From Anolis carolinensis (lineage: Eukaryota), in assembly GCF_035594765.1 (NCBI RefSeq), contig NC_085845.1, positions 126,310,897-126,374,896 of the forward strand: 64,000 nt of DNA. The letters run 5' to 3'. Under the pieces are notes generated by a model that was given only the letters and a program-made list of their open reading frames with translations, did not search any database and was not told the DNA's origin. Shown one piece after another: positions 1 to 64,000 of the stretch. The stretch's first letter is position 1; each line of letters begins with the position of its first letter. Both the position numbers and the translations under genes were made by a program.

Positions 1-202
1 ATATTGTTGTCCCCATGTCATTTTCTTTTCAATGCCAGGTTAAAATGTACCTATTTGTCCATGCATTCTAAATATTAGATGTTTCATTAGCTTGGTTTTG
101 TCTGCATTGCATATTTGTTGATTATGCTGTTTTCATATACAGTCATTCACAGATTCTGCATCCATGGATTCTGCCATCTGTGGCATGAATATATAAAATC
201 CA

Positions 203-468
203 AGAATCATAGAATAATAGAGTTGGAAGAGAATTCATGGGCCATCCAACCGCCTGCCAAGAAGCAGGAAATTGCATTCAAAGCACCCCCGACAGATGGC
301 CATCCAGACTCTGCTTAAAAGCCTCCAAATAAGGAGTCTGGGGGAGAGAGTTCCACTGCCGAACAGCTCTCACAGTCAGGAAGTTCTTCCTGATGTTCAG
401 GTGGAATCTCCTTTCCTGTAGTTTAAAGCCATTGGTCCGCGTCCTAGTCTCCAGGGCAGCAGAAAAGA
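203..468 (-). mobile_element. CR1 LINE 3' end fragment
   Basis: ORF 278..487 carries the CR1 ORF2 C-terminus (RTRTNGFKLQERRFHLNIRKNFLTVRAVRQWNSLP); ATTCTATG-like tail. Confidence 0.9.
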
Positions 469-1574
469 AGTAAACCTTGTGAACCATCTTTGTTATTTAT
501 TTTATTTATTTTTATTTATTACATCATTTCTACCCTCCCTTCTCACCCATCAGGGGACTCAGGGCAGCTTACAATATAAAAACATACATAAAAACAAATT
601 ACATCATAATTAAAAATCAATTTAAATAAAAAAATTACATTAAAATCAAGAACCTATATTAAAAACATGCATAATTATGCATAATTGAATGAAGCCAACT
701 TCATCAACTATACTTTGGAATTGACCTGTTTCTGTTGACTGCAGTTGAGATTAACCACAGTTCATTTAGCACTGGATGATACAGCAAGCTGTGGTTAATT
801 CAAAATAAAAGGATAGGAATCCAAATTGCAATGCTTCTTTGTGTCTGCACTAGAAGGGGATAGACCAGTAGGCATTCTTGCATAATATTTTTCCCCATAA
901 TACTTTCTCATAATTTTACAGGTCCTAATATACGTATTTCCTCAGTTATAATGAGAAAATATGTATATTCTCTAATCACACATTTACCTACAAGTTATGA
1001 CTGGAAATAATGTTGGAAAAGGTGGCAAATGCTTACTCATTTGCAAAATAAAGTCTCCCCATGAAGCTGAACCAGTTTGACAGCATGTGACTTAAGGTTT
1101 GATCAGTCAGCTCAGCACCAATTATACAACACACTTAATTTAAAACACTATTTTGGAAAGAGACTATAAAGAGATTTGCCATAATTAACATGGACTAAGT
1201 CACGCTGCATCAGCCTTATGTTTACATACAAAAATAGTGGTTAGCTATATAACCAGCTGATGGCATTAAACTTGCCAGTAGCCTAATTATTTAACTTGGC
1301 TTCTTACAAGCGATTTCATTCTCCGTGTTCTTCTTTGGTAACTGTAGATTGAACCTTATGGGATCAACTCCAACAGTTTGTTGAATGCTAATTAGCTTAT
1401 CATCCTCTGTTCCACTTGAGAAAGAATCCATAGGTATGCAAAAGTGTATAAGGAGAAGACTGCTTTGGTGGCTGACATAAAAATGGCCACATAGTTTCAT
1501 CTTTGAGGTGTACTATGGAAACATTGTACTTATTCTTTACTTACTTGCTGCAAGACTAGATTAAGATTGTTAGT

Positions 1575-2512
1575 GCCCGGTTCTGTTCAACATCTTTATT
1601 AACGACTTAGACAAAGGGTTAGAAGGCATGACCCATCAAGTTTGCAGATGACACCAAACTAGGACGGATAGCTAACACTCCAGAAGACAGGAGCAGAATT
1701 CAAAACAATCTTAACAGACTAGAGAGATGGGCTGAAACTAACAAAATGAAGTTCAACAGGGACAAATGCAAGATACTCCACTTCGGCAGAAAAAATGGAA
1801 TGCAAAGATACAGAATGGGGGATGCCTGGCTCAACAGCAGTACGTGTGAAAAAGATCTTGGCGTCCTCATGGACAACAAGTTAAACAGAAGCCAACAATG
1901 TGATGCGACTGCTAAAAAAGCCAACAGGATTCTGGCATGCAGAAATAGGGGTATAGCATCTAGATCCAGGGAAGTCATGCTACCCCTCTATTCTGCCTTG
2001 GTCAGACCACACCTAGAATACCGTGTTCAATTCTGGGCACCACAATTGAAGGGAGATGTTGACAAGCTGGAAAGCGTCCAGAGGAGGGTGACTGAAATGA
2101 TCAAGGGTCTGGAGAACAAGCCCTATGAGGAGCGGCTTAAAGAACTGGGTATGTTTAGCCTGCAGAAGAGAAGCCTGAGAGGAGACATGATAGCCATGTA
2201 TAAATATGTGAGGGGAAGTCATAGGGAGGAGGGAGCAAGCTTGTTTTCTGCTGCCCTGCAGACTAGGACGCGGAACAACGGCTTCAAACTACAGGAAAGG
2301 AGATTCCACCTGAACATCAGGAAGAACTTCCTGACTGTGAGAGCTGTTCGGCAGTGGAACTCTCTCCCCCGGACTGTGGTGGAGGCTCCTTCTTTGGAGG
2401 CTTTTAAGCAGAGTCTGGATGGCCATCTGTCGGGGGTGCTTTGAATGTGATTTCCTGCTTCTTGGCAGGGGGTTGGACTGGATGGCCCATGAGGTCTCTT
2501 CCAACTCTACTA
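1575..2512 (+). mobile_element. CR1 LINE, 5'-truncated (RT C-terminal half + 3'UTR)
   Basis: FADDTKL motif at ~1641; ORF 1746..2444 KFNRDKCKILHFG...LYSALVRPHLEY; CR1 3'UTR. Confidence 0.95.
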
Positions 2513-3311
2513 ACACCCCATATCTCTCTAATTCAAAATATAAACAATTATAAATCATAAAATAACATTTTATTTTTCAAAATGAAACAAACCATATGGA
2601 TAAGTGGAAAATAATTTTCATTTTTGAATGTTTCCACTATTTATATTTGAAAAGTTTGTCCTCCTTTTTCTAATTACAAACTTTTTTTATTGTGGGAGCC
2701 CCTTTTTGTGGTTCAGCTGCACCATTGGCAGTTTTGCACCATAAGGTCTATGGTAAATCTGGCAATGGAAAATTTTTGTGCCTTCTTCCCTTTAGGCTGT
2801 CATCATTTACTTAATGGCTAATTCAGCCCAGATTTTTTATTTGCATCAAAATGTAAAAAATCACCTCAATCAAGTGTTTTTAGTCACCTCAGTGCTAACA
2901 CACAGTCATTTTTTCTGCCACTGTCAGTAGTTTTCTCTTTTCCTTAATTCATGGAGAAGAGCATGAGGAAGACCATGTGAAAGTTACCTAGCTTCATCAG
3001 AATAGAATCAGATAATGTCTATACTTATATTTCTCTTCTGCCATTTCTGCTCATATCTTCAACTTTTAAAAAAGTAATCAGGAATATTTTCATTTAAATA
3101 TACATTTCTTAATTACTTTCCTATCCGATGATATGTTTTGTTGTTTCTGAGTCAAGAACTTTGTGTTCTAAAATCTGAGGAAGTATAAACATCTTTTGGA
3201 TAGCAAAAATCTCATGCATTCCACTCATTAACTGTGTGGTATGATTCTAGGTCGGGTCAGTTTACACTCATATTTGGAAAGACTGAATTCCTGAGGCATC
3301 TCTAAGCTCTA

Positions 3312-3719
3312 CCGTGTTTCCCTGAACATATGACAGTGTCTTATATTAATTTTTGCTCCCAAAGATGTGCTAGGTCTTATTTTCAGGGGATGTCTTATTT
3401 TTCCATGAAGAAGAATTCATATTTATTGTTGAACAAAAAAATGAACATTTATTATATACTGTACAGTAGTTGTCATCACAAACCAGCATAACCAGGCAAA
3501 CTGTGAATCCTATCAAGAATTTCTTGTTACTACCATTATTTCCATGTACAACTGGTATGTACATTTACCAATTCTGCATGCTCTGGTGTTCACCGGACAT
3601 GCTTTCAAACAAAAACTTTGCTAGGTCTTACTTTTGGGGGAGGCCTTATATTTAGTAAGTTGTCAAAACCTCTACGAGGTCTTATTTTCCGGGGATGTCT
3701 TTTTTTCAGGGAAACAGGG
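3312..3719. mobile_element. Tc1/mariner (Tc2/pogo-like) MITE
   Basis: TIRs CCGTGTTTCCCTGAA / TTCAGGGAAACAGGG, TA flanks. Confidence 0.8.
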
Positions 3720-4705
3720 TAGTAGATTGGGCTAGCTTCTCATTTAGTTTCAACAGTGAGATGTTTCTGGGCAACTCATAAACTGTTTGTCCCCTGACAT
3801 CTGGCATTGTAGAATATGTTATCTGGATCACACAATGAGCAAACAGCTATATTGGCCATGAAACAAAATACAAACTGGGGAATACTTTTATTAGTCAAGA
3901 AGAAACAGGTATGTGTGCAGATGGATTCATCAAATGAGATGTTGCAAAAATGTCCAAGCAAAAAGTAGAATGAGAAAAGATAAAAAAGTCAAGAAATTAA
4001 TGCAGTTATTTAGTAGCAGGAGTTAGAGCAGAGATTTTAAACCACTTGGATTTATAGCTCAGACAATTAAAGAAACAGTGTGAGAAGCAAGACCCACTAC
4101 ATGCGTTCTAGATCCTTGCCCTTCTTGGCTTATCAAACAGTCTGGGGTGGGTGGGGGTGGGGTGGGGGGTAGTTGACTGTGTGAACTACTGCTTCCATTA
4201 GTCAAGGCATATTCCCATCTGGCTTAAAAATGGCAGTGGTGAAACCACTACTCAAGAAACCATCACTAGACCTCATGGAAATGGGTAACTATCGCCCAGT
4301 CTCTAATCTCCCCTTTTTGAGCAAGGTTCTGGAGTGAGTGGTAGCCTCACAACTCCAGGGATTTCTGGATGACATGGATTATCTGGATCCATTTCAGTCT
4401 GGTTTCAGGTCCGGCCATGGAATGGAGACAGCTTTGGTTGCCTTGGTAGAACTTGACAGGGGGAGTATGTCCCTGTTGGTTCTCTTGAACGTCTCTGCGG
4501 CCTTCAATACCATCCACCATGGTATCCTTCTGAGTCACCTGGCTGGGATGAGACACAGGGGCATTGTTTTTCAGTAGCACCATTCCTTCCTGGAAGGTCG
4601 TACCCAGATGGTGGTGTTGGGGGATGCCTGCTTGGCCTCACGACTGTTGTCTTATGGGGTACCGCAGGGTTCAATTCTGATCCTCATTTTGTTTAACGTC
4701 TACAT

Positions 4706-5721
4706 CAGGGGTCCTCAAACTTTTAAAGCAGAGGGCCGGTCCACAATCCTTCAGACTGTTGAGGGGCCGAATTATCACTTGGAAAAAAATTTAAAAAACG
4801 AACAAATTCCTATGCACACTGCACATATCTTATTTGTAGTGCAAAACAACAATAACAATGAAAGACCAATACAATATTTAAAAATAAAAATAATTTTAAC
4901 CAACATAAACTTATCAGGATTTCAATAGGAAGTGTGGGCCTGCTTCTGGCTAATGAGATAGTCAGATTAATTAGGATTGTTGTTGTGTGTCTTCAAGTCA
5001 TTTCAGACTTTGGGCAAGCCTAAGTCCAAAATTATTTATTTATTCATTTACTACATTTATTTACCACATTTATATCCCACCCTTCTCACCCCGAAGGGAA
5101 CTCAGAGCAGCTGTATGTACATACAATATATTATATTATTAGCATAGCACAATATTAGCATTATATATTACTATATTGAACTATACCACTATACTGTAAT
5201 ATTATATGTAATATATAACATATAATTAATATTATTACAGTAGAGTCTCACTTATCCAACATAAACGGGCCGGCAGAACATTGGATAAGCGAATATCTTG
5301 TATAATAAGGAGGGATTAAGGAAAAGCCTATTAAACATCAAATTAGGTTATGATTTTACAAATTAAGCACCAGAATATGTTATACAACAAATTTGACAAA
5401 AAAGTAGTTCAATATGCAGTAATGCTATGTAGTAATTACTGTACATACGAATTTAGCACCAAAATATCACGATGTATTGAAAACATTGACTACAAAAATG
5501 TGTTGGATAATCCAGAACGTTGGATAAGTGAGACTCTACTGTATATGGTATTATTATTAGTATTATATTGTATAAAATGATAATATTATCAATATCATAT
5601 GTATATACAATATATTATTAAAACTGATATAAAAATATTATATTATAAATGAGAGTGGGGGCCAGGTAAATGACCTTGGAGGGCCGCATCCGGCCCCCGG
5701 GCCTTAGTTTGGGGACCCCTG
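4706..5721. mobile_element. Non-autonomous hAT element
   Basis: TIRs CAGGGGTCCTCAAAC / GTTTGGGGACCCCTG; perfect 8-bp TSD GTCTACAT. Confidence 0.92.
5238..5541. mobile_element. Tigger/pogo-like MITE (CAGTAGAGTCTCACTTATCCAA family) nested in hAT
   Basis: TIRs, TA TSD. Confidence 0.9.
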
Positions 5722-6859
5722 GTCTACATGAAGCTGCTGGGAGAGATCATCCAGAGTTTTGGAGTTTGGTGCCATCTGTACACAGACGACACCCAACTCT
5801 ACTAATTTCCACCAAAAGGCAAGGAAGCAGCCCAGACCATGAACCGGTGCCTGTCAACTGTTGTGGACTGGATGAGGACTAACAAATTGAAATTGAATCC
5901 AGACAAGAAGGAGGTCCTCCTGGTCAGTTGTAAGGCAGATCAGGGTATAGGGTTGCCACTTGTGCTGGATGGAATCACGCTCCCCCTGAAGACACAGGTC
6001 TGCAGTCCTCCTGGACTCATCGCTGACCCTGGGGGCCCAGGTGTCGGTTGTGGCCAGGAGGGCCTTCGCACAATAAAAACTTGTGCGCCAGCTGCGACCG
6101 TACCTTGAGAAGCCGGACTTGTCCATGGTGGTCCATGCCTTGGTTACATCCCATTTAGACTACTGTAACGGGCTCTATGTTGGGCTGCCCTTGAAGAGTG
6201 TCTGGAAACTTCAGTTAGTTCAAAGATCTCCAGCCAGGTTATTAACAGGTGCGGGCCCTAGGGAGCATAATACCCCCCTGCTAAAGCACCTGCACTGGCT
6301 GCCAATTCTTTTCTGGGCCCGATCCAAGGTTCTGGTTTTGACTTTTAAAGTCCTAAACGGTTCAAGTTCTACTTACCTGTCTGACTGTATCTCCTCATAC
6401 TAATCTGTTCGAACGTTAAGATCTTCTGGCGAGGCCCTCCTCTCTTTGTCGCCACCATCACAAATGTGATTGACGGCGATGAGAGAGAGGACATTCTCAG
6501 TGGCTGCTCCAACTCTTTGGAACTCCCTCCCCAGGGAGGTTAAAACAGCCCCGTCCCTGACATCTTTTAAAAAACAGCTAAAGACCTTCCTGTTCGCGCA
6601 AGCTTTTGATGAAGTCACTTAGCTTTAATGACAGGAAGGCTAACTTTTATTGAGTTGCGCTAAGATCCCCATCTATCTTGTTGAGTCTCTTGCAATAACT
6701 GTATTAGTCTAATGTTTTTAAATGTGTTTATTTATTTTTATTGGAAATTTGTTTTTATAAGCTATTGTTCTACATATATATTGTTTTGTACTGTCTTTCT
6801 TATAATGTTGTGAGCCGCTTTGGGTTCCATTTAGGGAGAAAAGCGCAATATAAATAAAG

Positions 6860-6861
<2 letters not shown>

Positions 6862-6937
<76 letters not shown>
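6862..6937. repeat. (TTA)n-(TAA)n compound microsatellite
   Basis: Directly visible. Confidence 0.95.
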
Positions 6938-6939
<2 letters not shown>

Positions 6940-8836
6940 TGTTCTTTAATATTACCTAATATGGATTTTGGCTTATCTCTGGATGTAAGTTTCTAATTTT
7001 TATTGAGTCAGAAATTAAATAATTATGAAATGCTTTTACAAGTCTCAGTTCTGTCTGGATGTTGCTTCGAAGAAATAGTTAATTGGTCATTCTGAATGTT
7101 GTTGGAATCTAAAATGTTATGCTTAATTACTCAAAAGAAACATATTGTGAACCGCATATCTCATAAGCCAGGTGACATATATCTAAGATGCATTGCTAAG
7201 AGAAATTTCTTGCTGCCATAAATATGCTAACCTTTTTGTTACCAGAAACAGAATGCTTCTGACATTATAGGCATTCACTCTGCTTACTAATAATGCTTAT
7301 TCTTATTTAATGAACTATAGTGCATGTATTGAGTTAGTAGGGTGTGCTCAATTTCTGAAAGGTTTCCTTGTTCTTTATTTTCATTTTTATGACCTTTAAG
7401 AAATAATTGTTTGCAGAGTCACTAGGGTTATAAAAGTGTCAGACAGAAATACGGAATACCTTTGATTCAACCAAGGGTTTGATGCACTAGGTAATTATTC
7501 TGATGACTTGTTGGCATCAAAAGCTTTCCTTATTGTTCTGTGAAGGGAGATAGAAGTCTGTAGAGGGGGGGAAAGAACATCAGGTAGTTTTTATGCATAT
7601 TGTTTATTATTACTATACCTGTTCAGCAAGTCTTCTTGCTCTGTCCCAGTTCCTTGTGTGGATATAATAATCCTGAACCTACATACTCATATGATCTTTA
7701 TGGCTGGCACCATGCCAAATCTCCTTGCTTTAGAGTCAAATCTTACTTGAAATGCACATGTCATGCATTCAGAAGATTGATTGAAATTAGATTATTTGTG
7801 CAGCCTAATGCTGCACAAATAATTTTGAGACACTTACATAAAAAAACTTGTATTTTGTATGAGAAAATAAACAGTCTGAAGGTAAGTAATGCCCCTTAAT
7901 GTCTGTTCTTTGGAGGTAGATGAATCATATTCCTCTCTGTTCATAAAATTTCTTGCCAGCCACTAAATAGTTCATCGATTGGGAAGTACTATTTTACAGA
8001 CTTAGGAAGTGGCTTTTGTTCTCAATAGTGTTACTTCATGTCCAAGAGAAAGGGATGAACTTCTACAGGACTTGCAGACCAGATTCACATGTCAGTGGTA
8101 AATGTAATGTTAAAATCATGAAATGTCTTCAGGCTCACTTTTGAAATGCAGAAATGTATATCTCACCGAATTCCTTCAATGCTGACCATCCCTACCATGC
8201 TGAATTTCACCTCTCGACCAGTTTTTAAAACTGTTTCTGCTTGTGCAGGCCAGTGTTCGAAAATGGAATGTAGTTAAATGTATAACATTAACTGTACCTT
8301 TTTGAATGTAGTTAGCATACCCATTAGAAAAACTACTTACCCACAGCACACAGACTTCGCTCTACCATGGCGTGCTACTAAAGCAGTTTACCAGAAGGAT
8401 TAAATGTGAGAGAAGTTCTTCTGTGTTCACACCATATGTCTTAGCTGGTTCTATTAGAAATGGAAGCAGGGACCGTTCTTACTAAAGCATATTTCTGATG
8501 ATGGACATCTGTAGTATTGGTTTTTCTTCACCTTGTGTCATGATATGAGCTAGGCTTTCTGATCTTCCCAATAGCTTGGATAAAATATTCAGACATTAAT
8601 ACTTCTTTTTGAAGTCATTATCTCAAGTTGATTTAAAATGGGTTTATACTATCAGCTCAGATATCAGAGCACACAATTATTAATAATAAAGTAAGAACTG
8701 AAGTAAGGAACTCACATAGAACAGGTAGGAAAGAGAGTATGACAATATAGCTTTAAAAATTAAGTAATAAAACTTGGAAGCTATAAAACTTAATAAAAGT
8801 GATAAATAGAAAAAAATGCTTGCCAATATTAAAGTA

Positions 8837-9273
8837 CAGTAGAGTCTCACTTATCCAACATAAATGGGCCGGCAGAACGTTGGATAAATGAAAATGTTGG
8901 ATAATAAGGAGGGATTAAGGAAAAGCCTGTTAAATGTCAAATTACGTTATGATTTTAAAATGAAGCACCAAAACATCATGTTTTACCACAAATCGACAGA
9001 AAAATCAGTTCAGGGCACTGTAATGTTATGTAGTAATTACTGTATTTATGAATTTAGCTTCAAAACATTGCAATGTATTGAAAACATTGACTATAAAAAC
9101 ATTGGCTACTAACAAATTTATTACAAATAAAGACAGAATTGCATAAAATGGACTTGCAGTAACAACATTGTCGGAAGTTAAATCCATAAAAAGATCAGTC
9201 CTTGCTGCCTAGAGAAACAGCTGTGGATCCGGGCGGGAGGCAGATTGCGTTGGATAATCCAGAATGTTGGATA
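8837..9273. mobile_element. Tigger/pogo-like MITE, longer variant with truncated right TIR
   Basis: Same CAGTAGAGTCTCAC left TIR. Confidence 0.85.
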
Positions 9274-9892
9274 CTAGGTATTTGAACATTCCTCCCAATC
9301 TAATACTTTCTACTCTTACTGGCAGAAGCTCTCTAGGGCTTCAGGTTTAGGACTTCTGTGTTAATGTGAATTTAAAAGGGGGAGGGGTTGGGGTTGGAGA
9401 TGTGTTGATCATAGGCATAGAGAGTATATGCTTTGTCCCTGCTGTTGTCTTGAGTTTCAGGGAATCACCTGCAGCAACTCGGATGTAATTTGTCATTTGG
9501 ATGTAATTTCAGTTTTGTTTTGTCATAATATGACTTAATGAGCAGAAGATAGGCATGGCTTTATTGATTATTGAGCATAACATATTTGGGAATAGCAACT
9601 TATTTATGAGTCCTCTGGATTTTCCTAAATTGATGGGGAAGTCAAATAATACCGTTTTGTATCCATAGGGCTGTAATGGCTTAGGCAGAATTGCCTGATG
9701 TCAGGGATGTACTATTGACTTGAAAGTTAAAACACTGGTTTACTAGAGTCCAGAATGAGCCTCTCTTCAAATATGGGAACCATCCATTTATCTGTTTATT
9801 ACTCCTCTGCAGTTCCTCTTCCCAGTCTGGGTGATTTAAATTGTCAAAATGCGTAAAATCTTTTTTTTCTCTCCATTTCCCCTTCTTAACAG

Positions 9893-10013
9893 AGGAGGAG
9901 CTGAGGAAGCTGAGAGAAGAAACCAATGCTGAAACATTGAAACAGGAGCTAGAAAAAGAACGCCTCAGGAGGATAGAACTGGAACAAAAAGTCAATGAAA
10001 TACTTAAAACAAG
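9893..10013 (+). CDS. GRAMD4: GRAMD4 coding exon (121 bp; EELRKLREETNAETLKQELEKERLRRIELEQKVNEILKT, coiled coil)
   Basis: Polypyrimidine tract + cag acceptor; AG|gtaaga donor. Confidence 0.95.
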
Positions 10014-13000
10014 GTAAGAAAATTTTTATGAAATGTACTGTAACTGGATTTGGAAGGTAGCAGTCTGTTCTTTAGATGGCGACAGCAAGTTAACAATGGG
10101 CAAACAATATTCACTTCATTTTGTCATTTGATGGAGTAATGAGAAATGAACAATTGGAGATTTTATAGGGATTTTGAAGTGGTAATTTTTTATATACACT
10201 TGAATTCTAAATGGCTCAGGGAGCTTATAGAATTCTTAGTACAGTAGAGTTTCACTTGTCCAACATAAACGGGCCGGCAGAACGTTGGATAAGTGAATAT
10301 GTTGGATAATAAGGAGAGATTAAGAAAAAGCCTATTAAACATCAAAATAGGTTATGATTTTACAAATTAAGCACCAAAACATCATGTTATACAACAAATT
10401 TGACAGAAAAAGTAGTTCATTACCCATTAATGCTATGTAGTAATTACTGTATTTACGAATTTAGCACCAAAATATCACAATGCATTGAAAACATTGACTA
10501 CAAAAATGCGTTGGATAATCCAGAACGTTGGATAAGCGAGTGTTGGATAAGTGAGACTCTACTGTATTACCTTCTGTCATACCTGGACATTCGTTGTGTT
10601 TGTTGGGGCTGATGAGAATTAGAACCTTGCAATATCTATAGCACATAAACACATCCATTAGCAAAAATTTATACTCGTGTCAATGGGAAATTTCTCCCTA
10701 ATTTTTTTTTGTGTTTATGTGTGGTTAAGTTCCTTTTGCACGAGTGATTGAAGAGATAAGCTTCTTCCCCCCTATGTACTGCATTCACAGTAAAGTCTGC
10801 ATATGCCCTCTCCTATGAAAGCCTAAAATGACTTCAAACAAAATCTGAGATGTAGGGTTAACACACTGTACATTAGATGTAACATGTACATCCTAGATCT
10901 AAAATGTGTGGTGTTTCTGGTGTCATACAATATTTGAGTCTTCTCCAGAACTATTTGATCCAAAATTACAGTATCTCAATTTTAGAAAGACTGAGCCTAA
11001 GAAAATAACTGGAGTCATATTCAAGAATGACACTATCCAAACTTGCAGAATAGATACAAATACTGTTTCTTTGCTTCTCACAACCGATTGACTTCAGCTC
11101 TTGATCCCTTCTGTTAATTGCACACAATGATGGGGAAAATAATAGAAACACGGAGTTGAAAGTGCATGGATTCAAAACACTCCCAACAGATGATTTAAAA
11201 AAAAAAACCAAAGAAAGAGACTCCACCACAGTCTGAGGCACCATATCGCCTTCCTAGACAGCTCTTTCTATCAGGAAGTTCTTCCAAATGTTTTGCTAGA
11301 ATCTCATTTCATGTAATTTGAATCCATTGCTCTGTGTCTTAGTTTCTGGAGCAGCAGAAAACAAGCTTGTTCCAGCTTCAATACAACATTCTTTCAGATA
11401 TTTAAACATATGGTTGTCATGTCATCTTTTAACCTCTTTTCCAGGTTAAACATAACCAGCTTCTTAAACAACTCTTCATAGTGCAAGGCTTCCAGGTCTT
11501 TTACAATTTTGGTTGCTTTCCTTCGGACACATTCCAGCTTGCCATTATCCTCCTTGAATTCTGGTGCCCAGAGCAAGATACGTTATTCCAGGGAGTGCAT
11601 CAGAACATATGCAAACACTGAATTTTGCTGAAACCTATGTATATAATACGGAGAAAAGATAACTCATGACTTTTAGCAAGGTAGTTCAACGATGAAACTC
11701 CTTTCTTGCTGCTTTGCACCTTCAGCTTTTAAGAACTCTTTCAGAATGCTTCATGTTTACATGTTTATATTTTTATGTTTAAAGCTCTTTGAACTTTAAA
11801 CTTCAAGTTTGCTTAATTTGTTGTATGTGAACTATTATACTGTTTCTGAAAGGTAGAATATAAATGCATTGAATAAATCAATAAAAATAAAATGCATTTC
11901 TTTCCTTACATATTTCTAAATCTCCTATCATATTAAAAAGAAATACTGAGCAGCAGTGTGGCATTTGTTTTATATATTTTTCTGTGAGGATGTTCTTATA
12001 CTGCCTTGCACTTAATGTAACATCTGCTGCAAGAGGCTCTATGCCAGTAGAACAAATGTCTAAATGTCGGAATAATTTAGAATGGTCTAATTGGTATAAA
12101 TTGCATTCTGTCTCCACTATAGCTGTGTATTAGTTTTATCACATAAGAAAACTATAATTAATTACTGCTAGCAATGCTGCCAGTTGTAAGTGAATCGTAT
12201 TGTTTTCATGACTGTTTTTGGGTTGATTGTGTGGATAGTTTGATATATCATATACAAGTCTTTTATCATTCCCATTTCCTACATCTCATGTTCATGGATG
12301 GTGAAATATTTATCTAATGGCATTTCTGTAGAGCAGGGGTGAGTAAAATGTAGTCCCTGAGGTTGTTTTTGCTTGTTCCAAGGATCTTTAGTTTCTAGAT
12401 TTGGGAAGTATAAATTATTTTGGCTTCAAAGTGAGTGATATGTCTCCTCCAGCATTATGGGCCATTTCAACATTTTTGAAGTGATCCACAGGCTCATATT
12501 TTAAAGGCCCAGATGTACTTCCTTTTGAACAAAAAATAACTGAATGGTGTCTGCCTGCCTTGACTCGTTGAAATTCATGGACTTTATGATAACCTCTTGC
12601 CTGTTTCAAATTGCATTTCCTGACCCATGTAACAGGACATGTCCTAAATGTGTACTTGGTTAGGAGAGCTGGTAGTTACTTCATTGTCATGGTCAGTTCA
12701 TTATCAGATTCGAATGGATCTTACAACAAAAATGAGCTTGACTTATATCTATGGCCTTCCCTCAGAGACAGTTAGAGGTGGATGTATCCTGAAGGTGTCT
12801 GGGGAGGGGTATTTTTTTGTAATTATTCCCATTTGTTCTGCGTAGAGGAGTAGTTTTTAACCTGTGGGTCTCCAGATGTTTTGGCCTTCAGCTCCCAGAA
12901 ATCCTAACAGCTGGTAAACTGTCTGGGATTTCTGGGAGTTGTAGGCCAAAACATCTGGGGATCCACAGGTTGAGAACCACTGGCCTAAACCCTGAACAGC

Positions 13001-16000
13001 TCAGTTTCTTAAGATAATCATTTGCAAATCTCCTTGAGTCATTTGCAAACCTGTGTCAGCTCTTTCATATTCTGGCAGATGATGAAAATGTTCCATTTCA
13101 GGAGCTTGATGTTCAAAGAGATAGGGAAGGAAGAACAGTTTTCGTGAAAGGCAAGATAAATCAGGTTAAAATAACATTAGCTGTGATATATGCACCGAAC
13201 AGAAACACAAAACAGTATATATTGAATACTAAAAAGAAGCTGGATAATTATGCGGAAGGGACATTGATTTGGGCAGGCGATTTCAATTTGGACTTAACTA
13301 AAAAAAATAAAAAAGCAATAGATGTAAATAAGCTTAATATGGTGGATGCGCACGCAAATCAAAGTATTAGGGATACTTTTTATTCAGCAAGACATAATAA
13401 ATTTAGCTGTATAGATTATATCTTACTAAATAAAGCAAGCAAAGCCCAAATAAAGAAGGTAGAAAGGAAACCAATATTTTTGTCAGACCACAGTCCTCTG
13501 ATTGCAACCTTGGGATTGAGTAATGAGATTAGTCAAAGAATTTGGAGATATAATTCGGTGGTAACAGAAAAAGATGAATATAAATTGAAGCTTCAGGAGG
13601 AGATAAAAGAATATTATAGAATAAATGATAATGGAGAGTTATCTAAAACTGTGGTGTGGGACTCATTTAAAAGTGTATTAAGAGGTCAATGTTTTAGTAT
13701 TGAGTCCTACATAAGGAAAAGTTGGAGAGAGAAAAGAAAAATGTATAAAAGAAATTGAATCAATACAAGAACAATTGAGAATAACAAGGAGAAGAAATAT
13801 AAATAGTATATTAAGGCAGAAAAAGAAAGAATTGGAATTAATGGATGAGGTGCAATGGAACAAAATGAGACAGAGTGTGAAGCAACGAATTAATGGATGG
13901 GGTACAAAATCAATGAAACAAATGGTGAGATATTTAAAGAGGAGAAAGGAAAAGTCATGTATAACAAAACTTAAAGATAAAAATGGATTGGTGAAAGATG
14001 GAAGAAAGGAACTCGAAGAAATAATGAGAGATTTTTACAGGGAGTTGTACCAAAAAGAACAGGTGAATAATGAAGAAATAAAAATTGGGAATAAAGTAAA
14101 TGAGGAGGATAAAATTATGCTAAATGATGAAATAACACAGGAAGAAGTAATTCAGGTAATTAAAGGACTGAAACAATATAAGGCACCTGGTATAGATGGA
14201 TATACAGCAGAATTTTATAAGACCTTTATGCATGAGTTGGTACCATATATGGCTGAAATGTTTAATGAGGTATATATGAGAGGTATTGTCCCGGAAACAT
14301 GGAAACTTTCTGAAATTATTCCAGTTCTGAAGCCAGATAGACAACCGGAGCTCCCAGAATCATATCGTCCGATCAGTTTAGTAAACCAAGGTTATAAGAT
14401 ATTCATGAAAATCATAGCAAATAGATTGGAAATTATTCTACCAAAGATTATAGGAGAAGACCAATATGGATTTGTTAAAGGGCGGAGTATCAATGAACCA
14501 ATAAGAAATGTTGTGAATGCGATTTGTCATGCGACAAAAACAAAAAGAAAATTGTCAATTCTAAAGTTAGATGTGTATAAAGCTTTCGACAAAGTAAACC
14601 ATGAATATCTGTATAGATTATGTAAAGAACTAAATTTGGGGAATAATTTCTGTGAAATGATTAAAAATGTATATAGGGAGAATACGGCTTGTATTAGAGT
14701 GAATGGACAAAGAACGGAAAACATTCAAATTGAGAATGGGACCAAACAAGGTTGTCCATTATCCCCAATGTTATTTGCTCTGGTAATGGAACCCCTAGCA
14801 TATAAAATAAGGATGGATGAAACATGGGAAGGGTATAAGATTGGGAGGAAGGAGGAGTTGAGATTGAACCTGTATGCGGACGATGCAATAATTTTAACAC
14901 AGAGACCAACGTTTGGTCTTCTGTTTGTTCAACCTCATGATGTGGACAAACTGTTTGGAGAATTGAGAACTGCCACCACTTCTTCTTTGTTCCTTAAGAT
15001 TTGGGAAGTTTGCAAGGATGGGGTTTACGATATGGGTCTAGGTTGTTCCAACCACTCTTTGCTCAGTCACTGGCGTTTCTGCTGTGTTGTGGGTTGTGAA
15101 AGGGCATGCCAGCGTTCCTCTTTATATCTTCTAAAATATACATTGGAAGAGACCTTATTTTGCAAGAGAGGGAGTAGAAACTTGCTAAATGGAGTTTTCT
15201 TTCAATCATTGTTATAGATAGAGAGATGGTTTTCAGTGGTTTTAAATTTTCAAGACTTATTTCTCCTTTTTTGTGGCACATCATCAACTGGCCTGACAAT
15301 TCATTTTTTCCTAAAGTTCCGTTCTCTGGCTACATTAAGGTTGAACACCTCCCTCCCCCACTTTGTCTACTCTTTTCAATGGTATTAGAGCATAGCCAGT
15401 GTAGTGTAGGAAGCCATTGTGGTGCAATAATTTGAGTGTTGACTTTGCCCCTGGAGACCAAGGCCTGAATCCTCACTCAGTCAGGGAAATCCATCATGTG
15501 ACTTTGGCCAAGTTTCATTATTTCGTCAACAGAAGAAAGCTGTGGATGATTTCCTCTAAATAAATCTTTCTAAGAAACCCTGTGATAAGTTTGCCTCACA
15601 ATAAGTTTGCCATAATTTGGAAATGATATGGAGATAAACAATAATAAATTAAAGGGATAAAGGTTCTTAGAAGCTTAATAGCAGGATATGCCATTGTTTA
15701 AGGCAGTGATTACGTATATTGTTTCTTGTGATCATGACAGGAGTGATTGTGTGTATGTTTATTTTTGTTGTTTTTTAAAAATTTGTGTGTGATGGGTTTG
15801 AGTATTTGAACAGGAGCAGAGAGCAAGAAAGAGTAATTTTGAACTCAGTTTAATAAAGTAAGCCATCATGCAACAAGCATATGTTTGACTGCAAACCTTC
15901 TTAGAGCCCAGCAACGCACCGTCAAGGTGCCTAAGTAAATAACAAGTGCATCTCCGAACAGGTTTTCTTTTCCTTTTGTGGTTCCCAGTTGTAAAAATGT

Positions 16001-19000
16001 TTGCTAATTCCTTGGCACAGAATATTGGGTGCTCCTGTGGGTTGGGGTTGAATGGTAAGTTTGTAAACCTGTACTTTGCTGCTGTGCAAAATGATACACT
16101 GTTAAACGTTCATGACCAGCTCTAAACGACTTTTCATGCTACTCTAATTGCAGTGTGACCAAACAGAAATGAGTTGAAGCTGGTGTTACTGCCATGCTTG
16201 ATAGAAACAGCATTATATCAATTAAAGACAATTAAGGCATTATACAGATGCAGTGTCAAGAGTCTCTTTTTAAAATACACGAGAATTTGGAATGTGTGTA
16301 AGATTTGGTTGTGTTCAAAGGTGTTTTCTCACCGCATATCATGCTCCTACAATAGATTGAATGTCTATTGTTAACAGATGGAGCATTCACTGTCTCCTGC
16401 CATATTTTGGCTCTGTATTTGGTTTCAGGGAAGTCTTATCTCATTGATAGTACTGTGTTCTCCATCAATAGATATTACAGGAATGTTATTTAGTGTGCAT
16501 GCTGCTTGACACATATGGAGTGCTTGTTATCAGATATGACCTGCACAAAGACCAGAATACAAATTTATCCTAACTGCAAAGGCTGAAACAAAGAAACTAG
16601 CTCAGATTGGGGGTCCTGGTATGGAAAGACACAGATCAGGAACTCATTTCCTTCCTAGCTGCAAGAGAATGTATGATGTTCCACTTTTGCATTTTGGCTG
16701 GTTTATGAAACCTAAGCTGGATCTACACTTCCATATATCCCAGGATCTGATCCCAGATTACACTATGTAACAAAATTTGAAATTTTGTCTTTCCTGCTTT
16801 GGATGTGTTTAATTGTGCAGTATTTACTTTGAAAGTACAGTAGAGTTCCGGTTATTCGACATAAACGGGCGGGCTGAATGTCAAATAACTGGAACTGATG
16901 GATAATAGGGAGGCCCTATTATCCCCCCCCCTCCCCCGGCAAGCTGGTTTAGGGAAGCGCCCCGTGCGCGTTGCTGCCTAGCAACGTTGGGCACCTCCCA
17001 AGTGGTGAGAGCTTGCCGGAGGGATGGGGTTCGTCCCTACAGTGAGCACTCGGCTCAGGGAAATGCCCCAAGCATGTTGCAGCCCAGCAACGTACCCGAG
17101 GTGCCTTCAAAGTGGCGAGTGCTCACCAGAGGGATGGGGCTTGTCCCTACGGCGAGCACTTGGCTTAGGGAAGCGCCCCGAGCGCGTTGCTGCCCTGAAA
17201 CGCGCCTGGGGCGCCTTCAAAGTGGCGAGTGCTCGCTGGAGGGACGGGGCACATCCCTACAGCAAGCACTCGGCTTAGGGGAGCGTTGCTGCCTAGCAAC
17301 GTGCACGGGGTGCCTCAAAAGGGCCTGGCACGTTGAATAATACAGTAGGTTGGATAACTGGAAGTCGGTTAACCAGAACTCTACTGTAGTTGTTTATACT
17401 CCAGATACTTAGTTTCTGTGCCTGCCACAAACTAGTACAGTAGAGTCTCACTTATCCAAGATAAACGGGCCAGCAGAACATTGGATAAGCAAAAATCTTG
17501 GATAATAAGGAGGGATTAATAAAAAAGCCTATTAAACATAAAATTATATTATGATTTTACAAATTAAGCACCAAAACATCATGTTTTACAAGAAATTGAC
17601 AGAAAAAGTAGTTCAATACACAGTAATGTGCTGCAGGATGTCTCACAAAAACAATGTTTTTGCAGTTTAATAAACTTGTTCCATGTTTTTATGATAGGAC
17701 CAATTAGGAAATGCCATTTATCACCCTGGAACAGAAATTGCATTACATAGTGTAACCTGTGTTGTCGAAGGCTTTCATGGCCGGGATCACAGGGTTGTTG
17801 TATGTCTTTCGGGCTGTGTGGAACATGGCCACACAGCCCGAAAGACATACAACAACATAGTGTAATGCTTATCCCAGGTTATCTGGCAGTTTAGGCTCTA
17901 TAATCTAGTTCAAAGCAGGTAATCTAGGATCAGATCCTGCGATATAGGCCAGTGTAGATCCAGTTCTAGACTCTTTTTTCATGTTGAAATGTACATTAAG
18001 TTCTAACTGTTTCTTCCTCGTTTTTATTGTGCAGTTTACTAATAGGCATGGCCAGATCAGAACAGTATGCAAAACCAAGCCTCAGGTAGCAAATGATGTC
18101 CCTAGTGGCCACCATTTGAGAGTTCTTTGTTCTTTAAACATCCATTCCTCTGCATTGGAGGCCAGAATTATGCATGTCACACAAACTGTCTTGGGCCGCC
18201 CTGGTGCCTTGACAGTTGTGAATCCTGTCACATTTCCAGTGTTTCAGAGTTCATAGCCTGTCAACATATCTTCTGTACAGGAAATAGCAAGTGGGTGCCA
18301 TTTTGCATCAAACAACAAAATGTCTTGGGGCAACTTGGCATCTAGAAAGTATTTTGGTATATACTGAAAGCCTACAATAATACAGATTTGACCTGTTCTT
18401 TATAAATGCATCTGAAAAATAGAAGGGTTTTTTTCTTTCTTTCCTAGAGGTGGTTGTTCAGGGAATAAAAGGGAATGACAGAAACATGCCTCAGCTCTGT
18501 AGACCAGGACTTTGACAAGCAAAATAATTTGCTATACAGCCTTAAGCAGCCCGTAAATAAATCAGAGATTTCTTTCCAGGAAGCCTAGGCACTATCATTG
18601 CCTTAAGCAGCCTGGATGTATATGGGGCTAAGGGTTGGTGGGAAAAAATACCTAGTGCAGTTTTGGCTGCCTGCCTTAAACATTAGTATGAGGAAAAGGC
18701 AGAGTATAAGAAAGATTAGCAACAACAGCACTAGAAATAAACCTTTTTATGATATTTTATTTATGGTAGATCATATATCATGGAAAGACTATGTTGTCCC
18801 TATATGTCTGTTTTGATGGGGAATACTTTGCCTTTATCTCCCATTAGGCTAATAAAATACATCTATACTTGTATGGAATGTGTATATTCATTTTGTTTTA
18901 TTTTGAGAGATGTACTGTTCTAAATTGTTGTATTTCTGTTTTTGGGTTTTCTTTAGAACAGAAGAACCACCTCCTACTCAGCAGCCCCCAAAAGCACAGA

Positions 19001-22000
19001 CACAAGTCAATGGAACAGGTACATTTGGCTTCTTAATGATGCTTTTAGTGACTTCAGCCAAGTTTACTCCACAAGCAGAAAGGAACAGAGAGGAAAAACT
19101 TCTGATTAATGAGTGAGCAGACAGAAATATTTATTGGAATGTGTGTGGTGCTTTCAGTTAATACTGATATGTAGGAAATGCAAGACCAAATTCCAAGCTG
19201 CTAGGCAAAATGTATAAAATTCTATGACCTTTTTAAAAATGGGTACAAAGAGAGCTGGATGAAGACATACCTATATTCTCATAATTAACCTCATAAACAT
19301 TCTTGAATTAGTAAGCATCTACATGGGAATATTTTGAAGCCATCCAATTTGGCAGCCACTAGATGTGCTGGGCTAAAACTCTCAGCTGCAGTGGTTGGAG
19401 TAGGCCATTTTATTCTTCATGCAACAAAATGTGACATTTTAGTTGTCCAGAGTTCTTGTTGAATTAACATAAACTTATAAACCTACAGTGTAGGCAATTT
19501 CTAGCACCCGAAGAAGTCTACACAGTGCCCCCAAATTTCAGTAATGTTTACAAAATATTTCAAAGGTCACTGGGAAATTTGACTTATTTCTGTGATCTAT
19601 ATCTTTCTCAGTGCCTGTGTAACTAATGTTTACAGAAAAGCAGAGTCTGGATAGAAGAGACCTGCTGATATGGCCCACCTTCAAAAGGCAAGCAAAAAAG
19701 AAGCAATTTTTATTTTACCAAATAGTTGTCATCAGAGATGGCTTTAAAGCAGGAATTGCATTTCTGTTAAATTGTTCTCGTCAGACTCTCTGATGTCCTT
19801 GACTGCTGCATATTTGCTGTCTGCAGCTTTATAAACAGTGACTCCAAGAGAAGGAGGATGAAGGAGGAAATGTCAGCTCAGACCAAAATGCTGGCCTATC
19901 AATATTTTATAATTATAGTACTTTGATACCACCTTACTGCCATGACTCTGCTTCACAGAATTCTGGGATTTGTAGTTTGGGATGGCAAGAAAACTGATGA
20001 TATAATTTAGTAGAAGTGCTGTGGATGAATGAATCCTTACAAATATGGGCCATATCCTGGTGTTGAGGTTTCTAATCCAACATTGTGTAAACATGCTAAA
20101 AATCAAGATATTGTCAAGAATATTTATGGGACTACTACGTCAGGCTCACTGCACATTTAACTGCATTGCAAAGCTGTTTAGAATTTATACCTATATAAAT
20201 TTCTTTCCCTGTATATCTAGCTCCCCTTAGCTGCCTCCTTAAAAATGTTTAAATCCTCTCCTGTGTTATTTTTGTTGGAACATCTCTCTTTTTCTATCTG
20301 GCCCATTTCCTCCCTGTTTTTCAAAACTTTGTTCTATTGAGACCCTGCTTTTCTGTAAACATTGGTTACATAAGCATTGGAAAATAACATGTTTCCAGCA
20401 CTGTTCTTGTCATCCCTAAAATAAAATCTGAAGGTGTAAAAACAATAACAGTCTGAAATGTATGAAGTGGTTTGGTATAATGATTGTGAAATGTTCTTTC
20501 ATTTACAGTTTTAAGTAAAATGTGATAGCACTGACTGTACTCTCAGGTTTATTTTAACTGTTCTACAAATAACGTTTAACTGGGATTTTCCATGATGTCT
20601 GAACTGGCAAACTACTTTTTCCAGTTGAATAGCAAATCAAACTCCAAAGCAGCTGCTTGAAATGGGTGTGCAAGCTGGGACTTGTGCTAACTGGCATGAA
20701 ATTTGAGTTGGCAAACGGTAGGTAAGGCTATAGTTTTGCACTCAGATGCCGATGCAGCACAGAGACAGAATGAAATTCTGAAGCAAAAGCTAAAAGAACA
20801 AAAGGAAGCAGAGAAGGAAATCCTAAATCATTGTACATTAAGATTTTAAAAGCTATTGCTAACCAAATCTCTTCATGACCTTTGAACCGAATCAGATATG
20901 GGAAGCAATTTACTACATCATTCATTGGTTCATAGTATTTATCAATTCCCAGCCCACCAGGACCCTGACAGTTTGTAAAAATATTACATTAATGAATAAA
21001 AACATTTTAAAACAGACTAAAATATAATTTAAAAGCCAGATAGTTATAAAAGCAGGATTAAAGTCCACGAAGAACAATGCAGCCTTAGTTGCCTACAAGA
21101 AAATCATTAGGGATGAAGCTAGACGGGACTTCTCTTGGGTTGGAATTGTACAGTGGGAGTGATGCTACCGAGAAAGCCCTGTCACAGGTATCCATCATCC
21201 TAACCATTTAATAGGCAACAGGACATGCAACACGATCATCACTGAGGATCTCAAAAGTTTGGGTAACCTCATGAAGAGGATATCCCAGGCCACAAGAGGT
21301 TCAGGACTTTGTAAATCAAAACTGACCTCCAACGTAAATCTCAAGTAAGAGCTATTCTTCCAGACTAATGATATACAGTAGGCTGGAGCAAATTTTTCGT
21401 TAGTTCGTTAAATTCGTTTAAAATTCGTTTCGTAATTAATTTTGAATTGATATTGAAACATCTGCTCACTGCCTTACAAATATTACGAATTTGAATAATA
21501 AAAGTACCTTTTTTCGTTTGTTTCTGATGTCTTCGGATCGCCCCCCCCCCCCCCCCCCCCGGGACCACACCGGCTCAGTAGAAGCCTTCCGCGAAGCAGG
21601 GAGGGAGCGAAGAGAAGAGAGAAGAGCCATGCCTGCCTGCGCTTGGCCTCCCTGCCTCGCCCTGGAGCCGCCGTTTGGTTTTGCTTCTTCAGCCAGGCTT
21701 AAAGGGGAATACCAAAACCACTGGCTTGCCTTCCTAAATGGAATCCTTAGAGCCAGAGGATATCCCTTTAAGAGATATCTCCACTGAGGAGATCTCCCGG
21801 AAAGGATTCTGGCACCAGCTCAATTGCAACAGATTCAGTGCCATGTCATGTGAGCTGTAGTTTTATAAAGTCCCTAGCCTTCCCTGCAGAAGAGAGCCAG
21901 TACCATGCCAAACTACAACTCCCAGTTTTCTGTCAAATTGTTTTGGATTTCAACTCCTACAATTCCTAACTCCAGACATGGGCAAAGTTTGCCCTTGCCT

Positions 22001-22635
22001 GGAATAGAAGCATTCTATTCTTCTCCAGACATGCCAACAGTATTAAGTGATAAAATCTTGGGCATTTTTTCCTTTAATGCTAAAAGTTCATAGGTTGTTC
22101 AGCAACAGCCTACTGGCTGGGTTGCTATGAGTTTTCCGGGCTCTATGGCCATGTGCCAGAAGCATTCTCTCCTGACGTTTCACCCACATCTGTGGCAGAC
22201 ATACTCAGAGGTTTTGACGTCTGTGCGAAGCTAGGCAAGTGGGGTTTATATCTGTGGAAGGTCCAGGGTGGGAGAAAGAACTCTTGTCTGTGGGAGGCAA
22301 GTGTGAATGTTGCAATTGGTCACCTTGATTAGCATTGAATAGCCTTGCAGCTTCAAAGCCTGGCTGCTTCCTACCTGGGGGAATCCTTTGTTGGGAGGTA
22401 TTAGCTGGCCCTGATTGTTTCCTGTCTGGAATTCCCATTTTCTGGGTGTTGTTCTTTTACTGTCCTGATTTTAGCTTTCCTGTAGCTAAAAATGCATATA
22501 AAATTGATTCTATAGGGAGGATCAATGATTGGATTTCAACTCCTACAGCTTAGCTTTCTCTGCCAATAATGGTACCATACCAAACTAAAGCTCCCAAGAT
22601 TCTGTAGCAGTGAGCCATCTTGGATATTGTAAGGG

Positions 22636-22688
<53 letters not shown>

Positions 22689-25600
22689 GACCTTGCTCCC
22701 AGGAAGGTGCCTTCGCTGTGGCTCCCAACTTATGTATCTACCTTTCCACATATTCTCCACATTGTGTGTATGTGTATGTATATTATATATACATGAGCCC
22801 CGATGGCGAAGTGTGTTAAAGCACTGAGCTGCTGAACTTGCAGATCGAAAGGTCCCAGGTTCAAATCCCGGGAGCAGAGTGAGTGCCCGCTGTTAGCTCC
22901 AGCTTCTGCCAACCTAGCAGCTTGAAAACATGCCAATGTGAGTAGATCAATAGGTACCGCTCTGGCGGGAAGGTAATGGCACTCCATGTAGTCATGCCGG
23001 CCACATGACCTTGGAGGTGTCTATGGACAACACTGGCTCTTGGGCTTAGAAAAGGAGATGAGCACCAACCCCCAGAGTCAGACATGACTGAACTTAACGT
23101 CAAGGGATACCTTTACCTTTACCTATACACACACACACACACACATATGCAGGGACACAGTATATATCACACACACACCAATTTAACAAAGTTTCAGCCA
23201 CAAAAACAAAGTTTCTGAAGTAGAACAATGACTTTCACAGTAAAGACAACCCAATTTAACAGGAAATAAGACTTTCAAACCAGGAACAGATTTCTGCAAT
23301 TATTAAAAAATGGTTATTATAAAAGGTATGAAAATTCGCCAAAAATCAGAGGATACGGGAAACGTTCCAAATTTTGGTGAGCTATCAGTGTTAAATGTGT
23401 TCTACCACTGTACCAAGTTTGAAGAAGATCACTCAAAAAATGAGGGCGGGAGAGTCCTGTAAAATCTCCCCTCGTGCTGGTTTTTTTTTGCCACTGCGCA
23501 TGCGCGTCCGCCATTAACGAATTACTTTTGAAACTAACAAATTTTCGTTAATTTCGAATTTTTTGGGGGGCAAAATTCGGAAATGACTTCAGAAACGAAA
23601 CGCTGGCGCCCCCTACTTTTGAAACGAGTTTAGAATCAATTTTTTCATGGATCGCTCAAGCCTAATATACAGTATCTCAAGTGTACACATGCCAGCTATC
23701 TGGCTGCTACATTTTGCATTAATTGTAGCTTCCAAACACTGCAGAAATGTAGCATACTGTAGAGCAGTGTTTTCAACCTGTAGGTCCCCAGATGTTTTGG
23801 CCTTCAACTCCCAGAAATCCTAGCAGCTAGTAAACTGGCTGGGATTTCTGAAAGTTGTAGGAAAAAAAACCTGGGGACCCACAGGTTGAGAACTACTGCT
23901 GTAGAGTGTATTACAGTGGTCTCATTGTGAGGTACTTTTAAAACATAAACCACCAAGGCCAGATCTCCCCTTTCTGAGAATAGGGCACAGATGACATACC
24001 ATCTGAAGCTGGGCAGAGTCACTCCTAATCACAGGAGCTCTATCTGGCCCTCTAATAACGGCACCGAGTCCAAGAGCAGCCCCAAACTACCAGCCTGGTC
24101 AGTGAGAGAGAGTGAAACCCTATCCAGAGCAGGCTTTAAGACCAATCCCAAATTGATTTTCCTCCTGATGAATAGACTTTACATCTCATCTCCATTCTGC
24201 TCAGTTTATTCCATTTATTTTTTCCGTGTGTTTGCATTTTAAATGCTAATGGAAAGCAATGCCCTTTTTTCTTTGGCCCTGCACGTGATCTTAGCAAAAA
24301 GGTCAAGAAGGTAACCAGAGCTCCACAACCCCAGCCCATTTATTTTTGTCTTTTTTTGATTTGTGTGAACAATATTATGTTTTCTATTTTTATTTTTAAA
24401 AGGTATAATAATAAAAACTATTATCTTTAAAAAAACCCACAGTGGGATGATATGTTGCTCTAAGATGATCCGCCCCACTTTCCGCAACTCATTTGATGAG
24501 GTCCCATATGGTCCTTTTTTGTGTGTGTGAACAATATTATGTGCTTCTTTTTTTAAAGGTGTAATAATAAAAACTGTTATCTTAAAAAAGCCCATAGCGG
24601 GACGATATGCTGCACTATGAAGATGATCCGCCCCCCTTTCTGCAACTCATTTGATGAGGTCCCATATGGTCCTTGCACCTTCCAGTTCTTAGATTCTGTG
24701 GTTATCTGATTTTATGTATATTCAGACAAGGAAGAAGTAGTGGGCGCAATACTTCCTGCTCTTAGACCAAATTGGTTCTGTGATGTTGTCTCTTAGCCAA
24801 ATCTCTTTGGTTACCTGGTGTCACAAAGTCTAGACAACTGTGGGAAGCTTTGTTCACATCGTGGATTGGATTTATATTTCATGTATTTTATTGTATCATT
24901 AAATATTATTGATTGTAAAAAAAGAAGGTAATATATTGATAACATAAATAGCACAGATCACCTGCATTCAATTCTTTGTCCCCAGTGGAGTAAAGCCATT
25001 GCCTCAGTGGTAAACAAGCATTAAATTCTGTTGATTCACTAGGTGTGCTTTACTTGGAAATAAGGCTGTTTTAGAGGTATTCTTGTTCTATCCCATTTTG
25101 CAATTGCATCATTAGTTTAACGGAGAAATCCCGGTTCATGCCAGAGATCATGAGAGAATCAGGACATAGCATCTGGAAAGACATTGGGAGCCAAGGCTAA
25201 CAGAGCATTCTTCTGTTCATCACTGGGCACTTAACTGTACTTTTTGGTACTGATTCTTCATTGAAAACAGCTTACCACATAGCACAACTGATAGTACAAG
25301 TTCGCTTGCCAGCTGAAAATGCCTGCCTGTGCTATAGAATTATTGCTTGCGCCTGTAGTTTTGAACTGATCCTTGTAAGTAACAAAATGTAACACATTTT
25401 TGTCTTTAGATAAACGCAGCCACATGGTATGTTCAAGAGTTCAGAAATGGGTCTATGACAAATTTGGGGAATACATCGAAGACTTCAGATTTCAGCCAGA
25501 AGAGAACACGGTTGAAACGGAAGAACCGCTTAGTGCTAGAAGGTAAATCATATTGGATGACCTATTGTATCATTATATAAATTAAATACAGAAAGCCACA

Positions 25601-28600
25601 TTGTTCCCTGCTTATACTGATCACAGCCTCTAGAGTGTTGTTAAAAGCTTCTGTGTGTCTCTTTAATTATGCCAGTGTCTCTGGATGAAATAATTGAGAA
25701 CTCTCTGGAATGAGAGGAAACAATGCAATTTGACATACAGTATGTGCACAAAGAATAAAAGTGTCAGCTTTAGTTTATTTAATATACATTCAGACAACTC
25801 ATAATTCTTACTAGTTTTATTTTTGGACCTATATAGCATCTTAGCTCTGTATAGGAGTAGTTTTATATCACAACTTTATTTGATATTTGTGCAGAGCTGC
25901 TAGTGTGTATGATATGCAGATTGCTCCTTTGTAGCAAGTGTACCACTCTCCCTTCTCATATTTAAACTAGCCTGAAAGAATTAGTGCTAATTGATACTAT
26001 CAATATGTCACATTTTCCACATTATAGTTTTTTATAGTATCTGGTGTATTATTGTTGTTGTTTTGTTATTATTATTATTTTATTATTTTATTAGTATTAG
26101 AATTGTATTTTAGCACTGCTGTCTTACTGGCATTTTTATATGCATTCCACAGTTTAAAAAAAAAGCTTCTCAAAGCAATTTCCAAAATAAGATTTAGTAT
26201 TTGAATGTAGCATTAAGCATTTTCAAAATAAGCCATTTTAGAACCAAGTCTGCATCTGATATGCCAGTAGTTCATCTGTCAAAAGAGATATTACATTTTC
26301 AAACATTTACTTTCCAGACTCACAGAAAATATGAGAAGATTAAGTAAGTATCTAACCTGATATTTGTGTAATACAATTTTATACCATGTAAACAAGTGTG
26401 AGTGACATTGAAGTAGGTGTTGTAGCAATACAATCAATGCAATTTTGTTATCTCACAATCATGCAGACAAAGAATGTAGGTAGAACAAGTACCTTAAATT
26501 AAAAATAATTAAAATCTGCAATATTATAGAAATTTAATATGTAAAAAGGATATAAAGGCAATTTTTGACATTAATAGGTAACTCATACAATTTTTAAAAT
26601 CTTTTTGCAGCATATATACTAACAGTAATAATTAATCCAGTTCAGAATACAGTAGAGACGCGCTTATCCAACCTTTGCTCATCCAACGTGCAATCTGCCT
26701 CCTGCCCAGATCCACAGCTGTTTTTTTAGGCAGCAATGAACAGCAGGCCAACACACCCAAAAATAACACAAGTGCAGCCACGCTCCCAAACAAGTAGCAG
26801 ACTTGTTGTAAAACATGATGCTTTGGTGCTTAATTTGTAAAATCATAACATAATTTGACCTTTCATAGGCTTTTCCTTAATCCATCCTTATCTAACATTT
26901 TTGCTTATCCAACGTTCTGTTGGCCTGTTTATGTTGGATAAGCGAGACTCTACTGTAATTCAAATGATTTCCCAATTGTGGTACAGTAGAGTCTCACTTA
27001 TCCAAGCTAAACGGGCCGGCAGAAGCTTAGATAAGCGAATATCTTGGATAATAAGGAGGGATTAAGGAAAAACTTATTAAACATCAAATTAGGTTATGAT
27101 TTTACAAATTAAGCACCAAAATTTCATATTATACAACAAATTTGACAGAAAAAGTAGTTCAATACGCAGTAATGTTATGTTGTAATTACTGTATTTACGA
27201 ATTTAGCACCAAAATATCACGATATATTGAAAACATTGATGACAGAAATGGCTTGGATTATCCAGAGGCTTGGATAAGCGAGGCTTGGATAAGTGAGACT
27301 TTACTGTATGTTTAATAGTAATAGAAGCTTGAAGTCACTTTAATATATTTATGGTAATTGCACTCCCAGACCCAGTGTGTTCATCATGATCTTGGGTTTA
27401 TCCTGGTTTATAAGTAACCATCAAACAACACTTTCATGGTTTCAAAGTCATGCACAACTTGGCAGTAAACCAAAATAGAATAAAATGTAGGTATGTGAGA
27501 AAAAGAGGGAAGGAGAGATGAAGGAGAAGAAGTATTTCTGGCATTGATAAAAAATGGTTGGTCAGTGAGTTTGGGATATCTAGACTTGGTCTTTGGCCTT
27601 TCATAGTATTCTTGAATACTATGCAAATTAGGGAGTTGCAGGTCTTCCGGTTGGTGAAATTCCACTAGTTATCTTGAACTTGTGCCTATCCAAGTGATGA
27701 CCTTTGGCTCTTTATATTGTACTTTTTGTGAAGAAAAAGAACAATGAGTATGCTGTTCACCCCCATGCTCTTCCTGTTTCTGTGTGATATGCAAATCTGG
27801 TTTCTATTTAACCATAGAAGTTGCCACCCACAATTGTTTGCTTTAATCAAAGTAACAAAAAAGTGCCATACTCTGTAAAACCAAAGAAAAGTAGATACAC
27901 AATGCTACTATTTTGTCCTTTAAACAAAATCTCTAAAATGTGTTGGTGCTGTGGGGAAACTGGTCCTTTGTTTACAGTGGACCCATGATATCTGCTGGGG
28001 CTTGGTTTTGAATACCAACATCTGGATGTGCAAGTCTCATTTAATGCAATTGTGTTTGTGTCCTTACCTAAACTAGCAAAATCAAGGTTAGCTTTTTGGA
28101 TTTGAAAAAAATGCATTTTCAAGCCATGGATGGTGAAATCTGGATACAGAGGACTAGCCGTACAGTAGAACTTGATAGCTGTATAAGCATCATAAATGCT
28201 GATATAAAACAAAGATGGTATAAAGCAGATCCTAATTGGGCATTGAGAGAATAGATTTTCAATGAAGTAATCTGTGAAAATTAACACTGTACTTCTTTTT
28301 ATTGAATGAAGTCTTGTTGCTGTCTTCTCAGTCTAAGTCCTAATTGTTCCGAAAACAATGACAGAACATGTGTAGGTATAAAACAGAGAAGAGATATAGA
28401 CCATCAGATTCCCATATTTACTAGTAAAAGTGTTTGGAAATCTTCATTTTTTGGATGAGAACTTCCAAAAACACCCAGCAAATATCGCCGAGGGATTCTT
28501 TAGTTTGGTGAGAGGAGAAATCTAAACAACCTGGGTTTCTGGCTGAGAGATTCTGGGAATTGCAGCCCAAATTTGTTTTTCAAGTCCCCAAGCAGCCAAA

Positions 28601-31600
28601 CTAGAATGGTCTGGTTATGTTTCATCCCCCCCCCCCCCCAGCAGAAATGATCTCCAAGAATTGGGAGTTGCATTAAATTAATCTGAAGTTGTCAAACTTC
28701 TACAGTGAGGCATCTCTCACTACAAGAACAGGAAATATGACATTGCCTTAATAAGTTCCCACCCATTCCTTATGAATTTGAATGTGACGTGAACTATTGT
28801 ATACACTCTTGCACTCTTGTTATAAGGCTAGATCCACTTGACAATGTGGTTTCAAAAAAGTCTATGGAGAATCTTCAGTTATGCAACATGATAATTCCCA
28901 TGAATAAAATGAATCAAAATATCACTTTTTTGTTACATACAGCAAATTGTCAGTTAATTGGAACCCATGAGGATTGGTACTTGCCAGAAAAATGTAGTTT
29001 ATGGTTTCTTGAGAGTTACTATTAAAATGTGTCTAATCAAATTATCTCCCATACTATACCATACTGTAAACTCTGTATTGACTTGATATTCATACTAAAA
29101 AACAGTAATTAAAAGCAAGTTAAGACAAATAAAGACAAACTTAACTTAATGTAATACAGTTTTACTGTATTATACATGTATTTCAATTTTTTAATTTAAA
29201 GTACCAGCTTTGGTGTCTCGCGATGTTTGGGTTAAGTATTTGGAAAGAATAAACATTAAACATAGTAATTGTTTGTTGTTGGATTTTATGAATGATTATA
29301 TTAGAAAATGAATAAAGATGTGGGTGAACTACAACTTCAGTCATCTGTATACACTGCACTGGTAGTTTAAGTTGGTCATGATGGGTATGTGTGCCAAGTT
29401 TTTCCAGATCCATTGGCAGTAGGGTTCACAGCTGAGTTCACAAGTGATGTATCAAAATCTTTTTTAATCCTCAACATTCGTATTTTTTAAACATGTAGCA
29501 TGGATCAATTCCCCCCTCCCCAACCCCTCCAGTATTTTCTGTTGTGGTTGTCCGGGGCCGGGGGGGGGGGGCTGTAATGTCTGATACAGATCCATCATCA
29601 GTGGGAGGCATAGGTCTCTCTGGATGTGTTTTCCACATAGATACATATATATTTTGACTTTTATTTATATAGATTATTTCTTCAACTTTTTGCGAGTGGC
29701 TTGAAAGATCTGGTTGCTTGAGTTACACTTAACTAAGAGTCTGCTGTATGTTTACAAAAGATAAATGCTGAGGATTAAAGCGGATTTTGATACATCACTT
29801 GTGCACATAGGGATGTTGACATATTTAGGCATCAAGTCTTGGCTTATGAGGGGATGGGTTTTTCTTTTTCAATTTAAATCTTGTAATATTTTATTCTTTA
29901 CAGTATAAATACTTAGTACTGTGAATTTCTTTTCCTTTCTACCTAGAGAGAGGTGCCAAACCTGTTACAAATTTTGTGAAGAATCTTTCTGCCTTATCAG
30001 ACTGGTTTTCTGTCTACACTTCTGCTATTGCCTTTATTGTAAGTTGCCATTCCTCTATCAAGTGAAATATGTTTTTTGTTCAGTATGGTTTTTTGCTCAG
30101 TTTACAAAAACGCTTTGTGAAAACCGTTTGTTTTTCTAATTTTAAATGTGGCTGCCAGACTTTCTAAAATAAATGCACATTATGATCTTAGTCTTGTTCA
30201 GTTTCTGAGATCTATTGAGACAAATGATCCCAGAAGGCAACAGCTTGCTTAATTTGTTGTGTAATATTTCAGTGTTTTCATATATTTGCAACATTTTCTT
30301 AAAAGCTGTTTAAGTCCTCTGTATTGTTTTCATGTCTATGTCATAGAAACTGATTATTTTTTTTAAAAAAGTAACACATTTTCAACACTACTAAAGGTAA
30401 CATATGGGGAGACTTTTAATAGGGAATATTATCCTACACTTTAATAATTTTTACAACTGTGAATTAATGGGTAACCATTGTTCAATCTTTTATGGAGTTA
30501 TTAAAATCAACACAAATCAAAGTGGAGGAGAATTGGGTGGGCCTTGGACTGATGCTAGTATCTTAGCTGCCTGACATGTTTCCAGTTAAGGAAGAAACAA
30601 TTGTACCCAGTTGACATTGTGTTTGAGAAGCACTGCATTAAATGTCAAATTAGGATATGGCTCAACATCTAGACAACTAGGAAACCTAATCTTTGTCACC
30701 TGGAGAATGGGACCTGGGAGGCAGACTTTGAGCTTTCATTTTAAAAGAACGGGTCTGTCCTTCTAATAAAACGAGAGGCAAAAAATGAAATGTACAGGCA
30801 GTGTTATAATGAATCTGTGAAAAGTGAATCCATTTCCTATCAGTGTTTTAGTCAATGGTTGAGATCACAATTATGATTCACACGTACATGTTATATGCTT
30901 TCAAATTGAATCTAACTTTGGGTGTCTTATCACAAAATTTCCTATGCAAGATTTGTTAAGAAGGGATTTGTTCAGAGTGTGATGTGCTCAATGTGAGCCT
31001 CCATGGCTGAGTATGGGTTTGAACTCTGGGTGCAATCCAACACTCAGGCTGCTGCACCATGCTGGAGAACTAGAGTGACAAAAATTCACTCCCAGACATG
31101 GAATAATTACAGTGGTTCTGTTATGTGAGACTTGATATAGATATTAAAGATGGGTGTATTTATGTCAGAAATTACTAACATGGAAATATAGTTGTGATTA
31201 AAGTGGATGGCTCAGTCCACATGTATTATTTTGGATCCAGAAAATGGATCTTGACATCTCTGGTTGTAATAGTTGCTGCGGCTTCTGTTCATTACCTGGC
31301 TGTTCTACATGAAAGATTAAAATATCCCAATCTATAATACTTAACTAAGGATAAATGTCAAAGCATATATAGAGAGAGAGGGGGGGGGAGAGGGAGGGAG
31401 AGAAGGAAGTATTGTAGTAATGTTTTGTTTCTTTTATCTTTAGATCTACATGAATGCTGTATGGCATGGCTGGGCCATTCCTATGTTCTTATTTTTAGCA
31501 ATTTTGAGGTTATCTCTAAATTACCTCATAGCCAGGTAACCATGCTTTCTTTTTTCTTTTCTTTTCTTTTTTTTACTATTTTGAGATTTAACTTTGCAAC

Positions 31601-34600
31601 TATTTCTTACTTTTTTGCTTTAAAAAGGAGAAAATATGTATCAATCAGTTTGCCAGGCTTTGACGGCCTTGCAGAAGGAGAACCTCTTAAACAATGGAGG
31701 TGGCATGACTCCACTGCTCCTTTGACTTGTGGGCAGTCTTCAATATGCTGAACACAGATGAGGATTATGCTTCCATGTGTTATCATTACTATTCTTTGAA
31801 TTCGCGTTTTTGAAATGTTCCTCACCTCACTTTGTGCATGTTAAAGTCCTCATGCTTTGTTAATTGCAGACAGACATCCTTTGTAGTCTCCTTCTACCTT
31901 TTGAAGATTCAGGATTATATGATTAATGTGTGACTTGATTGTGTAGAAATACTAAAATAGATTTGAATAGATTGTTTTGTATCCACAATAATTGCTTTTA
32001 AACAAGCATACTTTTGTTCCAGTTTTGTAGAAAAGCCAATTTTTCAGTTTATTAAAATATTGTTTATTTTTAGAGGATGGAGAATACAGTGGAGTATTGT
32101 GCCTGAAGTTTCTGAGCCCATTGTAAGTCAAAATAATTTTGAAACGTTGAGAATTTTGATATGAACATTGCAAAGCATTATAGAATCACATCTTTTTGAT
32201 GTGTACTTTTCTAATTCTTAGAATAAACTACATTAGTATTTTAATATAATTAGATTATATATAATCTAATCTAACATAATTAGATTATATTAAAGAGATT
32301 TATGTCTTAAATGCATCCTTTTATATTTCTTCTAAAAATCCAGATAATCTTCATTTTAGAAAGTAAAGCTGAAGAATAATGTAATATTTAAATCATTGTT
32401 TATAGCAGTGGTTCCCAAATTTATTTGGCCTACTGCCCCCTTTCCAGAAAAAATATTACTCATGGCCCCCTGGAAAGGGGGGCGTGGCTTAGAGGGGTGG
32501 TTGTGGCTCCTGCTCAAGAGGGTGGGGCTGGGCCTCTCCCCTAGTCCAAGATGCAGGGCTGGGAGGGGGAGGTGGAGGTGGGTGGGTCTCAAATGGGCAG
32601 CCAGGACTGGGCGGAGTTAGGAGCTCTGAGGCAGAGCTGAGCTTCTATCCCTGTCCTGTGGTGCCTAACAGGACACAGGGGGCGGGGCCTTTTCCCAAGT
32701 GCCTGATGGGGCTGAGCCTCTATTATTGCGCCAAAATGCTAATGTGTATATATGTGTGTGTGTAAAGAAATCCTTGCAAGAGAGCTCTGCAAAAAGGGAG
32801 CTGATTTTTTTTTGCAGAGGCAAAGCCACGCCTCAAACAATGTATCTTTTTGATGCAGGTGGCTGGGAATGTCAGTTGGGATTTGAGCTTGCTAGAGAGC
32901 ACAGGAAAAAGAAGGCTCTCTGAATAGCTACGGTCAAGTAGCTGATTAATATGCTATGCTGTATATATATTGATGCTGATTGATTAGTTATTGATCTTAT
33001 GCAACTACATGGACATTATATGATTGCAGAACTGTTTTGTATTTCAACTCTACAAGCAAGTTTCCTTTGTTCATTTCATTTCCTCTGCCTGGCCTGAGTC
33101 TTTTGCACATGGTGTTATCTGGATGCTACTGATTCCGCTATACTCTCACCTGGCAACATCTATACCCCTCCCTGTGTTGTAATAAGCGCCTCAGGGGAGG
33201 TATACAGAGGCTCAGCCCTGTCTCGCGCTCTTGGAAGACGCCGCACCCTCACCCCAGCCCCGCCCTAAAAGGCCTCTCAGCAGAGGTATAGAGGCTCAGC
33301 CCTGTCTTGGACTCTTGGAAGGAGGCCCCGCCCCCTTCCCTAGCTCTGCCCTCTGTGTCCCAACAAGCGCCTCAGGAGAAGTATAGATTCTCAGCCCTAT
33401 CTCGGGCTCTTGGGAAGAAGACACACCCCTCCCCGGCCGCTCCCATGTCCTAATAAGTGCCATCACTGCCCCCCTGGATCAAAATTCTGTAAATTAACAG
33501 TGTATTGGTTTGGGCATAACTTTAAATTCTCTCAGATTTCTTCTCTTTTTCTCTGGAGCAACAGAACTTTTGCTTCCATTTGTAAATAACAGAGATAGAA
33601 CCGGCTAAACTAGACCCATACATTTCTATAAGATTGAGGAATACAGAAGTAGAATACAAAATGAATGTCTCTTTGATCAACTTAAGTGAATTGTCATATC
33701 AAATATGAAAATATACACAAACAAGGAATTTGTTTAAGTAATATATACATTTAAGTCATTCATTTTTATGAATAACTTATTACTCTACAATAGGTAATTT
33801 TTCTGAATTGTTTATTGCGCAAGTATATACAATTAAATAAGATTGGCCAATACACATTTTGGTGCCTCTACCTATTTGGGTATATTTGACCTACTGAATG
33901 CAAAAAAAATGGCTCCAGATCCCCTCTGTTAGCTCTAGTTTTTGAGATACAGAACACATGCCATATACCAGTTGCCATCTGCTTACGCATAGAAAATCAT
34001 GATAACCATATCTAAGAAACTAGAGCTGATGCGGTCTGTCTATTGCAATTTTCTGAATCAACTCCTCAAATAACCCCAGGAACAGACCTCAAAACAAAGA
34101 CACCAAGAAAAAAATGGGGGGGGGGTAGACTGTTTAATTACATCAATACAGTCATTTAAATACTCAGTTTAAAAAGTATGTCATTCTTCCAGGATTCTCA
34201 GAGAAGCATGCATAACCCTATATAGAATACACTGTGATAGTATAATAGTTCAGTCATGTGTAATGCCCTCATTGTTGTCTTTATATCACTACAACCCCAT
34301 GGATTTCTTTAAACTGAGAGTTTATGACTCACCCAAACAAGGAAACTGAATGCCTGAATGTAGGTGTGAACTCAAGTTTACTTCTACACTATAACTGCTG
34401 CATATTTTTACAGCTAATGAAAATCTCTGTATGAATGAGATTAATTTAGTCAGATCTCTGTAACAGAGATTTAATTGTTACTGTGAATTTGCCTCTGGGA
34501 TTCAAAAGGACTGATTTAAAATTAAGATGTGGATTATAAATAATGTTCACATACTCAGGCTATATTTGAACACAAAACTAATTATTATGTGAATAATCCT

Positions 34601-37600
34601 TTGTGGATCTCAGGGTCGTGTGCTCTCCCCCCCCCCCCCCGGGGGGGGGGGCAGCCACAATGAGTCAGAAGTGTTTGTTTCATTTGTTAACCAACCAATT
34701 GAATATTGTGCTTATCCCAACCTGTCAAACTGTGATTAATCTTAAATATAGATTATCGAAACAAGCCATCTTCAGACCTTGGCTAATGAAGTTGGCTAGC
34801 TTTGTAAACCAAAGTTAAGAATAACCATGATCTGCATGAAAGTAGTTCACAAAGTATTTTTGACTGGCCTTAAATTGTGGAAGAAATATCTTAATCTAAA
34901 AGGTTCAAAATTCATATATTAATCTTTTTTCAGGAACCCCCAAAGGAAGACCTAACTGTGTCAGAAAAATTCCAGCTTGTTCTGGATGTGGCACAAAAAG
35001 CACAGGTATGTTATCCCTGGCATCTCCAGCCACAGAATTGTGAGTCAAAAATATTTTTGCTGAAGAATACTTCTGTCCATGAGAATGAAGACTGGGATAC
35101 TCATTATTATTATTTCGTGTCAAAAGCAATGCATCAATAAATAAGTATAAAACTGATAAAATAAAGGTAGCACAAGCAGCTAAACAATTTTAGACCAAAA
35201 ACAGACAACAGCAACTGCATTGTCTGTAGCTTTAAACAGTTCTTCCTCTGTGTATGAGGCAGGGCATTGTAGGCAAGCGCACAGATGCTGAGTTTGTTCT
35301 GCTCCACAGTAACACAAGGTGAAGGATTCTTCTAGGAAGTGCCATTTTGTTAGGTTGTCTTTTGATCTGCCCATTCTGCTTCTGAGTCTGTTTAGGGACT
35401 TCCAAGTTGCCCGTTCTTGGTTTGCCCCTGGAGGAAGACCCTCATGGGGGGCCATCCAGTTGGAATTATCTGATTTTGCTGCCCACAGGAATATACTTGC
35501 TTTTGCTGGAGTAACATTTAGAGGAGTGGTGGTTCTCGTGAAACAGATTCTGATAGCCATACAGTGGGTGGCTTTCACAGTGTTCAACCTTATTTTTCTC
35601 GCAATTGGCAGCAACTTCCCGTTGCCCATCTGGGTGGGGCAATGCCAGCTAGCTTATAAATTCTATCAATGGGTGTAGGTTTAAGGCATCCTGTGATTAT
35701 TCTACATGTCTCCTTCAGTGCTATATTCACCTGCTTCGAGTGGGCAAATTTACATCAGATGGGGCAGGCATACTCAGCAGTTGAGTAAGACATGGCCAGG
35801 GCTGATGTTCTTATTAATTTTGGGTCTGCACCCCATGTGCTATTACTAAGTTTCCGCAATATGTTATTGTGTGCAGCTACTTCGTGCTTGGGACAGTGCT
35901 TCCTAAATGTCAGTGTGTGACTCATTGAAAAGCAGTTTCATATGTATCATATTGGATGTTTTCTCTAGTAGTAGAAAAGTTATACAACACAACAAATGTA
36001 GTTTTAGGATTTTATCTTTGTTTTCTTTTTATTTGATTCATAGCATGGCTTTTTCCAAGGAGCTCAATACATTACACATAGTCCTCTTTTTTATTTTAAT
36101 TTCACAAATGACCTAAAATTAAAGATCTGAAAAGATTTTTGGAGATTGTCACTAAAAATTGTGATTAGAAGTGATGTAATTTCACTTTCAGCACACATGG
36201 ACATGATGCAACCAGTGATGGCAGAATGTGGGACAAAAATTGATCCTATCTCTAATGCAGTTGCCCATCCTGGTGTCTTCCTTTGATATTTGAGATAATA
36301 TCCATCCTTTGATCTCAGTCTAGGAGAAAACTAGCATGGATCTAAAGAACCTGTGTTGGCCTTGAAATAATCTGGGCATAATCTGATATTTGAAGCTCTT
36401 GCTCAGGGTCTGCTGTGATGCGATTTTTGGTTCCTCTGGGCTAAAGAACTATACATGTTTTTATGAGCTATGAAACAAGCTGCACTCTTTAATGGGCTAT
36501 ACAGTTCACTTTGTATTACTGTTTTTTTCTCTCAGTTTGATCACCCATCAATATGTTTTGATGTGGTGCGTCTTAGCTAGCCCTCATCTGCGACATGAAG
36601 CTAAAAATAATTGATTATGGAGCTAAAAAATATTGGGTGACTCAGACCAATTACGTCATATAGAAAACAGAAATACATAAATGATTAATCTCTAATTATA
36701 TTTACATTCCAAATTTACATTATTTTTTCTTGCTATACAGAACTTGTTTGGCAAAATGTCAGACATACTGGAAAAAATTAAGAAGTAAGTATTTTTCTGT
36801 TTCTTTTTTCTTTTCCTAACAATGCATGAATTCAACAGATTTGAGATGTAAGGCATTGAACTGCTGTAATGTCTAACTTTTTTTCTTTCCTTTTAACAGC
36901 TTGTTTATGTGGGTCCAACCTGAAGTAACACAAAAGCTGTATATTGCTTTGTGGGCAGCGTTTATTGCATCTTGCTGTATTCCATACAGGATCATAGGGC
37001 TTTCACTGGGTAAAGCTATATTGATTTTATAGTGTATATACTTTTTAATTTTATAATTTAACGTTAGATACAGAATCTTTGGATATATAGGACCAACTGT
37101 GCAATGATGGGGTGTAGTTGAAATTTTATTTATTTGTTTGTCCACAGTTTAATACCCATGGGATTAAACAGGAATCTACAATATACTTGATGTAATCAGC
37201 CCTATAGATAGAGTAGAACTACACTAAAATTGTATTGTTGAAGGCTTTCATGGCTGGAATCACTCGTGTGTTGTGTGGTTTCCAGGCGGTATAGCTGTGC
37301 TTTAGCAGCATTTTTTCCTGACGTTTCACCTGTATCTGTGGCTGTCATCTTCAATATCACAGATGCAGGTGAAATTTCAGGAGAAAATGCTGTTAGAACA
37401 TGGCCATACAGCCTTGAAACCACACAACACCCTACTGTAAAACTGCGTCTCCCATATATATTGTAGTGGATACAATATATACCTTAAGAAATAAATTGCA
37501 AGTGAGAGAAGATGCTTCATGCATCACCTACATGCTATACTTTTTCCTAACCCCCCCCCCCCCCCCCAAAGCATTTAAGGGTAAGAGTTCAAATATGTTT

Positions 37601-40600
37601 GCTACATTGTGGGGATTAATGGAATGAGAGAGCGATTTTATGAAGCAGTTTTGGCTTCTTGAATTCCCAAACCTAGATTATTCAGTTCCAGCTTTGATCC
37701 AGGGGTAAACCACCTTGGGGATACTAGTAAGGATGGTATAAGAGGAATGCCAAGATTTTGTCAAACTGACATTTTGCCAAACACCCATTTTTGTCTTTCT
37801 GCTTATCTAGGACTATATGCAGGAATCAAATTTTTTCTTATTGATTTTGTCTTCAAACGATGTCCAAGGCTACGAGCAAAGTATGACACTCCTTACATCA
37901 TATGGTTAAATTTACCCACGGATCCTCAACTTAAAGAGAGGGCTAATGCCACAGTGTCAAGACGGGTAAATACTTAATAATTTAAATACGATTTTAAATT
38001 ATTATAACAGATCACTATCAAACGTGGTTTCAGTGACTAGAGCACATGCAGGGAGGGATAGATATTGAGACTTGTATACATATTTTCATTTAAACTGGTG
38101 GTGGTTCATTCACTCTCTAACACACAAAAACTGTCAGATTTCTTGAAGTCATTGTTTTCATTGGAAATAAATAGAGCATCCTACAGAATAATTGTCTTTG
38201 CTGGAATTTTGCTGGAATTTGCAATGTGTTGGTAGTTTTTAGATAAAATAATTGAACTTGCCTTTTGAAAGCGTTGATAAAAACTTTAAACACTATAAGA
38301 AATCAATTCAAAAGTCCACACACAAAAGGAAAAATAAAAATGATGCAAGCAGTGTCTTGTTAACATCTTTGATTGTTGCCCTTGTAGCTACGGCTTCCTT
38401 AAACTAGTCACAAACTTATGTTCTGTAGCAGTTAAAATAATACCTTAAAATTCCATGTTATAAAGTGCATAGCAATCGCATACATTCTCAGAAATCATAA
38501 ACCTGCTTTAACAAGCCTAAATATACTTGTTAGTCCAAAGTAGAGTAGTCCCATTGAACAATGGGGAATTAGTGTAAATTTCTATTTGTTTTGTGTGCCT
38601 GCTGCAATTGAGAAGAATAGTTGGGTTAGGCCTACAGTGCCAAATATTTATGAAAATCACTGATCCTTTGAAATCAATGCTACCCAACCTTTAATTCTTA
38701 AAATGTGGTTGGACTAAGTGGAATGGGGAACCTCTAGAACAGGAAATTACTGTTCACTGAGCAGCTTTCTACTTTGGTCTGAAAGTAGAATGTATTTTGT
38801 CAAAAAGTGAGGCATGGAGCTACAAGATGCAAACTCAAATATTGCCTCCAGAACTCCTTTATGAAGTTATGTAAAGACTACCAACCGATATGTAGTCATA
38901 GGATGACGGTTATTGGCCTAAAGTCATTGAACCCTTTCCAAAACATTCAGGCTGCATCTTGAATTGATTATTCTATGGAAACCTATGGTTAATCTATGTT
39001 GATTGCCTTGAATTCAGTTTAAATAGTCACAACAGCAATCCTACTGAATGCAGGTTATCTGTTTAAATGTGCAATTGATATTGAAGGGGCCCTGCAATTG
39101 AAACACTTAAAATTTCAGAAAGGCTATACTTGTATTCTCGTTTCAGAGGCACCTATTTTCTCTATCCAAAGGATCTTTTTCATCTGGAGGAACCTCAAAA
39201 TGTGCTTTATAGCATATATGGCTATACCTTATACCAGTGGTAAATTGTGGTACCAGAAAAAGACAGATGCTTTTGTCCATAGTCCTTAATACTGAAGTGG
39301 CAGCTGGAGCCTTCCATGTTGATCAGGTTGTGAATTGATTCCAGATTTAGTCCCAACTGACTGGGAAATAGGATTCATCTCCTTGAATAGCTCCTTTAAA
39401 ATCCAGACTAAACTCTAATCTAGATTAATTGCCATAGTAGCAAGAAAACCGCTAGCTCCTGCTGTCAAACTTTCTTTTCCTAATTTTCAAATTGGCATCA
39501 GACATTTAACCAATTGAGCACTATGAACATATGCATCAGTCCTTTTCTTCTCGTTTAACTGTTTAAAATAAATTATGAACAGTTTGAATTGAAGTATCCC
39601 AAAGTAATTTTATCTAGTATTTCCTCAGTTCATAAAAATCATAAATAATATTAAGTGTGAATTGTATCCATACCTTTTAGAGGCAAAACCCTCTTTAAAA
39701 ATAGTACTATAGATCTCACCAGGGAAGATTGGTATCAACCACTTTCATGAATCAGTTTTGTTTTAGCTTTCACAATATAACTGGAAATGTTATTAAATAT
39801 CGCTTTTGAAGCCAAATAGGCCAGGCAACAGAAATGGGAATTCTAGTCAGGGAAATATAATTTTAATGAATGAAAATGATGTGCTCTAACCACTGATACG
39901 TTGGATGTTTTTTTATTTAAAGATTGTAATCATTGTGTGTAATCTCTTGGTATGTGAGAAAGATCTGGCAACTTCACTCAATTCATGTTTTTATTCTGTA
40001 TATGATAGCTAAATAGATTTTGCTTTTTTCTTTTGTCACTGTCACATTTGTGTTTGTTTGTTTTTTCTTTTCCTGCTAGCTGTCAGGGCATGAAAAGGTA
40101 TGGATCTTAGCGTGGAACTACTTCTTCCTTTCAATTTGATCATTTGTGCTCATAATGATCTGATGTGTTTCTTCTCTGTGTGTGTGTGTAAGCTTGTGCA
40201 TTTATCTAACTGATCTGTATGTGTGTATGTGATATTAAATGGCTTGGACTTTAAGTCTCTTGGAGACACATAGTTAATGTTCTTCCTGGGCGTATTCCTA
40301 CTAATTGATTGATCCTGAGTGGTGTACTATTTTGACATCTAGTTGAAGGAATTCTCTAGTGTGCTTTGGGAAAACTAATCTAGATGCTTCTTTAGGAAAT
40401 GTTTGATGCAGACAAACAAAGAAGTCTTTGTCTTCAAAGCATAGCATTGAAATAGGACAAGGACAGGCAACGTGTTCTTCACGTGTCCCATCCTGTGGTG
40501 GCAGACCCTGCCAGATTCCTATTCTCCTATTTGCCACAACTAGAACAGGAAAACAAACCACCATTTTTCTTTAAAACTCGGTCTGCAGGAAGAACACACC

Positions 40601-42216
40601 TTGTTTATAAGCACAGTCACATTCTGGGGAGCTTCCCAGAAGCAGAATTCTGCTTAAAAACAAGGGGTACCCTCTTATTGTACCTTGTTTAAAAGAAAAC
40701 TATGGTTTGTTTTGCAATGTTGCTGTCTGTTTTGTTTGTTTAGGGTTCTGTCTTCAGTGGTTCTGGGGAGGGAATACCTGCTCCCCTTTATCCTCGCTTG
40801 CAGTATATTAATACTATTTCCAACCTCCCATGCATGTAGGTATCCTAGAATGTATTTACAGTATCATACCTAATAGTTAACGCCTAAATATTCCAAAGGA
40901 ACCAGATTTTGCTTGTTCTTGGAAGCTAAGCAGAGTTGCCTTGTTTAGTGCTTAAATGAGAGACCTCTCACAAATATCACACACTACAGGTTATAGTACA
41001 GAGGAAGGAACTGTCAAAAACCTATCTATGAGTATTTCTTGCCTATGAGAACCCTATGAAATTTGACAGGTTGCTTGAAGTCACACGGTCATTAAAAACT
41101 GAGCAGATCTTAGCCTCTTCCTTCCTGGATGGAACCTTGCCTGAGAGCACCATGTAAAAGTATTTATTCTGTTATTAAGTTTGATATATGGCTTTCCAAT
41201 CCAGTTTATCAAGGTAGCTTAACAGTAAAAGTTAAATTAGATTTGGCTGCCCATTTCCTCAGTCTTGCAACAACCTCACTAATCAGAATAACGAACAGCC
41301 CATTTCCTGTTTTCCCGGAGTTTAATAATTAAAAAAGCATTTTTCTATAATTTTCGCATCTTTCTATGTTTTTTAAACATGATTTCACATCTGACAGGTT
41401 GTTGATTTCCCTTTCATATCAGTCTTTTCAAAACACATGGAGTGCCTTCCAGAAAATCCCCAAACTTTTTTTTAGCAGGGAGAGGCTGTGCATAGTGCCG
41501 TCACTAGATCAGAAGCTGAAAGGCTGCTGGGTTCATGTAGTGTTTGTATCACAGCTGATATTTATAAAAAGAAAAATAGTTACATCATAGAACCTCCTGA
41601 AACTTCATTTATAGCTGAGATAATAATGTAGGGAGGCCTTGGTTAAAATAAAAACCATGAAGAGAATCTGGTATTTTAAAAATTGGTATTTTCAAGTTAC
41701 ATTGGAATCTGTCTTCATTATATTCTGGCTCTCTTTAAGGTGTTTGCAGTCTTCACACTGAACAATGAACTTTTAGTACTTAATCTCATCTTGCTGTAAA
41801 GCAGGGGTTCTCAAACTTCTTCAGCCGAAAAGCCCCTTTTCAAGCAAAAGTTTCTTGTGGAGCTCCAAGAAATGCCTATATATTATATTAACTATTATAT
41901 AATGTATATATATCAGGCACGGACAAACATTTGGACGCATTGCATTTTAAAATTTGACAGATGGGACGGGCCAGTGGCAGATGGATGGAGAGTATTTTTG
42001 TGAACTAATTGAAAAAAATGAACAAATTCCTATGCACACTGCACATAGAAAAAGAATGAAAGAACCATACAATATTTTAAATTAAAAACAATTTTAACCA
42101 ACATAAACTTAACAGTATTTCAGTGGAAGACCTCAGAGACCATCAATTCCAACCCCTTTCTGCCATGCAAGAAAAGCACAATCAGAGCACCCCCAGCAGA
42201 TGGCCATCCAGCTTTT

Positions 42217-42252
<36 letters not shown>

Positions 42253-45200
42253 ATAGTAACAGCAACAACAGAAACCCCAGGGGCTATCCAGTTCAATCCC
42301 CTTCTGCCATGCAGGAAAAGCATAATCAAAGCACCCCCTGAGTGGTGGGAAAAAAAATATGGTTTTGGAAGCAGGGGGAGGAGCTGGAAAGAGGAAGGGA
42401 AGCTTACACACACATATGGCTGGAGTTACACTGACAAAATGTCCCTTTCCGACTTACATATACCTTCAACTTAAGAACAAATGTGCAGAACCTATTTTGT
42501 TCGCAACTTGGGGATTGCCTGTACTGTGATTCCACTCTTAACTGCATGGCAACATCTTACAAACCCTACAATTTGCAGTTTCGGGAGAGGAATTTAGAAT
42601 TCACAGCCAGAAGGATTTAGTGTCCCATGACATACAAGCCTCAGAATTCCACAGAATGCAGCCATGGCATTAAAGTGGAATCATCTCATTATAATTGTTA
42701 AGTGAGAAAGAGCCATATGTACAGGCAGTTGAGATTTTTATCTCTAGCTCTCTTGTAGAGGACCATTCTAACATGCAATTCAGTAGCCTGCAGTAAGAAC
42801 TGATAAGAGTTCTTTGTGTGTATATTGTTACCAATTACAGCAATATAGAACATAGGGTGGTGAAGCCTGCAACTATCTTATGATTTAACTTTCTAGTAAT
42901 AAACACCCATTTTGAAGGGTAAAGGCAGCGTGTTTGTCCAGTGGAGGCATAAGATCGCTTTGTGCAATGCATGCATTTAATTGTATATTAATAATAATTC
43001 AAATTTTATTTCCCTACAGCTTCAAACAGCAGCTTCACGAAGTTGTGTAGGCTCGAGTGCCCCGGCAGGAATCAACAGAGAGGAAGAGACTAGCCGTTTT
43101 CATACCACTAAGAGAGGCAACTTCCATGAAGTATTTAATCTGTCAGAAAATGAGCGTCCTTTGGCAGGTATTGATCTGAATGCAAAAGGTGGTGGTGCCT
43201 TCAATGGAAGCATGTTTAAAAAGAATTGTGCAAAGAGCAGCAGTATTTGGAAATGAACTGCACTGTAATGTTATCTTCTGCTGGGTTCTATGGACAGGAG
43301 GTCAAATTAATCTTTTATCTGATATCCATAAGATTCTCTGGGTGAACCTGATGCCCATAGCCTGGTTTGCCTTTGTGGCAGCATGAATTTGAGAGGGGAG
43401 GAAAGGTGCATAATCCTGAGAGAGAAGTAACTTAACCCAAGGCTTGAAACAAATACTTCAGTGTTTAGAAAAGCTTTGTCGGCACTTCTGAGTTTTTGTG
43501 GCTGTGTGAAATATAATGTGATTGTGCTATTTTGACAGTGTGTGAAAATGGCTGGCGGTGCTGCTTGATTAACAGAGACCGGAAGATGCCCACAGACTAC
43601 ATCCGAAATGGTGTGCTTTATGTTACAGAAAAGTAAGTCGTTGTACAATTTTCAGCAGAATCTTAAGAAGCCAGGGGGGTTGGGGGCAACTTGGAACAAG
43701 AGGATAATTTTTTTCTAAATTGTAAGTAGTGAAAGTTTAGTGTGAACTGTGAAATTGCACTGAACCAAATACCAGGTGATGTCGTGTTTCCCCAAGGTCT
43801 TGGTTACCAGGGCATAAAGCTTACACAAATTAACGGTCAGCTTGAATCAAGAATTCATTAACAAAATCTCAACTATCAAGTCCTTTAAAGTTCTGCTGGA
43901 AAGCAGAAATACAAACCTCAAACAGAGAAATAGGCTAAAGTCAAAGTCAAATGCCAGATGTATGCATAAGTATTGTTGTGGCATATTTATTTGTGTCTGT
44001 TTTTTTCTGCTAAAAATCTTAACTAAAAATGTTGGGGGATGGGGGGTGGACAGTCAAATGCCAAGAATATTTTCAACAAATGGGAGTCAGAGTCCAAAAG
44101 ACAAATGTTGAGGATTCATATTGTGGTTCCAAGGTCAGATGGCAGGGTTTCTTGCAGATGAAGTCAAGGTCACAGTCAAAGGCCAGAGATTCTGACCACA
44201 AACCAGAATCAGAATCCATAAATTCCACGTCAGGAAGTCAGAGCAAAGGATTCAGGATACAAACAGGGCCAAAACCAGATTTCAGGAATTGAGGTCAGAG
44301 TCACAAAGTCAGGAATATCGGGAGTTCTTAGAGACAAAGCAAGGGGCAGCACAGCCAAGGTCTAGACCAGTGGTTCTCAACCTTTGAGTCCCCAGGTGTT
44401 TTGTCCTACAACTCCCAGAAATCCCAGCCAGTTTATCAGCTGTTAAGATTTCTGGGAGTTAAAGGCCAAAACATCTGGGGTCCCACAGGTTGAGAACCAC
44501 TGGTCTAGAACAAAGATACAACTGAGCCAAAATTAGAGTCCACAAGTTAGAAATGCCAGGAAGCCTTGAAATAGAGGAGCAGCAGAACCAGGATCTGGAG
44601 CCAGAATACAACAGTTGTCTGCTATCAAGAACCGTTCTTCCCCAAGCACTTTTATCATAAGGTGTCAGCTGCTGCTTATCTCAGCAAGCCTTCACAGCTT
44701 GATACTTGCCTTGAGAAGGACGTCAGATCAACCCCTTCCAAGCTTGCTCCAAATACTGTAAAGTGTCAGTTTCCTTCACAGTAGCTGAGCCAGGCCAGAC
44801 AAGCTGCTGATCCTTCAACAGTAGCTGAGCCGGACAGACAGACTGCAGACCATGTCAAGTGACTGAAAACAACCGTTTCCTATAAGCCAGTGTAAACATA
44901 CATTTATATATCTATATTTAAAAGGATCCTTTACAACAGGGGTCCCCAAACTAAGGCCCGGGGGCCGAATGCGGCCCTCCAAGGTCATTTACCTGGCCCC
45001 CACCCTCAGTTTTATAATATATTTTTATATCAGTTTTAATAATATAATATATTGCATATACATATAATATTGATAATAATATTATGTTATACAATATAAT
45101 ACTAATAATAATACCATATAATAATATTAATTATATGTTATATATTGCATATTATATAATAGTATAGTGGTATAGTTCAATATAGTAATATATAATTCTA

Positions 45201-48200
45201 ATATTGTGCTATGCTAATAATATAATATATTGTATGTACATACAGCTGCTCTGAGTCCCCTTCTGGGTGAGAAGGGTGGGAAATAAACATAGTAAATAAA
45301 TGCAGTAAATAAATAATTAATTTTAGACTTAGGCTCGGCCAAAGTCTGAAATGACTTGAAGGCACACAACAACAACAATCCTAATTAACTTGACTATCTC
45401 ATTGGCCAGTAGCAGGCCCACACTTTCCATTAAAATCCTGATAGGTTTATGTTGGTTAAAATTGTTTTCATTTTTAAATATTGTATTGTTCTTTCGTTGT
45501 TGTTGTTGTTGCACTACAAATAAGACATGTGCAGTATGCATAGGAATTTGTTTGTATATTTTTTTCAAATGATAAATCGGCCCCTCAACAGTCTGAAGGA
45601 TAGTGGACCGGCCCTCTGCTTTAAAAGTTTGAGGATCCCTGCTTTACAAGAAAAAAATCTGCATACGTCTAGATAACTTCAAATGAGTTTGGAAAAGATT
45701 TTCTCATGGGAGCATCAGATCAATTGACCTTTTGTTGAAAGTGTACAAATTCACAATTAACATGTGGCAAATGCCTCATGAAATAGTAACAATGTAAACT
45801 TAATGGGTCAGAAAAGAAGCACTGGGAAGTGCAAGTGTAATTGTTTATCAGTTGATCAAATTATGATCTCTCTCTAGAGCAGGGGTCCCCAAACTAAGGC
45901 CCGGGGGCCAGATGCGGCCCTCCGAGGTCATTTACCTGGCCCCCGCCCTCGGTTTTATAATATAATATATTGTATATACATATAATATTGATAATAATAT
46001 TATAATGTAATACAATATAACACTAATAGTATTACCATAGAATAATATTAATTATATATTCTATATTACATATAATATTACTAATAATATTACAGTATAG
46101 TGGTATAGTCCAATATAGTAATATATAATGCTAATATTGTGCTATGCTAATAATATAATATATTGCATGTACATATAATTTGTAAGCCACTCTTGAGTCC
46201 CTTTTGGGGTGAGAAGGGTGTGATACAAATGTAGTAAATTAATGCAGTAAATAAATAAATAAATAAATAAATATTTTAAATAAATAAATAAATAAAAACA
46301 TTTTAGACTGAGGCTCGCCCAAAGTCTGAAATGACTTGAAGGCACACAACAATAACAACAACAATCCTAATTAACTTGACTATCTCATTGGCCATAAGCA
46401 GGCCCACACTTCCCATTGAAATCCTGATAAATGTAGGTTGGGTTAAAATTGTTTTTTATTTTTAAATATTGTATTGTTCTTTCATTGTTCTTATTGTTGT
46501 TGTTGTTTTTGCACTACAAATAAGACATGTGCAGTGTGCATCGGAATTTGTTTGTATTTTTTTTTTCAAATGATAATCCGGCCCCTCAACAGTCTGAAGG
46601 ATTGTGGACCGGCCCTCGGCTTAAAAAGTTTGAGGACCCCTGCTCTAGAGTAAACAAGTTAGGGTTTGATACAGAAATAAGGAATCGTGTCTGGATTTCT
46701 GCAGTTTCGTAGTGATGAGCAATGCTTCAGAACTCAGAGCTGGTGAAACTCAGTCTTTTAGTATGATAATATGGTTTCAGAAAAGATCCCCAAAATATAA
46801 TACTCCCTTAAGGCATACTTTTTTTGCACCTGTGTACAGGCATTTACAACCCAGATACTTTCAACATGAGGTATAGGTAGTTTTCAGGTTTTTCTGTTTA
46901 GCAACTATAACATCTTTATATAGCTAGGCCAATTTTATACTGAATCGAAAATCCAGCCTCTGTATAATATGAAACACAGCAAAGACAGATCCTCTTCAGG
47001 AAGCACTTCCTTACAGTTGCTAATGCTGTTTTTAGCTGGGCCCATAAGGTAGCCCATCATTAATATTCTCTTGGTCTCTCTCTCTCTCTCTATTTGAAAA
47101 TACTGGAGATATCTCTTTGCAGAAAAAACCCCCCAAAAAAGATTATTCTTTGTTAAAGAGGCAAGCCTCACGTCTTCTCTTAGCTTTATTCCACCAAAAA
47201 TGGCAGAATTGCATGTCTGAGTGCTTTTTATAGCATTTTTCAAACTTTAAAACATTGTTGCAGCTTGCAAAGACATTATGGTGATGTTTGACTCTTGGAT
47301 CTTCCTCTTTTGTTTTCTTAACAAAGGAAAAATGTATGTTTGGAAATATTTTAAAAATACCGAGCTGACGTGTTTCTATCATAACTGCATGTATGTTTTT
47401 ATGTTACAATGGTGTATATTTTGTAGAGTTTAGATGTTCAGTTCAGTGTAAAAATATGAAAGCAATGCTTTTTTAAAAAAATCCAGAAGTTTAATATCTT
47501 TTTGATTAACATAGGTATTCATGCCGCTGAAAATTAGAACATGAAGATAAATGTATGATTTCAAATGATTTGTTTTATAAGTGGTTCTTTTTTTTCTTTT
47601 TAGTTACTTATGCTTTGAAAGTTCCAAATCTGGTTCATCAAAAAGAAATAAAGTTATAAAACTGGCAGATATAACAGATATTCAAAAGGTATGTTCATGG
47701 TATTAGGAGTTTTTTATCCTTTCATTTCTTTTAGACTTGAAGAAAAAGATAAGGCTTGAGTAATCTGTCACTTTTGTGCAAGTCCCAGCATTCTTCACCA
47801 TTAGAGTTGATGGAAATTATAGTTCAACCACAAGTTTCCTACACCAGCTCTAATATTTCATCATTATTTTAAATGGTGTTTTGTAACCTTAAATTTTCAT
47901 GCGGACTTATGTGGCAAACGGTCCCATTGTGTACTATTTTACTTAAAAGTGATCAAAATGTATTTTAACGTTCACTTTAAAGTTCTTAATGCTTACAGGA
48001 CAGTGCCCGGAACTTCGAAAAATACAGTTGGGAATATGTATTTAAAACTATTTTAGGTACCCAAAATGTCAGGATTAGGTCTTTTGTAATGATAGAGTTT
48101 TGAAATTGCCATAGTTTGGTTTTATGATTATCAGTGGTCCCACATGGCTTTCTGGATGTATGATACACAATGGTACTTGGAGGTGAGTGGACTACAGTTC

Positions 48201-51200
48201 CCATCATCCTCAATTACTCCTAAATCCTTGCCATTATTTAAATATGGTCATAATGAGTATGTGTGCCAAATTTGGTCCAGATCTGTCGTTGATCAGGTTC
48301 ACTCAGCTCTCTGGATGCGGGTGAACTACAACTCCCAATATCTTGGGTCAATTTCCCCCTCTCCCAAACCCCTCCAGTATTTTAAGTTGGTCATGATGGG
48401 GGTGTGTGCCAAGTTTGGTCCAGACCCATCATCTGTGGGATATACAATGCTATCCAGATATGGTCCAACTACAACTCCCAACAGCTTGTGTCTATCCCCC
48501 CAAACCCTTCCAGTATTTTAACTTCATCATAGTGGGCATATGTGCCAAGTTTAGTCCAGATCCATCGCCAGTGGGGTTCACAATCGTCTCTGGATATGGG
48601 TGAACTGCAACTCCCATCATTCAGGGTCCATCCTTCCCAGACCCCACCAGTATGTGAAGTTGATCATGGGGAGTCTGTGCCAAGGATATGCAAATTAGAT
48701 ATTTCAAATTCTAAAATAGAGGTAATTCTTTTTTTAATTAAATCACATCCATCCTGCTTTCCCAAAACCTGGAAGGTGTGGGTTTATGCCTATTCATGTG
48801 ATTTCCTGCTTCTTGGCGGGGGGTTGGACTGGATGACCCATGAGGTCTCTTCCAACTCTACTATTCTATGATTCTATATAGATTTCCTCAAGATTTTTGA
48901 GGAACCAAAAGATCTTTACTTTAAATAATCAGACAAACAAATCCCAGAGAAATGAAACCAGAGTCCACACCTCAAAAAATCTCTGCTATGTTGCTTCCCA
49001 GAAATATCTTCCTAGTAGGGCCTTGCTGGTGACATCGTTTTTGCTGATCAGGTGATGGGACCCCTGTTGTGACCTCATCAAAAGCAGCATCAGCCGCAAA
49101 GTTATTTTTGACCAATGGACCAATGACCGTAACCCCAGTGTGCTGTCAGCAAAGTGGCCATCTGGACTCAAAAGGGCCTTCAGAGTGTTCCTGTGCTGTA
49201 TCCAGGGTAGCTGCGGAGCAGAATACTCCAGATTAGTGTAGATGTAGCCTAGGTCATTCCCAAGCCTCATGCACCTTTTCAGAGCTTCTAATAGCTACGC
49301 CTTTAGGATACTGCCTTCCAGGTTTGTGGACAGTTCAGATCTGATTTTTTTCTCCAACCCATCTTAGCTTTTGGTAAACACTATTATTTATTTTGTATTT
49401 CTTTTTAGTACAAAGTATTGTCTGTTCTCCCAGGATCTGGGATGGGTATTGCAGTTTCCACACCATCTACACAAAAAGTAAGTACTCAAAGAGAAAAAAA
49501 TACTCATATTGGCAGCGCTATCAGTTTACACGTGTTTGAAATATTAATGATATGATGGTCACATCAGTTTTTGGAGCACTTCCTTTAACTTGAGATAATA
49601 AGGATTGTATTACTGAGTTGCACAGCATGCGTTCTATGATTAGCAACTCACGGGACTTTATACATTGTTTTCGGGGGGAGGGGGGTGTTTAATTTTTGCT
49701 GATATGTATGTGCCATTAGAACAATCAATATCACTAAGCTTAAAAAATTCAACAATTCACACTGATTCACTTGGTTGGTAATAAAAAAAGTGACAAGGTG
49801 ATTCATAGAAATTCGATGAGGAACCTGCTGATTATTACAAAGATTGAGTTACTTTCAAAATGGATGCCTGGGTTTATTTCCTCTTCCCTCTTGCTCCTAT
49901 TTTTCCATTTCCTTTTGTGTTATGTCTTTTAAAATATAAGCCTGACAGACATTCCCTCCTCCAAGGGTTTTACCTCTACATGTTTCCTTTCTCTTTGCAC
50001 CAAAGTTACCTAACTAACCTGTGGCAGAGGGGTTACCACTGGTTAGGTTGATAGAAGCCTGGTCTTTCATGGAAAAACAACTTGGGGAGTCAGGTTAGAA
50101 TACTGGGGAGTAGGGATGACATTTTTAAGGGGTATCAGGCCTTCGACGAGAGTAGAATCTTGGGCTCCAGTTATGTTAAAATTTAATATTTGATTAGTTG
50201 TTTCAGAGGGAGAAGGAGGCGTTAAAGAAGTGCCTCTGTTCTCACTTCTGCCGTTCTTCCCTTTTTCTTTGTCTGTAGGTTGCTTCTGTTGTCTCCTTCT
50301 AATCTAGTGGCAAAACCACCAGCTCCATGTTGTTCATTTCCCTCATTTATAAAGGAAAAACTTTGCTTCATCATGAAGTTGTTATGGGGTCTTCATGGCA
50401 AAGCGAAGTTTCTCCGTCACAAGCGAGGGAAATGAATGGTGCAGAGTAGTTGATAGTTTTTCCCTCTGAAGGAGGAGACGGAAGCAAAGACAAAGGAAGG
50501 GCAGAGGAGACAAGAACTGAGGAAGTGGGTTGCTGTGAGTTTTCCAGGCTGTATGGCCATGTTCCAGAATCATTCTCTTCTGATGTTTCGCCCACATCTG
50601 TGGCAGGCATCCTCTGTGGTTGTGAGGTCTGTTGGAAACTAGGCAAGTGGGGTTTATATATCTGTGGAATGCCAGAGTGTGAGAAAGATCTCTTGTCTAT
50701 TTGAGGGAAGTGTGAATGTTGCAGTTTGCCAGCTTGATTAGCATTTAATGACCTTAGAGAGAGATTCAAAGCCTGGCTGGAGCACTTCTTTTCCTCAGAA
50801 AAGGCTTCAACTTGCTATCCTGCTAAAGGGAGGTGGGGAAATCGAGGTTATTTCTCTTTGTTGCTTGATTTGAGGGAAAGTCACCCTGTCAAACCAAGAC
50901 TGAAGCGCTACAAACCTATCTGTGGCCAGAAGAGATTTAGCCTGTTTTAATTTCGGTCATTTACTGTTATCAATTTGTGCTGATCTGCTTTAAACAAACA
51001 GACCACTGACACATTGGGTTGTTATGTGGTTTCTGGGGCTGTATAGCCGGATCCTCTGAAGATGCCAGCCACAGATGCAGGTGAAATGTCAGGANNNNNN
51101 NNNNNNNNNNNNNNNNNNNNNNNNNNNNNNNNNNNNNNNNNNNNNNNNNNNNNNNNNNNNNNNNNNNNNNNNNNNNNNNNNNNNNNNNNNNNNNNNNNNN

Positions 51201-51294
51201 NNNNNNNNNNNNNNNNNNNNNNNNNNNNNTGTTTGACTTGTGATTTTTTGATATGAAATCCAGCATGTCTATCTTGTTTTCTGTGTCATAATAA

Positions 51295-51364
<70 letters not shown>

Positions 51365-52614
51365 GTTGTGGAAAAGAAAAAGGTTTGGATCATTGATGTT
51401 GCCATCCCAGGTGACAGTCGCATTGACGAAAAACAACAGGAAAAACTCAGTCGCTATCAGGACCTCAAGATTGAACTTCAAAGACACTGACAGAAACCAG
51501 TGCAGGTGGTCCCGGTGGTGATCGGCACATTGGGTGCCATGCCAAACTCAGACGGCATTTGGAAACAATAAGCATTGACAAAATTACGATCTGCCAACTG
51601 CAAAAGGCCACCCTACTGGGATCTGCACACATCATCCGAAAATACATCACACAGTCCTCGACACTTGGGAAGTGTTCGACTTGTGATTTTGTGAAACGAA
51701 ATCCAGCATATCTATCTTGTTTGCTGTGTCATAATAAAATAATAATAATAATAATAATAATAATAGCAGCAGCAGCAGCAACAACAACAACAACATTATT
51801 CTTATATCCTGCCTCCATCTCCCTGAAGGGAGTCTAGGTTGCTTACAGATGGCACAAGGTGCTTAAAAACAACATAAAAGTGAACACAATGTAAAATACA
51901 ATATAATGAATCACATGCAACATATAAAACATCAATTCAGACTCAATCAAGCTGCGATCCTCTAACCATGCCAGTAAATTACTAGCATCATGGTCGAGCT
52001 TTAAACACTGGCATAAAATAAGTGCCAGCTGCAGCAATGGAGAGAGGAGGGCATGGGATAAAGTGCAAGATGTGCAATTACTATGTTGGACAACCAGGGG
52101 CTAAATATTCTACAATCTTCTACAACCCGGAAGACTCACAGCAATATTTTCAAAGATTTGATTGAAGAGCCATGTCTTCAAGTCCCTACAAAAGGAGGAC
52201 AGTCTGGGGACCTGTCTATTCTCCCTGGGGAGGGGGGGTTCCAAAGCTGGGGGGCCACCACCGAGAAAGCCCTCTCCCTCATCCCCACCAACCACGCTTG
52301 TGACGGTGGCAGGACTGCAAGGAGCCCCCCCCCATCAGGTCTTAGAGCCCACATCAGTTCATAGTGGGGGGATGCGGTCACAAAGATAGGCAGGACCTGA
52401 GCCGTTTAGGGCTTTACAAGTGTTAGCATAGTTTGGAATTTAGGATTGGGATGCAGTAGAGATCTTCATGTTTGTTGCTAACCATTCTGTTTTTGTTCCC
52501 CTTGCACTCCAGCCTTTAGTGTTTGGTGCCATGGTACACAGAGATGAAGCTTTTGAGACCATTTTCAATCAGTACGTGAAGATAACCTCTGCAGCATCCA
52601 CCAGTGAAAGCTAG
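9893..52614 (+). CDS. GRAMD4: GRAM domain-containing protein 4 (5'-partial; 16 coding exons in window)
   Basis: Spliced translation QEELRKLREETNAE...FGEYIEDFRFQPEENTVETEEPLSARRLTENMRRLKRGAKPVTNFVKNL...CENGWRCCLINRDRKMPTDYIRNGVLYVTENYLCFESSKSG...PLVFGAMVHRDEAFETIF..* matches my recollection of vertebrate GRAMD4. All introns are GT-AG, phases are consistent, and exon lengths total 1454 nt. Confidence 0.97.
10242..10564. mobile_element. Tigger/pogo-like MITE
   Basis: Both TIRs, TA TSD. Confidence 0.9.
11205..11592 (-). mobile_element. Old CR1 LINE fragment
   Basis: ORF 11394..11576 WAPEFKEDNGKLECVRRKATK resembles CR1 ORF2. Confidence 0.8.
12848..12982. mobile_element. Short palindromic hAT MITE (~134 bp)
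   Basis: Same family as 23765 and 44368; left TIR degenerate. Confidence 0.8.
13108..14909 (+). mobile_element. L1-clade LINE ORF2 internal fragment (APE endonuclease + RT up to YADD)
   Basis: IYAPN, GDFN, IDYIL and SDH endonuclease motifs; KAPGIDG, YRPISL, QYGFVKGR, KAFDKV, GTKQGCPLSP, YADD (14873-14884); one frameshift near 13750. Confidence 0.93.
15410..15640 (+). mobile_element. Degenerate tRNA-derived SINE
   Basis: A/B-box-like head and MIR/core-like gtgactttggccaagt; boundaries approximate. Confidence 0.5.
16838..17386. mobile_element. Tigger/pogo-like MITE variant with GC-rich ~110-bp internal tandem repeats
   Basis: TIRs CAGTAGAGTTC / GAACTCTACTG, TA TSD. Confidence 0.85.
17438..17628. 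mobile_element. Tigger/pogo-like MITE, left half only
   Basis: Left TIR plus family body, abruptly truncated. Confidence 0.85.
17756..17856. mobile_element. Penelope-like element terminal fragment (inverted arrangement)
   Basis: gttgtcgaaggctttcatggcc terminus shared with 37234; flanked by ATAGTGTAA duplication. Confidence 0.75.
18957..19018 (+). CDS. GRAMD4: GRAMD4 coding exon (62 bp; TEEPPPTQQPPKAQTQVNGT)
   Basis: ttttctttag acceptor, CAG|gtacat donor, phases 2/1 fit neighbours. Confidence 0.93.
20940..21330 (-). mobile_element. Degenerate L2 3' fragment
   Basis: Similar to the reverse complement of the L2 3' end at 6400-6620 (gccaccgagaaagccct-type motif). Confidence 0.6.
22118..22475 (-). 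mobile_element. Penelope-like element LTR fragment with degenerate hammerhead motif
   Basis: Homologous to 50527-50780; minus strand cct-ctgagta...gaaacgtc-agga. Confidence 0.8.
22795..23124 (+). mobile_element. Sauria SINE, full length
   Basis: tRNA-like A/B boxes (ggttcaaatcc), Bov-B-like 3' end, (ACCTTT)n tail. Confidence 0.9.
23765..23898. mobile_element. Short palindromic hAT MITE
   Basis: 8-bp TSD CTGTAGAG. Confidence 0.9.
24362..24674. repeat. Tandem duplication, two ~155-bp units
   Basis: Units 24362-24516 and 24524-24674 share tgtgtgaacaatattatg...gcaactcatttgatgaggtcccatatggtcctt. Confidence 0.9.
25410..25542 (+). CDS. GRAMD4: GRAMD4 coding exon (133 bp; DKRSHMVCSRVQKWVYDKFGEYIEDFRFQPEENTVETEEPLSAR)
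   Basis: ctttag acceptor, AAG|gtaaat donor, conserved peptide. Confidence 0.96.
26318..26343 (+). CDS. GRAMD4: GRAMD4 26-bp micro coding exon (LTENMRRL)
   Basis: tttccag acceptor, gtaagt donor, required for frame. Confidence 0.95.
26650..26955. mobile_element. Tigger/pogo-like MITE (reverse orientation)
   Basis: TIRs, TA TSD. Confidence 0.88.
26984..27306. mobile_element. Tigger/pogo-like MITE
   Basis: TIRs, TA TSD. Confidence 0.9.
27975..28160. mobile_element. Old Tigger-like MITE
   Basis: tacagtggaccc...ggatacagagg degenerate TIRs. Confidence 0.5.
29315..29673 (-). mobile_element. Non-autonomous Helitron 5' fragment
   Basis: Minus strand starts TCTATATAAATAAAAG; shares the gtgccaagttt..ccagatcc subrepeat with 62468-63131. 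Confidence 0.65.
29947..30038 (+). CDS. GRAMD4: GRAMD4 coding exon (92 bp; KRGAKPVTNFVKNLSALSDWFSVYTSAIAFI)
   Basis: cctag acceptor, gtaagt donor. Confidence 0.96.
31444..31535 (+). CDS. GRAMD4: GRAMD4 coding exon (92 bp; IYMNAVWHGWAIPMFLFLAILRLSLNYLIA, transmembrane)
   Basis: tttag acceptor, CAG|gtaacc donor. Confidence 0.96.
32074..32122 (+). CDS. GRAMD4: GRAMD4 coding exon (49 bp; GWRIQWSIVPEVSEPI)
   Basis: ttttag acceptor, gtaagt donor. Confidence 0.96.
32406..33480. mobile_element. GC-rich non-autonomous hAT, right end missing
   Basis: CAGTGGTTCCCAAA left TIR; inverted subterminal repeats (gggctgagcctcta / tagaggctcagccc). Confidence 0.7.
34934..35005 (+). CDS. GRAMD4: GRAMD4 coding exon (72 bp; EPPKEDLTVSEKFQLVLDVAQKAQ)
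   Basis: tttcag acceptor, CAG|gtatgt donor. Confidence 0.96.
35103..35905 (-). mobile_element. Vingi (Ingi-clade) LINE 3' fragment
   Basis: ORF 35180..35629 C-terminus WKSLNRLRS..KW...CYCGAEQTQHL..C..C zinc-knuckle; gacacgaaa(TAA)n tail. Confidence 0.8.
36741..36784 (+). CDS. GRAMD4: GRAMD4 coding exon (44 bp; NLFGKMSDILEKIK)
   Basis: tacag acceptor, gtaagt donor; followed by a 115-bp intron. Confidence 0.96.
36900..37009 (+). CDS. GRAMD4: GRAMD4 coding exon (110 bp; LFMWVQPEVTQKLYIALWAAFIASCCIPYRIIGLSL)
   Basis: ttaacag acceptor, G|gtaaag donor. Confidence 0.96.
37234..37432. mobile_element. Penelope-like LTR fragments in inverted arrangement
   Basis: ~75-bp imperfect inverted arms containing hammerhead half-motifs. 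Confidence 0.8.
37811..37965 (+). CDS. GRAMD4: GRAMD4 coding exon (155 bp; GLYAGIKFFLIDFVFKRCPRLRAKYDTPYIIWLNLPTDPQLKERANATVSRR)
   Basis: ctag acceptor, CGG|gtaaat donor; visible in ORF 37747..37977. Confidence 0.96.
40080..40097 (+). CDS. GRAMD4: Candidate alternative 18-nt microexon of GRAMD4 (LSGHEK)
   Basis: ~60-nt AG-free U-rich tract, tgctag acceptor, AAG|gtatgg donor, phase 0/0 like the host intron, no stop codon. Confidence 0.6.
40898..41088 (+). mobile_element. 5S rRNA-derived SINE (SINE3-type), degenerate
   Basis: tcttggaagctaagcag...ttagtgctt...gagacc resembles the 5S internal promoter; body shared with 59965-60143. Confidence 0.7.
41802..42523. mobile_element. Mosaic of hAT fragments, CR1-like tails, (TAG)n and a Tigger-like right end
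   Basis: CAGGGGTTCTCAAAC start; segment shared with the 4706 family; ...ttggggattgcctgta end. Confidence 0.6.
43020..43167 (+). CDS. GRAMD4: GRAMD4 coding exon (148 bp; LQTAASRSCVGSSAPAG...KRGNFHEVFNLSENERPLA, start of GRAM domain)
   Basis: ccctacag acceptor, CAG|gtattg donor; in ORF 42981..43256. Confidence 0.95.
43539..43632 (+). CDS. GRAMD4: GRAMD4 coding exon (94 bp; VCENGWRCCLINRDRKMPTDYIRNGVLYVTE, GRAM domain)
   Basis: tttgacag acceptor, gtaagt donor. Confidence 0.96.
44106..44820. mobile_element. Possible solo LTR
   Basis: TGTTGAGGAT...ATCCTTCAACA inverted ends and repetitive gtcag/ccag interior; no TSD found. Confidence 0.35.
44368..44502. mobile_element. Short palindromic hAT MITE
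   Basis: CAGTGGTTCTCAACCT TIRs; TSD GTCTAGAC/GTCTAGAA. Confidence 0.9.
44937..45641. mobile_element. Non-autonomous hAT (4706 family, opposite orientation)
   Basis: TSD CTTTACAA. Confidence 0.92.
45880..46642. mobile_element. Non-autonomous hAT (4706 family)
   Basis: TSD CTCTAGAG. Confidence 0.92.
47604..47688 (+). CDS. GRAMD4: GRAMD4 coding exon (85 bp; YLCFESSKSGSSKRNKVIKLADITDIQK)
   Basis: tttttag acceptor, AAG|gtatgt donor. Confidence 0.96.
48150..48685 (-). mobile_element. Helitron-family internal fragment (~120-bp subrepeats)
   Basis: Repeated gtgccaagtttggtccaga...gaactacaactccc as in 62468-63131. Confidence 0.65.
48796..48878 (+). mobile_element. CR1 3'UTR stub
   Basis: Matches 2446-2512; ATTCTATGATTCTAT tail. 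Confidence 0.88.
49409..49477 (+). CDS. GRAMD4: GRAMD4 coding exon (69 bp; YKVLSVLPGSGMGIAVSTPSTQK)
   Basis: tttttag acceptor, gtaagt donor. Confidence 0.96.
50527..50780 (-). mobile_element. Penelope-like LTR fragment
   Basis: Homologous to 22118-22475. Confidence 0.8.
51052..51094 (+). ncRNA. Minimal type-I hammerhead ribozyme motif within a Penelope-like LTR
   Basis: UCCU-CUGAAGA-stem II-GAAA-UGUC-AGGA; activity unknown. Confidence 0.6.
51095..51230. other. Assembly gap (N run)
   Basis: Directly visible. Confidence 1.
51231..51765 (+). mobile_element. Two tandem R4/Dong LINE 3' ends embedded in (TAA)n
   Basis: 51365-51655 encodes restriction-like endonuclease IDVAIPGDSRIDEKQQEKLSRYQDLKIEL...VVPVVIGTLGA...LQKATLLGS; the 3'UTR occurs twice, each followed by (TAA)n. 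Confidence 0.85.
51795..52420 (-). mobile_element. L2 LINE 3' fragment
   Basis: ORF peptides RERAFSVVAPQLWN and DLKTWLFNQ are typical of the L2 ORF2 end. Confidence 0.8.
52513..52614 (+). CDS. GRAMD4: GRAMD4 last coding exon (PLVFGAMVHRDEAFETIFNQYVKITSAASTSES*)
   Basis: ctccag acceptor; tandem TAG TAG stops. Confidence 0.96.
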   Translation, partial: PLVFGAMVHRDEAFETIFNQYVKITSAASTSES

Positions 52615-55600
52615 TAGTTCATCATTGCTGATTCTCCTGGGGAGACTCTTATTAAATTTGACTCACTTGGTAGTGAATAAAAGGAGGAACACCCTTCATC
52701 GATTCTGCAATAATTTTCTTTGTTGCATATGTCTTACGTTACATAAGTGTATTTTATATATGCCTTCCATTTTTTGTTTTTAAAGCTTTTTGTAAAAAAA
52801 AAAATAACAACAAAAAGAGAGAAAAAGACAGTGAAAGTGCTATCATCACTATTGGCCTTGCACATTAAGCACTTTTAATGTTTATTTACTGACATTAAAA
52901 CGCTTAGGAACATACGTGGCGACGGCAGCTTGAGGAGAGACCAAGAAAGCTATATTGTCCTGCCCTAAAATCCTAGGGTTTGGCAGTTCATTCTCTTCCT
53001 CTTCTGCTGTGGGTCTTATTGCACGGGTTCTGTTGATTTCAGTGGCATTTTTAAACTGACTTGGAAGTCTCTCATTTATAGGGTTGGCATAAGTCGAAGT
53101 CGACTTGACAGCAGTCGGCAACAACAAACTGGGCACAGGGTTGCAGCCCTTCTTGGAGAAACATGTGAAGGAGACACACCTTGGTGAAGTCTTTACTTTA
53201 TTAATTCATATCTAAATCATACTAACTGAAGGTATAAGTGCTATCTAGTTGCGATTCAAGCAAACCTTATCCACTTCTTGAACTTTTCAGTGGCGATGTA
53301 GATCTGGAAGACAGTTGTGAGAAATCATTACTCCTCAGCCTGTTTCTGCATTTTCTATCTTCTTTGTGGACATTACCACTGAAGCCAGTACTTTCAGTAC
53401 AAAGTACCTTTATCTTAGCGCTTTAGTTTGATCTCTTCCAAGATACCACAGTAGATTGCAGTGGATGTTACACTTTCAGGGAGATCATTTCCTCCCTTTA
53501 AAATATTGGAAATGTTGAGGGTGGTTTTAGGTTGTATAAATATGTATGATTCTATACTATGGGCCTGGAGAACCATGCCCCTCTTGACGTTGTGGTACTA
53601 AAATTCCTGTTAGCTCAAGTGAGCCTGGCAGGTGGTGCATTATGATGGAGAAAGGTTAAAGGTATCCGAAGGGCCAAAGGCTTTGACTCTTGTAGTCAAA
53701 GAGTATCAAATTCGCACTGCCGTGTCCATGATTATTTCTCCTTTTGTATTTTTCTTAAAATTCATTTTGAACTTGCACAAAAATGCCAATTAATTTGTCA
53801 TTGCTGGTAATTGTAGCTTATTGTGTCTACTTCCTACTAGAACAGACTTTGAATGTGGAAGTCTTTCACCATGAAAATGGACCCTCAAAGACTTCAGATG
53901 CTAATCCTGCATTATGGATAAATGCATCTAATGTATTGCTGAGGGATTTTAAAAGGACCACGGGAGTGACTGGGCTGGCCCTAGGAGCAAATAGAGTAAA
54001 GTTTAGCTGGTTTAGGCAGAAAATAATAAAAGGTGGGAAGAAGCTGTGAATTGTTAGGGTCAGGGTTGTATGAATCCCTCAGCCTGCCTAGGACCGCTTA
54101 AACTAGACCACTTCCCTTAGTAGAAATAGCCAGTATTCAAGGAAGATTCAACTTCTAGTCTGGTCAAGCTCTTGGAATGAGATAATGGTACCATCTTTTA
54201 CTCAGGCAGCAAAACCTATCATGTTTTCCCCAAAGTTGGCAAGTTTTGCGCAGAGAAGTAATATGGGATCTCTTCTGCATTTGGCATTTTCTCTCCATCA
54301 TATCAACTCCTTCTCCAAGCATGTGTTTATTGTTAAGGGTTCAAATGTGATGGGAACCCTACAGATAGTGGGGCAAAATGTTCTCTATCATTCTTTTTCC
54401 CCACCTCAATTGCTTCATCCCAAAACTGGTATCATTTGCTTTAAAATTATCTCTTAGACCTCTCATGGATTTGCATATGACCCAAAGGTAACCATTAGGG
54501 CAACTGTCACAATAATTTGGGCTTCTGCCAGTTTTGATCTGTGTTGGGACAAAAGAAAAAAAAAACCCCTACTTTTCTTATATAGTTTGTTTTGCAAAGA
54601 ACCACAAATAGATTTGTGGGAGGACTCATCTTGGAAGGATTTAGCAAACAGGTTTCCATGAACAAAGAAAATTCAAAAGTGTTGCTCACTAGGAATTCAT
54701 TTTTGAGCCAAAAGAAGAATCTGAAAGGCTTGCCACAAATTTCTCACAGTAAAACAGAAATTCCCTTGTATCAGTGTATCAGAAACAATTTGCTATTTAT
54801 GAAAAAACATTTGAGGTTGAAAATTATGTAATTTTTCAGAACGTGTTGAAGACACCTCAAGGTATATAACAGAAATTGAACTTTCTTTCTGTCCCAGGAT
54901 TGTGAAGCACCAGTCTAGCAGGAAAACAAATGGAGTAATCGATGGGTCAGAAAACATTTAATTAATGTAATTTTTTTACTACCCTGAAGTTGGCCTGTAC
55001 TATATTGAGTTTGTCTTTTTTTTAAGAACATTCCCTCGGGCATTCACAGAATTTTCATTTCTTTTGAAAAAACAAATTATACTTTTTTACAAAGTGAGCT
55101 GTGTTTCTTATTTTTGTAGCATTTTCAAGTGTAATTTTTACCTTCACTTGGATCATGAAAATACCATTGTCGTGAAAATCGGGTATCAGCACTTCTTACC
55201 TCTTCCTCCCCCTGCTGGCCGACTGATGTATTGTTCTAGGATGTGGTTCCTTGATGTCCTGTCTGGCCAATATACTATGACAGTGCCACAATAATTTGCC
55301 ACATACATTTTCACAATGAACCATTACTAATAAGATTACAGAACAGATGATGATTATAAATTTGACCCCCTCTATGTGGATATCACAAATACAGATTCAA
55401 AATAACCCACACTTGGAACAAAGCAAACTTTTGAACAAATTGTAATGTTGAGCAAATTACAATGCAATGATAGTTTATTCCAATCTCACGTATATATGAA
55501 CTAAATTTTTTTAAAGAGAGCAAGTGTTTAGTAAAAACAGACATGCACAGTGTTGGCAAATTCCAACTTTACATTATGAGCTGCCAGATCATCTATTGTT

Positions 55601-56495
55601 TTATATATGCTGTTTGTTATAATGCCCTACAAATAACTTGGTGTACTTGAGTATTGAAATGCGTTTTATTTCCTATATTCTGAAATGTTGCTCATTTGCC
55701 AGCCCATTCTGTATTCATATAACCACTCTGAATCCATCTCCTTATGTTCATTGGCAGTACTGAATGTGAATTCAGTAGTGCTATTTAATGTAAGTATTAT
55801 TTTTTCAGCAGCATTTTTTAAAATATCCATACATTTGCTGTGTTACGCTGATCCGATCTATGGCTTTTTGTGTGTGTGAATTCTTTGCGTTCAATTGGGT
55901 AACTGGAAGCATAGTGGTCACGTTTGAGAACCTTTGTTACCACAAAGGGGATATGAAAACGGATCGCTTTTTGTGTTCCCTTTTTAATTTGGTAGTAAGA
56001 TCGGTTCTTTTATATGTAACTTCACTGTTATTTTTTGCAAGGAAAATGCTGACTATGAATGAGTTGTGTAGCAATATTGCACAAAAATGAAGCAAATCCA
56101 GTTCCATAATTTTCCAAACTGAGCGACGAGGGACAGGAGCATAAACATTAAACACTTTAAAAAAAACCAACAGCAACCAAACTTGGTAGTTTCTTATGAA
56201 TGATGTACATTTTTGGCAGATGTTTTATTTCTGCTACTAATCATTAAATAGGATGGATGTGAGAATTTTTTTGTTTGAAGTTTGAGTCTATATTTTGAAC
56301 TTGTGTAAATAATTGATTAGCAGTGTAACTTTTGTTCAAGAGGAGACTTGTACTGTATGGAAAATTGAACTGAAACAATTTGCCCTGTACATTTTTTAAG
56401 AGAATCTTGTTTGTTTAAAAATGGGTGGGTGGGTGGGCTGGATCTTGGTATAAATTATAATTTTTATTTAAATAAACTCTAAAAAAAATACTTCA
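52615..56495 (+). other. GRAMD4: Probable long GRAMD4 3'UTR
   Basis: ~3.9 kb without recognisable TEs, U-rich, ends at AATAAA 56471-56476; a TE begins at 56660. The end position is approximate. Confidence 0.65.
56471..56476 (+). terminator. Distal polyadenylation signal AATAAA
   Basis: Canonical hexamer with upstream UGUA motifs and a downstream U-rich tract. Confidence 0.6.
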
Positions 56496-56659
56496 TGTTA
56501 TAAGTATATCTTTTTTTCTTCATTCAGTATGAACAGCATGTGTGATTTAATGCTCCTTTTCAGCCAGTTTCCCCCCCCCTCTCTCCCCCCCTTTCTTTCT
56601 TCTGATGTCACTCCTTTAACCTTTTACTAGTCGGATATACTCTGCAGAAATTATATCTA

Positions 56660-56979
56660 CAGTAGAGTCTCACTTATCCAAGCTAAACGGGCTGGCAGAA
56701 GCTTGGATAAGCAAATATCTTGGATAATGAGGGATTAAGGAAAAGGCTATTAAACATCAAATTAGGTTATGATTTTACAAATTAAGAACCAAAACATCAT
56801 GTTATACAACAAATTTGACAGAAAAAGTAGTTCAATACGCAGTAATGTTATGTTGTAATTACTGTATTTACGAATTTAGCACCAAAATATCACGATATAT
56901 TGAAAACATTGACTACAAAAATGGCTTGGATAATCCAGAGGCTTGGATAAGCGAGGCTTGGATAAGTGAGACTGTACTG
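56660..56979. mobile_element. Tigger/pogo-like MITE
   Basis: TIRs, TA TSD. Confidence 0.9.
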
Positions 56980-57257
56980 TATCAACTTTGCTGGGATCTT
57001 GTTCTGCATAATGCAGACACCTTACTGGAAGCTAAGGAAATGTAGTTCTTTTGGATGGTATATTTTCACAGCAAGCTGGTATAGTAAACATTTCTCTCCA
57101 ACTTGCAAGAGACAATAACTTCAATAGCTTGATCGATGTTCTATAGTGCTACACATGTTTCGGTTTGTGCTATTTTGTCTGCTGTTAAGATTCACCGATT
57201 AAGCTGTATTCCAAGGACAAGGTCAGACATATTTTTAAATATATTTTCATATCTTTT

Positions 57258-57650
57258 ACTTACTGGTACTTAGATGGTCCCTCATTGTCCAAGTATGATG
57301 GCCTTCCAAGTTCTTGGAAGACGTCTGTGTGTGAGTTTTTTTAAATGTGTGGAGATCTGTGAACAGCCGATCAACACACAATCTTCACAGAATGAGGGTC
57401 CCGGTCAGTGGCGTGGTTAACATGACGATGATCCTTCTCAGTCTGTTGCAGCCTTCTTCCGCCTTCACAGCTGTTGTAACATGTATCGTGTTTTCTTCCT
57501 CCTGATCCGCCATTGAGGTCTTTGGATTGTGCTCGGTCTGGAACCTCCCCTGCAGAGGTTCTAGACCCTGCATGATTTTGGTGGTTACACCCGCAGGTTC
57601 ATTGGAATATGCAAGCCCCCTTACCATGACAAGGTGACAGTTCATTGGGG
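57258..57650 (-). mobile_element. RTE-derived non-autonomous element
   Basis: Minus-strand caccttgtcatggtaagggggcttgc resembles an RTE 5'UTR; aagta-type tail. Confidence 0.55.
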
Positions 57651-57661
57651 GCGTTCATATA

Positions 57662-58146
57662 CAAGGGCTATCCAGAAAGTAGATTACATTTTGGAATTAA
57701 AAATGAACAAAATATAGGAGAAAACATTTACCATATGCAGTTGAAAGCTACACCCCAATACCACATCTCACATTGCTGCCATTCAAATCTAGGCACTTAA
57801 CATAGTGATGAATGAGCTTTGCAACTCCTTTCCCACTAAATTCTGCCGCTTGCATCCTCAACCACTTGTTTCCAACAATGGGGGCGTGGCTGGCAACACA
57901 GCATTTTGGTGACGTTGCGCAGCTGCGGGGAGGGATGACTGGCTGGTTGAGGACGTAAGCAGCAAAATTTAGTGGGGAAGGAGTTGCAAAGCTCATTAAT
58001 CGCTATGGTAAGTGCCTAGATTTGAATGGCGACTACATGAGATGTGGTATTTGGGTGTGGCTTTCAATTGAATATGGTAAATGTTTTCTCCTGTACTTGG
58101 TTCATTTTTAATTCCAAAATGTAATCTACTTTCTGGATAACCCTCG
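57662..58146. mobile_element. Mariner-like MITE with long TIRs
   Basis: ~190-bp inverted arms, TA TSD. Confidence 0.88.
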
Positions 58147-59004
58147 TATTTTATCATAGTGGTAATTTGCATATGCAAACTAGTTATTTTAGGACAGATA
58201 CACAAATCCTCTCATGATTGACTTTTATAATCTCAAATACAAAACTTGCTAATGGCAACATACACCACCCTGCATCTTGTTGGTTAGTTGAAATTAAAAT
58301 AGCAACATTGAATGAGTTATTGGCTGGTGAGTTGACAACACAAAGGTAAATCTTGATTCAGTGTATCTATTCTAGTTGGGACTAAACAGGACCCAAGCCA
58401 AATGGTGCTTCGTTTTGTTCTGTATGTGTTTGTTTCTAGCTAAAAATTGCAGAGGCTAGGATTTACTGGCATTCAGTTGTTTCTCTGATGTGTTGTGACT
58501 TGTGACCTCTGATCCACAGTAAGGCCAATTCATGTTTTCCTGCACAACAAAGATAGCAACTCTGGCTTTCTAGAGATAACAAATTATAACTCTTAACATT
58601 CATCATAAGCCATTGGTTAGATAGAATTGATTAGAGTTTCAGCCCAATATAATCTGGTAGACTCGTCTATTTATTCTATTCAGTATGACTCCCATATCCA
58701 CGGGACATGGGACACTATGTACACTATGCATGAAATCCTATATCTTCACTGTACTTGGGTCAAAGGCATACTATGGACTCATACTAGAGGACCTAGGGAT
58801 CGGAATATCTTTTAGGGTAAGTGAAACTATGGATAGTGTATCTACGGATAGGGATTGTAAGCAAAAGCAAGCACAGAAATGGATAAGATAGAAGTGTATT
58901 CACTGACATCCCACCACTGCCATGCAATCATGTAAACTGTATGAATGATATCTGTCTATGAAAGTACATTTCTAGTCCACATACTTGCATATAACTGATC
59001 TTAA

Positions 59005-59261
59005 GGAGCCCTCGGTGGCGCAATGGGTTAAACCCTTGTGCTGGCAGGATTGCTGACCAACAGGTCAGCGGTTCAAATTCGGGGAGAGCGAGTGAGCTCC
59101 CTCTGACAGCTCCACCTCCCCATGCGGCGACATGAGAAAAGCCTCCCACAAGGATGGTAAAACATTAAACATTCAGGCGTCCCCTGGGCAACGTTCTTGT
59201 AGACTGCCAATTCTCTCACACCAGAAGCGACTTGCATTTCTCAAAATTTCACAAAAATCCC
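59005..59261 (+). mobile_element. tRNA-derived SINE
   Basis: A box ggtggcgcaatgg, B box ggttcaaattc, 10-bp TSD CTGATCTTAA. Confidence 0.88.
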
Positions 59262-59964
59262 CTGATCTTAAGCAGAAAATAACAAGAATATCACTGCGGT
59301 GATCAAAAAATGCTTCCACATTCCTCGTTCAGATCTCTGACGATTCCTCCTCCAAGGTCTTAGTTGTGTTTTCATATGATCACTGTTAGAATTAATGCAT
59401 TGTATCTTTCAACTGCATTCAATTTGATCATTTTTTCAATTGTTTCTATAAGAATTCAGAAAACTCCAGCCAACATGCCACCCATAGGCACTTCCCAAAT
59501 ACAAACCAAGTTGCAATTCATAGAGGTTGTGGAGGAGCAAGACTTGCATTTGCCAACCATTGTTTCGTGGAATAATTTCATCCCACGCATAAATAGCTGT
59601 GTTGCATTTTGAGGGAGCTGGGACTGAAATCGTTTCAGGCCTTTGCATAGTTTCTTTAGCATTTACATTTCTGGAACTTGCCAATTGAGATTTCAGCTTC
59701 ATTTTGTTTTAACTGTCAAAATAGGAGCTTTCCTCTGAATTTCTAAATAACCTATCTCTCTTAATGGAATTTAAATCTACATTATAAGTGCTATTTATGA
59801 TATGTAGAACTATTAGTGCTTGTATTGAGTACTGATCGAGCAAAGCACTAATCTTCCAAGAGATGAGGGAGTTCTGCATAAACTCCACTGAAACAAATGG
59901 GAGTCATCCTGTAACATAGCTCCCGTGTGCCTTTTGCAAGAAAACATCCTTCTGGATTATGCGA

Positions 59965-60143
59965 GTATGTGCCTTTTAGTTGCCTGTCAATTTTTGATGA
60001 TCTCATGAATTCATAGGGTTTTCATAGAAAAGGAATACTCCGGAATAGTTTTGTTAGTTCCTTCCCCTGAAATACAGCCTACAGTACCTGGTATTAGTTG
60101 GTGGTCTTATCCAAGTACTAATTAGGGCTTAGCTTCTAAGATA
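59965..60143 (-). mobile_element. 5S rRNA-derived SINE
   Basis: Minus strand gaagctaagc...ttagtacttggat..gacc...aataccaggtactgtaggct matches the 5S rRNA 3' half. Confidence 0.75.
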
Positions 60144-60865
60144 GGAACTGTATTTTATTTTTTCTTCTCCGGGACTGAAATGTCAAAAGGTTTGGTTATT
60201 TGGACTCTCTTATTTCCTGCCAAATAAGCTTTTGGCAACCTCTGCCAGATGTTGGGCTTTGGGCTGAGCTATTCAGCAGGGATCCTAGTTCCTGTGCACT
60301 TTAATTAGAGCAAGAACGCTTTTGTTCTGCTGCTTGTTGGCAGCTGCCCTTATTGTCACCAGCAGAGAGCAGCCGCTTGGCTGCAAATATATGACCCAAC
60401 ACCTTGCCAAGAGTATTACAGATTTCTGTAGAGAGAAAGCAGAAGAACCTAGGCAAACTCACCAAAGCTCTATGGGCACACAATCTCCAAGACTCTGGTT
60501 TTAAAGGAGTTATATAGCACTCAGGAGTCTTGAGCAGTATTTTATTTGTAGCATGGAGAACCACCATGGTATGAGAGTGAATGAGGCAGAGGCCTCTGCA
60601 GAGCCCTTTCCGGCACTAGTTATCATGCCTTGTACAAACAAAGATTACAGAAGGGTGAAAGAGGGAGCATTCACTCATTTTATTTTTACATTTATCTCAC
60701 CATGGGATTCAGGACCGCTTTCGGTGTAAATCAAAACCAGGTATGCTTAAAACAATAGCAAGAAGTTTAACAACAATTAAATGTTGTAATCATATTAAAG
60801 ACACACATTTCAAACACTTGAAACATAATAATGATAAAAATATATAGCTTCATTTATACGCAATT

Positions 60866-61631
60866 GTCTCTGATGGCTGAAAGTGAGGAAGAGCTGAGGA
60901 GCCTTATCACCAAGATGAAAGAAGAAAGTGTAAAAGCTGGGTTGCAGTTAAACGTCAAGAAAACCAAGATCATGGCAACTACACCTATTGATAACTGGCA
61001 AATAGAAGGAGAAAACATGGAGGCAGTGACAGACTTTATATTTCTAGGCGCGAAGATCACGGCAGATGCAGACTGCAGCCAGGAAATCAGAAGACATTTA
61101 CTTCTTGGGAGGAGAGCAATGGCCAACCTTGATAAAATAGTGAAGAGCAGAGACATCACACTGGCAACGAAGGTCTGCATAGTCAAAGCAATGGTATTCC
61201 CCATAGTAACCTATGGATCCGAGAGCTAGACCATAAGGAAGGCTGAGCGAAGGAAGATAGACGCTTTTGAACTCTGGTGCTGGAGGAAAATCCTGAGAGT
61301 GCCTTGGACCGCAAGAAGATCCAACCAGTCCATCCTTGGAAATAATGCCTGGCTGCTCACTGGAGGGAAGGATATTAGAGGCAAAGCTGAAGTATTTTGG
61401 CCATATCATGAGGAGACAGGAAAGCTTGGAAAAGATCACAATGCTGGGGAAAATGGAAGGAAAAAGGAAGAGAGGCCGACCATGGGCAAGATGGATGGAC
61501 GTTATCCTTGAAGTGACTGGGTTGACCTTGAAGGACCTGGGGGCGGCGACGGCCGACAGGGAGCTCTGGCGTGGACTGGTCCATGAGGTCACGAAGAGTC
61601 GGAGATGACTAAACGACTGAGCAGCAGCAGC
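60866..61631 (+). mobile_element. Bov-B (RTE) LINE 3' fragment
   Basis: LMAESEEELRSL...GLQLNVKKTKIM, DCSQEIRR, KAMVFPIVTYG, KLKYFGHIMRR, VHEVTKSR; (CAG)n tail. Confidence 0.93.
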
Positions 61632-61673
61632 TCCAGAAGACCTACAAAATGCCCAGAGGAGTATTCTGTCTGA

Positions 61674-61896
61674 AGGTGCACCTACACTGTAGAATTAATG
61701 CAGCATGACACCACTTTAATAGGCATAGCGCAATGCTATGATATCCCAGGAATTGTAATTTTACATGGTTTTCAGTCTTCTCTGACAAAGAGTGCTGATG
61801 CCTAGTCAAACTATGACTCCCATGATCATATAACATTGAGCCATGGCAGTTAAAATGGTGTGAAACTGCATTAATTTTACAGCAAAGATGCACCTT
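61674..61896. mobile_element. PIF/Harbinger-like MITE
   Basis: AGGTGCA..CTGTAGAATTAATGCAG / CTGCATTAATTTTACAG..TGCACCT. Confidence 0.65.
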
Positions 61897-62374
61897 CAGT
61901 TTCCAGTGCAATTCTGTGGACAATTTACACCAGGAGTTCTGCCAGAAGTTGGCCATAGATTTGTGCTGAAGGCTCAGATAATACATTTCTCTAGATCTGA
62001 CAGACCAAGTAGGAAGACTAGGGTTACCTGTTACATGAAAACAAGCCGGACTTTAGCACAGCAGGTTAATCACCAAGCTGTAATAATCTTGCCAACCAGA
62101 AGGTTGAGTGTTCAAAGCCTGTGTCACGGTAAGCTCCTGACCTTTAGCCCAGCTTCTGGCAACCTAGCAGTTAGAAAACAAATGTGAGTAGGAACTGCAT
62201 TAAAACTGGGGTAGGGGGGAGTATTTAGGCTCGGTGTTTTGATCAGAAAAAGGAGAAAGTTTATGAACAAAGAAAGCTCTTGGCAGAGGGGTGGACTGAC
62301 AGCACCCCCCCCCCCAATGGCTGGAACCAAGCCCTGCCTCCAAAGATGCCAAAATATGGGGGAAAGCCTGTATA

Positions 62375-63381
62375 CAGTGTTCCCTCACTTATTGCTGGGG
62401 TTATGTTCCAGGATCACCCTCAATAAGTGAAAATCCGTGAAGTAGGGACACTATATTTATTTTAATGCTAGCTTGGGAACCGGCGATGTCTGGGTTATTT
62501 GATAAAGGCATTATTTGTCTTTGTTAGGTATTCTCAGTCTGGAGTGGGTGAACTACAATTCCCAGAATCGTGGGTCAATCCTCCCCAAACCCTGCCAGTA
62601 TTCACAGTTGGCCATTTTGGGTCTGTGTACCAAGCGTGGTCCAGATCTGTCATTGGCTGGTCATCGCCTGGCTGCAGTGCTCTCTGAATGGGGGTGAACT
62701 GCTACAACTCCCAGATTCCAGGGGTAATTGTCCCAAAACATCTGTCAGTATCTACAGCAGGCTAAGTTGAATCTGTGTGCCAAGTTTGGTCCAGATCCGT
62801 CATTGGCTGGGTTCAGTGCTCTTTGTATGCAAGTGACCTACAACTCCCAAAATCAAGGCCCTTTCCCACAAACCCCTGCAGTATGTTCAATTAGTCTTGA
62901 GGCTTCTCTGTGCAAAATTTGGTCCCGGTCCATTGTCGGTGGGGGTCACTGTTTCTCTGGATGCAGGTGAACTATAACTCCCTTTTCCCCAAACGTCCAA
63001 TATGCTCTTTTGGTTATGGGGGCTCTGTGTGTCAAGTTTGGTCTTGGTCCATCATCGGAGGGGTTCGGAGTGCTCATTCATTGTAGACACCTGTGCCACA
63101 TACAGGTTTTCACTTTTATTATGGATATAGATTTATACATTATTTTAGTAGTTATACACTATTTTAAGTCATTATCAACTGATCGTGTCTTGATAAATCA
63201 CCTCCTTCTCCTCCCATTGCCACTTGGGCTCCTTTTCTCTCCCTTCAGCTTCTCCTTTCTCCCTTCCTTAGGTTGTAAATTGTAATTTTTTATGATTTAT
63301 AGTAGTCCTTTAGAGTTTATTGAAAAACCGCAAAACAGCAAATCCGCGAAAAGTGAACCTTGAAGTAGTGAGGGAACACTG
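62375..63381. mobile_element. Tigger-like MITE interrupted by a Helitron
   Basis: TIRs CAGTGTTCCCTCACT / AGTGAGGGAACACTG, TA TSD. Confidence 0.85.
62468..63131 (-). mobile_element. Non-autonomous Helitron, apparently full length
   Basis: Minus strand 5'-TC start, 3'-CTAG end preceded by a degenerate GC hairpin, no TSD, internal tandem subrepeats. Confidence 0.75.
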
Positions 63382-63489
63382 TATCTCTATCTGTTGTCTG
63401 TCTTGTCATTGTCATAATCAGTATTGAATGTTTGCCGTATATGTGTTCTGTAATCCACCCTGAGCACCTGTCAATTAAAAATAAAATAT

Positions 63490-63840
63490 AGCCCCTGCTC
63501 GTTGCTGACTTAGCAACCCGAAAGATAGTTGCATCTATCAAGTAGGAAATAAGGTACCACTTATAAAAAGTGGGGAGGCAAGTTTAACTAATTTACAACG
63601 TTGGAATGAGGAAGTGAGGAAGTGCCATCAGAGTGGATGATGAAGCAGCTGCTCCCCCCTGTGGCCAGAATAGAACATCCCCTCAGGAAAAGGTTAAATT
63701 GCCTTTGTGTCTGTCTGTCTCAGTCTCTGTTTGATGTGTTTCTGGGCACTGAATGTTTGCCCTATGTATGTATAATGTGATCCGCCCTGAGTCCCCTTCA
63801 GGGTGAGAAGGGCGGAATATAAATGCTGTAAATAATAAAT
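63490..63840 (+). mobile_element. SINE-like retroposon with L2-type tail
   Basis: Sauria-like middle; gccctgagtcccc..gagaagggcggaatataaat tail. Confidence 0.55.
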
Positions 63841-64000
63841 AATTGTATTACACAGAAGGTCCTAATAGGCATAGAAGACAGCATTTTCTGCACAGAAAAT
63901 AGCACAGGAATCGATAATTCTGTACTGAAATATGTTCCATACAGAGAATACATCTCTAGTTTTTGTGATACAGAACATTCGGCATCTACCAGTTGCAATC

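What the first reader, a model, noticed from the sequence alone, without database searches (positions are those of the whole stretch)
40017..40310. Candidate unannotated 18-nt regulated microexon (LSGHEK) in GRAMD4
Seen: a ~60-nt AG-free U-rich tract (40017-40077), UGC immediately before the AG, then CTG TCA GGG CAT GAA AAG and donor AAG|GTATGG. The host intron is phase 0, so inclusion adds LSGHEK between ...VSRR and LQTAAS..., in the linker just before the GRAM domain. Flanks lack recognisable TEs and carry UG repeats (~40178-40230), ACUAAU (40300) and UGCAUG (40831). Knowledge: 3n microexons with strong pyrimidine tracts and upstream UGC are typical SRRM3/4 neural targets; ACUAAY and UGCAUG are QKI and RBFOX motifs. 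The peptide is absent from the canonical human sequence as I recall it. Inference: a tissue-regulated isoform switch.
Basis: partly seen in the sequence, partly recalled or inferred. Interest (0 to 1): 0.7.

Follow-up and report, generated by a model that had tools for sequence, protein, structure and literature searches.

The report
Ancient optional 18-base GRAMD4 microexon
A tiny optional 18-base exon in the lizard GRAMD4 gene is real and has been kept from fish to birds and some mammals, but public gene models already contain it; it writes a textbook protein-kinase-A motif into a linker, so it likely acts as a phosphorylation switch, which is untested, as is its tissue.

Summary
The exon is real: window 40080-40097, AG/GT, phase 0, encoding LSGHEK. 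It is not unannotated. The window's 17 exons translate to residues 122-610 of the Anolis carolinensis RefSeq isoform X2, which includes it; without it they give another listed isoform. An L-S-[GA]-x-[ED]-K insert sits at the same junction in gene models of gar, paddlefish, teleosts, amphibians, turtles, squamates, birds, echidna, donkey, warthog and camel. The zebrafish orthologue is in a published brain microexon table, with silent changes at the Ser and Glu codons. No fetched primate, rodent, carnivore or marsupial model carries it, and the mouse table lacks it. Skipping dominates in 4 of 4 informative contig runs. Inclusion creates the protein's only R-R-x-S motif, across the splice junction, 34 residues before the GRAM domain; I read it as a likely phospho-switch. 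Neural SRRM3/4 control is unproven: gramd4 is missing from a list of 708 zebrafish neural exons, and UGC also precedes 4 of 16 other acceptors. No paper found discusses the exon, and the scan had no earlier GRAMD4 note. Verdict: known in databases, function unstudied.

The parts
40080..40097 (+). 18-nt cassette microexon, LSGHEK, residues 440-445 of P0231
   Evidence: zebrafish orthologue
40017..40079 (+). 61-nt AG-free U-rich tract, UGC at 40074-76, acceptor AG at 40078-79
40098..40103 (+). donor GTATGG
37811..37965 (+). upstream exon; ends in the Arg-Arg that completes the R-R-x-S motif; phase 0
43020..43167 (+). downstream exon: rest of the linker and start of the GRAM domain
40177..40230 (+). 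UG-rich tract; role untested
40300..40379 (+). two ACUAAY (QKI-type) motifs, 203 and 277 nt downstream; conservation untested
40831..40836 (+). UGCAUG, 734 nt downstream; no more than chance
9893..52614 (+). host gene GRAMD4, 17 coding exons in the window (residues 122-610)

Best explanation
This is an already annotated 18-nt cassette exon of GRAMD4, shared across bony vertebrates and skipped in the main transcript, whose inclusion creates an R-R-L-S motif that likely serves as a protein-kinase-A-type phosphorylation switch in a probably flexible linker. Shown: the exon, both isoforms, skipping as the main assembled form, the conserved L-S-G-x-E/D-K pattern, and the new R-R-x-S formed by Arg-Arg from the upstream exon plus Leu-Ser from the microexon. 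Inferred: a minority of transcripts include it, most likely in neurons with partial help from SRRM3/4 at the UGC beside the AG (about even odds). Inferred: phosphorylation of Ser441 would change how the linker holds the GRAM domain against membranes or partners. Inferred: the exon has been lost or silenced in mouse and probably in primates, which would explain why human- and mouse-centred catalogues lack it.
For: The spliced window equals the end of P0231, and without the exon the end of P0234. Both forms are listed for several species, e.g. zebrafish X1/X2, echidna X1/X2, Crotalus tigris X1/X2. 135 of 135 six-residue inserts found without assuming their sequence read L-S-[GA]-x-[ED]-K; position 4 varies freely (H, T, I, C, Y, S), as do several downstream linker positions. 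Lizard and zebrafish share 14 of 18 nt, with silent changes at the Ser and Glu codons, which fits selection on the protein. Two unnamed divergent homologues (P0601, P0606) carry a six-residue LSESEQ at the junction: Leu-Ser kept, Gly and Lys not. [RK][RK]xS/T scan: the motif at 438-441 is present in P0231 and zebrafish P0259 and absent from skip forms P0234 and P0334. The insert lies 34 residues before the GRAM domain at 479-598, in predicted coil. The zebrafish exon was detected in brain RNA-seq, coverage 29 over 23 samples. Lead only: DreEX0035929, 18 nt, dPSI -16.9 on srrm3/4 loss, is the next event ID after gramd1a and gramd1ba, gene not named. The R-R-x-S consensus for PKA is recalled knowledge.
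Against: No phosphorylation, tissue inclusion or knock-out data were found. gramd4 is absent from 708 zebrafish neural exons and from all 18 supplements of the srrm3 retina paper. No laid contig shows inclusion in this species. The Arg-Arg is also kept in mammals whose models lack the exon, so it is not conserved for this motif alone. The final Lys codon is partly fixed by the donor consensus. One search was seeded with the insert's own words, which favours similar inserts, and the rows are redundant gene models, not species. Unrelated inserts of 12, 22 and 30 residues at this junction show that the linker tolerates much. The structure model is poor overall (mean pLDDT 47), so its coil is weak evidence of disorder. 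Only 5 of 175 mammalian models carry it, so many lineages may do without it.
Confidence: 0.45

Rival explanations
1. A muscle- or heart-biased microexon driven by QKI, RBFOX or CELF-type sites downstream rather than by SRRM3/4.
For: Two ACUAAY within 300 nt downstream against 0.13 expected, and a UG tract at +80 to +123. Absent from the zebrafish neural list.
Against: Detected in zebrafish brain. UGC at -6 beside a long pyrimidine tract fits the SRRM3/4 layout in 10.1101/2024.09.17.613571 (passages). The UGCAUG is at chance level. Conservation of the motifs could not be tested.
Confidence: 0.2
2. A regulated exon that works without phosphorylation: it lengthens the linker or adds a small binding surface, as shown for the DAAM1 linker microexon.
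For: Gly, the acidic residue and Lys are nearly invariant too, more than R-R-x-S requires. Linker-extension precedent in PMC12056172 (search listing and start of abstract).
Against: Pure length needs no invariant Leu-Ser. The divergent homologues keep Leu-Ser and drop Gly and Lys.
Confidence: 0.25
3. A near-neutral minor exon whose sequence is held by splicing signals rather than by protein function.
For: Skipped in 4 of 4 informative runs. Missing from most mammalian models. In zebrafish most single microexon deletions have little effect (PMC12626420, title and start of abstract).
Against: Kept from ray-finned fish to birds and mammals, with silent changes at constrained codons.
Confidence: 0.1

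Closest known systems
Annotated GRAMD4 isoforms: Anolis carolinensis XP_062838303.1 (X2), Danio rerio XP_009298731.1 (X1), Tachyglossus XP_038612176.1
   Same: The same exon at the same junction; the lizard protein matches the window letter for letter over residues 122-610.
   Different: Nothing in sequence. The models carry no statement on tissue, regulation or function.
Zebrafish brain microexon chr4 - 28072684-28072702 (PMC7821500, Table S4 row seen)
   Same: 18 nt, LSGCEK, in the transcript that also holds the 26-nt GRAMD4 exon.
   Different: Listed without gene name or discussion; no mouse partner in the pair table.
SRRM3/4-dependent neural microexons, e.g. the 12-nt exons of gramd1a and gramd1ba (PMC12626424)
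   Same: 3-27 nt, frame-preserving, conserved, UGC beside the AG, GRAM-domain host.
   Different: Those are switch-like neural exons (dPSI about 90) shared with human; this one is not on the list and is not seen in mouse or the fetched human models.
DAAM1 linker microexon (PMC12056172; listing and start of abstract only)
   Same: A conserved microexon that extends a linker.
   Different: DAAM1's is neuron-specific with a tested effect on actin; nothing is tested here.

Membership tests
Alternative microexon | 3-27 nt with AG/GT ends | tested here: met
   18 nt
Alternative microexon | both included and skipped transcripts exist | tested here: met
   skip joint in 4 of 4 informative runs; inclusion in gene models and in zebrafish brain reads; inclusion not seen directly in this species' contigs
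Alternative microexon | frame-preserving and conserved | tested here: met
SRRM3/4-dependent neural microexon | UGC between branch point and AG, long pyrimidine tract | tested here: met
   UGC at -6, 61-nt AG-free zone; but 4 of 16 other acceptors have a TGC and 3 have longer zones
SRRM3/4-dependent neural microexon | neural-enriched inclusion | tested here: inconclusive
   detected in zebrafish brain but absent from 708 neural exons; run tissues not given
SRRM3/4-dependent neural microexon | inclusion falls on loss of SRRM3/4 | tested here: inconclusive
   no gramd4 row; unnamed 18-nt event DreEX0035929 at -16.9 is only a positional candidate
SRRM3/4-dependent neural microexon | conserved flanking intron sequence | not testable with these tools
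   no other vertebrate genome was reachable
QKI/RBFOX muscle exon | conserved downstream ACUAAY or UGCAUG with muscle inclusion | tested here: inconclusive
   motif counts only
PKA substrate site | R-R-x-S/T consensus (recalled) | tested here: met
   created only on inclusion
PKA substrate site | accessible, disordered, cytosolic position | tested here: inconclusive
   coil at pLDDT about 27-36 in a model of mean pLDDT 47
PKA substrate site | phosphorylation observed | not testable with these tools
   needs mass spectrometry or a kinase assay

The most novel reading that the evidence does not exclude
A microexon as old as bony vertebrates builds a PKA site across a splice junction in GRAMD4, coupling cAMP signalling to this apoptosis and immune adaptor in neurons; mouse, and probably primates, lost it, while birds added a second splice choice at the same junction that also yields R-R-x-S.
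Probability: 0.2. Interest if true: 0.6.

Novelty: already known. Interest (0 to 1): 0.3.

Why it matters
As a sequence it is not a discovery: RefSeq and Ensembl-derived models hold it and a published table lists the zebrafish copy. Its value is as an unstudied case. It is a deeply conserved microexon that seems absent from mouse and human catalogues, and it makes one sharp prediction, an isoform-specific phospho-Ser. If confirmed, it would show splicing writing a kinase site across an exon junction, and it would give a natural loss experiment among mammals. It would change little of what is known about microexons as a class.

Tried and rejected
Loss in all mammals: my first reading; rejected by echidna, donkey, warthog and camel models. 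Loss in birds: rejected, 10 of 108 bird models carry it. Crocodilians: 0 of 6 models, too few to read. Chance splice-like site: rejected. Direct tissue test: one search listed no holder on record as RNA and gave no tissues. I laid 8 of its 24 runs. The second set (X6, X3, X12, X14) showed no cover even of the flanking exons, so it is no result. Contigs drop rare variants, so no inclusion does not show absence. Papers: GRAMD4 + microexon, 0 papers; GRAMD4 + alternative splicing, 26 papers, 25 listings seen, none on this exon by title or abstract start; GRAMD4 alone, 40 of 211 listings seen; searches gave nothing on it. Supplements searched for gramd4 without a hit: PMC12626424 (12 files), PMC12626420 (12 of 13 files), PMC9303857 (18 files), PMC7821500 (8 files, tables keyed by transcript; one further file too large to read). 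VastDB itself, bioRxiv supplements and subscription papers could not be seen and may list the event. RNA fold of 39970-40140: z 0.51, no special structure. The bacterial promoter scan is irrelevant here. Invertebrate-like representatives show no recognisable insert; no named shark or lamprey record was seen, so the origin is dated only to bony vertebrates. My hand-set exon borders were partly off; one search is the corrected table.

Full report
Observation. A filter whose thresholds I set after seeing the site passes only this place on both strands of the window. The region is single-copy in the genome from 39400 to about 40850. The single motifs are weaker than implied: 3 of the 16 other acceptors of the gene have longer AG-free zones and 4 have a nearby TGC; the UGCAUG is at chance level; the two ACUAAY within 300 nt compare with 0.13 expected.

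Identity and annotation. The upstream exon finds GRAMD4 (best 120 of 589 hits listed). Seventeen window exons, spliced in a script, equal residues 122-610 of P0231, the Anolis carolinensis RefSeq isoform X2 (XP_062838303.1, also UniRef A0A803TI07). Without the 18 nt they equal the end of P0234. The exon is therefore annotated, as an optional one.

Conservation. Of 573 proteins fetched up to that span the junction and reach the GRAM exon, 150 carry the insert. Without assuming its sequence, 135 of 135 six-residue inserts read L-S-[GA]-x-[ED]-K. Carriers by source name: paddlefish, gar, eels, zebrafish, percomorphs, frogs, salamanders, turtles, lizards and rattlesnakes; 10 of 108 bird models; and 5 of 175 mammalian models, namely echidna, donkey, warthog (two) and wild camel (id lists assembled by hand). 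None of the fetched primate, rodent, carnivore or marsupial models has it, nor 6 crocodilian models. These rows are redundant gene models, at most 15 members per cluster were listed, and one search was seeded with the insert's own words, so counts are not frequencies and absence is weak. Two unnamed divergent homologues carry LSESEQ at the same place; invertebrate-like representatives show nothing recognisable.

RNA evidence. In four contig sets from four study codes, guessed to be RNA and with tissue not given, the main contig joins 37965 to 43020 and skips the exon; none shows inclusion. A second four gave no exon cover. In PMC7821500 (passages and supplement rows seen) the zebrafish brain table lists an 18-nt exon on chr4 that translates to LSGCEK, coverage 29 over 23 samples, in the transcript that also holds the gene's 26-nt exon. 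It shares 14 of 18 nt with the lizard exon, with silent changes at the Ser and Glu codons. The mouse table of 2,987 rows gave only the 26-nt exon, searched by one transcript id and six 9-mers; other spellings are not excluded. The mouse-zebrafish pair table has no row for it.

Regulation. SRRM4 acts through UGC near the 3' splice site (PMC9303857, passage). A UGC was found in 74-79% of SRRM3/4-dependent microexons and is not strictly needed (10.1101/2024.09.17.613571, passages). The layout here fits. Against it, gramd4 is not among 708 zebrafish neural exons in PMC12626424 (supplement searched by name and by chr4 rows; cut-offs read; that the gene lies on chr4 follows), nor in the supplements of PMC9303857. 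One lead: in the source data of PMC12626424 the event DreEX0035929 is 18 nt, classed as non-neural, with dPSI -16.9 on srrm3/4 loss, and follows the gramd1a and gramd1ba events in ID order. The gene is not named, so this is a candidate, not evidence. I put a low-inclusion, partly SRRM3/4-dependent neural exon at about even odds.

Mechanism. The insert lies after the hydrophobic segments and 34 residues before the GRAM domain (479-598), in coil of low confidence in a poor model (mean pLDDT 47). The upstream exon ends in Arg-Arg, so inclusion yields R-R-L-S. A scan for [RK][RK]xS/T finds this site in the lizard and zebrafish inclusion forms and not in their skip forms. R-R-x-S is the PKA consensus (recalled). 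The Ser is present in all 150 inserts, its codon changes silently, and the divergent homologues keep Leu-Ser while losing Gly and Lys. I therefore commit to an isoform-specific phosphorylation site that tunes the linker, at 0.45 overall. Human GRAMD4 binds ITCH through residues 1-200 and TAK1 through 200-400 (PMC8597946, passages); which function the site would touch is unknown. Against this reading: the Arg-Arg persists in mammals lacking the exon, the junction accepts unrelated inserts, and nothing shows phosphorylation. The rivals are a non-phospho linker or binding role (0.25), muscle control by QKI-type motifs (0.2) and a near-neutral relic (0.1).

Comparison and novelty. It is a member of the class of alternative, frame-preserving, conserved microexons. 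It works like an SRRM3/4 neural microexon in layout, but membership is unproven. It is already in databases and in one published table. No paper in the searched library holds both GRAMD4 and microexon, and the listings show none on it; VastDB and closed supplements were not seen. Interest 0.3; the boldest reading has probability 0.2 and would deserve 0.6.

Noticed in passing
window 26318-26343: A second microexon of the same gene, 26 nt and frame-shifting if skipped; its orthologues are in the mouse (classed 'Included') and zebrafish MicroExonator tables.
   Followed up: partly
junction after window 37965, in bird proteins such as P0256, P0097, P0104: 23 of 108 bird models carry a conserved 12-residue insert (ASLYYSYPKSWM type) here, alone or before LSGHEK, which also gives R-R-x-S. 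It is probably a downstream donor; the Ser may simply reflect donor consensus. The lizard read-through stops after three codons.
   Followed up: partly
same junction, P0495/P0496/P0499 and P0214/P0216/P0217: Platypus models carry a 22-residue insert and Ahaetulla models a 30-residue insert, both unrelated; this intron is a hot spot for inserts.
   Followed up: no
P0601, P0606: Unnamed divergent GRAMD4 homologues, possibly a teleost duplicate, keep a six-residue insert LSESEQ.
   Followed up: partly
start of the exon at window 43020, in P0475, P0479, P0483, P0573, P0578: Some mammalian models lack the first two residues of the downstream exon, which suggests an alternative acceptor 6 nt further on.
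   Followed up: no
window 40550-40713 and 40882-41083: An imperfect self-inverted stretch (72%) and an old dispersed repeat (about 75% identity to many genomic copies) downstream of the exon.
   Followed up: no
window 40182 and 40235: Two substitutions in the downstream flank are shared by two contig runs, probably alleles.
   Followed up: no
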